Shown here piece by piece: positions 1-32,000 of a stretch of DNA of 32,000 nt. The position numbers and the translations under genes were made by a program. Source of the stretch: an uncultured Clostridia bacterium. GTDB lineage: Bacteria > Bacillota > Clostridia > Christensenellales > JAWKQI01. The DNA lies in contig CAYVRJ010000001.1 in the NCBI GenBank assembly GCA_964453645.1, positions 106,301 through 138,300 on the forward strand, read 5' to 3'. The notes beneath the pieces were generated by a model. That model searched no databases, was not told where the DNA came from, and saw nothing but the letters and a program-made list of their open reading frames with translations. Within the stretch, counting starts at the first letter, position 1, and each line of letters starts with the position of its first letter.

Positions 1-13
1 AAGCCAAAAGGGG

Positions 14-1282
14 ATGAAAATAGAAATGAATAGTAGGGAAAAAATCCAAAATGCACTGAATCACAAAGAGGGAACCGTACCTGTGGATATGGGCAGTCTG
101 CCCGTTACAGGCTTGCATGTGAGCCTTGTTTCTAAACTGCGGGATTACTTGGGGTTGGAGAAGAGAATCTCTAAAGTGTTGGAGCCGTATCAAATGCTGG
201 GGGTTGTTGAGGACGATCTTCGGGATGCACTGGGCATCGACACCCAGCCGCTGTGGGGCAGCGGAAGCCTCATCGGCAAGTGGGACACGGGAAACTGGGT
301 GGAATGGTTGGCCCCCTGGGGGGAGACCGTGCTGGTTTCGGACAAGTTTGTCACCAAGCAAGAGGGTGAAAGGATTTACACCTATGCAGACGGGGACACA
401 AACTATCCGCCGACAGCCGTGATGGCACTGCCCTCCTATTTCTTTGATGCGATCATCTATCAGGATGAAATCGACGACGACAACTTAAACCCCCAGGACA
501 ACTTGGCGGAATATTCGGAGATCGACAGCAGCGAACTGTTGAGATATAAACAAAAAATTGAAGAATTAAAGAAAAAGCCGTATAGCATTTCGGCAAACTT
601 TGGCGGAACAGCCTTTGGGGACATTGCAATGATTCCCGGCTCCATGTTAAAGGAAAAGAAGGGCATTCGGGATATCGAGGAGTGGTACGTTTCTTTGGCC
701 ATTCGTCAGGACTACATCCACAAAGTGTTTGAGGGGCAGTGTGAGATTGCGCTCAAAAATCTACAAAAAGTGTATGAAACAGTGGGGGACGACATTTCTG
801 TCGCCATGGTGTGTGGAACGGACTTTGGCACACAGCACTCCACCTTCTGCTCCCCCGATACGTTTAGAAGTTTGTACATGCCCTACTACAAGCAAATCAA
901 CGAATGGATTCACAAAAACACCAATTGGAAGACATTTAAACACTCCTGCGGTGCGGTGTTCCCCCTGGTGGAATGTATGATCGAAGCAGGGTTCGACATC
1001 ATCAACCCCGTGCAGTGGACAGCCAACGGCATGGAGGCGAAAAACTTAAAGGCAACCTTTGGCAAGGACATGACCTTCTGGGGAGGCGGAGTCGATACCC
1101 AATCCACACTGCCCTTTAAATCCCCCGAGGACGTGAGAAGAGAAGTGCTCACCATGCTGGAGGTGCTGGCAAAGGACGGGGGATATGTGTTTAACTCCAT
1201 CCACAACCTGTTGTCCAACTCCCCTGTGGAAAACATTGTGGCCATGTTCAGCGCTGTAAAAGAGTTTAATTCAATGAAATAA
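14..1282 (+). CDS. URO-D / MT2-methyltransferase-superfamily protein, function unknown
   Basis: 422-aa ORF with an aaagggg SD just upstream of ATG 14. The C-terminal half has a URO-D/MtaA-like pattern, FKHSCGAVFPLVECMIEAGFDIINPVQ (H-x-C at nt 941-949). No heme biosynthesis genes nearby. More operon genes may lie upstream of the window edge. Confidence 0.6.
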   Translation: MKIEMNSREKIQNALNHKEGTVPVDMGSLPVTGLHVSLVSKLRDYLGLEKRISKVLEPYQMLGVVEDDLRDALGIDTQPLWGSGSLIGKWDTGNWVEWLAPWGETVLVSDKFVTKQEGERIYTYADGDTNYPPTAVMALPSYFFDAIIYQDEIDDDNLNPQDNLAEYSEIDSSELLRYKQKIEELKKKPYSISANFGGTAFGDIAMIPGSMLKEKKGIRDIEEWYVSLAIRQDYIHKVFEGQCEIALKNLQKVYETVGDDISVAMVCGTDFGTQHSTFCSPDTFRSLYMPYYKQINEWIHKNTNWKTFKHSCGAVFPLVECMIEAGFDIINPVQWTANGMEAKNLKATFGKDMTFWGGGVDTQSTLPFKSPEDVRREVLTMLEVLAKDGGYVFNSIHNLLSNSPVENIVAMFSAVKEFNSMK

Positions 1283-1308
1283 TATTATTCTGAAAGGAAC
1301 CAAAAGAC

Positions 1309-2448
1309 ATGAAGAAAATGCGAGCAGGAATTATCGGAGTAGGATTTATTGGTGCAGTACACGTGGAACAGTTGCGCAGACTGGGTAACGTTGAGGTGGT
1401 TGCGATTACCGACTTCCCCAACGCCCAGGGTAAGGCAGATGCGTTGTGTGTGCCCAAGGGTTACGAAGACTACAAAGAGATGATAGATAAGGAAAATCTG
1501 GATTGCGTGCACATCTGCACCCCCAACAACACCCACTACGAGATGGCCATGTATGCCATGAACAAGGGTGTCCACGTGGTGTGCGAAAAACCCATGACCA
1601 CCACCCTGCAAGAAGCACAGGAGCTGGAAGCAACTCTGCGCAAAAACAAACTGGTGGGCGCAATCAACTTAAACTGCCGGTTCTACCCAATGGCTTATCA
1701 GATCAGAGAGATGATCAAGAGCGGAGAGCTGGGTGAGATCTATACCATCTCCGGGGGATATTTGCAGGATTGGCTGTTCCTAGACACCGACTACAACTGG
1801 CGGTTAGAGCCCGAACTCTCGGGTATTTCCCGTGCGTTTTCGGACATCGGCTCCCACTGGATCGATTTGGTGGAGTTTGTCAGCGGACTCAAGGCAGAAA
1901 AAGTGCTGGCAGACTTTGCAACCTTCCACAAGACCAGAAAGAAACCCACAAAACCCATCGAGACGTTTTCCAACATGTCCCTGCGCCCCGAGGATTTCGA
2001 GACGGTTGCCATCAACACCGAGGACTACTGCAACGTGCTCTTTAAGATGGAAGGGGAGACCCGTGCGTGCTGCAACATCAGCCAGGTGTGCGCTGGACGT
2101 AAGAACCAAATTTCCCTGTCCATTGCAGGTTCCAAGTGCTCGGTTCACTGGAACAGCGAAAACTCCAACGAACTGTGGATTGGCAGAAGAGATCGGGACA
2201 ACGGCTTGTTGGCAAAAGACCCATCTATTTTAAACGATGCAACTCGCAAGGTGATTTCCTATCCCGGCGGACACGTGGAAGGATTCCCCGATACATTCAA
2301 ACAAAACTTCAAGAGCATCTACAGCGCCATTGCAAACAACCAGACCACAGGCGGAGATTTTGCAAACTTCGAAGACGGCGTGAGAGAAATGCTGCTCTGT
2401 GAAAAAGTTGTGCAGAGTGCAGCGGAGGAACGCTGGATCACCATTTAG
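1309..2448 (+). CDS. Gfo/Idh/MocA family NAD(P)-dependent oxidoreductase
   Basis: N-terminal Rossmann motif MRAGIIGVGFIGAVHVEQL. The EKP motif (VVCEKPMT) is typical of this family. 379 aa. Starts 26 nt after the preceding gene. Confidence 0.9.
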   Translation: MKKMRAGIIGVGFIGAVHVEQLRRLGNVEVVAITDFPNAQGKADALCVPKGYEDYKEMIDKENLDCVHICTPNNTHYEMAMYAMNKGVHVVCEKPMTTTLQEAQELEATLRKNKLVGAINLNCRFYPMAYQIREMIKSGELGEIYTISGGYLQDWLFLDTDYNWRLEPELSGISRAFSDIGSHWIDLVEFVSGLKAEKVLADFATFHKTRKKPTKPIETFSNMSLRPEDFETVAINTEDYCNVLFKMEGETRACCNISQVCAGRKNQISLSIAGSKCSVHWNSENSNELWIGRRDRDNGLLAKDPSILNDATRKVISYPGGHVEGFPDTFKQNFKSIYSAIANNQTTGGDFANFEDGVREMLLCEKVVQSAAEERWITI

Positions 2449-2460
2449 TGAGGTTTACAC

Positions 2461-3309
2461 ATGAAAATTGGAACACTGGCAGATTGGTTTGGCGTTGGTG
2501 TCATTGAGGGCATCCGTTTGTCGGAGCGGTGCGGCGCACAGGGCGTGCAGATTTATGCTTGGAACGAGCTGGATCCCCGCACTGTAACAAAAGAGATCAT
2601 AGACACAGTCAAAAAGACCGTGAGAGAATGCAACCAGGAGGTCACCGCCCTTTGCGGTGAGCTTCATGGTCACGGCTTTGAAATTGAGGCCGAAAATGCA
2701 ACCAAGATCGAGTATTTAAAAAAGACAATCGATTTGGCGCTGGATTTTCATTGCACCATCGTCACCACCCACATCGGGCGGATTCCGAAAGATACGGCTT
2801 CTTCTCGGTATCAGGTAATGCTGGATGCTTGTTTAGAAGTGGGTGAATATGCAAAGAAGATGGGTGCCCGCGTTGCTGTTGAAACCGGGCCCGAACCGGT
2901 TGAACGATTGGTGGCCTTTTGCAAACAGTGCCCCGGCATCGCCATTAACTACGACCCAGCGAATTTGGTGATGGTCACGAAAGACGATGAAGTGAAGGGT
3001 GTTGCAACTGCCAAGGACTTTATTGTGCACACCCACGCCAAAGACGGCATTATGAAACAGTATTTGGGCACCGAAGAAGTATACGAAGCCTTTGCCAACG
3101 GCGGGGTGGAGGAGATTACCAAGATGTCGGACTATTTCCAAGAAATGCCCTTGGGGGGCGGACAAGTTCGCTTTAAAGAATACCTCATGGCGTTAAAGGA
3201 GATCGGCTACAACGGTTTTCTCACCATCGAGCGGGAAGTGAAGGAAAACGCTGCCAAGGATATTGAAATGGCGGTAGGGTTTTTAAAGAACTTACTCAAA
3301 GAGATTTAG
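2461..3309 (+). CDS. Sugar phosphate isomerase/epimerase (xylose isomerase-like TIM barrel)
   Basis: 282 aa. Pattern of conserved His/Asp/Glu strands (TTHIG, VAVETGPE, HTHAKDG, LTIERE) typical of the AP-endonuclease-2/xylose-isomerase-like fold. SD gaggt upstream of ATG 2461. Confidence 0.8.
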   Translation: MKIGTLADWFGVGVIEGIRLSERCGAQGVQIYAWNELDPRTVTKEIIDTVKKTVRECNQEVTALCGELHGHGFEIEAENATKIEYLKKTIDLALDFHCTIVTTHIGRIPKDTASSRYQVMLDACLEVGEYAKKMGARVAVETGPEPVERLVAFCKQCPGIAINYDPANLVMVTKDDEVKGVATAKDFIVHTHAKDGIMKQYLGTEEVYEAFANGGVEEITKMSDYFQEMPLGGGQVRFKEYLMALKEIGYNGFLTIEREVKENAAKDIEMAVGFLKNLLKEI

Positions 3310-3323
3310 GAAGAACAGGTTGG

Positions 3324-3340
3324 CGTGAAAGAGTTTCACG
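3324..3340 (+). other. Intercistronic perfect hairpin (7-bp stem CGTGAAA/TTTCACG, loop GAG), no T-tract
   Basis: Read directly from the sequence, in the 52-nt gap between the two TIM-barrel genes. It is followed by gctaatgg rather than a U-run, so it is not an intrinsic terminator. Confidence 0.5.
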
Positions 3341-3361
3341 GCTAATGGAAGGGAGTTTTTT

Positions 3362-4276
3362 ATGATGAAATTAGGACTTGTTTCGGCAATACTGCCCGAC
3401 AACACCTTTGAAGAGGTCATAGATTTTGCTGCAAAGGTTGGATTTTCTTGCGTTGAAGTTTGCTGCTGGCCAAAAGGTAAGGCGGCGAGACGGTATGCGG
3501 GTATCACCCACATCGACTTGAGTGATCTGGATCAGGCTAAGATGGACTATTATTTAAACTATGCCAAGGAACGGGGAGTGGAGATCAGCTCTCTTGGGTA
3601 CTACCCCAACCCCCTAGACCCGGATACCGAGGCCAGAAGTACGGCCATTGATCACATTATGGCCCTCATCGATGCTTCGGCGCAAATGGGCATCAACATG
3701 ATCACCACCTTTATTGGCAAAGATAAAAACAAGACGGTGGATGAAAATTTAGAGCTGTACAAAGAGATTTGGACGCCCATCGTAAAATACGCTGAATCAA
3801 AGAAGGTGCGCATCGGCATTGAAAACTGCCCCATGCTCTACACAGTCAACGAGTGGCCGGGTGGGGTGAACCTTGCCAGCACACCCTATGTTTGGAAGAA
3901 GATGTTTGAGCTGATTCCAAGCGACTATCTGGGCTTAAACTACGATCCCTCCCACCCCTATTTGATTCAGATGGATTATATTCAGCCCGTCTACGACTTT
4001 AAGGATAAGATATTCCACGTCCACTTTAAGGACATTAAGATTTTTAAGGACAAACTCAACGAGTACGGCATCTATGCATATCCCACCCTGTGGCACTCTC
4101 CCAAATTACCCGGCATGGGGGGCGTGGACTTTGGTGCGTTCTGCTCGGCGCTCAACGACATCCGCTACAGCGGCCCCGCCTGCATCGAGGTGGAGGACAG
4201 AGCGTTTGAGGGTTGTTTAGACGACGTCAAGCGGGGTATCGAACAGAGCTACCGCTTCATGAAACAATACGTATGA
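3362..4276 (+). CDS. Sugar phosphate isomerase/epimerase (xylose isomerase-like TIM barrel), second paralog
   Basis: 304 aa. SD gaagggag upstream. Motifs IGIENCP, NYDPSH, HVHFKD and CIEVED fit the same TIM-barrel family (IolE/IolI-like architecture). Confidence 0.8.
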   Translation: MMKLGLVSAILPDNTFEEVIDFAAKVGFSCVEVCCWPKGKAARRYAGITHIDLSDLDQAKMDYYLNYAKERGVEISSLGYYPNPLDPDTEARSTAIDHIMALIDASAQMGINMITTFIGKDKNKTVDENLELYKEIWTPIVKYAESKKVRIGIENCPMLYTVNEWPGGVNLASTPYVWKKMFELIPSDYLGLNYDPSHPYLIQMDYIQPVYDFKDKIFHVHFKDIKIFKDKLNEYGIYAYPTLWHSPKLPGMGGVDFGAFCSALNDIRYSGPACIEVEDRAFEGCLDDVKRGIEQSYRFMKQYV

Positions 4277-5085
4277 TCGAAGTAAAAAACCTCACAAAAA
4301 CCTACGGCGTTCAGCGGGGTATAGAAAATATAAACTTTTTCATGGGCAAAGGTGAGGTAGTGGGCTTGCTGGGACTAAACGGTGCCGGCAAGTCTACGAC
4401 CATGAATATACTCTCGGGGTGTATGGGGGCATCGTCGGGTCATGTAACCATCGACGGCATCGATCTGTTTGCAGAGCCCGCAAAAGCCAAGGTTAAAATT
4501 GGCTACCTCCCCGAGATACCCCCCCTGTATCTGGATATGCGGGTGTGTGAATATTTAAACTTTGTGTTTGAACTCAAAGGTGTTAAAAAACACTCCTTTG
4601 ACAGCATTTGCACACAGGTGGGGATAGACGGCATAAAAAAACGGCTGATAAAAAACCTGTCCAAAGGGTATCGCCAGCGGGTGGGGTTGGCAGCAGCTCT
4701 GGTGGGCGATCCGGAGATTCTCATTTTAGACGAACCCACCGTGGGGCTGGACCCAACCCAAATCATAGAGATTCGTAATTTAATCTTAAGCTTGGGTAAG
4801 AACAGGACAGTCATCCTCTCCTCCCATATTTTAAGTGAAATTGAAGCTGTGTGCAGCAGAGTTTTTGTAATTCATCAGGGTAAACTCATCACAGACGATA
4901 CCCCGGAAAATCTTGTGCAAAAGCTCAACCCAAAAAACGTATGCCTTGCGCAGATCGAAGGAAAGTTGGAGGACGTGCAAAAGGCACTGCTCGATGCGGG
5001 TATATCCGTTCAGTCCCTTCGCCCTGCAAACATTTCCTTTGAAGAGGCATTTTTAAATGTAGTTGGAAAGGGGGAAAGGCTGTGA
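4273..5085 (+). CDS. ABC transporter ATP-binding protein (ABC-2/GldA-like)
   Basis: Walker A GLNGAGKST, signature LSKGYRQR, Walker B ILILDEP. ATG 4273 overlaps the upstream stop as ATGA. The ORF-track start at 4213 is an upstream in-frame extension. Confidence 0.92.
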   Translation: MIEVKNLTKTYGVQRGIENINFFMGKGEVVGLLGLNGAGKSTTMNILSGCMGASSGHVTIDGIDLFAEPAKAKVKIGYLPEIPPLYLDMRVCEYLNFVFELKGVKKHSFDSICTQVGIDGIKKRLIKNLSKGYRQRVGLAAALVGDPEILILDEPTVGLDPTQIIEIRNLILSLGKNRTVILSSHILSEIEAVCSRVFVIHQGKLITDDTPENLVQKLNPKNVCLAQIEGKLEDVQKALLDAGISVQSLRPANISFEEAFLNVVGKGERL

Positions 5086-5786
5086 TTGCTGTTTTTAAGC
5101 GTGAATTTATGGCATATTTTCGTTCGCCGCTGGGTTATGTGTTTATTGCGGCGTACTATTTGCTGTCCGGATTTTTCTTCTTTAACTACAACCTATACGG
5201 CAACTCCACCGATATGCGCTCCCTGTTTTCGGTGTTGTTCACCGTGACATTGTTTTTAATACCCATCCTCACCATGAGGCTTTTTTCAGAAGATAAGCGG
5301 CAAAAGACCGATCAAATATTACTCATGTCTCCCGTTTCATCCACAGGTATTGTCCTTGGGAAATATTTGTCCGCCATTTGCGTCTACTTTATTGCCATGG
5401 CTGTGACACTCATCATGGCCGTAGTGCTTTCCATCGTCTCGCGCCCCGAGTGGCCGGTGATTATCGGGCACTTTATCGGGTTGTTTTTGCTGGGTTGTGG
5501 ACTCATTGCCATTGGCATGTTTATATCCTCTCTCACCGAAAACCAAATCATTGCGGCAGTGGGTGGGTTTGTGACAGGGTTTTTCCTCATGCTCTTAAAC
5601 TCCTTAGCAGCTATGATCGACACAAAATTGCTCTCCGATTTCGTATTAAGCCTTTCCTTTCAGCAGCGGTATCAATCGTTTACACTGGGAATCTTAAACG
5701 CCTCGGACATTTTCTTTTTTATCAGCGTGGTTGCGATCTTTGTGTTTTTCACAGTCTTTCGGTTTTATAAGCGCAGGATAGAGTAG
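5082..5786 (+). CDS. ABC-2 type transporter permease (GldF-like)
   Basis: 234 aa with about 6 predicted hydrophobic helices. GTG start overlaps the ATPase stop (GTGA). SD aaggggga upstream. Confidence 0.8.
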   Translation: MIAVFKREFMAYFRSPLGYVFIAAYYLLSGFFFFNYNLYGNSTDMRSLFSVLFTVTLFLIPILTMRLFSEDKRQKTDQILLMSPVSSTGIVLGKYLSAICVYFIAMAVTLIMAVVLSIVSRPEWPVIIGHFIGLFLLGCGLIAIGMFISSLTENQIIAAVGGFVTGFFLMLLNSLAAMIDTKLLSDFVLSLSFQQRYQSFTLGILNASDIFFFISVVAIFVFFTVFRFYKRRIE

Positions 5787-5794
5787 AGGTGTAC

Positions 5795-7222
5795 ATGAAG
5801 AGTAAAAAAAGTTTCCATATAGTACTGGTGATTTTGGTGGTAGCGTGTGTGTTTGTATTAAACATCGCAGTGGGGGTGTTTACCCAGCGCTACAAATTGG
5901 AGGCAGATCTCACCAGCGCACAAATATACAGCATATCCGACAAAACGGCACAAGCCCTCACTTCCTTAAAAAAGCAAGTGGACATCAACATGTTAGCTAA
6001 GGAAGAGACGTTTGTCTCCACCTCTGCGTATAACGCACAGGCCAATGAAATATTAAAACAATTTGATGGCGTTTCACAAAAGGTGACACTGCATTATATT
6101 GATTATGTAAAAAACCCTGGATTTGCAGCCAATTATCCCGATGTATCCATGAAACACGGGGATATCTTGGTGGTGTCGGGGGACAACCATTCCCTTGTGA
6201 AAACCGAAGATTTATTCAATTACGCCACGGGGCAGGGGGGGCTGGCGATTGCTTCCTCTAAGGCCGAAGAGGCCGTGCTCAGTGCGGTGCTCAGCGCCAC
6301 CAGCGACAAAAAGCCCTTGGTGTCCGTGGTCACAGGCCATGGGGAATACACCATGCAAAGCTTTGAGGAGCTGCTCAAGCGAAACAACTACGAGTTGACA
6401 TACGAAAACTTATTGGTGGGGGGCATTAGCAGCGAAGCAGCTTTTGTTGTGCTCATCGCACCCAAAACCGACCTCTCCCCCGAGGAGCTGAAGAAACTGG
6501 ACAGCTTCCTTGAAAACGGTGGGTTATACGGCAAGACCTTGTATTACTTTGCAGATATTTCCCAGCCAACGCTGCCGAATATCGAAACGTTTTTGGCAGA
6601 GTGGGGGCTGCGCATTCACTTAGGTTCAGTGTTTGAGACGGATGAAACGAAGGTATATAACTATCAGCCATTTTATGCAGTGGCCGAGTATGTGGACTAT
6701 ACCTACGCCGATATGTTGCTTACTCAAAACAAACCCTTGCTCATGCCGCTGTGCCGCCCCATTTCTGCCCTGTTTACCAGCAAGGTGGACTACACCACCA
6801 AGGTGTTGACCCAGTTTTCTAAAACCAGTGGCATTCGCCCCGACGATGCGGACGAAAACTTTACTGCCGAAATGGCAACGCAGCGGGGCCCGTTTAGTGC
6901 ATGGATGATATCCACCCACTCGGTGCGGTCGGGAGAAGAGATTAAAAAATCCAACGTGGTGTTGTCCGGTTCCACGGCAATGCTGGACACCTATGCCATG
7001 GACAACGCTTCCTTTGCAAACGCCCAGTACTTGATCAATTTGTTTAACGATCTGGCGGGCAGAGAGGATGTCATACAAGTAACCCCCAAGACGATCACGG
7101 GTAACAGCTTAAATTTAACCCAGAGCACTGTGGATATCATTGGTTCCGTCTTTGTGTTCGTATTACCCCCTGCCCTCCTAGTTCTGGGGCTGATCGTTTG
7201 GCTGAGGAGGAGACACACATAA
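5795..7222 (+). CDS. GldG-like ABC transporter auxiliary protein (ABC_transp_aux family)
   Basis: N-terminal TM helix (IVLVILVVACVFVLNIAV), a large extracytoplasmic domain, and a C-terminal TM helix followed by a basic tail (LVLGLIVWLRRRHT). This is the GldG architecture. Start is ATG 5795, with GTG 5789 as the alternative. Confidence 0.7.
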   Translation: MKSKKSFHIVLVILVVACVFVLNIAVGVFTQRYKLEADLTSAQIYSISDKTAQALTSLKKQVDINMLAKEETFVSTSAYNAQANEILKQFDGVSQKVTLHYIDYVKNPGFAANYPDVSMKHGDILVVSGDNHSLVKTEDLFNYATGQGGLAIASSKAEEAVLSAVLSATSDKKPLVSVVTGHGEYTMQSFEELLKRNNYELTYENLLVGGISSEAAFVVLIAPKTDLSPEELKKLDSFLENGGLYGKTLYYFADISQPTLPNIETFLAEWGLRIHLGSVFETDETKVYNYQPFYAVAEYVDYTYADMLLTQNKPLLMPLCRPISALFTSKVDYTTKVLTQFSKTSGIRPDDADENFTAEMATQRGPFSAWMISTHSVRSGEEIKKSNVVLSGSTAMLDTYAMDNASFANAQYLINLFNDLAGREDVIQVTPKTITGNSLNLTQSTVDIIGSVFVFVLPPALLVLGLIVWLRRRHT

Positions 7223-7224
7223 AC

Positions 7225-8634
7225 ATGAGCAAACAGGCAAAGACAATTTTTATACTGGGTGTGGTGCTGTTCGTGGCAGCCGTTGTCACCGTCATCGCAC
7301 TGACAATACCCGAAGTGAATGAACAAACCCAAGACCAACCTGTGCTGCTGGTGAATAAAACCATCAACGATGTGGCACGGGTGAATGTAACCAACAAGCT
7401 GTGCACCTATTCCGCCTGGCGGGAGGGCAACGGTTATACATTAGAGGACATTCCCCCCGAGAGCCTCAACATTGAATATTTAGGTATGCTGCTGGACGAG
7501 AGCAGCAAGATTGAATATGTGCGCGAAGTGGGCAGGGGAAACTTTGCCGACTACGGGTTAAACGACCCCGAGGCCACGGTGGACATTCAGTACACCGATG
7601 GGCAGGAAATGACACTGCTCTTAGGAGACCGGGAACAGTTGTCCGACGGACGGTATTTTGCGGTGAAAGGGGGAGAGGACGTCTATCTCATGGACAACAG
7701 CCGCTCCATTCGCTTCACCATGGACATTAAGAAATATATCGACTACGTGATTATTCCCCCAAGGGTGGAACCGTCGGTGATGGGTGCAATTTTAGATATT
7801 TCCTTTGAGGGTAAGGAATTTGAAAAACCCATCCGCATTCGTTCCATTGCCGGGGGCGACCCGGAGGTTGTGTCTCGTGCAGCCAGCTTTGGGGTTACCA
7901 CCCACATCATGGAAAGTCCCAACCTTCACGGGGTGGACTTAACCCAGGCAAACCAAATCTTTGGTTCCCTCACGGGTATGATCACCGATGGTGTCCTCGC
8001 ATACAATTGCAGCCAAGAGGAGCTTGCAAAGTATGGGTTAAACGACCCACGGCTCACCGTGCGCTACACCTACAAAAACGGCAAGGATGCAACCCCCGAG
8101 GAATTTCTCCTCAAAGTAGCAGACTATCAGGGCACCGAAGTGATGACCAAAAACGACGAGGGTATCGTCTATACAATATCCGAAGCACCCTTTACCAGCG
8201 CCAGTTATGAAAAATTAGTGGCAAAGCGGTTTTTAATGCCCATCATATTGGACGTTTCGGGAGTGGAAATTAAAACCCCCAATGAAACCTATCAATTTGA
8301 ACTGTTGGGTGAGCAGAGTAAGGATCTATCCGTTTTATTAAGTGGCAAACCGGTGGACACAGCACTGTTTCGCACGTTTTATAACTTGTTGGTATCCATT
8401 GACCACGACGGACGTTTGGTTCAAAATACAAAGACCAGTGGGGAACCCATCCTCACCATCACATATCGGTATAGAGATAAAACAAAGGGGGATGATACCA
8501 TGGAGTTTTACCCCGGCAGCTTGCGGCGCACCCTCGTTTCGGTGAACGGGGTGAGTGAGTTTGAAACCAACGAAAAGTTTCAAACAGAGATTTTAACAGA
8601 ATTAAACAAACTAATAAAGGAGACACAGCAATGA
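7225..8634 (+). CDS. DUF4340 domain-containing membrane-anchored protein
   Basis: N-terminal TM helix (IFILGVVLFVAAVVTVIALTI) and repeated YGL(N/D)DP segments (ADYGLNDPEATV, AKYGLNDPRLTV) typical of DUF4340, which usually follows GldG-like genes. ATG 7225 lies 3 nt after the upstream stop. TTG 7198 is possible. Confidence 0.65.
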   Translation: MSKQAKTIFILGVVLFVAAVVTVIALTIPEVNEQTQDQPVLLVNKTINDVARVNVTNKLCTYSAWREGNGYTLEDIPPESLNIEYLGMLLDESSKIEYVREVGRGNFADYGLNDPEATVDIQYTDGQEMTLLLGDREQLSDGRYFAVKGGEDVYLMDNSRSIRFTMDIKKYIDYVIIPPRVEPSVMGAILDISFEGKEFEKPIRIRSIAGGDPEVVSRAASFGVTTHIMESPNLHGVDLTQANQIFGSLTGMITDGVLAYNCSQEELAKYGLNDPRLTVRYTYKNGKDATPEEFLLKVADYQGTEVMTKNDEGIVYTISEAPFTSASYEKLVAKRFLMPIILDVSGVEIKTPNETYQFELLGEQSKDLSVLLSGKPVDTALFRTFYNLLVSIDHDGRLVQNTKTSGEPILTITYRYRDKTKGDDTMEFYPGSLRRTLVSVNGVSEFETNEKFQTEILTELNKLIKETQQ

Positions 8635-9374
8635 CAAAAGTGACAGCAAAGGACATCGCAAAGATGATCGACCATTCCCTCTTAAAACCCGAGATGACCA
8701 AACAGCAGGTGGAGGAGGGCTGCAAATTAGCAGCAAAATACGACTGCGCCACAGTGTGCGTGAAACCTTGCGACGTGGAACTGGCATACTCCATATTAAA
8801 AGACACCGATGTGCTCACCACCACGGTAATTGGTTTCCCCCACGGCTCCAATTTACCCGAAGTTAAGTTGCTTGAAGCGAAAATTGCTATGGATCAGGGC
8901 TGCAAGGAACTGGATTTTGTGCTCAACATCGGCAGGTTAAAGTCCGGCGACTACGATTTGGTAGGAGCAGACTTAAAGGCAGTGGTCGATGCTGCCCACG
9001 CCCGGAACGTGATCGTTAAAGTGATATTCGAAAACTTTTATTTAACAGATGAGGAGAAGGTGAAGGCTTGTGAAATTTGCACCCGCACGGGAGCAGACAT
9101 GACCAAAACCTCCACGGGGTATGCAGGCGGCGGTGCCACCATTCCCGATTTGCGGCTCATGCGTGCCAACACCCCCATGACCATGCAGGTAAAAGCGGCT
9201 GGCGGCGTGCGGACGCTGGATGCTGCGCTAAACATTCGTTCCATTGGCGTATCTCGGTTTGGCTGCACAACAACGGCAACGATTATGGAAGATGCATATG
9301 AGCGGGAAGCAAAGGGCACCCTCACCCTGCCAAATCCCGACAGCGTGAAAGAACTTTCGTCCACAGAGTATTGA
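8631..9374 (+). CDS. deoC: Deoxyribose-phosphate aldolase (class I, DeoC family)
   Basis: IDHSLLKP, VCVKP, TTVIGFPHG, KVIFE and DMTKTSTGYAGGGAT (Schiff-base Lys region) match DeoC. ATGA overlap with the upstream gene. SD aaggag. Confidence 0.9.
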   Translation: MTKVTAKDIAKMIDHSLLKPEMTKQQVEEGCKLAAKYDCATVCVKPCDVELAYSILKDTDVLTTTVIGFPHGSNLPEVKLLEAKIAMDQGCKELDFVLNIGRLKSGDYDLVGADLKAVVDAAHARNVIVKVIFENFYLTDEEKVKACEICTRTGADMTKTSTGYAGGGATIPDLRLMRANTPMTMQVKAAGGVRTLDAALNIRSIGVSRFGCTTTATIMEDAYEREAKGTLTLPNPDSVKELSSTEY

Positions 9375-9387
9375 TTCAGCGTTGGTT

Positions 9388-10485
9388 ATGAAAAGTAAGC
9401 TACTCAGTGAAAAGAAACTATCTGCCGTCATCGGCTTTGATGGTTTTGTAGATGAAGTGGTTCACGTGGTGGACAAGCGAATTGATGCGGATAACTATAC
9501 CCGGGTGGAGACCCTTGCGGAGTATGGGACGCGCATTGCAAAGGCCTCGGGGCTTTCCTTTAACGTGGAGATTTTCCCCGTTGCCAAGAAATTGGGGGGC
9601 AATGGGCCGATCTTCGCCCTGGGGCTTAAAAAGTTTGGCATGGGCATCACCTACATCGGTGCCACGGGGCTTGCAAACACCAACAGCGTGTTTGCGGACT
9701 TAGCCCAGGGTTCCACAGTGATTGGGGTGACAGACCCTGCCCAAACAGATGCCATGGAGTTTTTGGACGGAAAGATCATCCGCTCCAAGCTCTCCACCCT
9801 CAATTCCCTCACATGGGAAAAGATTGTCAGTAAGCGGTCTGCTGGGGAATTAGCAGAACTGTTTGATGGTGCAGACCTTTTAAGCTTTAACAACTGGACG
9901 ATGATCACCCACATGAGTGACATTTGGTCGCATTTGTTAGAAGAAGTGTTTCCCCTAATGCGCAGCAGGGACAAGACGGTGTTCTTTGATTTGGCAGACC
10001 CTGAAAAGCGCAAACCCCAAGACATTCTCCACGCTCTTTCGCTGATTCAACAGTTTGAGAAGAGTGGCTTTTGCGTGGTGCTGGGGCTGAATAAAAAGGA
10101 AGCCTGTGAGATTTACGAGTTGATGACCCATGATAAGATTCTCGATTACGTTACTTTCGACCTTGAAAAGGTGTGTGTGAAGGTTTATGATCAGTTGGGA
10201 ATTCGCTGTCTGGTGGTTCACCCAACAGACCGTGCGGCTTGTGTGGTTGGCGGTGAATACTTTGAAGTGCAGGGGCCGTATTGCAAAAATCCGGTGTTAA
10301 CAACGGGTGCGGGGGATAACTTTAATGCTGGGTTTGTGCTGGGATATATGTCCCACTTAACCCCAACCGAGTGTTTGGAACTGGGTAACTTTTCATCGGG
10401 TTATTATGTGCGTTTTGCCAGAAGTGCCGATGTGTCCGAATTACTCTCCTTTATGGAGGACTTTAAACAAGGTAAAATCCAATAA
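9388..10485 (+). CDS. PfkB-family carbohydrate kinase
   Basis: C-terminal PfkB signature TTGAGDNFNAGFVLG and N-terminal GGNGPI motif. 365 aa from ATG 9388 (TTG 9382 is in frame). Confidence 0.85.
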   Translation: MKSKLLSEKKLSAVIGFDGFVDEVVHVVDKRIDADNYTRVETLAEYGTRIAKASGLSFNVEIFPVAKKLGGNGPIFALGLKKFGMGITYIGATGLANTNSVFADLAQGSTVIGVTDPAQTDAMEFLDGKIIRSKLSTLNSLTWEKIVSKRSAGELAELFDGADLLSFNNWTMITHMSDIWSHLLEEVFPLMRSRDKTVFFDLADPEKRKPQDILHALSLIQQFEKSGFCVVLGLNKKEACEIYELMTHDKILDYVTFDLEKVCVKVYDQLGIRCLVVHPTDRAACVVGGEYFEVQGPYCKNPVLTTGAGDNFNAGFVLGYMSHLTPTECLELGNFSSGYYVRFARSADVSELLSFMEDFKQGKIQ

Positions 10486-10500
10486 AAAAATGTTGAAAGT

Positions 10501-11682
10501 TTAGGGCTGATAGATTTCTATCGGCTCTTTCTTTTTGCGGTTCATCACTAAAAAGATGGTTCCTCCAATGAGAGCGGGAATGCCGGATATCATCAGCATG
10601 CTGTTGATACCCATGGTTTCGGATAAAAATCCAAACAGCGGGTTTCCCACCATCTGGGAGATGCTGAGTGTGGCTTGGTAGATGAGGGCAGCCCCCGATA
10701 GGAACTTTACGTCCACGTGTTTGGCAATATAATAAACCACGCCGGGCACGAAGAGGGCAAAGGAAATGGCTTGCAGTGCAACAAACACCCACACGAGAAA
10801 TACGTTGGATGCCAAAGAGAGCGCAATGGAGCGAATGAAATAACCCACCATGCCAAAACCCAGCAGTTTGGATACGCCAAATTTATTCTTGAGTTTGGTG
10901 AACCCCAGCATCACCCAAAACTCTGCAAAGGCCATGATGAAATAGGCAATACCCACTTCCGACTGATTTCCCCCCAGATGTTGAATCAGCAGGGGGGTGA
11001 AGGTGGCCATGGAGACAAAAGTTAAATAGGACAAAAAGGCTGTGACTAAAAGGAGCACATATTTTTTGTTGCCAAAGAGATAGGATGCCGACTTGCGGAT
11101 GGTGATGTGCGTGGCATTTTCGTGCACTTGGGGGTTGGGGATTTTAAGAATCACGGTGAGGATGGTGAGGAACACCAAGATCATTGCATAAATCGCCAAG
11201 TGATTTCCAAAAGACGAAAACAACTGGCCCAGTACAATGGCAAAAACAGCGTATGTTAAAGAACCAATGCTGCGCACCCGGCCGTAGTCTAGCTTCACCT
11301 TTTGCTTTTGCAGCTTAGTGATCCAGGAATCGATAATACCCGTGAGAGACTGGGTGGTACCCAAAACAACCACCGAAAAACCCACAATAAAGGCGGGAGC
11401 TTCATAGAAGAAAAAGAGCAGGGGCAGCCCCGCAGTGCCCACCAGCAGCACAATGGCGATCATTTGTTTGATTTTGTTGAACTTATCCGACAAATATCCA
11501 AAGACCGGCTGACAGATAAAACAACTGATGGCTGTCCACATTAAGGCGATGCCAATGCTAAAATCCGAATATCCGAAACTCTTTAAAAATACCGTATAAT
11601 ATCCGCAAAAAATGAGTATCACAGTAAAATATCCGCCCATGAGGACGGAAAATCTGCTCGTCAATCCCTTTACTTCTTTCAA
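10501..11682 (-). CDS. MFS transporter (12-TM, LacY/oligosaccharide- or nucleoside-H+ symporter-like)
   Basis: 393 aa, hydrophobic throughout, with GYLSDKF after TM2 as in sugar/nucleoside MFS symporters. TTG start at 11682 with SD GAGGAG 6 nt upstream. Confidence 0.8.
   Translation of the reverse strand: MKEVKGLTSRFSVLMGGYFTVILIFCGYYTVFLKSFGYSDFSIGIALMWTAISCFICQPVFGYLSDKFNKIKQMIAIVLLVGTAGLPLLFFFYEAPAFIVGFSVVVLGTTQSLTGIIDSWITKLQKQKVKLDYGRVRSIGSLTYAVFAIVLGQLFSSFGNHLAIYAMILVFLTILTVILKIPNPQVHENATHITIRKSASYLFGNKKYVLLLVTAFLSYLTFVSMATFTPLLIQHLGGNQSEVGIAYFIMAFAEFWVMLGFTKLKNKFGVSKLLGFGMVGYFIRSIALSLASNVFLVWVFVALQAISFALFVPGVVYYIAKHVDVKFLSGAALIYQATLSISQMVGNPLFGFLSETMGINSMLMISGIPALIGGTIFLVMNRKKKEPIEIYQP
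10506..10536 (+). terminator. Putative intrinsic terminator of the 14-10485 operon, embedded in the 3' end of the convergent MFS gene
   Basis: GCTGATAG-ATTT-CTATCGGC (8 bp with one G.U pair) followed by TCTTTCTTTTT. Begins 21 nt after the pfkB-like stop. Confidence 0.55.
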
Positions 11683-11711
11683 TGGCCTCTCCTCTTCTAG
11701 TAACTGACAAC

Positions 11712-11740
11712 ACTATACCACACAACACGTCTTGTTTCAA
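11712..11740 (-). promoter_or_regulatory. Sigma-A-type promoter for the MFS gene
   Basis: On the minus strand: TTGAAA, 17 nt, then extended -10 TGGTATAGT. Read directly from the sequence. Confidence 0.55.
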
Positions 11741-11784
11741 CTAAAAATATGTGCCGTAAAAAGGCATAAGAATCTTCAAATTAC

Positions 11785-11813
11785 TTGATAATTCGACAGT
11801 TCAACAGTATAAT
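11785..11813 (+). promoter_or_regulatory. Near-consensus sigma-A-type promoter for the radical SAM / GDP-sugar operon
   Basis: TTGATA (11785-11790), 17-nt spacer, TATAAT (11808-11813). About 37 nt upstream of ATG 11850. Confidence 0.65.
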
Positions 11814-11849
11814 ACAGGAATGGTTTATTAAAACAGAAGGGTTTCTGTG

Positions 11850-13757
11850 ATGAAAAATGTGTATTTAGCCCAGCCCAATTATCTCTATGGCAACAACGCT
11901 TACTTACCCTATTCGGCAGGAGCTATTGCTGCCTATGCCTTTGACGATCCCCAAGTGGCAGCGCACTATGCCTTGCCCCCCATTCTTTTTTTGCGCAGAG
12001 ATATTGCAAAGGTTGTGGAAGAACTGGACAACCCATGTGTGTTTGGGTTTTCAAATTATGTCTGGAATTTCGAGTACAACTTGTTGCTTGCAAGGGCTGT
12101 GAAAGCTGCTTATCCCGATTGTCTCATCCTCTTTGGAGGGCATCACATTCAAACCAATTCGGTGGAACTATTAAAAGACCACCGTTTTATCGATATACTC
12201 ATCTACGACGAGGGAGAAAAACCCTTTAGAGACATACTCAAGGCACTCCTAAACGGACAAGGGTTTGAAGACATTACAAACATCGCATACCGCAAAGACG
12301 GGTTGATTGTTGCAAACCAACTGGAGCGCTGGGAGGATACGGACTATCCCTCCCCCTACCTCACCGGGGTTTTTGACAACATCATCAGCGATACAAACGT
12401 TCACTTCACGGCAACTTTAGAGACCAACCGGGGGTGCCCGTTCTCCTGTGCCTACTGCGATTGGGGCATTTATAAATCCAAACTCAGAGCCTTTCCCATG
12501 GAGCGGATTGCAGAGGAAATCCAGTGGTTTTCAAAGAACCGAATCGAACTGGTCATGGGTGCGGATTCCAACTTCGGCATTTTGGAGAGAGATGTAGACA
12601 TTGCCAAAATGTTGATTAAAGCCAAGAAAGAGACGGGGTATCCCCAAAAGTTTCGGGTGTCCTACACCAAAAACAGCAACAAAACGGTATATGCCATCAA
12701 TGAGGCCTTAAACAACTCAGGTATGAGCAAGGGAGCAACGCTGTCCTTCCAAAGCTTAAGTGAAAGGGTGCTTCAAAATATCAACCGTAAGAACATGGAT
12801 ATGGGTATGTTTTCAGAGCTGCTCAAGCTCTACAATGCAAACAATATTCCCACCTACTCGGAAATTATCATGGGATTGCCGGGGGAGACCTATGCATCTT
12901 TTGTGCAGGGCATTGATACCCTGTTGGAAAATGGCCAGCACAACTCCATTAATATTTATAACTGTGAACTGCTGCCCAATTCCCTCATGGCCTCAAAGGA
13001 ATATATGCAAACCCATGCGATACAAACCATAAGAACGCCCCTAAACCAATACCACTGCGAACCCCAATCGGGGGATATCACCGAGTATTCCAACGTGGTG
13101 GTGAGCAACAGCACGATGACCATGGACGATTGGGTATTGTGTAACGTCTTTTCTGTGGTGGTCCAGTGTTTCCACTGTTTGGGGCTGTTGCAGTACATCG
13201 CAGTATTTGCCCGGCACAGGTACGGCGTACCCTACCACAAGTTTTACAGCCAGTTGCTCTCCTTTTTACCCGGATGCACAGGCATTGGTCTTATTTTCAA
13301 TAAAATTGTGAACCAAATAAAGGGCATCTCCTCGGGAAGCACTTGGGAGTATACAAATCCAAAGTTTGGTAACATCACTTGGCCCTTGGACGAGGGTGCT
13401 TTTTTGGAGTGTATGTGTCTCATGGACAGTTTTTATGAGGAACTCACCCCCTTCTTTGAGACGATGATACCCAATCGTGAGGAATTGCAGGAACTGATTC
13501 GCTATCAAAAGGCCTTGGTTAAGAAACCCTTTGATCGGGACTTCCGCTTGACGTGTGTTTACGACTTTAAGGATTATTTCGAAAAGGTGTATCTGGGGTC
13601 TGAAGTTGAACTTCAAAAAAAGTTGTGCACTTATGAAGTTTGTGTGGGAAAGACATACCACTCCTTTGCGTTATACGCAGTGGAAGTGGTGTGGTACGGC
13701 CGCAAGGGTGGAACGAATATATATCAAACAAATTATTTGCATGAAGGCCTTGCGTAA
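11850..13757 (+). CDS. B12-binding-domain radical SAM protein (class B-like), substrate unknown
   Basis: CPFSCAYC = CxxxCxxC at nt 12435-12458. The N-terminal ~170 aa have the flavodoxin-like pattern of cobalamin-binding rSAM enzymes (VFGFSNYVWNF, LILFGGHH). Followed by a long C-terminal region of about 400 aa. SD agaaggg. Confidence 0.8.
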   Translation: MKNVYLAQPNYLYGNNAYLPYSAGAIAAYAFDDPQVAAHYALPPILFLRRDIAKVVEELDNPCVFGFSNYVWNFEYNLLLARAVKAAYPDCLILFGGHHIQTNSVELLKDHRFIDILIYDEGEKPFRDILKALLNGQGFEDITNIAYRKDGLIVANQLERWEDTDYPSPYLTGVFDNIISDTNVHFTATLETNRGCPFSCAYCDWGIYKSKLRAFPMERIAEEIQWFSKNRIELVMGADSNFGILERDVDIAKMLIKAKKETGYPQKFRVSYTKNSNKTVYAINEALNNSGMSKGATLSFQSLSERVLQNINRKNMDMGMFSELLKLYNANNIPTYSEIIMGLPGETYASFVQGIDTLLENGQHNSINIYNCELLPNSLMASKEYMQTHAIQTIRTPLNQYHCEPQSGDITEYSNVVVSNSTMTMDDWVLCNVFSVVVQCFHCLGLLQYIAVFARHRYGVPYHKFYSQLLSFLPGCTGIGLIFNKIVNQIKGISSGSTWEYTNPKFGNITWPLDEGAFLECMCLMDSFYEELTPFFETMIPNREELQELIRYQKALVKKPFDRDFRLTCVYDFKDYFEKVYLGSEVELQKKLCTYEVCVGKTYHSFALYAVEVVWYGRKGGTNIYQTNYLHEGLA

Positions 13758-13766
13758 AGATTGAAA

Positions 13767-13810
13767 ACGATTTGTGCCGTATGTGAAACGGCGGAATGGA
13801 GTTTATTTTG
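13767..13810 (+). promoter_or_regulatory. Conserved leader element, copy A (upstream of gmd)
   Basis: 33/38 identical (37/44 through the start codon) to 18357-18400, in exactly the same register relative to the start codon. Contains hairpin GCCGT-N7-ACGGC and the SD GGAG. Confidence 0.7.
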
Positions 13811-14815
13811 AAAAAAGCACTGATTACAGGCATCACCGGGCAAGACGGTTCATATCTTGCCGAACTGTTGCTGAAAAAAAACTATGAGGTCCACGGCATT
13901 GTGAGGAGAGCCAGTGTGTTTAACACCGAGCGAATCGATCACATCTTAAAGGACATTCAGACGTACCACGGGGATCTCACCGATTCCTCCAACCTAAACC
14001 GCCTCATGGAAAAGATTGAGCCCGACGAAATTTATAACCTTGCGGCTCAGTCCCACGTGAAGGTGAGTTTTGAGGTGCCCGAGTACACCGCCGAGGTAGA
14101 CGCTGTGGGCACCCTAAAAATGCTGGACACATTGTCTGAACTGCGAACCCACACCCGGTTTTATCAAGCCTCCACCTCCGAATTGTTCGGTGGGTTTCCC
14201 GAAACGGCACCCCAGAGCGAAACAACCCCTTTCACTCCCCGCTCTCCCTATGCTGCCGCAAAACTCTATGCCTATTGGGTCACCGTGAATTTTCGCGAGG
14301 CCTATAATCTCTATGCCTGCAACGGCATATTGTTTAACCACGAATCTCCCCGCAGAGGCAAGACGTTTGTGACAAAAAAGATCACCATGGCGGTGGCCGA
14401 CATCGTTAGGGGCAAGCAGGAAAAGCTCACCCTGGGCAACATGGATGCAAAGCGGGACTGGGGTTATGCCAAGGACTACGTATACGCCATGTGGCTCATG
14501 TTACAACAGGAAAAACCCGACGACTACGTGATTGCAACGGGGGAAACCCACTCTGTGCGAGAGTTTGTGGAAGCTGCCTTTCGTTATGTGGACATCACCA
14601 TTGAGTGGCAGGGCAGCGGTGTGCATGAAGTGGGCAGAGATGCTAAGACGGGAAAGATTTTAGTGGACATAAACCCAAAATATTTTCGGCCAACCGAGGT
14701 GGACTGCCTGCTGGGCGATGCCACAAAAGCAAAGGAACAGTTGGGTTTTGTGCCCAAAACCTCCTTTGAAGAACTGGTGCACATCATGATGGAGTACGAC
14801 CTTCATGAGAGATGA
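13808..14815 (+). CDS. gmd: GDP-mannose 4,6-dehydratase
   Basis: [43 protein letters not shown] and [13 protein letters not shown] are canonical Gmd motifs. TTG 13808 gives the usual MKKALITG N-terminus, with GGAG 6 nt upstream. In-frame ATG 13796 is the alternative. Confidence 0.93.
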
Positions 14816-15740
14816 AAAAATTTATTTGGCGGGGCACACCGGCTTGGTGGGAAGCGCCATATTTAAGGCCCTTAAGGACAGGGGATATACAAATATTCTC
14901 ACCGCTTCCCACAGGGAGCTGGATTTAACCAGGCAGGCGGACACAGAGGCTTTTTTCGAGCGGGAAAAGCCAACATACGTCATATTAGCTGCTGCAAAGG
15001 TGGGGGGCATTGGGGCGAATATGCAGAGTATGGCCGACTTTGGTTATATCAACGCCATGATCGGGGCAAACGTCATACACAGCGCCTACGCATACGGAGT
15101 AAAAAAACTCTTGTATTTGGGCAGTTCGTGTATATATCCAAGGCAGTGCCCCCAGCCCATGCGGGAGGACTGCCTCCTAACGGGTATTCCCGAACCCACC
15201 AACGAAGCCTATGCCCTCTCCAAAATATTGGGGCTTAAGCTTTGCGAGTACTACAACACCCAGTACAACTGCAACTTTATCAGTGCCATGCCCTGCAACA
15301 TATACGGTGAGGGGGACAATTTCGACGAAAAGACGTCCCACGTCATCCCTGCCCTCATGCAAAAGATGCACAACGCCCATGTTCGGGGGGAGGATAGCGT
15401 TCTCATTTGGGGCACGGGCAGAGCTAGACGGGAGTTTTTACACGTCTTTGACTTGGCTTTGGCCTGTATCTTTCTGCTGGAAAACTACGATGACAAACAG
15501 TTTGTCAACGTGGGTGCTGGGCATGACGTGACCATTGCCCAGTTGGCAGATATGATGCGCCAGGTGGTGGGCTTTCGGGGGGAAATCGTCTTCGATACCT
15601 CCAAACCCGACGGCATGATGAAAAAGTGTGTGGATACGTCTAAAATCAATGGCCTGGGGTGGAAGAGTGAGATCGATCTTATGAATGGCCTTAAGCAGAC
15701 GTACGCTTGGTTTTTAGAAAATATTGTGAGGTATACATGA
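14805..15740 (+). CDS. fcl: GDP-L-fucose synthase family epimerase/reductase (Fcl, or its paralog GDP-L-colitose synthase ColC)
   Basis: About 45% identity by eye to E. coli Fcl: [43 protein letters not shown]. Overlaps gmd by 11 nt and colD by ATGA. Confidence 0.88.
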
Positions 15741-16888
15741 AAAAATATCCGTTGGCGTCGGGGACGTGGGGACAAGAGGAACGGGAAGCAATCCTTCGGG
15801 TGATGGACAGGGACATGTTCACCATGGGTCAAGAAGTGTTAGAGTGCGAACAGGCCTTTGCTAAACAGTTTGGTGCAAACTATGCGGTCATGTGTAATTC
15901 GGGTTCGTCTGCAAATTTGTTGGCAGTGGGAGCTATGGTCTATTCGGGCAGATGGCAGCGGGGAGACGAAATCATCGTTCCCGCAATTGCATGGGCAACG
16001 ACGTACTATCCCCTCTATCAATACGGGCTGAAGCTTCGGTTTGTGGATATCGACAGGGAAACCCTGAACATCAGCATCCCCGCCTTAAAAGAGGCGATCA
16101 CCCCCAACACCAAGGGGCTGGTTGCAGTGAATCTCCTTGGCAACCCCAACGAGTTCAATGATATTGAACGTATTTGCAGGGATGGGGGGATCACCTACTT
16201 CGAGGACAACTGCGAGAGTATGGGTGCCAAATACAAGGGCAAATATGCGGGAACCTTTGGGCTTATGGGCACGTACAGCTCCTTTTTCTCCCACCACATC
16301 TCCACCATGGAGGGTGGGTTTATCACAACCGACGATGAACTACTCTACGACATGCTCAAGTGCCTGCGGGCACACGGCTGGACGAGGAATTTAAATAGTG
16401 ACAGCGTGTTGTTTGAGAAGGGGGATGAATTTTACGAACTGTTTCACTTTATCCTTCCGGGTTACAACTTTCGCCCCATGGAGATGCAAGGGGCCATCGG
16501 GAAAGAACAGCTCAAGCGTTTGGAAGGGTTTGTAACCCTGCGGCGGCAAAACGCACTGTATTTTAAAGAGAAGTTTAGGGACTTACCCCTCACCGTGCAA
16601 CAAGAGACGGGGGAAAGCTCCTATTTTGGACTGGCATTTCTTTTAAACAAACCCGGCAAACGCAATGCACTGGCAAAAAAGCTAATGGACAGCGGCATTG
16701 AGTGCAGGCCGGTGATGACGGGTAATTTCACCAAAAATCCCGTGATTCAATATATGGAGTTTAATATTTCGGGCACCCTGGACAATGCGGATTATGTCCA
16801 TGAAAACGGCATATTCCTTGGCAACCACAGCTACGACTTAAGGCAACACATCGACTATGCCTACGACGTAATTTGCGGAGAACTGTGA
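15737..16888 (+). CDS. colD: GDP-4-keto-6-deoxy-D-mannose 3-dehydratase (ColD-type, DegT/AAT-fold)
   Basis: Colinear with E. coli O55 ColD as I recall it (YPLAS-TW, MFTMG, FEDNCESMGA, RAHGWTRN, LPGYN-RP-EM, QQETGESS-FG, IECRP). The PLP-lysine position is His (SFFSHHISTMEGG, His187, nt 16295-16297). Confidence 0.82.
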   Translation: MKKYPLASGTWGQEEREAILRVMDRDMFTMGQEVLECEQAFAKQFGANYAVMCNSGSSANLLAVGAMVYSGRWQRGDEIIVPAIAWATTYYPLYQYGLKLRFVDIDRETLNISIPALKEAITPNTKGLVAVNLLGNPNEFNDIERICRDGGITYFEDNCESMGAKYKGKYAGTFGLMGTYSSFFSHHISTMEGGFITTDDELLYDMLKCLRAHGWTRNLNSDSVLFEKGDEFYELFHFILPGYNFRPMEMQGAIGKEQLKRLEGFVTLRRQNALYFKEKFRDLPLTVQQETGESSYFGLAFLLNKPGKRNALAKKLMDSGIECRPVMTGNFTKNPVIQYMEFNISGTLDNADYVHENGIFLGNHSYDLRQHIDYAYDVICGEL

Positions 16889-16891
16889 AGA

Positions 16892-18337
16892 ATGGATTAT
16901 AATATGAGCAGTTTTGTATTTGGCACCGGTGGGATCCGGGAAGTGATGGGGCAAGGCGAAGGGAAGATGAACGACGATGTGATTATTTTGGCATCTCTGG
17001 CGCTTGCCCGGTTTCTCTTTGAAAAGTTTGAGAACCCCAAAGTTTTGGTGGCCTACGACAGCAGAATCAATTCCAAGGAGTGGGCGAACCTCACGGCAAA
17101 GGTGTTGGTCTCCAAGGGGGTTGAGGCCTTTGTTTTTGATCGGCTGTGCCCCACCCCGGTGCTCAGCTTTGCTATTTTACATCTGAATTTATCGGCAGGG
17201 GTGGTGATCACCGCCAGCCACAACACAAAGGAATACAACGGTTATAAGGTGTACGGGCACACCGGGGTGCAGTGCGTGCCCCAAGAGACCAAACAAATAA
17301 CAAAACACGGCCAGCAGTGTAGCGTCTTTGATTATGTTGAGCCAGAGGCAGACATTCAAACGGTTGGGGAGGACGTGCTGCGTGCCTTTTATGATGCCGT
17401 GCTCTGTGAATCTGTCTTTGAAGAAACTGCAACTGCAAGTGAACTAAACGTTGTGTTCACCCCCCTCCACGGAACGGGTGGCCTGCCCGTTCTCACAGTG
17501 CTTAGAGAAGCGGGATTTCGTGATGTGTTGGTGGTGGAAGAACAGTTTGAACCCGATGGCAATTTCCCCACCGTGGATTCCCCCAACCCCGAGGAACCCT
17601 CCGCTCTAAAAATGGCCATTGACTTGGCGAATCAGACGGGTGCGGATATAGTCATTGGCACAGACCCGGATTGCGACAGGGTGGGGGTTGCGGTGCGCCA
17701 CATGGGTAAGTACGTGCAGCTCAGCGGCAACGAGGCAGGGGCACTGCTCACCGGGTATCTCCTTTTCAAAAAGAGCGGCAACACCTTGGTGAAAACAGTT
17801 GTGTCGGGAGAGCTGGGCGGGCAAATTGCCCGGCAAAACGGACTAAACGTAATCAATACTCCCACTGGGTTTAAATACATCGGCGAACAGATGGAAAGCT
17901 TAGGCGAAGACTTCTTTTTTGCCTACGAGGAGAGCTTTGGTTATTTGGGCGGGCGTTATGCCCGGGACAAATGCGGGGTGGGCGCATGTCTGCTCCTGTG
18001 CCAATGTGCGGCACACCATAAACAACGGGGAAAAACCTTAGTGGATGCCCTAAACGAACTCAAAGCAACCTATGGCCACTACCAAGACTTTGGCCAGAGT
18101 ATACGGCTTGACCCCGGTCAACAGGAGAAAGTGATTGAACGGTTAAAAAGCTTGGATGGAATTTTGGAGGTGGAGGAGGCAGGTAGTTTCTTAAAACTGC
18201 ACTTTCACAACGGATGGATTGCCGTTCGGCCTTCGGGTACCGAACCAAAACTCAAGCTGTATTACAGCGCCAAGGGAGAGAGCCATGAAGCGGCTCAAGT
18301 AGCACTGGATGAACTAAAGAAAAGAGTAGGGGCTTAA
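16892..18337 (+). CDS. manB: Phosphomannomutase/phosphoglucomutase (alpha-D-phosphohexomutase)
   Basis: Active-site loop VVITASHNTKEYNGYKVY (Ser at nt 17216-17218; the usual Pro after SHN is Thr). Metal loop GTDPDCDR, sugar loop AYEESFGY, phosphate loop RPSGTEPKLK. The symbol is assigned from operon context. Confidence 0.8.
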   Translation: MDYNMSSFVFGTGGIREVMGQGEGKMNDDVIILASLALARFLFEKFENPKVLVAYDSRINSKEWANLTAKVLVSKGVEAFVFDRLCPTPVLSFAILHLNLSAGVVITASHNTKEYNGYKVYGHTGVQCVPQETKQITKHGQQCSVFDYVEPEADIQTVGEDVLRAFYDAVLCESVFEETATASELNVVFTPLHGTGGLPVLTVLREAGFRDVLVVEEQFEPDGNFPTVDSPNPEEPSALKMAIDLANQTGADIVIGTDPDCDRVGVAVRHMGKYVQLSGNEAGALLTGYLLFKKSGNTLVKTVVSGELGGQIARQNGLNVINTPTGFKYIGEQMESLGEDFFFAYEESFGYLGGRYARDKCGVGACLLLCQCAAHHKQRGKTLVDALNELKATYGHYQDFGQSIRLDPGQQEKVIERLKSLDGILEVEEAGSFLKLHFHNGWIAVRPSGTEPKLKLYYSAKGESHEAAQVALDELKKRVGA

Positions 18338-18356
18338 CGTGAGAGATTTTTTACGG

Positions 18357-18400
18357 ACGATTTGTGACGTAAGCCAGACGGCGGAATGGAGTTTTTTATG
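18357..18400 (+). promoter_or_regulatory. Conserved leader element, copy B (upstream of manC)
   Basis: Same element as 13767-13810, offset by exactly 4590 nt: ACGATTTGTGaCGTA-N6-ACGGCGGAATGGAGTTT, then 3 nt and the ATG. Confidence 0.7.
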
Positions 18401-19732
18401 AACATAGTATTATTATCGGGGGGGTCGGGCAAGCGGCTGTGGCCTTTGTCCAACGAAACTCGCTCCAAACAGTTTCTTAAATTATTGAGCACAGACAGTG
18501 GGGAAAAGCAGTCCATGATTCAACGGGTGTTTTCCCAGATCAAAGAGGCAGGCCTTGATAAAAGCCTCACGGTGACCACCAGCAGCACCCAGGAGAGTGC
18601 CATCGTTGGCCAAATCGGGGACAGTGCCAACATCGTCATCGAGCCGGAGAGGCGGGACACTTTTCCCGCAATCGCACTGGCGTGTTGTTATTTAAAGTTT
18701 AACAAATGCTTGTCCGACGACGAAGTGGTGATCGTTATGCCCGTGGATCCCTATGTGGACATCGATTATTTTCATAAGTTCCAAGAATTAAAGGACGGTG
18801 TAAACACCAATCAGTACGACATTGTGCTCATGGGTGTGACACCCACCTACCCTTCGGAGAAGTATGGATACATTCAGCCAAAGGCGGGGGGAAGTTTGCG
18901 GGAAGTGGATAGATTCAAAGAAAAACCCACCGTAGCCCAGGCCGAAGAGTTAATTGCTGGGGGTGCACTGTGGAACTGTGGGGTGTTTGCCTTTAAGCTT
19001 GGTTATATGATGAACGTCCTTGCAAAGTATATGGATGTCTCGTCCTATGAAGAGGTGTATGAAAACTATCACCTGCTCAACAAAAACAGTATGGACTACG
19101 AAGTGGTGGAAAAGGCGAAGCGGATTGGCCTCATAACCTACGACGGCAGATGGATGGACATGGGCACGTGGAACACCTTAGCCGAAGAGATGGGTGCAAA
19201 CACCATCGGCAGGGTCACTTTATCCCAAAACTCTAAGAACACCCACGTGATCAACGAGCTGAGCATTCCCGTGGTGGTCATCGGTGCTAAGGATATGATC
19301 GTTGCTGCAAACTACGACGGCATTCTGGTGAGCGACAAGGAGCAGAGTTCCTATTTGAAAGAGTATTTGAGCGATGTAAACAATCGCCCCATGTTTGAGG
19401 AGAGAGCGTGGGGCAGATATAAGGTGTTGGAGCTGTTTTCTTTGGGAAACGGCAACAAATCCTTAACAAAACATTTGTTTGTCAAACAGGGTAAGAAGCT
19501 GAGTTATCAAATGCACAGGCTGAGGCAAGAAATTTGGACGATTATTTCGGGCACAGGTATTTTCACCATGGACGGAATGAACAGTTCGGTGAAGGCGGGA
19601 GACGTGTTCACCATTGACATCGGCAAAAAACACACCATTCAAGCGCTCACAGACTTGGAATTGATCGAAGTGCAACTGGGTAAAGAGTTAGAGGAAAATG
19701 ATATCATTCGCTTTGAGGAGGAATCGATTTGA
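18398..19732 (+). CDS. manC: Mannose-1-phosphate guanylyltransferase with C-terminal cupin domain
   Basis: MNIVLLSGGSGKRLWPLS (GGxGxRLWPLS). C-terminal cupin (LSYQMHRLRQEIWTIISGTG). ATG 18398 has GGAG 6 nt upstream. In-frame ATG 18386 is the alternative. Confidence 0.9.
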   Translation: MNIVLLSGGSGKRLWPLSNETRSKQFLKLLSTDSGEKQSMIQRVFSQIKEAGLDKSLTVTTSSTQESAIVGQIGDSANIVIEPERRDTFPAIALACCYLKFNKCLSDDEVVIVMPVDPYVDIDYFHKFQELKDGVNTNQYDIVLMGVTPTYPSEKYGYIQPKAGGSLREVDRFKEKPTVAQAEELIAGGALWNCGVFAFKLGYMMNVLAKYMDVSSYEEVYENYHLLNKNSMDYEVVEKAKRIGLITYDGRWMDMGTWNTLAEEMGANTIGRVTLSQNSKNTHVINELSIPVVVIGAKDMIVAANYDGILVSDKEQSSYLKEYLSDVNNRPMFEERAWGRYKVLELFSLGNGNKSLTKHLFVKQGKKLSYQMHRLRQEIWTIISGTGIFTMDGMNSSVKAGDVFTIDIGKKHTIQALTDLELIEVQLGKELEENDIIRFEEESI

Positions 19733-20607
19733 AAGTAGTATTGATGGACGGCGGGCTGGGCAACCAAATGTTTCAATATATATTTGCACGGTTTGTGGAA
19801 CTGTATTCGGGCGAACCCGTTTTTATCGACGATGCATTCTTTTTCTACGCAGACTTACACAACGGGTATGAAGTGGAAAAGGTGTTTCCCAACGCAAAAC
19901 CAAGGCTGCTCAGCAAAGAGTTTAGCCCCGGAACGTGGGATCAAATTGTGCAGTATGTAAAGAACGAGGCAGCGTTTCCCGAATTTATGAACAACGGTGG
20001 CAACAATTTCTTTGTTGTTTTTGAAAGTGGCGACATTCGTTATACTGGTAATATGGTGAAAGTGCCAGCCAACCAGTTTACCCCCGATATCGCCATCACC
20101 CAGGGTAATGTCTATTACTTTGGCTATTGGATCAACAAGAGGTGGTTGTCAAGTATTGCAGATTCAATAATGAGGGAGTTGGAGTTTCCGCCCATCCCCG
20201 GTGCACACAACCAAGACTATACAAGGTTGATTGAGAAAACCAATTCCGTTGCAGTACACATCCGCAGGGGAGATTTTGTGGATATAAAGTGGACGTTAGA
20301 GGACTCCTTTTATTTTAACTCCATAAAGGAAATCGCCCATAGGGTGGACAATCCAACATTTTTCATCTTTTCGGACGATCTCAACTGGTGCAGGGAAAAC
20401 AGCGAAGGATTGGGTTTTGAATTTGCAAAGGGAAATCTGGTGTATGTGGAGGGTAACATGGACAAACAAAACAACTATGTGGACATGCAGCTCATGTCTA
20501 TGTGCAAGCACATGGTCATCGCCAACAGTTCCTTTAGTTATTTGGCAGCCCTGCTCAACAGAAATGAAAACAAACTCATTGCCAATCCCACAGCACGGGA
20601 GCTTTAA
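19729..20607 (+). CDS. Glycosyltransferase family 11 (alpha-1,2-fucosyltransferase-like; possible colitosyltransferase)
   Basis: GGLGNQMFQY, HIRRGDF, FIFSDD and ANSSFSYLAALL are the GT11 motifs. TTG start overlaps the manC stop (TTGA), with SD GAGGAGG 7 nt upstream. Confidence 0.88.
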   Translation: MKVVLMDGGLGNQMFQYIFARFVELYSGEPVFIDDAFFFYADLHNGYEVEKVFPNAKPRLLSKEFSPGTWDQIVQYVKNEAAFPEFMNNGGNNFFVVFESGDIRYTGNMVKVPANQFTPDIAITQGNVYYFGYWINKRWLSSIADSIMRELEFPPIPGAHNQDYTRLIEKTNSVAVHIRRGDFVDIKWTLEDSFYFNSIKEIAHRVDNPTFFIFSDDLNWCRENSEGLGFEFAKGNLVYVEGNMDKQNNYVDMQLMSMCKHMVIANSSFSYLAALLNRNENKLIANPTAREL

Positions 20608-20630
20608 ATATATTTTGTAAGGAGTGTCAC

Positions 20631-21983
20631 ATGGAAAAGAAAAAGAGAAAAGGACTAATTTTGATCATACTGCTGGGCCTTGTTGTGGTGATTGCAGGGT
20701 ATTTTTTAATCAACAGCTACATCAAGAGCCTGCCGGTATTTCAGTATGTAAACGGAACAAATACACAAATTGAATATCCCGACGCAAACTTTGCTGTGAT
20801 CAGCGATCTGCACATGTACGACCCTTCCCTGGGCACCGAAGGTGAGGCCTTTGATGAAGTGATGAACAGTGACAGAAAATTGCTGCTCAACAGCGAAGAG
20901 CTGCTGGATCTGGCGGTTGAACGCATTTTGGAATCCAAGGTGGATTTTGTGCTCATCCCCGGGGATATCACCAAGGACGGCGAGGTGGTGAACCATCAAA
21001 TTGCCGCAAACAAGCTGCAAGTCTTGGAGGACAACGGCATTCAGGTCTATGTGGTGCCCGGCAACCACGACATCAACAACCCGGACAGCAAGTCCTTTGC
21101 GGGCAGTAGTGCAACAAACGTGCCCAGCATCACCCCCGAAGACTTTAAACGGGTGTACGGAGGGTTTGGCTACGACAGCGCACTGTTTAAAGACGAAAAC
21201 ACTTTGAGTTACGCAACAGAGCCAATAGAGGGGCTATACATCTTAGGTTTGGACGGTTGCCAATACAATGTGGAAGGCCAGCGGAACCACAGCATCACCG
21301 GGGCGAAATATAACCAATCCACCATCGACTGGATCACCCAAACCGTTGCATATGCCCAGCAAAACGGCAAGGCCGTCATCGTCCTCTCCCACCACGGCAT
21401 TGTGGAGCACTGGAAGGGGCAGAGTTCCCTTCACCCCGAATATTTAACTCACGACTACCGTTATGTGGGTGAATTGTTGGCATCCTACAACGTGCGGTTG
21501 GCTTTTACAGGCCATTACCACGCACAGGACATTGTGCGGGGGGATTTTAACCAAGGTTTTCTCTACGACATTGAAACGGGTTCCCTGGTGACAGCCCCGT
21601 GCCCCGTGCGGTACGTTTCCATTGAAAACGGTGCTGCCACTGTGCGGACGGAAACGCTGGTGGATCAGCTGCACCCAGGCACAGACTTTGAAAAAAATGC
21701 AACGGATTTTGTGAAAAAGACAGTGGTGTTGGAGGCGTTTGCCACCCTTAAGAAATACTTGGTGTCCGACGAAGATGCCAACTACATTGCAAATCTGGTG
21801 GGGGATGCCTTTGTTGCCCACTACAGCGGAAATGAAGATCCAAGCCAGCGCATTATGGTGGATCAAAGTAAACTAAACTTGTGGGGCCAAATAGTCTATG
21901 CAACCCAGGGTTATGCCTTGGATGGCCTGTGGAACGACTTGCCCCCGCAGGACAGGGAGGCAGTGCTGCCGCTCAATCAATAA
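20631..21983 (+). CDS. Membrane-anchored calcineurin-like metallophosphoesterase
   Basis: N-terminal TM helix (LILIILLGLVVVIAGYFLI), then SDLH, GDITKDG, GNHD, SHHG and GHYH metallophosphoesterase motifs. SD aaggag 6 nt upstream. Confidence 0.85.
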   Translation: MEKKKRKGLILIILLGLVVVIAGYFLINSYIKSLPVFQYVNGTNTQIEYPDANFAVISDLHMYDPSLGTEGEAFDEVMNSDRKLLLNSEELLDLAVERILESKVDFVLIPGDITKDGEVVNHQIAANKLQVLEDNGIQVYVVPGNHDINNPDSKSFAGSSATNVPSITPEDFKRVYGGFGYDSALFKDENTLSYATEPIEGLYILGLDGCQYNVEGQRNHSITGAKYNQSTIDWITQTVAYAQQNGKAVIVLSHHGIVEHWKGQSSLHPEYLTHDYRYVGELLASYNVRLAFTGHYHAQDIVRGDFNQGFLYDIETGSLVTAPCPVRYVSIENGAATVRTETLVDQLHPGTDFEKNATDFVKKTVVLEAFATLKKYLVSDEDANYIANLVGDAFVAHYSGNEDPSQRIMVDQSKLNLWGQIVYATQGYALDGLWNDLPPQDREAVLPLNQ

Positions 21984-21998
21984 AGGAATAAACATACA

Positions 21999-22034
21999 GT
22001 CGGCAGGTTTTTAGCCTTGCCGACTTATTTGTTT
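21999..22034 (+). terminator. Rho-independent terminator of the radical SAM / GDP-sugar operon
   Basis: GTCGGCAGG-N8-CTTGCCGAC (9 bp with one G.U pair) followed by TTATTTGTTT. Begins 16 nt after the stop at 21983. Confidence 0.75.
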
Positions 22035-22079
22035 ATAATACATTCATAATAGATTTCCATTATTTTTTTATTTGCATGA

Positions 22080-22108
22080 TTGACTTTTTTACAATAAAAT
22101 CATACAAT
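22080..22108 (+). promoter_or_regulatory. Sigma-A-type promoter for the HD-GYP gene
   Basis: TTGACT (22080-22085), 17-nt spacer, TACAAT (22103-22108), in an AT-rich gap. Confidence 0.65.
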
Positions 22109-22171
22109 ATTATTGACGTTTTTCACCAGAAAGGAATGAGCTTAAAAGGAATGGATAAGGAGAATCAAATC

Positions 22172-23248
22172 GTGCACTTACGACCGATTTCTATTGAATA
22201 TTTAAAAGCAGGTATGCAGGTTCCCGACGATGTATACAATCACACGGGTAAATTGCTTTTGATTCCCAAGGGTTCATTGCTGACAGATACCATGTTGCTG
22301 CGGTTAAAGCGCCACAACGATGAGAATAAGAACATATGCGTTTCACCCATGCTGCACCGGGATTTATTGCAAAGTGATCTGCCCGAAAAGTTTGAACAAT
22401 CCTATATCGAGGACAGCATCGGTTATACCGAAACCAAGGAGCAAACCCAAGAGCTGTTCAGCGATGTGGAACACGGCAGCAGTGTGTCAAAGCAACAGGC
22501 GGAGCAGGTGTTTTTTGGCCTGTCCGAAAAATTAGCAACGGTGGATCCTTCCATCATATTTCAATGCGTAAACGGCAAAAACGATATCGACGAATACTTA
22601 TATAGGCACAGTGCCAACGTTGCACTCATCAACGGGTTGATCGGCAAGTGGCTGAATCTGCCCCAAATGGACATCGACATGCTGGTTATGGCGGGATTAC
22701 TCCACGATATCGGCAAAGCGAAGATTCCCCCGGCCATCCTCCACGCACCGCGAAAGCTCACCCCCAAGGAGTTTGAAATTATGAAACTCCACTCGGTGTA
22801 TTCTTTCGATTTGGTTTCGGAACAGAAGTTTAACAGTGCCATCCTCACGGCTGTGCGCCACCACCACGAAAAGATGAACGGTTCGGGTTACCCCGATCAC
22901 TTAAGTGCAGAGGAGATTTCCCTGTATGCCCGGATCACCGCCGTATCCGATGTGTACGACGCCATGGTTTCCAAGCGGTGTTATAAGGAAGCACACAGCC
23001 CCTTTGCGATTCTTGCTCAAATGGCCAAGCAGCGTCTGTCCGAGCTGGATATGCGCATTGTGGGTATATTTACCGACCTCATGCCCTATCAGCTTGTGGG
23101 TAAATCGGTGCTGATGTCCGACGGTTCAGTGGGCACAATCAAACACATTATGAACAACAAACCCGAATTCCCCTTGGTGGAGATCAACGGCGTGGTCGTT
23201 GCCACCAACAACAACCTGTACTGCTCGCGCATGATCTTTGACGAATAG
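22172..23248 (+). CDS. HD-GYP domain c-di-GMP phosphodiesterase-type protein with DUF3391-like N-terminus
   Basis: LLHDIGK (HD) and HHHEKMNGSGYP (nt 22859-22894). The N-terminus (RPISIEYLKAGMQVPDDVYN) resembles the DUF3391 region common in HD-GYP proteins. GTG 22172 has SD AAGGAG 9 nt upstream. ATG 22136 and 22151 are alternatives with poor SD spacing. Confidence 0.85.
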   Translation: MHLRPISIEYLKAGMQVPDDVYNHTGKLLLIPKGSLLTDTMLLRLKRHNDENKNICVSPMLHRDLLQSDLPEKFEQSYIEDSIGYTETKEQTQELFSDVEHGSSVSKQQAEQVFFGLSEKLATVDPSIIFQCVNGKNDIDEYLYRHSANVALINGLIGKWLNLPQMDIDMLVMAGLLHDIGKAKIPPAILHAPRKLTPKEFEIMKLHSVYSFDLVSEQKFNSAILTAVRHHHEKMNGSGYPDHLSAEEISLYARITAVSDVYDAMVSKRCYKEAHSPFAILAQMAKQRLSELDMRIVGIFTDLMPYQLVGKSVLMSDGSVGTIKHIMNNKPEFPLVEINGVVVATNNNLYCSRMIFDE

Positions 23249-23256
23249 GAAATACA

Positions 23257-23469
23257 ATGAATCAAAATACGGAAGGTAAGAAGAATAGATATTTTGCCTT
23301 TGTCATTGTGGCATTGGCACTGGCGCTGGTTGTCACTTTAGTCAACGCCATGGGTATTATCCAAGGGTTGACAGAACAAGTGACCAACTTAAGAAACGAA
23401 GTCCACCAACTGCGGGTGGAGATAAACGACCTGGACAACTACATCTACGATTTGGTGCAGCAAAGATAA
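23257..23469 (+). CDS. Small bitopic membrane protein with leucine-zipper ectodomain (FtsL/DivIC-like architecture)
   Basis: 70 aa. TM helix at residues 13-33. Uninterrupted a/d heptad: L38 V42 L45 V49 L52 I56 L59 I63 L66. Starts 8 nt after the HD-GYP stop, with SD TAGGA. Confidence 0.6.
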   Translation: MNQNTEGKKNRYFAFVIVALALALVVTLVNAMGIIQGLTEQVTNLRNEVHQLRVEINDLDNYIYDLVQQR

Positions 23470-23505
23470 TACGTGATTTGTTTTTGATTTTTATGGGGTA
23501 CTGAT

Positions 23506-25590
23506 ATGAAAAAAATACTGTTGTTGCTATTTATTGGCGTTGCTATCTTTTGTGGTTGCGGAATTTTTGTTGATCCTGCGGCAACTGCGAAAGATTTTTT
23601 GCATGCCATCGCCAGCCGCAACTTTGCAAAAGCCTACGACCTCACGTGGTATTATTCCCCTCAGCGGTATTCCAAGGAAGAATTTGTGGCAAAATACACC
23701 AGCATCTTTTCGGGGTTGCAGGTCTCAGACATTACCTATTCCAACGAACAACTAAACGACGATGGGACTCAACTGACCTATACATACGACGCAGTGTATC
23801 ACACGAAATACGGAGAGTTTGAAGGGCAATACACAATGATGCTGGCCATCACCGAAGAGGGTTATGCCGTTGATTATGCGCCCAATTTAATATTACCCGA
23901 AATGGAATTCGGCGATACCATTCGGGTATCCACTCAAAATGCCAACAGGGGGGAGATATTCACCCAAGATCATTACGTTCTGGCGAAAAACACCTACGCA
24001 TACACCGTCTTTTTGCAGGTGGCAGAGGTGGAAAACATTGACGAAACGTCCCTGGGATTGAGTGCATATGTAGATATTTCCGCAATGGATATTGTGGAGA
24101 GGTATGACTATGCAAAAAAGAACGGGTATGAAGTGGCAATTGTCAAATCGTTTCAGCAGTTAGACAGTGCTTTGATGGAAAAAATTACAGCCATTCAAGG
24201 GGTTGCGGTGGACGCCCAGGGTATGACCCCCCTTCGCTACTACGAAGAGAACAGTGCAGCCGCACATCTAACGGGTTATGCCACGGCAGCCCAAAAGGAA
24301 GATTTGGAAAAGCTGTCCATGAGGGAAGGAAAACCGCCTGCCTTTGTGGGGCGAACGGGACTGGAGGGGGAGTTTAACGAAGAATTGTCCGAGCAAAGGG
24401 GGATACTGGTGGCTTTGGTGGACGAATCGGGCAGCGTGAAGCGAACGCTCTACGAAGAACAGCCAAAGCATGGGGCAGACGTTTGGCTCAATATCGATGG
24501 CGACTTGCAGGAGCGAGCGTATTTAGCCTTAGCCCAGTATGTGGACGAAACCCAGGGCGGTTGTGCCGTGGTGCTCAACGCAGATACGGGAGCAGTGCTC
24601 TGTGCGGCTTCCTATCCCTCCTTTGACCCAAACAAGTTTACCTTAGGGGTGGCAAAGGACTACTGGGACAGTTTAATGGAAAACAAATTAACCCCCCTGT
24701 ACTCTCGGTTTTCACAGGGCAGGTATCCACCGGGGTCTACGTTTAAACCCTTCACCATCGTTCCCGCTCTGGACAGCGGGGTCATCACCACCAACTCCGT
24801 CTTTCCCGCAACCGAACGGGTTGTGGACAGGCGGTGGACGCCCTCCTTCGAGCGAAACTGGTATTTTCCCCCCATTACAAGGAAAGACCCGTTGACACTG
24901 GAGCCGACCTTGGAGAACTGCATGATCGTGTCCGACAACATTTTCTTTGCCTATGCCATGCTCAAGCTGGGGGAAGACAAGTTGATGGACTATCTGCACA
25001 AAATTGGGATGGACAAGCCCCTGGACTTTGCCCTGCCCTTGGGAAAACCCAACATACTAAACGCCGAAGAAAATTTAACACGCAAGATGTTGGCAGACAT
25101 GGGTTATGGTCAGGGGGAGTTGCTCATCACGCCCGTCCAGTTGGCAGCTATGTTCACAGCCTTTGTCAACGACGGAGATATATTAACGCCCCAACTGGTG
25201 AATAAAATATCCATCAGCAGGGACGGAAAGGAAGAGATACTTCAGGAATTTGGCAGGGAAGTGGCTGTTGCAGATGTTATATCGGCTTCAGCACGAAAGA
25301 CCCTGCTTCCCATATTAAAAAAGGTAATGGAACCCGGCGGAACGGGCAGCCCCTCCCGGGTGAGCGGAAAGACCCTGGCGGGTAAGACGGGCACCGCACA
25401 GCTTGGGGGAGAGCAGGAGATCGGTTGGATTGTCACCTTTGAAACGGAGGGGCAAGACCGTCGGTTGGTTTTGGTGATGGTGGACGGCCCTGCCCGTTTG
25501 GGTGCAACGAAGTTTGCCATTGCTAAGGAACTCATGTCGTATCAGAACCTGCCCGAAACACCTCCGGATACAACACCCAACGAAGACTAA
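23506..25590 (+). CDS. Class B penicillin-binding protein with NTF2-like (MecA_N) N-terminal domain
   Basis: Signal/lipobox-like N-terminus (LLLLFIGVAIFCGCG). AKDFLHAIASRNFAKAY is an NTF2-like domain. Transpeptidase motifs STFKP (SxxK), SDN (SxN) and KTGT. Confidence 0.9.
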   Translation: MKKILLLLFIGVAIFCGCGIFVDPAATAKDFLHAIASRNFAKAYDLTWYYSPQRYSKEEFVAKYTSIFSGLQVSDITYSNEQLNDDGTQLTYTYDAVYHTKYGEFEGQYTMMLAITEEGYAVDYAPNLILPEMEFGDTIRVSTQNANRGEIFTQDHYVLAKNTYAYTVFLQVAEVENIDETSLGLSAYVDISAMDIVERYDYAKKNGYEVAIVKSFQQLDSALMEKITAIQGVAVDAQGMTPLRYYEENSAAAHLTGYATAAQKEDLEKLSMREGKPPAFVGRTGLEGEFNEELSEQRGILVALVDESGSVKRTLYEEQPKHGADVWLNIDGDLQERAYLALAQYVDETQGGCAVVLNADTGAVLCAASYPSFDPNKFTLGVAKDYWDSLMENKLTPLYSRFSQGRYPPGSTFKPFTIVPALDSGVITTNSVFPATERVVDRRWTPSFERNWYFPPITRKDPLTLEPTLENCMIVSDNIFFAYAMLKLGEDKLMDYLHKIGMDKPLDFALPLGKPNILNAEENLTRKMLADMGYGQGELLITPVQLAAMFTAFVNDGDILTPQLVNKISISRDGKEEILQEFGREVAVADVISASARKTLLPILKKVMEPGGTGSPSRVSGKTLAGKTGTAQLGGEQEIGWIVTFETEGQDRRLVLVMVDGPARLGATKFAIAKELMSYQNLPETPPDTTPNED

Positions 25591-27080
25591 CTGGCGATGA
25601 TCAGCACCTTTTGCCCCTCGTAGAGGTTGTCGGAGATATCGGGGTTTAGCTCCATAATCTGCTTTTCGGTGGTGCGATATTTTTTAGCCACATCGAAGGT
25701 TGAGTCCTTGCCGTTTGCAAAATATATGAATATACCCGCATTCTTTTCGACTTTTTCACCGGTATCCGTTGCTCCCACGGCAACTTCCATCTCTTCGCAG
25801 GCATAAACCTGTATCTGGAAGTCTAGCGTACAGCTGACGTTCACTTTGCCGTCGGCAATTTCGCCCTTGGCATCCCGCACCCCACAGCGGATGGCACACT
25901 TGTTGTCTTCTTCCATGCCGCCAATGGGCAGTTCATAGGCGAAGGGTGCCTCTAACTTGCGGCACATGAGGGAGTCTCCCTGCATAAAGAATGCATAGAT
26001 GTCGGCCATACCCTCCAGCGAAACGCTGTCTTTGGAACACTGTTTCCACAAAATCAAGGGTCGAAGCATGACAACCGTTTCACCGCTGTCTACTCCCGAA
26101 ATGTCACTGGACAGCTGGGTTTCTTTACTCAGGCTCACCCCAAAGGAATCGTAGGTGTGGGTGTGGTTTTGCTTGGATATCTCAATGACCGTATCTTGGC
26201 AGTATGCGTCGCAGGTGATCTCCACGGTCTCTTTGCCGCAGAGGGTGAGCTTAATGGAGAGCATGGCTTCGATGCAGATTAAATTGCTCTCGCCTTCGAT
26301 GGCAACGGCGTTCAGCTCATCTATGTTGGCTTCCACCCGGGCGTAATCGCCCTCTTGGTAGTTCTCCAGGGTGAACAGTTGTTCAAAGGGAATGGCTGCG
26401 GTGTGGGTGCACAGGGGGGCAGATTCATTACCCGTGCGCATGAGCACGTTTACCACCATTTCTCCCGTGACTACGGCAGAGTTTTCGTCGAACATAATGT
26501 CACAGCCCTTGGCGTAGCCGTGCAGGTTTACAATATCTTCAATACTCATGGGCAGTTTTACATCTTCTCGAATGGGCACCATGCGGGTTTTCACATCTCG
26601 GATAAAGCTGACATTTTTTAAGCTGGACTTGGTGATCAGGTTTTGATCCCGGGCGTCCAGTGCCACTTGTCGCTGATTGTTCACAGCAGAAGCGTTGATG
26701 TCGATGGCACTTTTTAGATAAATCTCACGAGGCCCTCCCTGCACACTCTCGCAGTCGGAAACACCCACCCAAACGGACAAGATGGAGTCGGGCAGTACGC
26801 CGTTGGTCTCCACCGTGGTTTTAAACGCAGCTGTGGCGCTAAAGGAACAACAGGTGTCTTGCACAGAGAGGTAACAAATGGTATACACCACATTGCCGTC
26901 CATGAGGATGCGGCCGTGGGTTGGCTCCGCAGAGAGCAGCCTTGCCCGGGCATCGGCCATGAGCACTTGCTTAATGTCGGGCAGCGTGGGGGGAGGAGAG
27001 AGTTTGGCTTCGTTTATCGCTTGTGTCGCAAACTCCATCATTTCGCCCAAAAAACATAACTCCTTCATATTTATATCCAT
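25587..27080 (-). CDS. DUF3794/SPOCS-repeat protein with C-terminal LysM domain (SipL-like sporulation protein)
   Basis: The C-terminus (FDVAKKYRTTEKQIMELNPDISDNLYEGQKVLI) fits LysM. The N-terminus (LPDIKQVLMADARARLLSAEPTHGRILMDGNVVYTICYL) fits the DUF3794 repeat. This is the architecture of clostridial SipL. Confidence 0.6.
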   Translation of the reverse strand: MDINMKELCFLGEMMEFATQAINEAKLSPPPTLPDIKQVLMADARARLLSAEPTHGRILMDGNVVYTICYLSVQDTCCSFSATAAFKTTVETNGVLPDSILSVWVGVSDCESVQGGPREIYLKSAIDINASAVNNQRQVALDARDQNLITKSSLKNVSFIRDVKTRMVPIREDVKLPMSIEDIVNLHGYAKGCDIMFDENSAVVTGEMVVNVLMRTGNESAPLCTHTAAIPFEQLFTLENYQEGDYARVEANIDELNAVAIEGESNLICIEAMLSIKLTLCGKETVEITCDAYCQDTVIEISKQNHTHTYDSFGVSLSKETQLSSDISGVDSGETVVMLRPLILWKQCSKDSVSLEGMADIYAFFMQGDSLMCRKLEAPFAYELPIGGMEEDNKCAIRCGVRDAKGEIADGKVNVSCTLDFQIQVYACEEMEVAVGATDTGEKVEKNAGIFIYFANGKDSTFDVAKKYRTTEKQIMELNPDISDNLYEGQKVLIIAS

Positions 27081-27188
27081 TTTCTACACCCTTTCATATA
27101 CAGTTTGTTTATATATACTTGGATGCTTTTTAAATTATGCAATGAAAATTTTTTGCCAAAAACTTCTTTGCAACAAAAAATACAAGGC

Positions 27189-27218
27189 TGCACAAAATAA
27201 ATCGAGGAAATCTATAAT
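27189..27218 (+). promoter_or_regulatory. Possible promoter for the YtxC-like gene
   Basis: TGCACA (4/6 match to TTGACA), 18 nt, TATAAT (27213-27218). 31 nt upstream of ATG 27250, which has SD aaggagag. Confidence 0.3.
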
Positions 27219-27249
27219 ATAAATAGGATAGAATAAATAAGGAGAGCTG

Positions 27250-27921
27250 ATGAGTCTAAGTGCGATCAATAGTGTTGAATACTTAGTTTATGCCGACACA
27301 ATAATCGAAAGCTTACAAGTTAGATTTATACATAGAAAAATAGATAAGTTTAATTCAAAATTGAGCGACAACCTAAAAAACGAAATAACAAAACGGGTTT
27401 TAAGACAAATTTGGCTAAGGCCAAATGGCAGCGGTTTGGTGGAGCAGGCGAAGCTTGACGTGGCGAATCGGATTGCAGAACTAGTGGCCGAAAAACCTTG
27501 CGAAGATTATATCAACCTAGAGGGGTTTTTGCAGTTTCGCATGAAGGATTACGTGGAGCGATGGAGCCAGTGCGTGGACGAAGTGATCGACGAGTTGGTG
27601 GAAGAATCGGCCTATAACGAGTTTATCCACGTTCTCAAAAGCTTTGTGGAACTAAACGAACCCATGTGCGGCAATGTGCACATATATTTCGACAAAAACG
27701 GGTATCGTCTGACAGATGATGAAAACCAACCCATCCCTCTGGCCGGAATGGAGGAGTGCAGTTGGTTTAGTATGGATATGACCAATGCGGATAAACTGCT
27801 ATCAACACTCATCAATTTGTGTCCCTTGCGGATCACCATGCATATTGCCGGAAAGGTGGAGCGAAAAGGTCTCATTCAGACCATCGCAACAGTATTCGAG
27901 GGCAGAGTGGAGTATGTTTAA
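27250..27921 (+). CDS. YtxC-like putative sporulation protein
   Basis: 223 aa. The central segment (FLQFRMKDYVERW...AYNEFIHVLKSFVELNEP...VHIYF) resembles the conserved YtxC-family core as I recall it. No enzymatic motifs. Confidence 0.45.
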   Translation: MSLSAINSVEYLVYADTIIESLQVRFIHRKIDKFNSKLSDNLKNEITKRVLRQIWLRPNGSGLVEQAKLDVANRIAELVAEKPCEDYINLEGFLQFRMKDYVERWSQCVDEVIDELVEESAYNEFIHVLKSFVELNEPMCGNVHIYFDKNGYRLTDDENQPIPLAGMEECSWFSMDMTNADKLLSTLINLCPLRITMHIAGKVERKGLIQTIATVFEGRVEYV

Positions 27922-28481
27922 ATGTTTTTGAGGGCAAGGTTTAATTTAAAGACTGGAAGCCCCACTACATTAAAATAATCTCCGTTGATTTTTTCAACAA
28001 ACTTTGCCCCGTAACCCTGTATGCCATACGCTCCAGCCTTGTCCAAGTGTTCCCCTGTCTCTAAATATCGTTTAATTTCTTCGTCGGGAATTTGACCGAA
28101 GGTGACAGACGTTCGCTCACAAAAGCCCATACGTTTACCCGACAAGGTGTTGATGAGACAAACCCCAGTAAACACGTGATGGGTTCGTCCCGACAACATT
28201 TTGAGCATGAGAAAGGCCTGATCGTCGGATTTAGGCTTTTGCATAATGCGTCCGTTTAGCTCCACAATCGTGTCACAACCAATGACAATGGATTCGTCCA
28301 GCACCCGAAGGGCTACGTCCAGCGCCTTTTGCTGGGCGAGTTTTTTTGTGTATTCGTCGGGATCGCAAAGGGGTATGGCCGATTCGTCCACTTGACTCAC
28401 CAGAATAGAAAACTTGGGAACGATTAATTTTAACAGCTCCTGTCGCCTTTTGGATGCAGATGCCAAAACCACACTCAACAT
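27918..28481 (-). CDS. maf: Maf-family nucleoside triphosphate pyrophosphatase
   Basis: VVLASASKRRQELL, VIGCDT, KAGAYGIQG and NVVGLP are Maf motifs. ATG 28481 lies 4 nt after the rnfB stop. GTG 28541 would give a 20-aa extension overlapping rnfB. Confidence 0.88.
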   Translation of the reverse strand: MLSVVLASASKRRQELLKLIVPKFSILVSQVDESAIPLCDPDEYTKKLAQQKALDVALRVLDESIVIGCDTIVELNGRIMQKPKSDDQAFLMLKMLSGRTHHVFTGVCLINTLSGKRMGFCERTSVTFGQIPDEEIKRYLETGEHLDKAGAYGIQGYGAKFVEKINGDYFNVVGLPVFKLNLALKNI

Positions 28482-28485
28482 TGTT

Positions 28486-29298
28486 TTACCAATTTTCCTC
28501 CGCAATTCGATCGATAATCTTTGTGGGACACTTCTTTGCACATGTCAAACAGTTGGTGCACTTCTCGTGTTCAAAGACGGGGATGTTGTCGGCCATGGTG
28601 AGGGCACCTGCCTCGCAGTTTTTGGCGCAAAGGCCGCAGCCAATGCAACCCACTTTACACACCGACAAAACCTCTTTACCCTTACCCGTGTTGCGGCAAG
28701 CGATATAAAAGGAGTGTGCCTCGTCCTCGATGACGATACACTTTTTGGGGCAGATGTTCACGCATTTGGCACAGCCCGTGCACTTGGTAGTGTCTACATA
28801 TGCCACTCCCCGGTCGTTCACGGAGATGGCACCAAAGGGGCAGACGTTGGTACAAGTGCCAAACCCAAGGCAGCCGTACGCGCAGGCCTTAAACCCACCC
28901 GCAACAGCAAATGCGCTCCGGCAGTCTGAAAGCCCTGCATAGGCAAAGGCATTCACACTCAAGTCCTCACCCCCCGAACAGAGCACCCGTGCGTGCTTCT
29001 CAGACAGCTTGGAGAGGGAAACACCCAAGATTTCACTGGCCTTTTGGGCATTTTCTTTAGAGATAACACCGCAAGCGGTGATGTTTGCATTGCCTTCGCA
29101 CACGGCTTGGGCTAAACCCGCACAGCCGGGAAAACCGCAGCCCCCGCAGTTTGCACCGGGCAATAGTTCTGCTATTTCGTCAAAGTGTGCCACTTTTTCA
29201 ACAGCAAATTTTTTGGAAGCAATGCCAAGGCCAATGCCAAAGAGCAGTCCCAAGCCCCCAAGAATGGAAAGGGGCAGAAGTAACGATTGAAAGTCCAT
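28486..29298 (-). CDS. rnfB: Rnf electron-transport complex subunit B (polyferredoxin type)
   Basis: N-terminal TM helix, CGGCGFPGC motif and several CxxCxxCxxxCP ferredoxin motifs. Gene order rnfD-G-E-A-B. Confidence 0.92.
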   Translation of the reverse strand: MDFQSLLLPLSILGGLGLLFGIGLGIASKKFAVEKVAHFDEIAELLPGANCGGCGFPGCAGLAQAVCEGNANITACGVISKENAQKASEILGVSLSKLSEKHARVLCSGGEDLSVNAFAYAGLSDCRSAFAVAGGFKACAYGCLGFGTCTNVCPFGAISVNDRGVAYVDTTKCTGCAKCVNICPKKCIVIEDEAHSFYIACRNTGKGKEVLSVCKVGCIGCGLCAKNCEAGALTMADNIPVFEHEKCTNCLTCAKKCPTKIIDRIAEENW

Positions 29299-29310
29299 AA
29301 ATATACCCCC

Positions 29311-29889
29311 CTATATCATGCCGCTAAAGCCCATAAATGCAACGCTCATGAGCGCCGCACTGATGAGGGCGATGGGGATACCCTGCATGGCCTTTGGGAT
29401 GTTGGAGAGCTCCAGTCGTTCCCGAATGCCCGCAAACAACACGATGGCTAAGGTGAACCCGATGGCCGCACCGATGCCGTTCACAAGGGTGCCCACAAAG
29501 CCGTACTGTTCAGTGATGTTCAGGATGGCCACGCCCAGCACCGCACAGTTGGTGGTGATGAGGGGCAAAAACACACCCAGTGCCTGATACAGCGAAGGGG
29601 AGAGCTTTTGCAGTGCCATTTCTACTAGCTGCACCAGCGCAGCGATGACGAGAATAAACGCAACGGTTTGTAAATATCCAATTCCTAGGGGAACGAGAAT
29701 AAAGTACCAGACGAAATAGGTGATGACCGAAGCGAGTGCCATAACGAAGGTGACGGCAAGGCCCATGCCCGCAGCAGTCTGCACCCGTTTGGATACCCCA
29801 AGAAAGGGGCAGATGCCCAAAAACCGGGATAAAACAAAGTTGTTGACTAAAATGGAACTGAGTAGTATTAAGAAGATATTTTCTTTCAT
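29311..29889 (-). CDS. rnfA: Rnf complex subunit A
   Basis: 192 aa integral membrane protein. NNFVLSRFLGICPFLGVS and LPLITTNCAVLG are RnfA/NqrE-like motifs. Confidence 0.92.
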   Translation of the reverse strand: MKENIFLILLSSILVNNFVLSRFLGICPFLGVSKRVQTAAGMGLAVTFVMALASVITYFVWYFILVPLGIGYLQTVAFILVIAALVQLVEMALQKLSPSLYQALGVFLPLITTNCAVLGVAILNITEQYGFVGTLVNGIGAAIGFTLAIVLFAGIRERLELSNIPKAMQGIPIALISAALMSVAFMGFSGMI

Positions 29890-30500
29890 GCCTGACCTCC
29901 CCGCTTATTTTCCCGCTTGTTGTTGATGGCGTTGATTAAGGCGAGCACCAAACCAAGGGTTAAAAATCCACCCGGTGCCATGATCATGATGAGGGCAGAG
30001 GGGAAACTTTCACCAAAGAGGGGAAAACCCAGTAGCGTGCCGTTGCCCACAATCTCCCGGATGAAGGAGAGCACGCACAGTCCCAAAGTGAACCCCAATC
30101 CCATACCCAAGCCGTCTACTAAGGATTGAAACACCGTGTGCTTAGAGGCAAAGGATTCCGCACGGGCGAGAATGATACAGTTGACTACGATGAGGGGGAT
30201 GAACAACCCCAAAGATTTGTCCAGATCGGGCAGATAGGCCTTGAGGGCCAACTGAACGATGGTCACAAAGGAGGCGATAACTACGATAAACGCAGGGATG
30301 CGCACCTTGCTGGGTATAAAGTTGCGAAGGAGGGAGATGACCACATTGGAACAAATGAGCACAAAGGTGGCCGCAAGCCCCATGCCGATTCCGTTGGAAA
30401 GGGCGGTGGTCACCGCTAAGGTGGGGCACATGCCCAAAACCAGCACAAAAGTTGGGTTTTGGCTAAATATTCCGTCTTTTAATATTTTTAGAGGTTTCAC
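29886..30500 (-). CDS. rnfE: Rnf complex subunit E
   Basis: QNPTFVLVLGMCPTLAVT and IPLIVVNCIILARAE are RnfE/NqrD-like motifs. GTG 30500 has SD GGAGG 6 nt upstream and overlaps the rnfG stop (GTGA). Confidence 0.9.
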   Translation of the reverse strand: MKPLKILKDGIFSQNPTFVLVLGMCPTLAVTTALSNGIGMGLAATFVLICSNVVISLLRNFIPSKVRIPAFIVVIASFVTIVQLALKAYLPDLDKSLGLFIPLIVVNCIILARAESFASKHTVFQSLVDGLGMGLGFTLGLCVLSFIREIVGNGTLLGFPLFGESFPSALIMIMAPGGFLTLGLVLALINAINNKRENKRGGQA

Positions 30501-31063
30501 TTTGCACCTCCCAATTCTTTGCATAACGTTAAAGCCAAATTCACAGCGTGGGTCACACCCTTAGAAGAAAGGGTTGCACCCGAGATGGCTTGGATTTCGC
30601 TGTCCAAAGATGGTGGGTTTTTCACCACTTTGAGTTCCCCAACCTTGCCCGCAAACTGGCCTAAGAAAACCGGTTCGCTGGCCTTTGATCCAAGGCCGGG
30701 GGTTTCCTGCATGGACGTGATGTACACGTTGGAGACTGAACCATCGGCATGTATGCCCACGGCTACGTTGAGCCCACTGTTGTACCCCTTTGTTGAGATG
30801 TTCACAACATATCCAACGGTTTCACTTTGGTTTACACCTCGAAACAGGCTTTGCACCTCGGGGTAGCCGCTGGGCTTTGAAAGTTCTTGGAATTCTTGAG
30901 CTTGGGGTAAAACGATCTGCTGGGACTGTTTTAACACTTCTTGGTCCCGTGCTGCTATTTCTCCAAAAGTGAGCTGATAGGCACCGCCCAGCAGCAGTGC
31001 GCTGAGGGCACAAATGAGGGTGAGCCGCCAAGCCAAGTTGAATGTGGATTCTTTGTTCTTCAT
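30497..31063 (-). CDS. rnfG: Rnf complex subunit G (FMN-binding)
   Basis: N-terminal TM anchor and an FMN_bind domain with flavinylation motif ISGATLSSKG. ATGA overlap with rnfD. Confidence 0.9.
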   Translation of the reverse strand: MKNKESTFNLAWRLTLICALSALLLGGAYQLTFGEIAARDQEVLKQSQQIVLPQAQEFQELSKPSGYPEVQSLFRGVNQSETVGYVVNISTKGYNSGLNVAVGIHADGSVSNVYITSMQETPGLGSKASEPVFLGQFAGKVGELKVVKNPPSLDSEIQAISGATLSSKGVTHAVNLALTLCKELGGAK

Positions 31064-32000
31064 TTTGCACCTCCGTACAGCCTTGGTTTTACAGTCTTTT
31101 CAAGGAGAGGAGTGCACACGTTGGCAATGAGGATGGCAAAGGAAACGCCCTCGGGGTATCCGCCGTATATACGAATGACGGATGTTAATACCCCGCACAG
31201 CAGCCCATAAATAAAACGGGCACGGGTGGTCACAGGGGAACTGGCGTAGTCCGTGGCCATGAAAATGGCACCGATAAAGAGTCCGCCACCTAAAATCTCG
31301 TATAAGCCATAAAGGGGGGAGAAACCAACGGGGGAGAGCAGGGTTGTGAGCACAAACACAGTTGAAATGTAGACAAGGGGAATCACCGGGTGAATCACCT
31401 TGCGGATGACCAAATATAACCCCCCGAGGAGCAGGGCTATGGCAGAAACTTCCCCGATGCATCCGGCAATGTTGCCTGTGAACATGTCCATCAATGGGGG
31501 GACAGAGGCCATATCTCCCGCTTTGAGCAGAGCCAAGGGAGTTGCGGAAGACACCGCATCCACCAGTGGCTGGCTCCACGTCGTCATATACACCGGCCAA
31601 GAGATGAGCATCACACACCGGGCAGCCAGTGCAGGGTTTAAGAAATTGTGGGCCAAACCGCCAAAGGCCTGCTTGGCGATGGCGATGGCGAATATACCGC
31701 CGATCACGGGCAGCCACAGGGGAATTTCGGGGGGAAGGTTTAACCCCAAGAGAAGCCCCGTGATGATTGCAGAAAAATCGTTGATGGTAACGGGTACTCG
31801 CCGAAGTTTTTGTATGACAAACTCAGTGGCAACGCAGGTGAGTACGCATAACCCCACCACCAACAAAGAGTACAATCCAAACAGTACAGCCCCAACGATG
31901 GTTGCGGGGATCAGTGCGATCACCACGTCCTTCATGAGCCGGGGTACGGTGACGTTGGAGTGGACGTGGGGGGAGGAGGAGAGGTATAAACTATTGTTTG
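31060..32000 (-). CDS. rnfD: Rnf complex subunit D (5' end beyond the window)
   Basis: Polytopic membrane protein. The frame stays open upstream of the ORF-track Met (31935) to the window edge, and reads SSSPHVHSNVTVPRLMKDVVIALIPA there. That is the conserved RnfD/NqrB N-terminal SPH region, so the true start lies past 32000. Confidence 0.88.
   Translation of the reverse strand, partial: NNSLYLSSSPHVHSNVTVPRLMKDVVIALIPATIVGAVLFGLYSLLVVGLCVLTCVATEFVIQKLRRVPVTINDFSAIITGLLLGLNLPPEIPLWLPVIGGIFAIAIAKQAFGGLAHNFLNPALAARCVMLISWPVYMTTWSQPLVDAVSSATPLALLKAGDMASVPPLMDMFTGNIAGCIGEVSAIALLLGGLYLVIRKVIHPVIPLVYISTVFVLTTLLSPVGFSPLYGLYEILGGGLFIGAIFMATDYASSPVTTRARFIYGLLCGVLTSVIRIYGGYPEGVSFAILIANVCTPLLEKTVKPRLYGGAK

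Follow-up and report, generated by a model that had tools for sequence, protein, structure and literature searches.

[quoted passage not shown] As this enzyme is of the TokK type and its relatives lie repeatedly near deoxysugar genes, the product of the operon is probably not plain colitose. We give an even chance to the reading that C-methylation of a colitose-type 3,6-dideoxyhexose is followed by its transfer to an acceptor, through the GT11 glycosyltransferase of the operon. The host probably makes a methylated rare sugar that has not yet been described. The earlier note on this DNA had seen in the rSAM an enzyme without a role in the known pathway; its TokK-type character and the recurring link of its relatives to deoxysugar genes lead us to abandon that view. 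The features of the operon in the window, i.e. the whole 32-kb stretch of DNA analysed, are as follows.

11785..11813, + strand: sigma-70-type promoter, TTGATA-17-TATAAT, 11/12 positions matched (-35 TTGATA 11785-11790; 17-nt spacer; -10 TATAAT 11808-11813)
11850..13757, + strand: rSAM, TokK/CysS-type putative C-methyltransferase, cobalamin-dependent radical SAM, 635 aa (Pfam B12-binding and Radical_SAM)
13796..14815, + strand: Gmd, GDP-mannose 4,6-dehydratase (TIGR01472 554 bits vs cut-off 415; PF16363 491 bits)
14805..15740, + strand: Fcl-type GDP-4-keto-6-deoxyhexose epimerase/4-reductase, presumed ColC step (NCBIfam Fcl model)
15737..16888, + strand: ColD, GDP-4-keto-6-deoxy-D-mannose 3-dehydratase (PMP/PLP, His replacing Lys; 2GMS match)
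16892..18337, + strand: phosphohexomutase, presumed ManB role (all four PGM_PMM Pfam domains)
18386..19732, + strand: ManC, mannose-1-phosphate guanylyltransferase with C-terminal PMI-type cupin (Pfam NTP_transferase and MannoseP_isomer)
19729..20607, + strand: GT11, alpha-1,2-fucosyl/colitosyl-transferase family (TTG start; PF01531)
20631..21983, + strand: membrane-anchored metallophosphoesterase, Lmo2642-like (PF00149 60 bits)
21998..22034, + strand: intrinsic terminator, stem 21998-22025 with 10 pairs (6 GC), then T-rich tail

The eight genes (rSAM, gmd, fcl-like, colD, manB, manC, GT11 and phosphoesterase) all lie on the + strand between 11850 and 21983. From 5' to 3' their junctions are +38, -11 (gmd and fcl-like), -4 (ATGA, fcl-like and colD), +3, +48, -4 (TTGA) and +23 nt; the gaps between adjacent genes are of 48 nt at most and the remaining joins are overlaps. 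For the rSAM the start ATG 11850 is likelier than GTG 11847, and the 635-aa product matches the public record; the public annotation has manC begin at ATG 18398. The promoter is the sole match at 11/12 or better when both strands of the window are scanned, and it is inside the 164-nt gap separating a divergent MFS gene from the rSAM gene. Since 44% of block shuffles also yield at least one match at 11/12, its mere presence is uninformative. The informative point is its placement, 36 nt 5' of the first ATG and in the sole long intergenic gap. The terminator folds with -22.2 kcal/mol (z = -6.99; 0/200 shuffles as good), and five weaker terminator-like sites occur on the + strand within the operon. 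The promoter, the overlaps and short gaps joining the eight same-strand genes and the closing hairpin with its T-tract had all been reported in the earlier note and were all recovered, the hairpin as a strong terminator beside the five weaker sites internal to the unit. This anatomy suggests that the eight genes are co-transcribed.

Gmd exceeds the NCBI equivalog cut-off. The DegT-family protein is, judged by its sequence, a genuine ColD of the 3-dehydrase type: it aligns end to end (residues 3-379) with E. coli O55 ColD (2GMS; 472 bits, 56% identity), and its SHHI motif aligns with SHHI of the E. coli enzyme, catalytic His188, the position marked by the H188N mutant entry 3B8X, being retained. 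An aminotransferase identity was rejected for this protein, which carries His in place of the catalytic Lys that such an enzyme needs and scores 122 bits with perosamine synthase. A grouping with genuine aminotransferases, which the earlier note had named as evidence against the pathway, is thus not what was found.

Phosphomannomutase and guanylyltransferase, the two functions of GDP-mannose supply, are both recognized by domain architecture and both below equivalog cut-offs. The phosphohexomutase is under every NCBIfam equivalog cut-off (top score 210 bits) and its context suggests the ManB role; ManC reaches 235 bits with TIGR01479 (cut-off 373). The Fcl-type protein retains the catalytic motifs GSSC, YxxxK and SH(V)IPA (Ser/Cys/Tyr/Lys/His) of its SDR family. 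At 443 bits it is below the NCBIfam Fcl cut-off of 500, and it is nearer to E. coli Fcl (48-49% identity) than to E. coli O55 ColC (38%). Therefore its presumed ColC function is read from the position of the gene, as sequence alone does not tell ColC activity from Fcl activity. The full GDP-colitose enzyme set claimed before stands for Gmd and ColD (554 and 472 bits), holds at family level for ManB and ManC, and does not extend to ColC beyond this positional argument.

The assignment of the GT11 gene is borne out by the family match (PF01531, 89.4 bits vs cut-off 23.9) and by the HxRRxD motif. The protein is 29% identical to WbgN of E. coli O55, with VHIRRGDF aligned to VHIRRGDY and the ANSSFS motif also aligned. 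WbgN, itself a GT11, is a known colitosyltransferase, and it accepts GDP-fucose too.

The operon shares its enzyme set (the ColC step being presumed) and a GT11 with the GDP-L-colitose pathway of E. coli O55/O111 and Yersinia pseudotuberculosis (ManB/ManC, Gmd, ColD, ColC; WbgN). In E. coli O55, colC is followed by colD and shares 4 nt with it, just as the fcl-type gene of the window does with its colD. Unlike these systems the window has an apparently monoderm, Clostridia-type host, no O-antigen or Wzx/Wzy cluster, a TokK-type rSAM leading the operon, a reductase nearer Fcl than E. coli ColC and a GT11 distant from WbgN.

The rSAM aligns with TokK (7KDX) over residues 11-483 with 314.7 bits and 28% identity, and with CysS with 142.6 bits. 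Its cobalamin-binding domain is just above the Pfam cut-off (PF02310, 32.9 bits vs 32.1) and its radical SAM domain scores 50 bits (PF04055). In the AF2 model (pLDDT 91.2), Foldseek gives a TM of 0.90 to 7KDX over the full length (675 columns) and of 0.76-0.78 to CysS. The CxxxCxxC cysteines (C196/C200/C203) are invariant in the family (36 sequences), as are W72 and W205, which correspond to W76 and W215 of TokK; both Trp flank cobalamin in this radical methylase. The Fe-S motif, the cobalamin domain with its Trp pair and the three-domain fold are those of a class B radical SAM methylase. Membership of the KedN5 family was rejected: over residues 20-400 the rSAM reaches 268.5 bits with NCBIfam NF033712, where the cut-off is 700. 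With its own C-terminal domain the rSAM marks out another family, which has ~555 representatives.

In its three domains, its CxxxCxxC motif and its two Trp the rSAM resembles the iterative C-methyltransferases TokK/ThnK (carbapenem) and CysS/KedN5, but its setting is nucleotide-sugar genes and not a cluster for a beta-lactam or polyketide. Pantetheine-linked substrates are used by the known TokK/CysS-type members; that the two solved relatives of the rSAM do so, and not sugars, speaks against a methylated sugar. Precedent for sugar C-methylation comes from GenK, GenD1 and Fom3, cobalamin rSAM methylases of antibiotic biosynthesis whose targets are carbons of sugars or alcohols. GenK methylates C-6' of an aminosugar. 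The three enzymes belong to actinomycete secondary metabolism, where they take aminoglycoside pseudo-oligosaccharides or cytidylylated hydroxyethylphosphonate as substrates. None of the three is among the significant PDB and NCBIfam matches of the rSAM.

The linkage of the rSAM to deoxysugar genes recurs in other lineages. Its subgroup, recovered by neighbour joining with a bootstrap of just 31-58%, offers seven informative contexts (the window, L003, L004, L084, L032 (CPR), L107 and L108), and deoxysugar or GT11 genes are present in 7/7. Counting the window, 5/7 have a 3-dehydrase of the His type (ColD-like, or E1-like and bearing a Cys-rich insert), 5/7 an Fcl-like gene and 3/7 a GT11; of the six loci other than the window, four carry such a sugar 3-dehydrase and two a GT11. 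In several loci the rSAM gene is set among the sugar genes, as fcl-rSAM-manC in L004 and manC-rSAM in L084. L003 has the order gmd-fcl-manC-rSAM with no 3-dehydrase among these genes, and the link of the rSAM may therefore be to 6-deoxyhexoses generally. The closest GT11 pair is that of the window and L107 (44% identity), the latter 2.7 kb from its rSAM homologue, and the rSAMs of these two loci are also nearest neighbours (50%). Among the other ~90 loci of the rSAM family there is no Fcl-like, ManC or ColD-type dehydrase gene, two of them having distant DegT-family neighbours only (26-29% identity). The wider family adjoins HddC/GmhB-, HddA- and Fkp-like genes (GDP-activated sugars; GDP-heptose, fucose-type), and many members adjoin GT2-like and polytopic membrane proteins instead of nucleotide-sugar enzymes.

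The CDP-3,6-dideoxyhexose pathway uses the 3-dehydrase E1/RfbH, and yersiniose is a branched 3,6-dideoxy sugar made via the TPP enzyme YerE. The rSAM relatives of L084, L032 and L108 lie beside E1-like His-type dehydrases with the Cys-rich insert, and L084 also has a TPP enzyme (cf. YerE). Thus these loci point to 3,6-dideoxy sugar elaboration. In contrast to this CDP/E1-E3 route, the window uses GDP and ColD, and yersiniose-type branching is TPP chemistry, not radical methylation.

Under the methylated-sugar reading, ManB and ManC would supply GDP-mannose, which Gmd would convert to GDP-4-keto-6-deoxy-D-mannose. ColD would take off the 3-hydroxyl, and the Fcl-type enzyme would epimerise and reduce the product to a GDP-colitose-type sugar, probably with some GDP-L-fucose. 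The TokK-like rSAM would add at least one methyl to an unactivated sugar carbon by means of a 5'-deoxyadenosyl radical and methylcobalamin, either while the sugar is still bound to its nucleotide or once it has been transferred. Candidate sites are the C-3 methylene beside the 4-keto group and the C-6 methyl. Transfer by GT11 would be cytoplasmic, with the sugar going to an acceptor presumably encoded elsewhere. It speaks against a methylated sugar that the rSAM could modify the acceptor instead. Other points against this reading are the L003 order, the low bootstrap of the subgroup, the nearness of the reductase to Fcl, the ManB and ManC scores under their cut-offs and the missing glycan context of the 32-kb window.

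The main competing explanation, possible but clearly less probable than a methylated sugar, is a plain GDP-L-colitose/GDP-L-fucose decoration operon in which the sugar stays unmodified while the rSAM, merely co-transcribed, methylates another target, be it the acceptor glycan, a carrier (lipid or peptide) or some unrelated metabolite. The pathway genes indeed suffice for GDP-colitose, a Peptostreptococcaceae gmd-fcl-colD-GT11 cassette does without an rSAM, and the many rSAM relatives near GT2-like and membrane proteins would be in keeping with an enzyme that works on glycan already assembled. Yet the rSAM subgroup lies beside Fcl-like and/or 3-dehydrase genes in independent lineages whose gene sets otherwise differ, and in L004 and L084 the rSAM gene is between, or adjoins, the sugar genes themselves. 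We consider it unlikely that the rSAM acts on the sugar other than as a methylase, i.e. by epimerisation, rearrangement, ring contraction or dehydration (cf. OxsB, AprD4). The cobalamin rSAM class does include the non-methylases OxsB and TsrM, and the score under the KedN5 cut-off would allow such an activity; but it is TokK and CysS, both radical methylases, that the rSAM matches best in sequence and in fold, with a TM of only ~0.5 for TsrM and OxsB, and the TokK W76 position, which is hydrophobic, under cobalamin and a mark of radical methylases, is invariant here while it is Arg in TsrM and Asn/water in OxsB. That GDP-L-fucose is the sole product, with an inactive or aminotransferase ColD-like protein and GT11 as an ordinary fucosyltransferase, is very improbable. 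It would suit a reductase nearest true Fcl and a GT11 family made up mostly of fucosyltransferases, with even WbgN taking GDP-fucose; it is opposed by the similarity of ColD to the characterised enzyme throughout its length, by the His that replaces the Lys of aminotransferases and by the translational coupling of colD with its neighbours.

Equally improbable is a host of the diderm Firmicute type (Negativicutes/Halanaerobiales) whose operon decorates LPS as in Gram-negatives. All proteins of the window that were tested are singletons at 90% identity, and no named relative of the flanking PBP shares more than 34% identity with it, which leaves room for such a host; some diderm Firmicutes also sporulate. 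Against this, the named PBP relatives among the top 120 are all monoderm (Christensenella, Caldicoprobacter, Roseburia, Fredinandcohnia), the nearest of them being Clostridia and Bacilli; the sporulation markers SipL and YtxC occur, and no outer-membrane or LPS gene is found in the 32-kb window. Pfam confirms the SipL-like, YtxC-like and rnf flanking genes on which the host had been judged, and adds Maf. By these signs the host is apparently a spore former of the monoderm Clostridia type. An initiating transferase, a flippase and a polymerase are absent from the 32-kb window, and the glycan context is therefore missing there. The Peptostreptococcaceae contig, so labelled by NCBI on its ColD, carries its gmd-fcl-like-colD-GT11 cassette in a Wzx/Wzy-type polysaccharide (capsule) cluster. 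Therefore the colitose-type pathway of the window is not unique among Firmicutes at the genome level. The statement that colitose is documented only in Gram-negative LPS holds for the literature searched.

The last gene encodes the phosphoesterase, whose N-terminus (MEKKKRKG) is followed by a 22-residue hydrophobic stretch; the catalytic domain is predicted to face outward. We know of no tie of Lmo2642 to glycan synthesis, and the phosphoesterase may be a passenger, for which a glycan role is not required. The ecto-phosphoesterase attributed to this unit is thus retained as a Lmo2642-like protein with a predicted outward domain, which need not share the glycan function. Its calcineurin domain matches that of Lmo2642 (Listeria monocytogenes, PDB 2XMO), a membrane metallophosphoesterase/cyclic-nucleotide phosphodiesterase, with 159.7 bits over residues 53-328, and the two proteins have similar lengths (443 vs 450 aa) and both an N-terminal anchor.

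The eight genes of the operon associate a colitose-type pathway with an uncharacterised radical C-methylase. [quoted passage not shown]

11785-11813 (+), promoter-like site, TTGATA-17-TATAAT, the best in the region
11850-13757 (+), rSAM, 635 aa, putative C-methyltransferase of the TokK/CysS type
21998-22025 (+), terminator hairpin followed by a T-rich tail, -22.2 kcal/mol, z = -7.0

The seven junctions measure +38, -11, -4 (ATGA), +3, +48, -4 (TTGA) and +23 nt, i.e. exactly the overlaps and gaps described in the earlier note, whose observation of a one-operon anatomy is confirmed overall. The promoter-like site is the sole one with at least 11 of 12 matches across the whole 32-kb window. As such a site also arises in 44% of shuffled-sequence trials, the evidence for a promoter is its placement, 36 nt 5' of the first ATG in a 164-nt gap facing the divergent MFS gene. 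Co-transcription, as predicted from this anatomy, is well supported; weaker terminator-like sites also occur inside the operon. The same locus is present in Logan assembly SRR10912416 and on an NCBI contig of 354 kb. An exact look-up of rSAM with a GTG start was empty, the recorded product being the ATG-start form. The leader from promoter to ATG is too short for a riboswitch, and an Rfam scan of the window returned neither a riboswitch nor any other RNA.

Gmd scores 554 bits and passes the NCBI equivalog cut-off of 415. The alignment of the DegT-family protein with the ColD of E. coli O55 known from its crystal structure (2GMS; 472 bits, 56% identity) runs end to end; its scores against the CDP-sugar dehydrase E1 and perosamine synthase are 150 and 122 bits, respectively. 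The SHHI motif is conserved, and its first histidine is the catalytic His188 found in place of the aminotransferase lysine. A clustering of this protein with genuine aminotransferases was the main outcome that the earlier note had set against its own reading; with 472 versus 122 bits and His188 kept, the reading was not refuted. ManB and ManC were assigned by domain architecture only.

The single Fcl-type SDR keeps the catalytic Ser/Cys, YxxxK and His residues. It reaches 443 bits on the NCBI Fcl model, under the cut-off of 500, and its identity is 48-49% to E. coli Fcl, only 38% to E. coli O55 ColC and 53% to the Fcl-like gene preceding colD on a contig labelled Peptostreptococcaceae. Assignment to either ColC or Fcl by sequence gave no clear separation. 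The presumed ColC role comes from the position of the gene, which is translationally coupled to gmd on one side and to colD on the other; its 4-nt overlap with colD is that of colC and colD in E. coli. The O55 references for ColC, ColD and WbgN were found by walking the chromosome of strain CB9615. The fcl-colD DNA of the window had no match in E. coli genomes, and the gmd DNA matched there colanic-acid-type gmd only.

The first gene of the operon encodes B12-binding and radical SAM domains. The match of its product to TokK (7KDX) covers residues 11-483 and scores 314.7 bits; the match to CysS scores 142.6 bits. The AlphaFold model (pLDDT 91.2, pTM 0.89, 36 homologues as input) superposes on full-length TokK with a TM of 0.90 over 675 columns and on CysS with 0.76-0.78; for TsrM and OxsB the value is only about 0.5. 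Five residues do not vary in the family alignment: the cluster cysteines C196, C200 and C203, and two tryptophans, W72 and W205, that correspond to TokK W76 and W215. According to a 2026 review (PMC12931638), TokK W76 lies under the cobalt and is the kind of hydrophobic residue typical of radical methylases there, W215 sits between the cobalamin and the cluster, and the position under the cobalt is polar in relatives that are non-radical or do not methylate. The score of rSAM for the KedN5 family is below the cut-off (268 against 700). Because sequence, fold and invariant residues match TokK/CysS and the score falls short of the named family, we filed rSAM as probably TokK/CysS-like in how it works and outside every named subfamily.

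The C-terminal domain of rSAM (residues 400-635) defines a separate family, which clustering at 50% reduces to about 555 representatives. It also occurs in proteins of 1000-1283 aa, about double the normal length (P0364 and P0365 among them), two of which hold two copies of it. This suggests fused tandem rSAM enzymes.

The genomic context of the family was analyzed in 97 loci from named genomes and metagenomes, holding 290 members and originating mostly from MAGs of Acutalibacteraceae and other Oscillospirales-type bacteria. At least two rSAM copies are present in 69 of the 97 loci, and tandem arrays reach eight or nine paralogs per 15-20 kb. In L101 (1-15042 of CAZTCR010000001.1), L011, L051 and L089 the TokK-like arrays are broken by a small GT2-like gene. 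The neighbours of rSAM include a GT2-like protein (46/97 loci), a 416-aa polytopic membrane protein (28/97), an HddC-like guanylyltransferase fused to GmhB (17/97), an HddA-like kinase (16/97), SDR epimerases (16/97), cupins (15/97) and Fkp-like fucokinase/pyrophosphorylases (8/97). The recurrence of HddC-GmhB, HddA and Fkp-like neighbours therefore places the whole family among genes for GDP-activated sugars.

The closest homologue of the window's rSAM (52%) lies in L106, a contig too short for context. By neighbour joining the enzyme groups with a few other single-copy members, those of loci L003, L004, L084 and L032; L107 and L108 joined this group once added. The bootstrap of this group is only 31-58%, so that the tree by itself is weak evidence. 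The contexts of these six loci are:

L003: gmd (cut by the contig end), fcl-like, manC, rSAM, with no dehydrase between
L004: ColD-like (48% identical, His kept), fcl-like, rSAM, manC
L084, 47-13013 of OFGF01000048.1: SPASM rSAM fragment, TPP enzyme, amine oxidase, gmd, unknown 509-aa protein, fcl-like, dehydrase (His-type, with a Cys-rich, CxCxxC-type insert), manC, rSAM, GT-D
L032, 3880-11956 of JBAYHH010000003.1 (Candidatus Magasanikiibacteriota MAG, CPR): fcl-like and E1-like sugar 3-dehydrase (HH motif, Cys-rich) a few genes upstream of rSAM
L107: rSAM, GT2, GT11
L108: GT11, nucleotidyltransferase, rSAM; further downstream E1-like dehydrase, RmlC-like protein, dehydratase

None of the about 90 other rSAM loci contains an Fcl-like, ManC or ColD-type dehydrase gene; the DegT-family neighbours seen in two of them are only distant (26-29% identity). 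A tie between the whole family and colitose genes was rejected, since the arrays of paralogs in which most members lie lack ColD, Fcl and ManC. The main ground for proposing that rSAM acts on the deoxysugar is that the linkage repeats across unrelated gene sets and phyla. Linkage to a 3-dehydrase in five of the seven contexts, the window included, favours a 3-deoxy substrate, while L003, which has no dehydrase between its sugar genes and rSAM, argues for 6-deoxyhexoses more generally.

The GT11 protein has the HxRRxD motif and 29% identity to WbgN, a characterised alpha-1,2-colitosyltransferase that also accepts GDP-fucose (PMC12723683). A search by sequence for a related solved structure found none. 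The closest GT11 pair is that of the window and L107 (44% identity), whose rSAMs are likewise nearest neighbours. The product of the last gene, a metallophosphoesterase with a membrane anchor, resembles Lmo2642 of Listeria (2XMO, 159.7 bits), which a source citing Kim et al. 2011 describes as a cyclic-nucleotide phosphodiesterase; the gene may be a passenger in the operon. An anti-phage phosphoesterase identity (NCBIfam) was dropped for this gene, which scores 35 bits where the cut-off is 420. No initiating transferase, flippase or polymerase is encoded in the window, so that the operon looks like a self-contained decoration module with its acceptor encoded elsewhere.

Pfam confirmed SipL (SPOCS plus LysM), YtxC, Maf, RnfB and RnfD in the window. 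The flanking PBP (23506-25590) has one relative at 57%, then named relatives at only 29-34%, all of them monoderm (Christensenella, Caldicoprobacter, Fredinandcohnia and Roseburia). The six window proteins tested are all singletons at 90% identity, which together with the distant PBP relatives points to a poorly sampled Clostridia-type lineage. From these 32 kb the host is likely monoderm.

Colitose is an immunodominant sugar of LPS. The searchable literature places it only in Gram-negative LPS (PMC8987622), and nothing was found there on a dideoxyhexose in Firmicutes. The homologues of the window's ColD are equally distant (53-58%) in Thermotogota, Campylobacterota, Enterobacteria, Cloacimonadota and at least one Peptostreptococcaceae MAG. 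Locus L104 (7961-12110 of ENA ERZ27273576 contig_1558_polypolish) has a gmd - fcl-like - colD - GT11 cassette without rSAM in a polysaccharide cluster of the Wzx/EpsG type. NCBI gives its ColD (P0265) the label Peptostreptococcaceae bacterium, and its GT11 (38% identity to WbgN) is closer to WbgN than that of the window. The interpretation in the earlier note, a full GDP-colitose pathway in a spore-forming Firmicute, is supported in part: the ColD of the window is genuine, but L104 indicates that colitose genes in Firmicutes are not unique to the window. A full pathway plus transferase in Clostridia-type bacteria predicts 3,6-dideoxyhexose epitopes on Gram-positive surfaces, gut organisms included.

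In the proposed route ManB and ManC would make GDP-mannose, Gmd would form the 4-keto-6-deoxy intermediate and ColD would take off the 3-hydroxyl. The TokK-like enzyme would then use a 5'-deoxyadenosyl radical to abstract a hydrogen atom, and the sugar radical would receive the methyl from methylcobalamin. A candidate site is C-3, the new methylene adjoining the 4-keto group; methylation there would be formally alike to the first methylation by TokK, next to a carbonyl. Epimerisation and reduction by the Fcl-type enzyme could come before or after methylation, which could itself precede or follow the transfer of the sugar by GT11. It is quite possible, if somewhat short of probable, that rSAM is the first member to be recognised of a family of TokK-type cobalamin enzymes that C-methylate GDP-/NDP-activated deoxysugars or glycans made from them, and that the operon product is an undescribed 3,6-dideoxyhexose, either branched (e.g. 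3-C-methyl-colitose) or chain-extended (6-C-methyl, i.e. 3,6,7-trideoxyheptose), in a monoderm spore former. In the searchable literature no paper connected a TokK-type enzyme with colitose or with another nucleotide sugar, and there was nothing on colitose with a radical SAM enzyme, a cobalamin rSAM with GDP-mannose or an rSAM with heptose.

The value of these data is more in a substrate hypothesis for a large rSAM family than in colitose in a Gram-positive. For a family of several hundred enzymes yet to be characterised, the conserved linkage proposes a testable substrate, either GDP-4-keto-3,6-dideoxymannose or GDP-colitose. If this is confirmed, radical C-methylation would join the known routes to bacterial sugars and provide new enzymes for glyco-engineering. 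Gut Acutalibacteraceae, a major lineage in which the same family reaches eight tandem paralogs next to genes of the GDP-heptose type, would then be expected to have heavily C-methylated surface glycans.

The other genes and sites recorded around the operon are:

1-4276 (+), left end, same-strand run of a URO-D-like protein, a GFO/IDH/MocA oxidoreductase and two xylose-isomerase-like TIM-barrel (AP_endonuc_2) proteins
4213-8634 (+), ABC ATPase, ABC-2 permease, then two large accessory proteins, DUF7088/ABC_transp_aux (477 aa) and DUF4340 (478 aa)
8631-10485 (+), upstream, prokaryotic ketohexokinase and DeoC/LacD-family aldolase
10501-11682 (-), LacY/MFS_1_like transporter, divergent from the operon promoter region
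11740-11712, promoter-like site of the LacY/MFS_1_like gene itself, TG-extended
22071-22108, promoter-like sites at the HD-GYP-type gene
22076-23248 (+), HD-GYP-type (HD_5) protein, after the terminator

The HD-GYP-type protein has a 170-residue N-terminal domain whose type was not recognised. All four genes of the 4213-8634 run are translationally coupled, and the run at 1-4276 looks like a sugar or inositol-type catabolic set.

Follow-up and report, generated by a model that had tools for sequence, protein, structure and literature searches.

Why should the gene for a cobalamin-type radical SAM enzyme head an operon for the synthesis of a rare deoxysugar? The question is raised by a 32,000-nt stretch of DNA from an uncultured Clostridia bacterium (contig CAYVRJ010000001.1, positions 106,301 to 138,300; referred to below as the window), in which such an enzyme, P0001, is encoded by the first gene of the unit. 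We find that P0001 is probably a sugar C-methylase, because it is built like the antibiotic methylase TokK and its closest relatives, from other uncultured bacteria, are encoded beside the same rare deoxysugar genes. It would place a methyl group on a carbon atom of a surface sugar, which would be a new role for enzymes of this type. More specifically, we lean towards a TokK-type methylase that was recruited to tailor a GDP-6-deoxy-L-hexose and that would C-methylate GDP-colitose, GDP-fucose or a precursor of these sugars.

The open reading frame of P0001 starts at 11847 or 11850 on the forward strand (its length is counted from the ATG at 11850) and is preceded, 7 nt upstream of that ATG, by the ribosome-binding site AGAAGGG. 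Both the frame and its CxxxCxxC motif lie exactly where a sequence-only reading of this DNA had placed them (Table 1). That reading also proposed a B12-binding-type domain upstream of the radical SAM core, to be checked with profiles. Both Pfam families were matched, PF02310 on residues 50–129 with 32.9 bits, narrowly above the cut-off of 32.1, and PF04055 on residues 192–353 with 50.2 bits, and the structural model can be superposed on TokK and on CysS in the cobalamin domain. The cysteine triad is kept in 279/279 family copies. The C-terminal tail contains the invariant W615 as well as G617 and R618, which are kept in at least 90% of the sequences. The Pfam search of P0001 detected neither SPASM nor any other auxiliary-cluster family, and the family alignment contains no conserved cysteine in the C-terminal part. 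By domain composition and motif, P0001 is a class B (cobalamin-binding) radical SAM enzyme, with cobalamin binding predicted.

Table 1. Features of the P0001 gene and of the transcription unit that it heads (positions in the window).
Feature	Position	Strand	Basis
Sigma-70-type promoter TTGATA-17-TATAAT	11785–11813	+	11/12 consensus matches, top site in 11500–23600; consensus match only
TokK/CysS-type cobalamin-dependent radical SAM enzyme P0001, 635 aa	11850–13757	+	Pfam, NCBIfam, TokK match, AlphaFold, Foldseek
N-terminal Rossmann cobalamin-binding domain, residues ~1–165, includes W72	11850–12344	+	PF02310, TokK alignment
CX3CX2C [4Fe-4S] motif C196/C200/C203, followed by D204-W205	12435–12458	+	Sequence, TokK alignment
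C-terminal, mostly helical domain, residues ~420–635, conserved WYGRKGG tail; TokK-type substrate-channel domain	13107–13754	+	AlphaFold model/TokK alignment, secondary structure
gmd, GDP-mannose 4,6-dehydratase	13796–14815	+	TIGR01472, 554 bits (above cut-off 415)
fcl/colC-like GDP-4-keto-6-deoxymannose epimerase/reductase	14805–15740	+	NF047922, 442.8 bits (below cut-off 500); PDB GDP-fucose synthases, ~1e-99
colD, GDP-4-keto-6-deoxy-D-mannose 3-dehydratase	15737–16888	+	E 5.7e-141 to E. coli ColD (2gms), SHH motif
Phosphomannomutase, manB-like	16892–18337	+	PGM_PMM domains I–IV
Mannose-1-phosphate guanylyltransferase, manC-like	18386–19732	+	NTP_transferase and MannoseP_isomer; TIGR01479, 235 bits
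GT11 glycosyltransferase, alpha-1,2-fucosyl/colitosyl-transferase type	19729–20607	+	PF01531, 89 bits; HxRRxD motif as VHIRRGD
Membrane-anchored calcineurin-like phosphoesterase, last gene of the unit	20631–21983	+	PF00149; N-terminus basic, then hydrophobic
Intrinsic terminator, 10-bp stem with 6 G-C pairs, T-rich tail	21998–22034	+	Strongest terminator-like site in the region

A source of cobalamin can be suggested from the genome, which carries a cobalamin riboswitch upstream of BtuF/BtuC-like uptake genes, so that supply of P0001 by uptake is plausible. CbiC was not found in the genome (92% complete), and de novo B12 synthesis was discarded as a source, an uptake system having been found instead.

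P0001 is encoded by the first of eight same-strand genes that are separated by gaps of at most 48 nt. The top-ranking promoter precedes them, and the strongest terminator follows the eighth gene at 21998–22025 (up to 22034 in Table 1). This agrees with its earlier description as the first gene of an operon, behind the promoter and upstream of gmd. The 38 nt between its stop codon and the start of gmd contain no terminator and leave no space for a peptide gene. The absence of a precursor peptide, of a SPASM-like Cys pattern and of lipid genes, remarked on in the same description, is borne out by the Pfam results, the pattern of Cys conservation and the neighboring genes, and a RiPP/SPASM or lipid function of P0001 was rejected. 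The unit encodes an apparently complete GDP-L-colitose/fucose route together with a GT11 glycosyltransferase and a membrane-anchored phosphoesterase. Judged by their sequences, Gmd and ColD, both members of the GDP-L-colitose pathway, are present. The colD start codon overlaps the stop codon of the fcl-like gene (ATGA), and in the SHH motif of its product, His replaces the Schiff-base Lys; as far as sequence can tell, this is a true ColD ortholog. The match to E. coli ColD and the SHH motif also rule out perosamine synthase as the product of this DegT gene. The fcl-like gene shares 52–55% identity with fcl genes from loci without ColD. Base composition was considered as a sign of foreign origin of the unit, but shows no clear anomaly (GC 0.45–0.52 in the unit versus 0.42–0.53 in the rest of the window).

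The build of P0001 indicates what kind of chemistry it may catalyze. TokK (PDB 7kdx/7kdy) matches it with an E value of 1e-92, at an identity of only 28–29%, and is aligned by Foldseek with the AlphaFold model (pLDDT 94) over 648–679 columns and all three domains, with a TM score of 0.89–0.91. For CysS (PDB 9n1b-d), the E value is 1e-40 and the TM score 0.77–0.79; the folds of TsrM, OxsB and AprD4 reach a TM score of about 0.5. P0001 has three domains in common with TokK and ThnK: a Rossmann cobalamin domain, a radical SAM barrel and, at the C-terminal end, a large helical domain. Two TokK residues, Trp76 under the corrin and Trp215 in the active site, two positions after the third Cys, are common only to TokK, ThnK and CysS, according to the TokK paper. 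They align with W72 and W205 of P0001, which are present in 261/279 and 262/279 family copies, respectively. R269 is the equivalent of the substrate-binding Arg280 of TokK; this position is Arg in 23/23 members of the window's clade (described below) but variable in other family members. Further residues specific to this clade are D120, T189, G237, I339 and Y401. On the combined strength of alignment and model, P0001 is a three-domain enzyme of the TokK/ThnK/CysS type. Its best NCBIfam match is the KedN5 model NF033712 (268.5 bits, residues 19–399 only), and membership of the KedN5 family was rejected at the cut-off of 700 bits. The earlier assignment to class B thus stands, but the analogues named with it, GenK, Fom3 and OxsB, give way to TokK and CysS as the closest characterized relatives.

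For these reasons of build, we infer methyl transfer as the reaction. Other class B chemistries, namely a radical rearrangement, ring contraction, C–S or C–C bond formation, epimerization or dehydration as in OxsB, ThnL, BchE or AprD4, appear decidedly unlikely here. Class B enzymes with non-methylation chemistries do exist (2026 review), OxsB acts on a nucleotide, and P0001 gives weak NCBIfam matches to the AprD4 and BchE models. However, both its sequence and its fold are far nearer to those of the methylases TokK and CysS (TM 0.77–0.91) than to OxsB and AprD4 (~0.5), it retains both Trp residues that set TokK, ThnK and CysS apart, and the family that it matches best is one of methylcobalamin-dependent C-methyltransferases.

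Evidence on the substrate comes from the gene neighborhoods of relatives, in which the sequence-only reading had suggested looking for linkage to gmd and colD. That linkage was found in the window's own clade but not in the wider family. When the window's gmd, fcl, colD, manB, manC and GT11 were compared by tblastn with 78 homologous genome loci, whose radical SAM homologues have 40–47% identity, no orthologs of gmd, fcl, manB, manC or GT11 were detected; the sole matches were one gmd-like sequence of 22% identity (in L038, a CPR locus) and four colD-like sequences of 26–29% identity. Many of these wider-family members form tandem arrays of as many as 9 copies next to genes for GDP-heptose, and the commonest neighbor in the other clades is a small GT2 (39/78 loci). 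As the phylogeny showed, these loci belong to other, GDP-heptose-linked clades, and their lack of gmd-type orthologs was set aside as a refutation of the sugar link. The wider family is linked to GDP-heptose genes and not to gmd or colD, so the subfamily as a whole travels with GDP-manno-type sugar pathways.

The clade of P0001 itself comprises 23 proteins (FastTree support 93). Genes for 6-deoxy- or 3,6-dideoxyhexoses or of fucosyltransferase families were found in 9 of the 11 contexts available for it, the window counted, in a sample that is small and whose members were picked partly by the length of their contigs. In five of the nine, the radical SAM gene and orthologs of gmd, fcl or manC point in the same direction. 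Besides the window, the positive contexts include L095 with gmd (62%), fcl (52%), manC (48%), GT11 (39%) and the radical SAM gene; L084 with gmd, fcl, manC and the radical SAM gene; L100 with fcl, a 3-dehydratase-type DegT gene, gmd, manC and the radical SAM gene; and L093 with ColD (48%), an fcl-like gene, the radical SAM gene and manC, in each case in one orientation. In L087, L092 and L085, deoxyhexose or fucosyltransferase-family genes are located near the radical SAM gene, and L038 is a CPR deoxysugar locus that fits the pattern of the clade. In an IQ-TREE phylogeny, deoxyhexose and heptose contexts part on a single branch (SH-aLRT 93), with 1 change versus 8.2 in shuffles. These neighborhoods lend support to the earlier proposal of a tailoring step on the 6-deoxy- or 3,6-dideoxyhexose or on its acceptor.

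They also bear on the idea that the substrate of P0001 lies outside the sugar pathway (a cofactor, lipid or carrier-bound small molecule, for instance) and that its gene merely shares the operon promoter. We consider this very improbable. It is true that all characterized relatives use non-sugar substrates, that no ortholog was found in 40 genomes of the same order (0/40), which suggests a mobile accessory gene, and that the two remaining clade contexts, L083 and L094, show no such sugar genes in the available sequence. Those two contigs, however, end directly downstream of the radical SAM gene, where the sugar genes of the window lie. Adjacency to deoxyhexose genes recurs across gene orders and lineages, even in a CPR bacterium, and the profile search revealed no carrier-protein, CoA-ligase, NRPS/PKS, lipid or antibiotic genes among the neighbors of P0001 in the unit.

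Within the sugar pathway, the neighborhood evidence does not tell the GDP-sugar, the transferred sugar and the acceptor apart as targets. A TokK-type methylase could act after glycosyl transfer, on colitose or fucose in a lipid-linked or cytoplasmic glycoconjugate or on the acceptor of GT11, and not on the GDP-sugar. GT11 or GT10 genes are present in the window and in four other loci of the clade (L095, L085, L087 and L092), the GT2 gene is frequent in the other clades, and a TokK-type channel, which accepts long amphipathic arms, could suit a polyprenyl-phosphate-linked sugar equally well. We nevertheless regard action after transfer as rather unlikely, as the constant partners in the clade are the nucleotide-sugar genes gmd, fcl and manC, whereas the accompanying glycosyltransferases differ between loci in both family and position. 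In addition, the radical SAM gene directly follows manC in L084 and L100, with no glycosyltransferase annotated in the stretches examined (L084 ends just upstream of gmd). Since ColD is missing from some of the orthologous loci, the target is probably a feature common to fucose and colitose.

If P0001 methylates a GDP-sugar, as we prefer to think, the following sequence of reactions can be envisaged. ManB and ManC would provide GDP-mannose, Gmd would convert it to GDP-4-keto-6-deoxymannose, and ColD and the Fcl/ColC-like reductase would turn the latter into GDP-L-colitose and possibly also GDP-L-fucose; the substrate of P0001 would be one of these GDP-linked sugars. A first SAM molecule would methylate cob(I)alamin, and a second would be cleaved at the [4Fe-4S] cluster to form a 5'-deoxyadenosyl radical. 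This radical would take a hydrogen from an unactivated sugar carbon, to which methylcobalamin would then give its methyl group. The GDP group may be accommodated in the inter-domain channel, where TokK holds the pantetheine arm, and GT11 would finally move the C-methylated deoxysugar onto a surface glycan. An extended version, which we think unlikely, would have the enzyme act repeatedly, as TokK and CysS do, on the terminal methyl group at C6 of colitose or fucose, extending or branching the chain to 6,7-dideoxy-heptose-type or higher sugars while it is still linked to GDP. The related tandem arrays of up to nine paralogs next to GDP-heptose genes would then represent a combinatorial system by which gut anaerobes assemble poly-C-methylated surface sugars, the outcome varying with the availability of B12.

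Relatives that carry gmd lack the radical SAM gene. This makes the gene an optional addition, and the core pathway does not reveal its role. The subfamily includes 1,685 clusters at 50% identity that match P0001 at E ≤ 1e-30; the 150 matches listed all have E ≤ 1e-100 and are closer to P0001 than TokK is. We found no characterized member of this subfamily and no publication that links such enzymes to colitose, GDP-fucose, GDP-mannose, heptose glycans or O-antigens. The terms polysaccharide, glycan, nucleotide sugar, fucose and capsule were likewise absent when the 2026 review of B12 radical SAM enzymes was searched for them. If P0001 is indeed a sugar C-methylase, the reach of B12-dependent radical methylation would widen from pathways for antibiotics, cofactors and lipids to the synthesis of building blocks for cell-surface sugars, and the surface-glycan structure of anaerobes would be tied to corrinoid supply. 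It would also predict undescribed deoxysugars, C-methylated colitose or fucose, none of which, to our knowledge, has been reported from such organisms, and would offer a source of enzymes that methylate unactivated C–H bonds of nucleotide sugars.

The characterized relatives that share the architecture of P0001 are TokK, ThnK, CysS and KedN5, whose substrates are pantetheine- or carrier-linked and are not sugars. TokK and ThnK alkylate C6 of a pantetheinylated carbapenam and are encoded in a Streptomyces antibiotic cluster, whereas P0001 is part of a GDP-colitose/fucose operon with a GT11 gene. Unlike the TokK/ThnK cluster, its unit has no beta-lactam, CoA or carrier-protein genes, and all neighbors of P0001 in the unit are sugar genes, in place of the secondary-metabolite genes that would accompany a pantetheinylated or carrier-linked substrate. 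CysS (alkoxy extension in cystobactamid) and KedN5 (isopropoxy formation in kedarcidin) are likewise cobalamin-dependent radical SAM C-methyltransferases. They extend O-methyl groups on aromatic acids, but the operon of P0001 contains no O-methyltransferase or aromatic-acid genes.

Precedents for the proposed reaction come from GenK and GenD1, which methylate sugar carbons in gentamicin, and from Fom3, which methylates hydroxyethylphosphonate as a CMP-linked substrate. In these cases, class B radical SAM enzymes methylate a sugar carbon or a nucleotide-linked substrate, but the analogy to P0001 is one of function only, as none of them turned up when P0001 was matched by sequence and by fold. 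They belong to antibiotic pathways, whereas P0001 is encoded in a cell-surface nucleotide-sugar operon. Canonical GDP-L-colitose clusters such as those of E. coli O55 and O111 (manB, manC, gmd, colD, colC and a GT11-type colitosyltransferase) share their set of pathway genes with the window, where the counterpart of colC is the fcl/colC-like gene, and we know of no radical SAM gene in them. Those clusters are Gram-negative O-antigen loci, whereas in the window a radical SAM gene leads a colitose-type operon in a spore-forming Firmicute.

The 635-aa cobalamin-dependent radical SAM protein of the window (hereafter rSAM) is encoded by the first gene of an eight-gene GDP-colitose/fucose unit (see table). 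Its open reading frame (11847/11850–13757) and the CX3CX2C motif at nt 12435–12458, corresponding to C196/C200/C203, were found where the sequence-only reading had placed them. Pfam assigns a B12-binding domain to residues 50–129 (32.9 bits versus a cut-off of 32.1) and a Radical_SAM domain to residues 192–353. The start of gmd, which matches TIGR01472 at 554 bits, follows the rSAM stop after 38 nt, and no terminator was found in this gap. Behind gmd come genes for an Fcl/ColC-like reductase, which at 442.8 bits is below the Fcl equivalog cut-off of 500, a DegT-family protein, manB, manC, GT11, whose product carries an HxRRxD motif, and a metallophosphoesterase. The DegT-family protein, whose likely start (ATG 15737) lies in an ATGA overlap with the fcl stop, proves to be a genuine ColD: it aligns with E. 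coli ColD (2gms) at E 5.7e-141, and its SHH motif carries His in place of the Schiff-base Lys. Because the gene set includes colD, the unit is predicted to encode a complete GDP-L-colitose route, and GDP-L-fucose is possibly made by the encoded enzymes as well.

Features of the rSAM unit in the window, and gene neighbourhoods of its relatives (L numbers, fetched loci; P numbers, rSAM homologs; percentages, identities)
Feature or locus	Position	Strand	Description
Promoter	11785–11813		sigma-70-like, TTGATA-17-TATAAT, just upstream of rSAM; best in 11500–23600
rSAM	11850–13757	+	likely start ATG 11850; AGAAGGG ribosome-binding site 7 nt ahead
Terminator	21998–22025		strongest; 3' of eighth gene
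L095 (P0024)			gmd 62%, fcl 52%, manC 48%, GT11 39%, then rSAM
L084 (P0005)			gmd, fcl 52%, manC 46%, then rSAM
L100 (P0017)			fcl 55%, DegT, gmd 56%, manC 49%, then rSAM
L093 (P0037)			ColD 48%, fcl-like 41%, rSAM, manC 46%
L087 (P0016)			rSAM convergent with GT2, GT10, GT11, PMI, manC, gmd 60%, DegT
L092 (P0023)			glycosyltransferase cluster including GT10 fucosyltransferase; fcl 55%
L085 (P0004)			GT11 43% nearby
L038 (CPR)			transketolase-like, SDR, E1/ColD-type DegT, SDR, 4,6-dehydratase, GT2, unknown gene, rSAM, GT2
L083, L094			no sugar genes; contigs stop right after rSAM, where the window has sugar genes

The genes flanking the unit are ordinary for a spore-forming Firmicute (SipL, YtxC, Rnf, PBP, sugar catabolism, an ABC system), and its GC content shows no anomaly. 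At 4213–8634 the window encodes an ABC ATPase, an ABC-2 permease, a GldG-like auxiliary protein (ABC_transp_aux) and a DUF4340 protein, a set that resembles a gliding-type ABC export module; genes for a DeoC-like aldolase and a ketohexokinase come after it. The genome (2.28 Mb, 92% complete) contains no detected CbiC but has a cobalamin riboswitch (117 bits) ahead of BtuF-like and FecCD/BtuC-like genes (contig 2, L096:1501–3180), so the organism probably imports corrinoids, and cofactor supply for rSAM is plausible. Contig 3 (L002:1252–3087, forward strand) also encodes an unrelated 611-aa B12-binding radical SAM protein; it matches the HpnJ, BchE and PhpK models best, with weak scores that all lie far under the cut-offs. 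No rSAM paralog was found in this genome. Since an rSAM ortholog is present in none of 40 genomes of the same order, and gmd in only two of them, the unit is accessory, and rSAM is an optional extra to the pathway.

In a FastTree phylogeny of 279 copies, rSAM falls into a 23-member clade (support 93), whose members are metagenome-derived except for the CPR copy in L038. The sequence-only reading had proposed that rSAM tailors a deoxyhexose or its acceptor, and the expected linkage of orthologs to GDP-sugar genes was borne out in this clade, where gmd, fcl and manC recur, within a small context sample. Since the nucleotide-sugar genes are the constant partners and the glycosyltransferases vary, the favoured reading is that rSAM acts on a GDP-linked sugar; that it works on the acceptor or on the sugar once transferred, for which the glycosyltransferases in several of these loci would offer a setting, is unlikely. 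ColD is absent from L095 and L084, so rSAM probably targets something that fucose and colitose share. Ordinary SAM methyltransferases can methylate the carbons adjoining the 4-keto group, and a radical enzyme would thus be unneeded there; the obvious candidate site is an unactivated position.

In the window and in L093, L100 and L038, the DegT gene has His at the Lys position each time, so all four code for 3-dehydratases. The L100 protein (5349–6554) has AHT versus the SHH of ColD, with Thr for the second His, is 30% identical to the window ColD and may be a distinct 3-dehydratase type. L038 (2958–12912), from a Candidatus Magasanikiibacteriota MAG, places a clade member inside a deoxysugar cluster, and its transketolase-like gene hints at a two-carbon branched sugar. 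Downstream of the L095 module, at 14947–19914, this glycan locus extends into HMGL-like, DHQ-synthase-like, TPP-enzyme and SDR genes. The window unit ends with the gene (20631–21983) for a calcineurin-like phosphoesterase that has a membrane anchor at its N-terminus; no counterpart adjoining rSAM was seen in the other loci of the clade.

A different setting was found in 78 loci from species-representative genomes, mostly Acutalibacteraceae and Oscillospiraceae gut MAGs, with 40–47% identity to rSAM. Within 10 kb, no ortholog of the window gmd, fcl, manB, manC or GT11 is present in any of them; matches were limited to a gmd-like gene at 22% identity (L038) and four colD-like genes at 26–29%. 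De novo ORF clustering revealed tandem rSAM arrays, with 248 copies over 79 loci (window counted), one to nine in each. The array paralogs, from gut Clostridia MAGs (L005–L082, e.g. L010, L007, L067), are diverged. The genes that recur beside them are a small GT2 (39 loci), a 412-aa protein without Pfam or NCBIfam match (cluster c2; 32 loci), an HddA-like GHMP kinase (31), an HddC-GmhB fusion (22), a cupin (20) and an SDR (19), a set that adds up to a GDP-D-glycero-D-manno-heptose pathway plus tailoring enzymes. In an 81-row IQ-TREE phylogeny, one branch (SH-aLRT 93) divides 9 deoxyhexose-context from 28 heptose-context copies, with unlabelled rows that may fall within either group; context labels change once versus 8.2 times in shuffles (0 of 500 as low), in a test inflated by relatedness. 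The wider subfamily likewise accompanies GDP-manno-type sugar pathways, and a substrate unrelated to the sugar pathway, for which the two sugar-free contigs L083 and L094 might be cited, is very improbable.

The subfamily comprises 1,685 clusters (50% identity) at E ≤ 1e-30, and all 150 matches listed, at E ≤ 1e-100, score above the TokK match. Fused double-length proteins occur among the matches listed. P0123 (1283 aa), P0124 (1271 aa), P0002 (1099 aa) and several listed matches of about 1000 aa are fused family members. The double-length fusions hold two full rSAM modules; in others, the match is confined to the C-terminal half and a further N-terminal part precedes it.

The best NCBIfam model for rSAM, the KedN5 family of methylcobalamin-dependent C-methyltransferases, matches residues 19–399 only (268 bits versus a cut-off of 700). 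The closest solved structures are those of the methylases TokK (E 1e-92, residues 11–483) and CysS (E 1e-40). An AlphaFold2 model of rSAM (pLDDT 94, pTM 0.92; 118 sequences in the input alignment) superimposes on TokK with TM 0.89–0.91 over 648–679 aligned columns, including the C-terminal domain called unique in the TokK paper; CysS gives 0.77–0.79, and TsrM, OxsB and AprD4 only about 0.5. Non-methylating B12 radical chemistry is quite improbable beside this likeness to methylases.

Full-text literature searches found no papers tying cobalamin radical SAM enzymes to colitose, GDP-fucose, GDP-mannose, heptose glycans or O-antigens, and in a 2026 review of the class a term search gave no occurrence of polysaccharide, glycan, nucleotide sugar, fucose or capsule. 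The window adds a single-copy clade tied specifically to GDP-6-deoxy and 3,6-dideoxyhexose operons; fold and context suggest that a methylase of the TokK type was recruited into a nucleotide-sugar operon. TokK has one Trp beneath the corrin (Trp76) and another in its active site (Trp215), a pair that it shares with ThnK and CysS alone; the substrate carboxylate is held by Arg280 and Tyr652. By alignment, their rSAM equivalents are W72, W205 and, for Arg280, R269. All 279 copies keep the Cys triad, 261 have W72 and 262 have W205; the R269 position varies (R 119, Q 68, K 35), with Arg in 23/23 members of the window clade. The pantetheine arm of the TokK substrate occupies a channel between three domains, and on fold and context we lean towards rSAM acting on a GDP-linked sugar, whose GDP group would serve as the handle that pantetheine provides in TokK.

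Follow-up and report, generated by a model that had tools for sequence, protein, structure and literature searches.

Among the short bacterial repeats described to date, MIRUs come closest to the sequences reported here. As summarized from Supply et al. (1997) in a 2025 review (PMC12548453) and in PMC3184786, MIRUs insert at start codons and carry an internal ORF that is coupled to the gene at a -4 spacing (PMC12548453). They measure 40 to 100 bp, number approximately 40 to 50 copies, are known from filled and empty sites, and contain ORFs that overlap the flanking genes; direct repeats of 4 nt have been reported to flank filled sites (PMC3184786). Synthetic translation-initiation cassettes of the bicistronic design (BCD; reference 78 as cited in PMC12548453) place a first Shine-Dalgarno sequence (SD1) before a short leader cistron that contains a second (SD2), and the stop codon of the leader overlaps the start codon of the gene. 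Repeats in Neisseria (REP2/CREN) and Borrelia (IR-A/IR-B) lie just upstream of ORFs and supply ribosome-binding sites and stem-loops (PMC3184786), and REP/BIME sequences are short GC-rich palindromes, multiple copies of which populate transcribed intergenic DNA and may be arranged in tandem.

In this study, we analyzed a 32,000-nt stretch of DNA (the window) from the genome of an uncultured, spore-forming member of the Clostridia (2.28 Mb in 19 contigs, 92% complete, 46.5% GC), in which two similar sequences precede the genes gmd and manC. Both are copies of a lineage-specific, 59-nt dispersed repeat that is located directly 5' of start codons, where it is likely to restore a complete translation-initiation region. 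By analogy, the element is a MIRU-like and BCD-like start-codon repeat in Firmicutes, and a new, lineage-restricted variant. As with MIRUs, the repeats are short, dispersed, intergenic and co-oriented with genes, are present in tens of copies, form tandem arrays, and have filled and empty sites (three junctions, in a comparison across genera). They likewise contain a small ORF that overlaps the downstream start codon (-4), often with an upstream stop codon abutting, and both copies in the window are arranged in this way. The likeness is one of architecture, and membership in one sequence family is neither claimed nor expected. The host belongs to the Clostridia and has 46% GC, whereas MIRU hosts are high-GC Actinobacteria; the clostridial unit has a canonical extended SD and, 5' of this SD, a GC hairpin that outlives the ORF; and about half of its sites are 5' leaders, not operon junctions. 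Furthermore, no flanking 4-nt direct repeats of the kind reported for MIRUs could be demonstrated.

The succession of SD1, SD2-containing leader cistron and overlapping stop codon is shared with BCD cassettes, and by analogy initiation would be expected to be independent of local mRNA structure. However, the clostridial element is natural, repeated and lineage specific, and has a conserved hairpin. With REP2/CREN and IR-A/IR-B it shares the position just upstream of ORFs and the supply of a ribosome-binding site and stem-loop. In contrast to the clostridial units, of which the two in the window showed no promoter-like site in a consensus scan and whose start codon is the gene's own, REP2 measures 120 to 150 bp and, like the Borrelia IR sequences, has its own promoter and ATG, and a coupled mini-ORF is not described for it in PMC3184786. 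REPs are mostly located 3' of genes, in either orientation and without an SD or ORF, whereas the copies described here are strictly co-oriented. A search for the Y1/RAYT transposase (PF01797) associated with REP found no such gene in this 92%-complete genome, while positive controls were matched.

According to Pfam, the operon in the window encodes a B12/radical-SAM protein, GMD, an epimerase/reductase, a DegT aminotransferase, ManB, ManC and a GT11 glycosyltransferase. The first-pass annotation of the window had named gmd and manC and described a leader element duplicated in front of them, and both observations were borne out. The gene products match GDP_Man_Dehyd (2.6e-147; 13808-14815) and NTP_transferase plus MannoseP_isomer (18398-19732), respectively. 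Both start codons are well placed, given that GMD and ManC are matched by their Pfam domains from residues 4-5 onwards (residue 5 in GMD). Positions 13767-13804 and 18357-18394 are identical at 33 of 38 nt (5 mismatches) and, when extended to the start codons, at 37 of 44 nt (7 differences), at an offset of 4590. A repeat search returned the direct repeat 13767-13817/18357-18407 (82% identity over 51 nt, spacing 4590) as the longest in the window. The distance from GGAG to the start codon is indeed 6 nt for both TTG 13808 and ATG 18398, and the two copies occupy the sole two long intergenic gaps of the GDP-sugar operon. The hairpin arms that had been proposed are present as GCCGT/ACGGC in the gmd copy and, with one A.G mismatch, as GACGT/ACGGC in the manC copy. 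No named riboswitch or leader had been recognized, in agreement with the absence of Rfam 15 matches at the gathering score across the window; at E values of up to 10, just two chance-level matches were obtained in positions 11500-20000, and these lay elsewhere. A promoter sequence, TTGATA-17-TATAAT (11/12 of the consensus), was observed at 11785-11813, ahead of the radical-SAM gene, and is consistent with a single transcription unit that runs through both repeat copies.

The similarity of the two sequences runs further 5' than had been described, as is apparent from the covariance model alignments (Table 1). What the first-pass annotation missed is the 5' half of the unit, together with a mini-ORF whose stop codon overlaps the start codon of the gene. 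Unit A, before gmd, has 54 nt and is thus approximately 5 nt short of the 59-nt consensus, and the TAA stop codon of the upstream B12/radical-SAM gene (13755-13757) lies inside its 5' end. The mini-ORF of unit A starts 3 nt past this stop codon, and its TGA overlaps the gmd TTG at 13808 (TTGA). Hairpin A consists of a core stem (13775-13780 paired with 13788-13793) with a 7-nt loop, followed by a G.G mismatch and two outer U-A pairs, and folds at -7.6 kcal/mol, compared with -3.5 for shuffles. At unit B, the TAA stop codon of manB (18335-18337) ends 1 nt before the GTG of the unit, an SD-like AGGGG is located at 18328-18332, and the TGA of the mini-ORF overlaps the manC ATG at 18398 (ATGA). 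Hairpin B is in register with hairpin A but differs from it in the loop and contains one A.G mismatch (18367/18381), which weakens it. In the possible third copy, the 5' part and the SD, spacer and ATGA are kept, and the hairpin is lost.

Table 1. Repeat-related features in the window (positions are those of the window)
Feature	Position	Strand	Basis
Repeat unit A, before gmd	13754..13807	+	Covariance model match 13739-13813 (R1), 70.1 bits, E 6.8e-13; nhmmer match (C1:120061)
Mini-ORF A, TTG to TGA, 16 codons	13761..13811	+	Translation, ORF geometry
Hairpin A	13772..13796	+	RNA folds, pair counts
SD GGAG (13798-13801), 6-nt U-rich spacer, gmd TTG (13808-13810)	13798..13810	+	Sequence
Repeat unit B, before manC, full 59 nt	18339..18397	+	Covariance model match 18324-18403 (R1), 76 bits, E 3.4e-14
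Mini-ORF B, GTG to TGA, 20 codons	18339..18401	+	Translation, geometry
Hairpin B	18362..18386	+	Fold, covariance model alignment (non-standard pair marked)
SD GGAG (18388-18391), 6-nt U spacer, manC ATG (18398-18400)	18388..18400	+	Sequence
Possible third, decayed copy, before ORF 3362-4276	3310..3367	+	Covariance model (R1) unfiltered, 20.9 bits, E 0.046, marginal; repeat search

Across the genome, 66 copies of the repeat were detected with an iterated nhmmer profile, and 63 with a covariance model built from 40 of the nhmmer copies. The exact sequence pattern of the two window copies matched the genome 4 times and its reversed control 0 times, and the 3' core of 14 nt, searched at a tolerance of 2 mismatches, gave 70 matches compared with 7 in the reversed control. 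As these counts exceed those of the reversed controls, the similarity of the two stretches is not due to chance. The consensus unit of 59 nt is composed of a start codon (mostly GTG), AAAGATTCTTTAATGACTATTTGT, the hairpin GCCGT-AAGTGAA-ACGGC, GGAATGGAG and a U-rich spacer, and every copy has the orientation of the ORF downstream of it. A start codon follows GGAG within 3-14 nt in every copy, at a distance of 6 nt in 41 of 63 and of 5 nt in 12 of 63, whereas ordinary GGAG-type ribosome-binding sites of the same genome show a broad spread of 4-12 nt. A consensus scan detected no sigma-70-like site inside 13739-13813 or 18324-18403. The first-pass annotation had raised the question of whether the motif occurs at random genomic positions. 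There are indeed many further copies, but their positions are not random, since they are always ribosome-binding sites. One copy (C9:85394-85472) has kept the hairpin, has lost GGAG, and has no start codon directly after it; it may be a dead copy, and is the only one seen away from a ribosome-binding site.

ORFs of at least 60 codons follow 55 of the copies, and each of the remaining copies is followed by a further unit of its tandem array. At approximately 24 loci, which are operon junctions, the upstream ORF terminates at the 5' part of the unit or within it; the other loci are 5' leaders. Pfam assignments of the served genes revealed no common functional theme. Metabolic functions include an Fe-alcohol dehydrogenase, a phosphoglycerate-mutase-like protein, phosphoglycerate kinase (pgk), L-arabinose isomerase (araA), aspartate carbamoyltransferase (pyrB), pyrC and a 2-oxoacid dehydrogenase E2, in addition to GMD and ManC. 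Redox, radical and other proteins are represented by a nitroreductase, a PFL-like glycyl-radical enzyme, radical-SAM proteins, a URO-D-like protein, an Fe-hydrogenase and a GNAT acetyltransferase, and envelope-related proteins by an M15 peptidase, a beta-lactamase-like protein and VanW. Lipoprotein genes are also served. Genes for regulation and DNA functions encode a SpoIIAA-like STAS protein, a histidine kinase, SSB (ssb) and RecF (recF). Four copies are located in a pyrimidine operon (C14:10470-15524): one before the aspartate carbamoyltransferase gene, two before an ORF whose orthologue in a related genome (G001, described below) is a dihydroorotase-like amidohydrolase, and a decayed one before a 192-codon ORF that is a putative pyrE by its N-terminus alone.

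Seven tandem arrays were found, in which 2-3 units follow each other head to tail with a 59-nt period, and the SD of each unit serves the start codon of the next. At C7:119757-119953, a 335-codon ORF is separated from a 2-oxoacid dehydrogenase E2 gene by three units that are 92% alike; the other six arrays are located at C1:41611-41794, C2:332177-332320, C5:166293-166431, C9:32769-32903, C11:33191-33329 and C14:14419-14557. Neighbors within an array are 83% identical on average, compared with 75% family-wide, and have private substitutions in common. This higher identity and the shared private substitutions indicate that arrays grow locally, as VNTR loci do, and local duplication would account for their origin. 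The seven arrays are probably loci of the VNTR type that would be suited to strain typing.

The consensus is open in a single frame, which runs from the start codon of the unit through the hairpin and SD, and an SD-like purine run is located 7-12 nt upstream of this start codon. Since the unit length of 59 nt equals 3x20-1, the mini-ORF meets the start codon of the gene and stops at NTGA (-4 overlap). A bridging mini-ORF was present in 49 of the 63 copies and absent from 14. The exact NTGA overlap was found in 31 of 63 copies, compared with 11.6% of 1747 background genes (p = 2e-13). Among copies in the coupling register, the base at +4 was A in 31 of 38 (background 47%, p = 2e-5), and among out-of-register copies in 9 of 17 (Fisher p = 0.047). 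This bias points to selection for the overlapping stop codon rather than mere target preference.

Differences from the consensus were distributed over codon positions 1-3 as 187:234:194, and the synonymous fraction was 0.177, below the positional-shuffle null of 0.217. Under a null that assumes equal conservation across sites, 26.9 stop-creating changes were expected in the mini-ORF frame and 6 were observed; outside the SD, there were 4 such changes compared with 12.5 expected (p = 0.005). No depletion of such changes was detected in frame 1, and in frame 2 it was weaker (10 compared with 17.1 expected outside the SD, p = 0.03). These substitution patterns indicate that the peptide of the mini-ORF is neither conserved nor selected, and the frame itself looks protected. 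The first start codon has been lost in at least 7 copies (GTG to GTA). Given these copies and the 14 of 63 without a bridging ORF, a relay of ribosomes through the mini-ORF would be dispensable at many sites. In the copy that precedes a cupin gene (C16:799-877), the loop is one base shorter and the spacer one U longer; its nucleotides are kept, while the mini-ORF frame is shifted and encodes a different peptide, and the end is still TTATGA.

As RNAalifold predicted no consensus structure for the whole 91-column alignment, the hairpin was tested by hand-named stem pairs and per-copy folds. Standard pairs made up 93.7% of cells for the named pairs, compared with 42-72% for a slid partner. In eight cells both sides had changed, a number that none of 500 shuffles attained, and a change of the closing pair from U-A to C-G co-occurs in 14 copies (Fisher p = 8e-4). 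One stem position has 14 uncompensated A.C cells. The covariation of the stem is modest and may in part be a subfamily effect. The 3' half of the unit (hairpin plus SD) is the best conserved and the sole part left in truncated copies. The copies in the most advanced state of decay lack the 5' half and are altered in loop sequence and length, yet retain a GC stem of 5-8 bp that ends two bases before GGAAUGGAG and folds at -6 to -10 kcal/mol, compared with approximately -3 to -6 for shuffles. As the stem is kept after loss of the 5' half, the hairpin-plus-SD module is the lasting part of the unit.

The first-pass annotation had also suggested looking for the motif in related genomes. With the covariance model, 0 matches were obtained in 60 genomes from the same order, compared with 63 in the genome itself, and a pattern search of 40 of these 60 relatives did not find the repeat. 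Likewise, exact and degenerate patterns found nothing in two scans of representatives of 185,579 species, and there was no match in IMG/VR by pattern or in plasmids by blastn. In the JGI metagenomes, a first pattern had no match and a looser one had a single TARA match, which was judged to be due to chance because it has neither the hairpin arm nor a following start codon. The element was thus not found in the 60 relatives and the public collections searched; together with its occurrence elsewhere in the genome, both outcomes that the first-pass annotation had named as refuting its reading were observed. The lineage is very sparsely sampled. Among 5.8 billion proteins, the closest homologue of ManC (18398-19732) is 57% identical (from Sedimentibacter-like MAGs and others), and this GMD occurs on a single further contig (Logan SRR10912416), which is 100% identical.

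As that contig is identical, there is no same-species empty site, and no close relative provides orthologous gmd/manC leaders; the case for mobility rests on a comparison with another genus. The empty sites were identified by comparison with G001, the only genome of the same family, which belongs to another genus. In G001, pyrB overlaps pyrC, with an SD 7 nt before the ATG; in the genome studied here, the same SD region is followed by two units and the orthologous start codon. The rpsF/ssb spacer is 12 nt in G001 and 69 nt here, and dnaN and recF are separated by 1 nt from stop to start codon in G001 and by exactly 59 nt here. At all three junctions, the start codons are orthologous and the N-termini encoded to either side show conservation. 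These three empty sites indicate that the unit sits immediately 5' of a pre-existing start codon and that the old SD now serves the mini-ORF. The junction of the E2 acyltransferase gene was not usable as an empty site, as the gene is absent from G001. NTGA is present at both ends of most units, but the NTGAA at the 5' end does not vary with the 3' flank and is a constant part of the unit; a target-site duplication could therefore not be demonstrated. From these comparisons, solo copies would have arisen by transposition-like insertion. A bolder reading is that the repeat is an active, start-codon-targeting mobile element of Clostridia that has been taken over by its host, so that approximately 2.5% of the genes share a hairpin-SD module. 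We consider this doubtful. If true, these genes could be tuned jointly via a hairpin-binding factor, via RNA decay from the 5' side, or via the efficiency of termination and reinitiation.

The repeat is probably tolerated or even useful at start codons because it supplies a complete translation-initiation region. Each unit has its own start codon, served by the old SD, and a frame of approximately 19-20 codons with arbitrary coding content; this frame contains the 6-bp GC hairpin and the extended SD (GGAAUGGAG), followed by the 6-nt U-rich spacer. Ribosomes would arrive from the upstream gene or the upstream SD, translate the mini-ORF, unfold the hairpin, and end translation at the gene's start codon (NUGA), where they would reinitiate with the aid of the internal SD. 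This SD, predicted to be single-stranded just 3' of the hairpin, could also recruit ribosomes directly, and the hairpin could keep the SD exposed or protect the RNA. The translation of the mini-ORF, the reinitiation relay and the mobility of the repeat are inferred. The radical-SAM-to-gmd and manB-to-manC junctions would be two such relays, with nothing specific to GDP-sugars.

Alternatively, the element could be the operator of a regulon, in which a trans-acting protein or small RNA binds the hairpin, its loop or GGAAUGGAG and co-regulates approximately 55 genes. The retention of a hairpin beside the SD in old and otherwise decayed copies would fit such a role, as would the good conservation of the loop AAGUGAA in younger copies. 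However, loops vary freely in decayed copies, recent common descent alone predicts a high similarity of copies, the served genes lack a common theme, and the consensus scan detected no promoter in the two window units. There is precedent for repeat-borne ribosome-binding sites that form a regulon, namely, Neisseria REP2/CREN with 14 genes (PMC3184786). Overall, we regard a regulon as improbable. CsrA would be a candidate regulator, as the genome has a csrA gene and the SD region contains two GGA motifs, but these motifs lie 3' of the hairpin, with none in the loop, and csrA adjoins fliW. The csrA-fliW arrangement is tied to flagellin control in Firmicutes. A CsrA operator was judged unlikely because the GGA motifs are outside the loop and csrA is paired with fliW. 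The two genes are adjacent and overlapping in this genome (C1:314065-314750), with a DUF6470 gene ahead of them.

It is similarly improbable that the mini-ORF is incidental to a hairpin module, that is, a REP- or STAB-SD-type 5' stabilizer or an SD insulator that spread by recombination of ribosome-binding sites. As a stabilizer, it would shield the downstream cistron from 5'-to-3' decay after processing of the operon. The depletion of stop-creating changes in the mini-ORF frame argues against an incidental ORF, as do the 59-nt length, which gives the -4 register, and the enrichment of A at +4 in in-register copies only. The conservation of the 3' half, its survival as the sole remnant of truncated copies, and the 14 copies without a bridging ORF are all as expected of a hairpin module. 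Spread by recombination is in keeping with the lack of a detected transposase and with the resemblance of both unit ends to a generic SD-TTT-N3-NTG-AA junction, which would permit homology-driven copying. However, only 38 of 1075 ordinary ribosome-binding sites contain GGAGTTT, which leaves little homology for recombination.

The first-pass annotation proposed a shared cis-regulatory RNA or translational operator that would coordinate ManC with Gmd. To such a pathway-specific leader, or to a riboswitch responsive to a GDP-sugar, we assign a negligible probability. The proposal drew on the presence of two copies in one GDP-sugar operon, whose only two long gaps they fill, but more than 60 other copies precede unrelated genes. 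The coordination of ManC and Gmd does not hold, since the same element is found before approximately 55 functionally unrelated genes; the other two copies with the exact pattern precede genes for an NCS1 permease and a cupin protein. Furthermore, the gmd and manC copies are not a special pair. Their likeness is no greater than that of random copy pairs, and when the 65 neighbors of the gmd copy are ordered by similarity, the manC copy is in 30th place. Rfam gave no match even at E values of up to 10, the element was not found in the 60 relatives, and a hairpin of 6 bp would probably lack a ligand pocket. The GDP-sugar reading is thus refuted by the genome-wide distribution. The idea of a translational operator survives in part: the hairpin abuts the SD at a fixed distance from the start codon, which identifies a translation-initiation region, without the coordination of ManC and Gmd. 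Finally, a functional small peptide (consensus MKDSLMTICAVSETAEWSFL), acting as a regulatory nascent peptide or a radical-SAM precursor, was suggested by the open frame with an SD and start codon, its Cys and Trp codons, and the B12/radical-SAM gene directly upstream of the gmd copy, and is rejected as exceedingly unlikely on the substitution patterns, given that there is no third-position excess, that the synonymous fraction is under the neutral expectation, that the copy at C16:864 keeps its nucleotides with a shifted frame, and that the copies are scattered before unrelated genes.

The reading that we favor, of a start-codon repeat that rebuilds the translation-initiation region, corrects that of a GDP-sugar regulatory RNA. 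It also carries a warning for annotation, as approximately 50 small ORFs in this genome are repeat-borne and not genes, and it flags the repeat loci as likely to vary in copy number between strains. The number of copies is high enough to read selection from them, with the peptide free, the frame open, and the -4 register and hairpin kept. The MIRU-type design, which PMC12548453 and PMC3184786 describe only for mycobacteria, would thus have evolved also in Firmicutes, here with a classical SD. The repeat would be the equivalent in nature of the engineered bicistronic cassettes, and it could serve as an initiation cassette for Clostridia.

Follow-up and report, generated by a model that had tools for sequence, protein, structure and literature searches.

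A ColD-type sugar 3-dehydratase orthologue in a predicted colitose operon of an uncultured Clostridia bacterium

Introduction

Does a DegT-family open reading frame (ORF) from an uncultured Clostridia bacterium encode a sugar 3-dehydratase, and if so, which sugar is made and where is it displayed? We addressed this question in a 32,000-nucleotide stretch of DNA (hereafter the window) by comparing the ORF and its neighbors with known systems. ColD strips the 3-hydroxyl from a GDP-sugar en route to the rare sugar colitose. Such 3,6-dideoxyhexoses are strongly antigenic, and are best known from the lipopolysaccharides (LPS) of Escherichia coli O55 and O111, Salmonella, Yersinia, and Vibrio cholerae O139. 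To our knowledge, and also in the colitose literature searched, colitose has been described from Gram-negative LPS or capsules. PDB entries 2gms, 2r0t, 3b8x, and 3gr9 are structures of ColD (WbdK) from E. coli O55:H7; the Yersinia pseudotuberculosis enzyme has reportedly been characterized biochemically. An earlier note on this DNA, made from sequence alone, had read the ORF as a ColD-type 3-dehydratase in which histidine replaces the lysine that binds pyridoxal phosphate (PLP).

Results and Discussion

Identity of the ORF

15737-16888, + strand: colD, GDP-4-keto-6-deoxy-D-mannose 3-dehydratase orthologue (P0001; phmmer, alignment, Pfam, AF2 model, and tree)

The ORF encodes 383 amino acids and is open from end to end, with no internal stops. 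Its best phmmer match in the PDB is ColD (2gms; 472 bits, E = 1e-140), which exceeds the matches to E1 (150 bits, E about 1e-43) and GDP-perosamine synthase (122 bits, E about 1e-34) by 320-350 bits. Native E. coli O55 ColD is 56% identical to the ORF over its full length (387 columns), and the five blocks listed in the earlier note (YPLASxTW, MFTMG, EDNCESMGA, RAHGWTRN, and QQETGESS) all occur in the ORF, in the same order as in the native enzyme. The ORF matches PF01041 with 243 bits, and the AF2 model of the protein (pLDDT 92.2) superimposes on ColD 3b8x with a TM score of 0.95 and an rmsd of 2.0. In a quick tree, for which support values are SH-aLRT only, the ORF is nested inside the ColD clade (support 99), and its sister is a sequence from an uncultured Clostridia MAG (support 100). 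A subclade of 29 rows (support 100) holds both the ORF and the crystallized E. coli O55 ColD, along with sequences from Campylobacterota. On sequence grounds, the ORF is a full-length, intact ColD orthologue.

E1 (also RfbH or AscC), the CDP-6-deoxy-L-threo-D-glycero-4-hexulose 3-dehydrase, has a [2Fe-2S] cysteine motif and needs the E3 reductase. Like ColD, E1 (PDB 3bcx) has the same fold as the ORF, a histidine in place of the catalytic lysine, and PMP-dependent C-3 deoxygenation, while GDP-perosamine synthase (PDB 3bn1 and 3dr4) shares the fold and acts on GDP-4-keto-6-deoxymannose. Although fold and Pfam family are common to these enzymes and the top NCBIfam match of the ORF is RfbH (NF011936), it is scarcely credible that the ORF encodes a perosamine synthase-like GDP-sugar 4-aminotransferase or an E1/RfbH-type CDP-sugar dehydrase. 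With 226.9 bits, the RfbH match misses its cut-off of 423, and the ORF lacks the RDCxCPSGxDNLCG insert of E1, having only seven scattered cysteines; the E1/RfbH identity was rejected on these two counts. GDP-perosamine synthase, which is 28% identical in a structural alignment, forms its Schiff base through Lys186 and transaminates, whereas the ORF has no lysine at that position, and the aminotransferase identity was rejected on this basis. Alignment and phylogeny place the ORF with ColD and outside both the E1 and perosamine synthase groups. The same genome has a separate E1-like paralogue with the Cys-rich insert, on contig C3.

Sequence, Ser-His pair, absence of an E1-type Fe-S insert, fold, tree, and neighboring genes agree on the ColD-type reading of the earlier note. 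The enzyme itself is ordinary and adds nothing to ColD chemistry. Public sources mostly label its relatives as 'DegT/DnrJ/EryC1/StrS family aminotransferase', and the assignment gives the ORF a precise name and a predicted reaction.

Active site

16289-16294, + strand: Ser185-His186 codons, equivalent to ColD Ser187-His188 (alignment, PDB mutants, and lysine-bearing DegT relatives)
16295-16297, + strand: His187, equivalent to ColD His189 and not to the lysine (pairwise and column alignment)
16205-16207, + strand: Asp157 in the EDNCES block, equivalent to ColD Asp159 (invariant in the 201-sequence alignment; aligned with DegT relatives)

The motif SFFSHHISTMEGG (S182 to G194) is present exactly as first quoted. 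The replacement of lysine by histidine within it also stands, but the numbering was one codon off: the residue is His186 (nt 16292-16294) and not His187 (nt 16295-16297). Three lines of evidence set this register. Native ColD Ser187-His188-His189 pairs with Ser185-His186-His187 of the ORF in the pairwise alignment; the first histidine of the ColD pair is the altered residue in the PDB mutants H188K (2r0t) and H188N (3b8x); and in five DegT relatives that have the lysine, this lysine aligns with His186, in a stretch without gaps. The error arose because the motif had been anchored at 'S-F-x3-K'. The S-F of ColD sits one position later than in aminotransferases, and therefore only the 'K-x4-GEGG' side gives the correct register. 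A neighboring lysine entering the active site, which had been raised as a refutation, is not what the alignment indicates; it puts His186 in the column, with no lysine nearby.

The Ser-His-His string occurs in essentially all of ~200 ColD orthologues, and the ORF resembles E. coli O55 ColD in this string, in the EDNCES block, and in having no Fe-S motif. His186 is presumed to be the general acid/base, and Asp157 is presumably the conserved fold-type I aspartate that pairs with the ring nitrogen of the cofactor.

It had further been proposed that this one residue turns a plain fucose locus into a 3,6-dideoxyhexose locus, which is not the case, ColD being a separate enzyme family. According to a preprint, changing the histidine to lysine merely stalls the enzyme, and an extra residue, Ser187, has proved able to turn it into an aminotransferase (bioRxiv 10.1101/2021.09.04.459008). 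PDB entry 3gr9 is, by its title, the structure of the ColD H188K/S187N double mutant.

Conserved positions

15989-15991, + strand: Ala85 (GCA) at the ColD Ser87 column (Ser in 200 of 200 other orthologues compared)

An alignment of 200 ColD orthologues has 98 columns with conservation of 95% or more, and the ORF agrees with 94 of them. Three of the four departures are conservative (K265R, F304L, and I333V). The fourth is Ala85 in place of Ser87 of E. coli ColD, the sole strictly invariant position lost in the ORF. This loss might mark the protein as an inactive or impaired relic, a reading that we consider highly improbable given the open full-length frame, the retained columns, and the translational coupling of colD within an intact operon (see below). 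Furthermore, glycine or alanine naturally occupies the Ser87 column in the histidine-bearing E1-type dehydrases.

Operon organization

11785-11813, + strand: promoter-like sequence preceding the unit, TTGATA-17-TATAAT (consensus match only)
11847-13757, + strand: B12-binding radical SAM enzyme, encoded at the start of the unit (PF02310 and PF04055)
13796-14815, + strand: gmd, GDP-mannose 4,6-dehydratase, predicted source of the ColD substrate (TIGR01472, 554 bits, cut-off 415; PF16363, 491 bits)
14805-15740, + strand: Fcl-family epimerase/reductase (P0002), presumed GDP-L-colitose synthase in the role of ColC (NF047922, 443 bits, cut-off 500)
16892-18337, + strand: manB-like phosphomannomutase (four of four PGM_PMM domains)
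18386-19732, + strand: manC, mannose-1-phosphate guanylyltransferase carrying a mannose-6-phosphate isomerase domain at its C terminus (PF00483 and PF01050)
19729-20607, + strand: GT11 glycosyltransferase (P0003), candidate colitosyl/fucosyl transferase (PF01531)
20631-21983: metallophosphoesterase, last gene of the unit
21998-22025, + strand: terminator-like hairpin after the metallophosphoesterase gene (consensus match only)

The run gmd, fcl-like, colD, manB, manC, GT11 is tightly packed; gmd overlaps the Fcl-like gene, which in turn overlaps colD. The operon is intact, and colD is translationally coupled. The match of manC to TIGR01479 (235 bits) lies under the cut-off. The GT11 protein carries the motif HIRRGD and is 28% identical to the GT11 enzyme of the E. 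coli O55 locus (presumably WbgN). As in E. coli O55, colD lies directly 3' of an Fcl-family reductase gene and has gmd, manB, manC, and a GT11 gene as linked genes. Unlike in E. coli O55, genes for Wzx, Wzy, and a priming transferase are missing from the locus, which begins with the gene for a B12-binding radical SAM enzyme.

Partner reductase

The P0002 and colD genes overlap by 4 nt (ATGA), identical to the colC-colD overlap in E. coli O55. P0002 is the only Fcl-like protein of the genome. It scores higher against true Fcl (306-334 bits, with E. coli Fcl itself at 306) than against E. coli O55 ColC (218 bits, 38% identity), as would be expected of a plain Fcl. That identification is weakened by a careful tree, in which P0002 and 16 other ColD-linked reductases, E. 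coli ColC among them, share one side of a split supported at 100/96. Within this group, P0002 lies outside the subclade of E. coli ColC. Its greater similarity to true Fcl means that some GDP-fucose could be made as well.

Predicted pathway and substrate

Orthology and gene context suggest that the ORF very probably encodes a functional ColD, that is, a PMP/PLP-dependent GDP-4-keto-6-deoxy-D-mannose 3-dehydratase of a GDP-L-colitose pathway. GDP-mannose would be formed by the isomerase domain of ManC, ManB, and the transferase domain of ManC, and be converted by Gmd to GDP-4-keto-6-deoxymannose. On ColD, following the mechanism as reviewed (PMC8987622), PMP and C-4 of the sugar would form a ketimine; His186, which stands where aminotransferases carry their Schiff-base lysine, would take the C-4' proton, with expulsion of the 3-hydroxyl; and hydrolysis of the enamine would yield GDP-4-keto-3,6-dideoxymannose and ammonia. 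PMP would be restored from PLP by L-glutamate. The overlapping Fcl-family enzyme would then epimerize C-5 and reduce C-4, making GDP-L-colitose the most likely product, and the GT11 enzyme would move colitose onto a non-LPS acceptor.

Membership in the ColD family alone leaves the sugar unfixed, because C3-dehydratases of Campylobacter jejuni HS:5/HS:11, which are 62-67% identical to ColD, use GDP-6-deoxy-4-keto-heptose (PMC10440746). These enzymes belong to the same family as the ORF, with the same PLP- and glutamate-dependent C-3 deoxygenation of a GDP-4-keto-6-deoxy sugar. An equivalent role for the ORF, leading to a 3,6-dideoxyheptose, would fit the Campylobacterota sequences in its subclade and the ColD gene found in a heptose-type cluster (locus L015). 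The genes around it make this quite improbable. The C. jejuni clusters have heptose activation genes alongside, and a separate epimerase and reductase; the operon here has no HddA- or HddC-like genes, has instead manB and manC with its isomerase domain, and encodes a single bifunctional Fcl-type protein downstream in the pathway. In the genome, which is 92% complete, no GmhA was found (the best match reached 27 bits; cut-off 209). With GmhA absent, the substrate should be a hexose and not a heptose, and the heptose substrate was rejected on this ground together with the presence of manB and manC in the operon.

B12-binding radical SAM gene

A further alternative has ColD working as proposed but the end product differing from plain L-colitose, either because the B12-binding radical SAM enzyme or another activity modifies the sugar (for example, by C-methylation) or because GDP-L-fucose is made too; the GT11 enzyme would then transfer a derivative or a mixture. 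The radical SAM gene lies within the same promoter-to-terminator unit as colD, and a 36% identical homologue is located between colD and the Fcl-like gene at L015, an unrelated Campylobacteraceae cluster. The nearness of P0002 in sequence to true Fcl would likewise fit a mixture. However, of 80 other ColD loci a single one has this radical SAM gene, P0002 groups with ColD-linked reductases, and a neighborhood of genes is no evidence of substrate. We consider this alternative unlikely, although the enzyme may modify the sugar further. L001, another ColD locus, has a radical SAM gene unrelated to that of the window, and a shared radical SAM gene was therefore rejected as a common mark of colitose loci in Clostridia. 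By sequence, the B12-binding radical SAM protein matches a KedN5-family subfamily, under the cut-off.

Host and distribution

The sole unusual point is the host, a spore-forming Firmicute without LPS, in which such genes are rare. Spo0A is present in the genome and LpxC was not found, and therefore LPS cannot be where the sugar ends up; the E. coli O55 genes, unlike these, serve an O-antigen. The Clostridia bacterium is predicted to display a 3,6-dideoxyhexose on some non-LPS structure. In its fullest form, this proposal holds that a monoderm of the endospore-forming Clostridia lineage produces a 3,6-dideoxyhexose of the colitose type, to which the B12-binding radical SAM enzyme possibly adds a C-methyl group, and that the lone GT11 enzyme places this sugar on an acceptor other than LPS, for instance a wall polymer, an S-layer, or a spore or flagellar glycan. 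We regard this combination as possible but doubtful. If true, it would place a colitose-type sugar outside Gram-negative LPS and capsules, perhaps as a new branched dideoxy sugar.

Among 398 other genomes of the class, no ColD orthologue was detected; 400 genomes of the phylum yielded one. Fcl homologues were found in none of 60 genomes of the same order. These counts speak against an ancestral form of the 'plain fucose locus' named in the earlier note. Because neither Fcl in the order genomes nor ColD in the class genomes was found, the gmd-reductase-colD module looks to have been acquired as a unit. There is no compositional sign of recent transfer, the GC content of the operon being 0.487 compared with 0.485 and 0.493 in the window flanks. 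The same GT11-gmd-fcl-colD-manC module recurs at L001 with 41-78% identity (41% for GT11), which shows movement of this gmd-reductase-colD-manC-GT11 set between distant members of the Clostridia.

Sequence and fold of the window ColD

The ORF at 15737-16888 (+), which has 383 open codons, encodes a correctly annotated additional ColD (GDP-4-keto-6-deoxy-D-mannose 3-dehydratase) in an already known family. Judged from its sequence context, the ATG at 15737 is the right start codon, since it is preceded by GAGG, overlaps the upstream stop codon as ATGA, and opens an MKKYPLAS string whose counterpart in E. coli ColD is MINYPLAS. Among PDB sequences, the first four places go to E. coli O55 ColD and mutants of it (E 1e-140, 472 bits); scores then fall to 150 bits for E1 dehydrase and 122 bits for perosamine synthase. 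The structure that AlphaFold predicted from 31 sequences has a mean pLDDT of 92.2, the sole low-confidence stretch being the loop 187-191, beside the cofactor site. A Foldseek search with this model placed ColD structures at the top (TM 0.95, rmsd 2.0), above E1 at 0.90 and perosamine synthase at 0.86-0.88. E1-type enzymes bind a [2Fe-2S] cluster through a Cys-rich insert, which was not found in the window ColD. No NCBIfam model reached its cut-off for this protein; as the top match, RfbH, stays below it (227 bits vs. 423), NCBIfam appears to be missing a ColD-specific model. Named relatives are mostly labeled just 'DegT/DnrJ/EryC1/StrS family aminotransferase'.

Across 201 aligned orthologues, 98 columns reach a conservation of 95% or more, and the window ColD retains 94 of these, including ColD S55-G56-S57, W88, E158-D159-N160-C161-E162-S163, S183, S187-H188-H189, R219, N248, and R331. 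Essentially every one of these orthologues has the S-H-H string. One deviation is striking: at the position of ColD Ser87, which adjoins Trp88, the window protein has Ala85 (GCA, nt 15989-15991), as compared with Ser in 200/200 other orthologues. Ala85 is probably not inactivating, because E1-type dehydrases naturally carry Gly or Ala in this column.

Catalytic histidine

The chemistry of ColD and its His-for-Lys signature are textbook knowledge (PMC8987622; bioRxiv 10.1101/2021.09.04.459008). The earlier note had assigned the ORF as a ColD-type dehydratase with His187 (nt 16295-16297) in place of the PLP-binding lysine. The string that it quoted, S182-F-F-S-H-H-I-S-T-M-E-G-G194, is present, and the five ColD blocks that it listed are all found, colinear with native E. 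coli ColD in a pairwise alignment. The substitution is likewise real, but the replacing residue is His186 (nt 16292-16294), one codon earlier. This follows from three observations: F-F-S185-H186-H187-I-S-T-M-E-G-G of the window protein aligns with F-Y-S187-H188-H189-I-A-T-M-E-G-G of native E. coli ColD; the residue mutated in PDB 2r0t (H188K) and 3b8x (H188N) is the first His of the pair; and in five DegT proteins of related genomes that do carry the lysine, this Lys aligns on His186 in a gap-free stretch. The slip arose from anchoring on 'S-F-x3-K', as the S-F pair in ColD lies one place later than in aminotransferases and the motif is in register only on the 'K-x4-GEGG' side.

Phylogeny

A tree that covered 94 ColD-like sequences, with seven DegT proteins of related genomes as its root (quick search, SH-aLRT support only), set the ColD group apart with a support of 99. 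The window ColD has its sister (support of 100) in the orthologue from an uncultured Clostridia MAG (locus L001; 64% identity), and both lie within a subclade of 29 sequences (support of 100) that includes the crystallized E. coli O55 enzyme.

Operon organization

The colD gene lies within a closely packed gene run, 11847-21983.

11785-11813, promoter-like site (consensus match only)
11847-13757, B12 radical SAM
13796-14815, gmd
14805-15740, Fcl-family reductase
15737-16888 (+), colD
16892-18337, manB
18386-19732, manC with PMI domain
19729-20607, GT11 (HIRRGD motif)
20631-21983, metallophosphoesterase
21998-22025, terminator-like hairpin (consensus match only)

As in the window, the E. coli O55 locus has a colC-colD ATGA overlap and manC, manB, and GT11 partners. 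The window GT11, the sole glycosyltransferase of the unit, is 28% identical to the O55 GT11, which we take to be WbgN, and 41% identical to that of L001. The L001 locus (L001:276-11128) has the order rSAM, then rmlA-rmlC-rmlB-rmlD-GT11-gmd-fcl-colD-manC-PMI, its rSAM being unrelated to the window B12 radical SAM. Between the two loci, identity is 41-78% for GT11, gmd, fcl, colD, and manC, whereas the genes that flank the L001 module reach only 34-45% identity with their best matches in the window genome, and GC is 34% in L001 vs. 47-49% in the window genome. These differences are consistent with the module having passed between distant Clostridia long ago. The host lineage, Ala85, and the operon architecture (B12 radical SAM gene, single GT11, no wzx/wzy) are modestly unusual.

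A homologue of the B12 radical SAM protein (36% identity over 639 aa) occurs in a Campylobacteraceae MAG (L015:6781-12630), positioned between colD and an Fcl-like gene in a heptose-type cluster (SIS/GmhA-like, HddC-like, HAD, GHMP kinase, split transketolase). This second, independent neighborhood of ColD and B12 radical SAM gives a hint that the latter acts on 3-deoxy-4-keto GDP-sugars.

Partner reductase and substrate

The gene at 14805-15740 is the one Fcl-family gene of the genome. Its product scores 334 and 306 bits against true GDP-fucose synthases vs. 218 bits (38% identity) against E. coli O55 ColC, the 5-epimerase/4-reductase that yields GDP-L-colitose, and falls under the Fcl equivalog cut-off (443 vs. 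500 bits). In a careful, unrooted tree of 77 rows, with narrow sampling of Fcl proteins that lack ColD linkage, a split with a support of 100/96 places the window reductase with 16 others, 17/17 being ColD-linked: the reductases of L001, of the ColD loci L003/L004, and of L103 (the one other Bacillota ColD locus), and a 12-member ColC clade. The 60 rows opposite include E. coli K-12 Fcl and 28 Fcl genes from Bacillota that have no colD close by. This grouping favors a putative ColC role for the window reductase, which might make some GDP-fucose besides. Of the 49 Fcl-like proteins in ColD loci, some make up a ColC clade on a long branch, and others fall into several Fcl-like groups that are likewise ColD-linked; ColD-partner reductases overall are thus not a single clade.

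Family membership alone does not set the substrate, because C. jejuni HS:5/HS:11 enzymes, 62-67% identical to ColD, use a GDP-heptose (PMC10440746) and L015, a related ColD locus, is clearly heptose-type. GmhA was not found in the window genome by profile search (best match 27 bits vs. a cut-off of 209), and the colD operon itself supplies manB and manC, which makes GDP-4-keto-6-deoxymannose the most likely substrate.

Host and distribution

Spo0A scores above cut-off in the genome (2.28 Mb, 92% complete), LpxC was not found in it at this completeness, and a MecA_N-type PBP is encoded in the window. We read the host as a monoderm member of the Bacillota from an endospore-forming lineage, and the sugar therefore cannot go onto LPS. 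Two separate loci score higher than the 200 bits set as cut-off for the Spo0A equivalog (contig C14:5700-6449, 276 bits; contig C10:15764-16507, 220 bits), which suggests two Spo0A-like regulators.

ColD orthologues (E <= 1e-90) were found in 0/40 relatives of the same order, 0/398 other genomes of the class, and 1/400 other genomes of the phylum, all counts being of the samples searched. Fcl homologues occurred in 0/60 genomes of the same order and 36/401 of the phylum sample (the window genome included). From these sampled relatives and the L001 comparison, the module looks to have been acquired horizontally, as one unit; the acquisition was not recent, since operon GC equals that of the flanks. 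Orthologues of ColD were found in Pseudomonadota, Campylobacterota, Nitrospirota, Elusimicrobiota, Thermotogae-type genera, and further groups, and a genome survey counts many phyla as having the colitose pathway (PMC7725333).

Another His-for-Lys sugar dehydrase of this genome, of E1/RfbH type, lies at L131:8161-9468 (-), about 224160-225467 of contig C3, and has the motif SFYPAHNLTMGEGG and the Cys-rich insert RDCACPSGVDNLCGNRF. Its neighbors are an SDR gene and one that resembles UDP-glucose dehydrogenase, and opposite it lies a nonulosonic-acid cluster (NeuB, CBS-nucleotidyltransferase, DegT, formyltransferase, PIG-L, 2-epimerase). With ColD plus this dehydrase, one genome may give rise to two kinds of 3-deoxygenated sugars.
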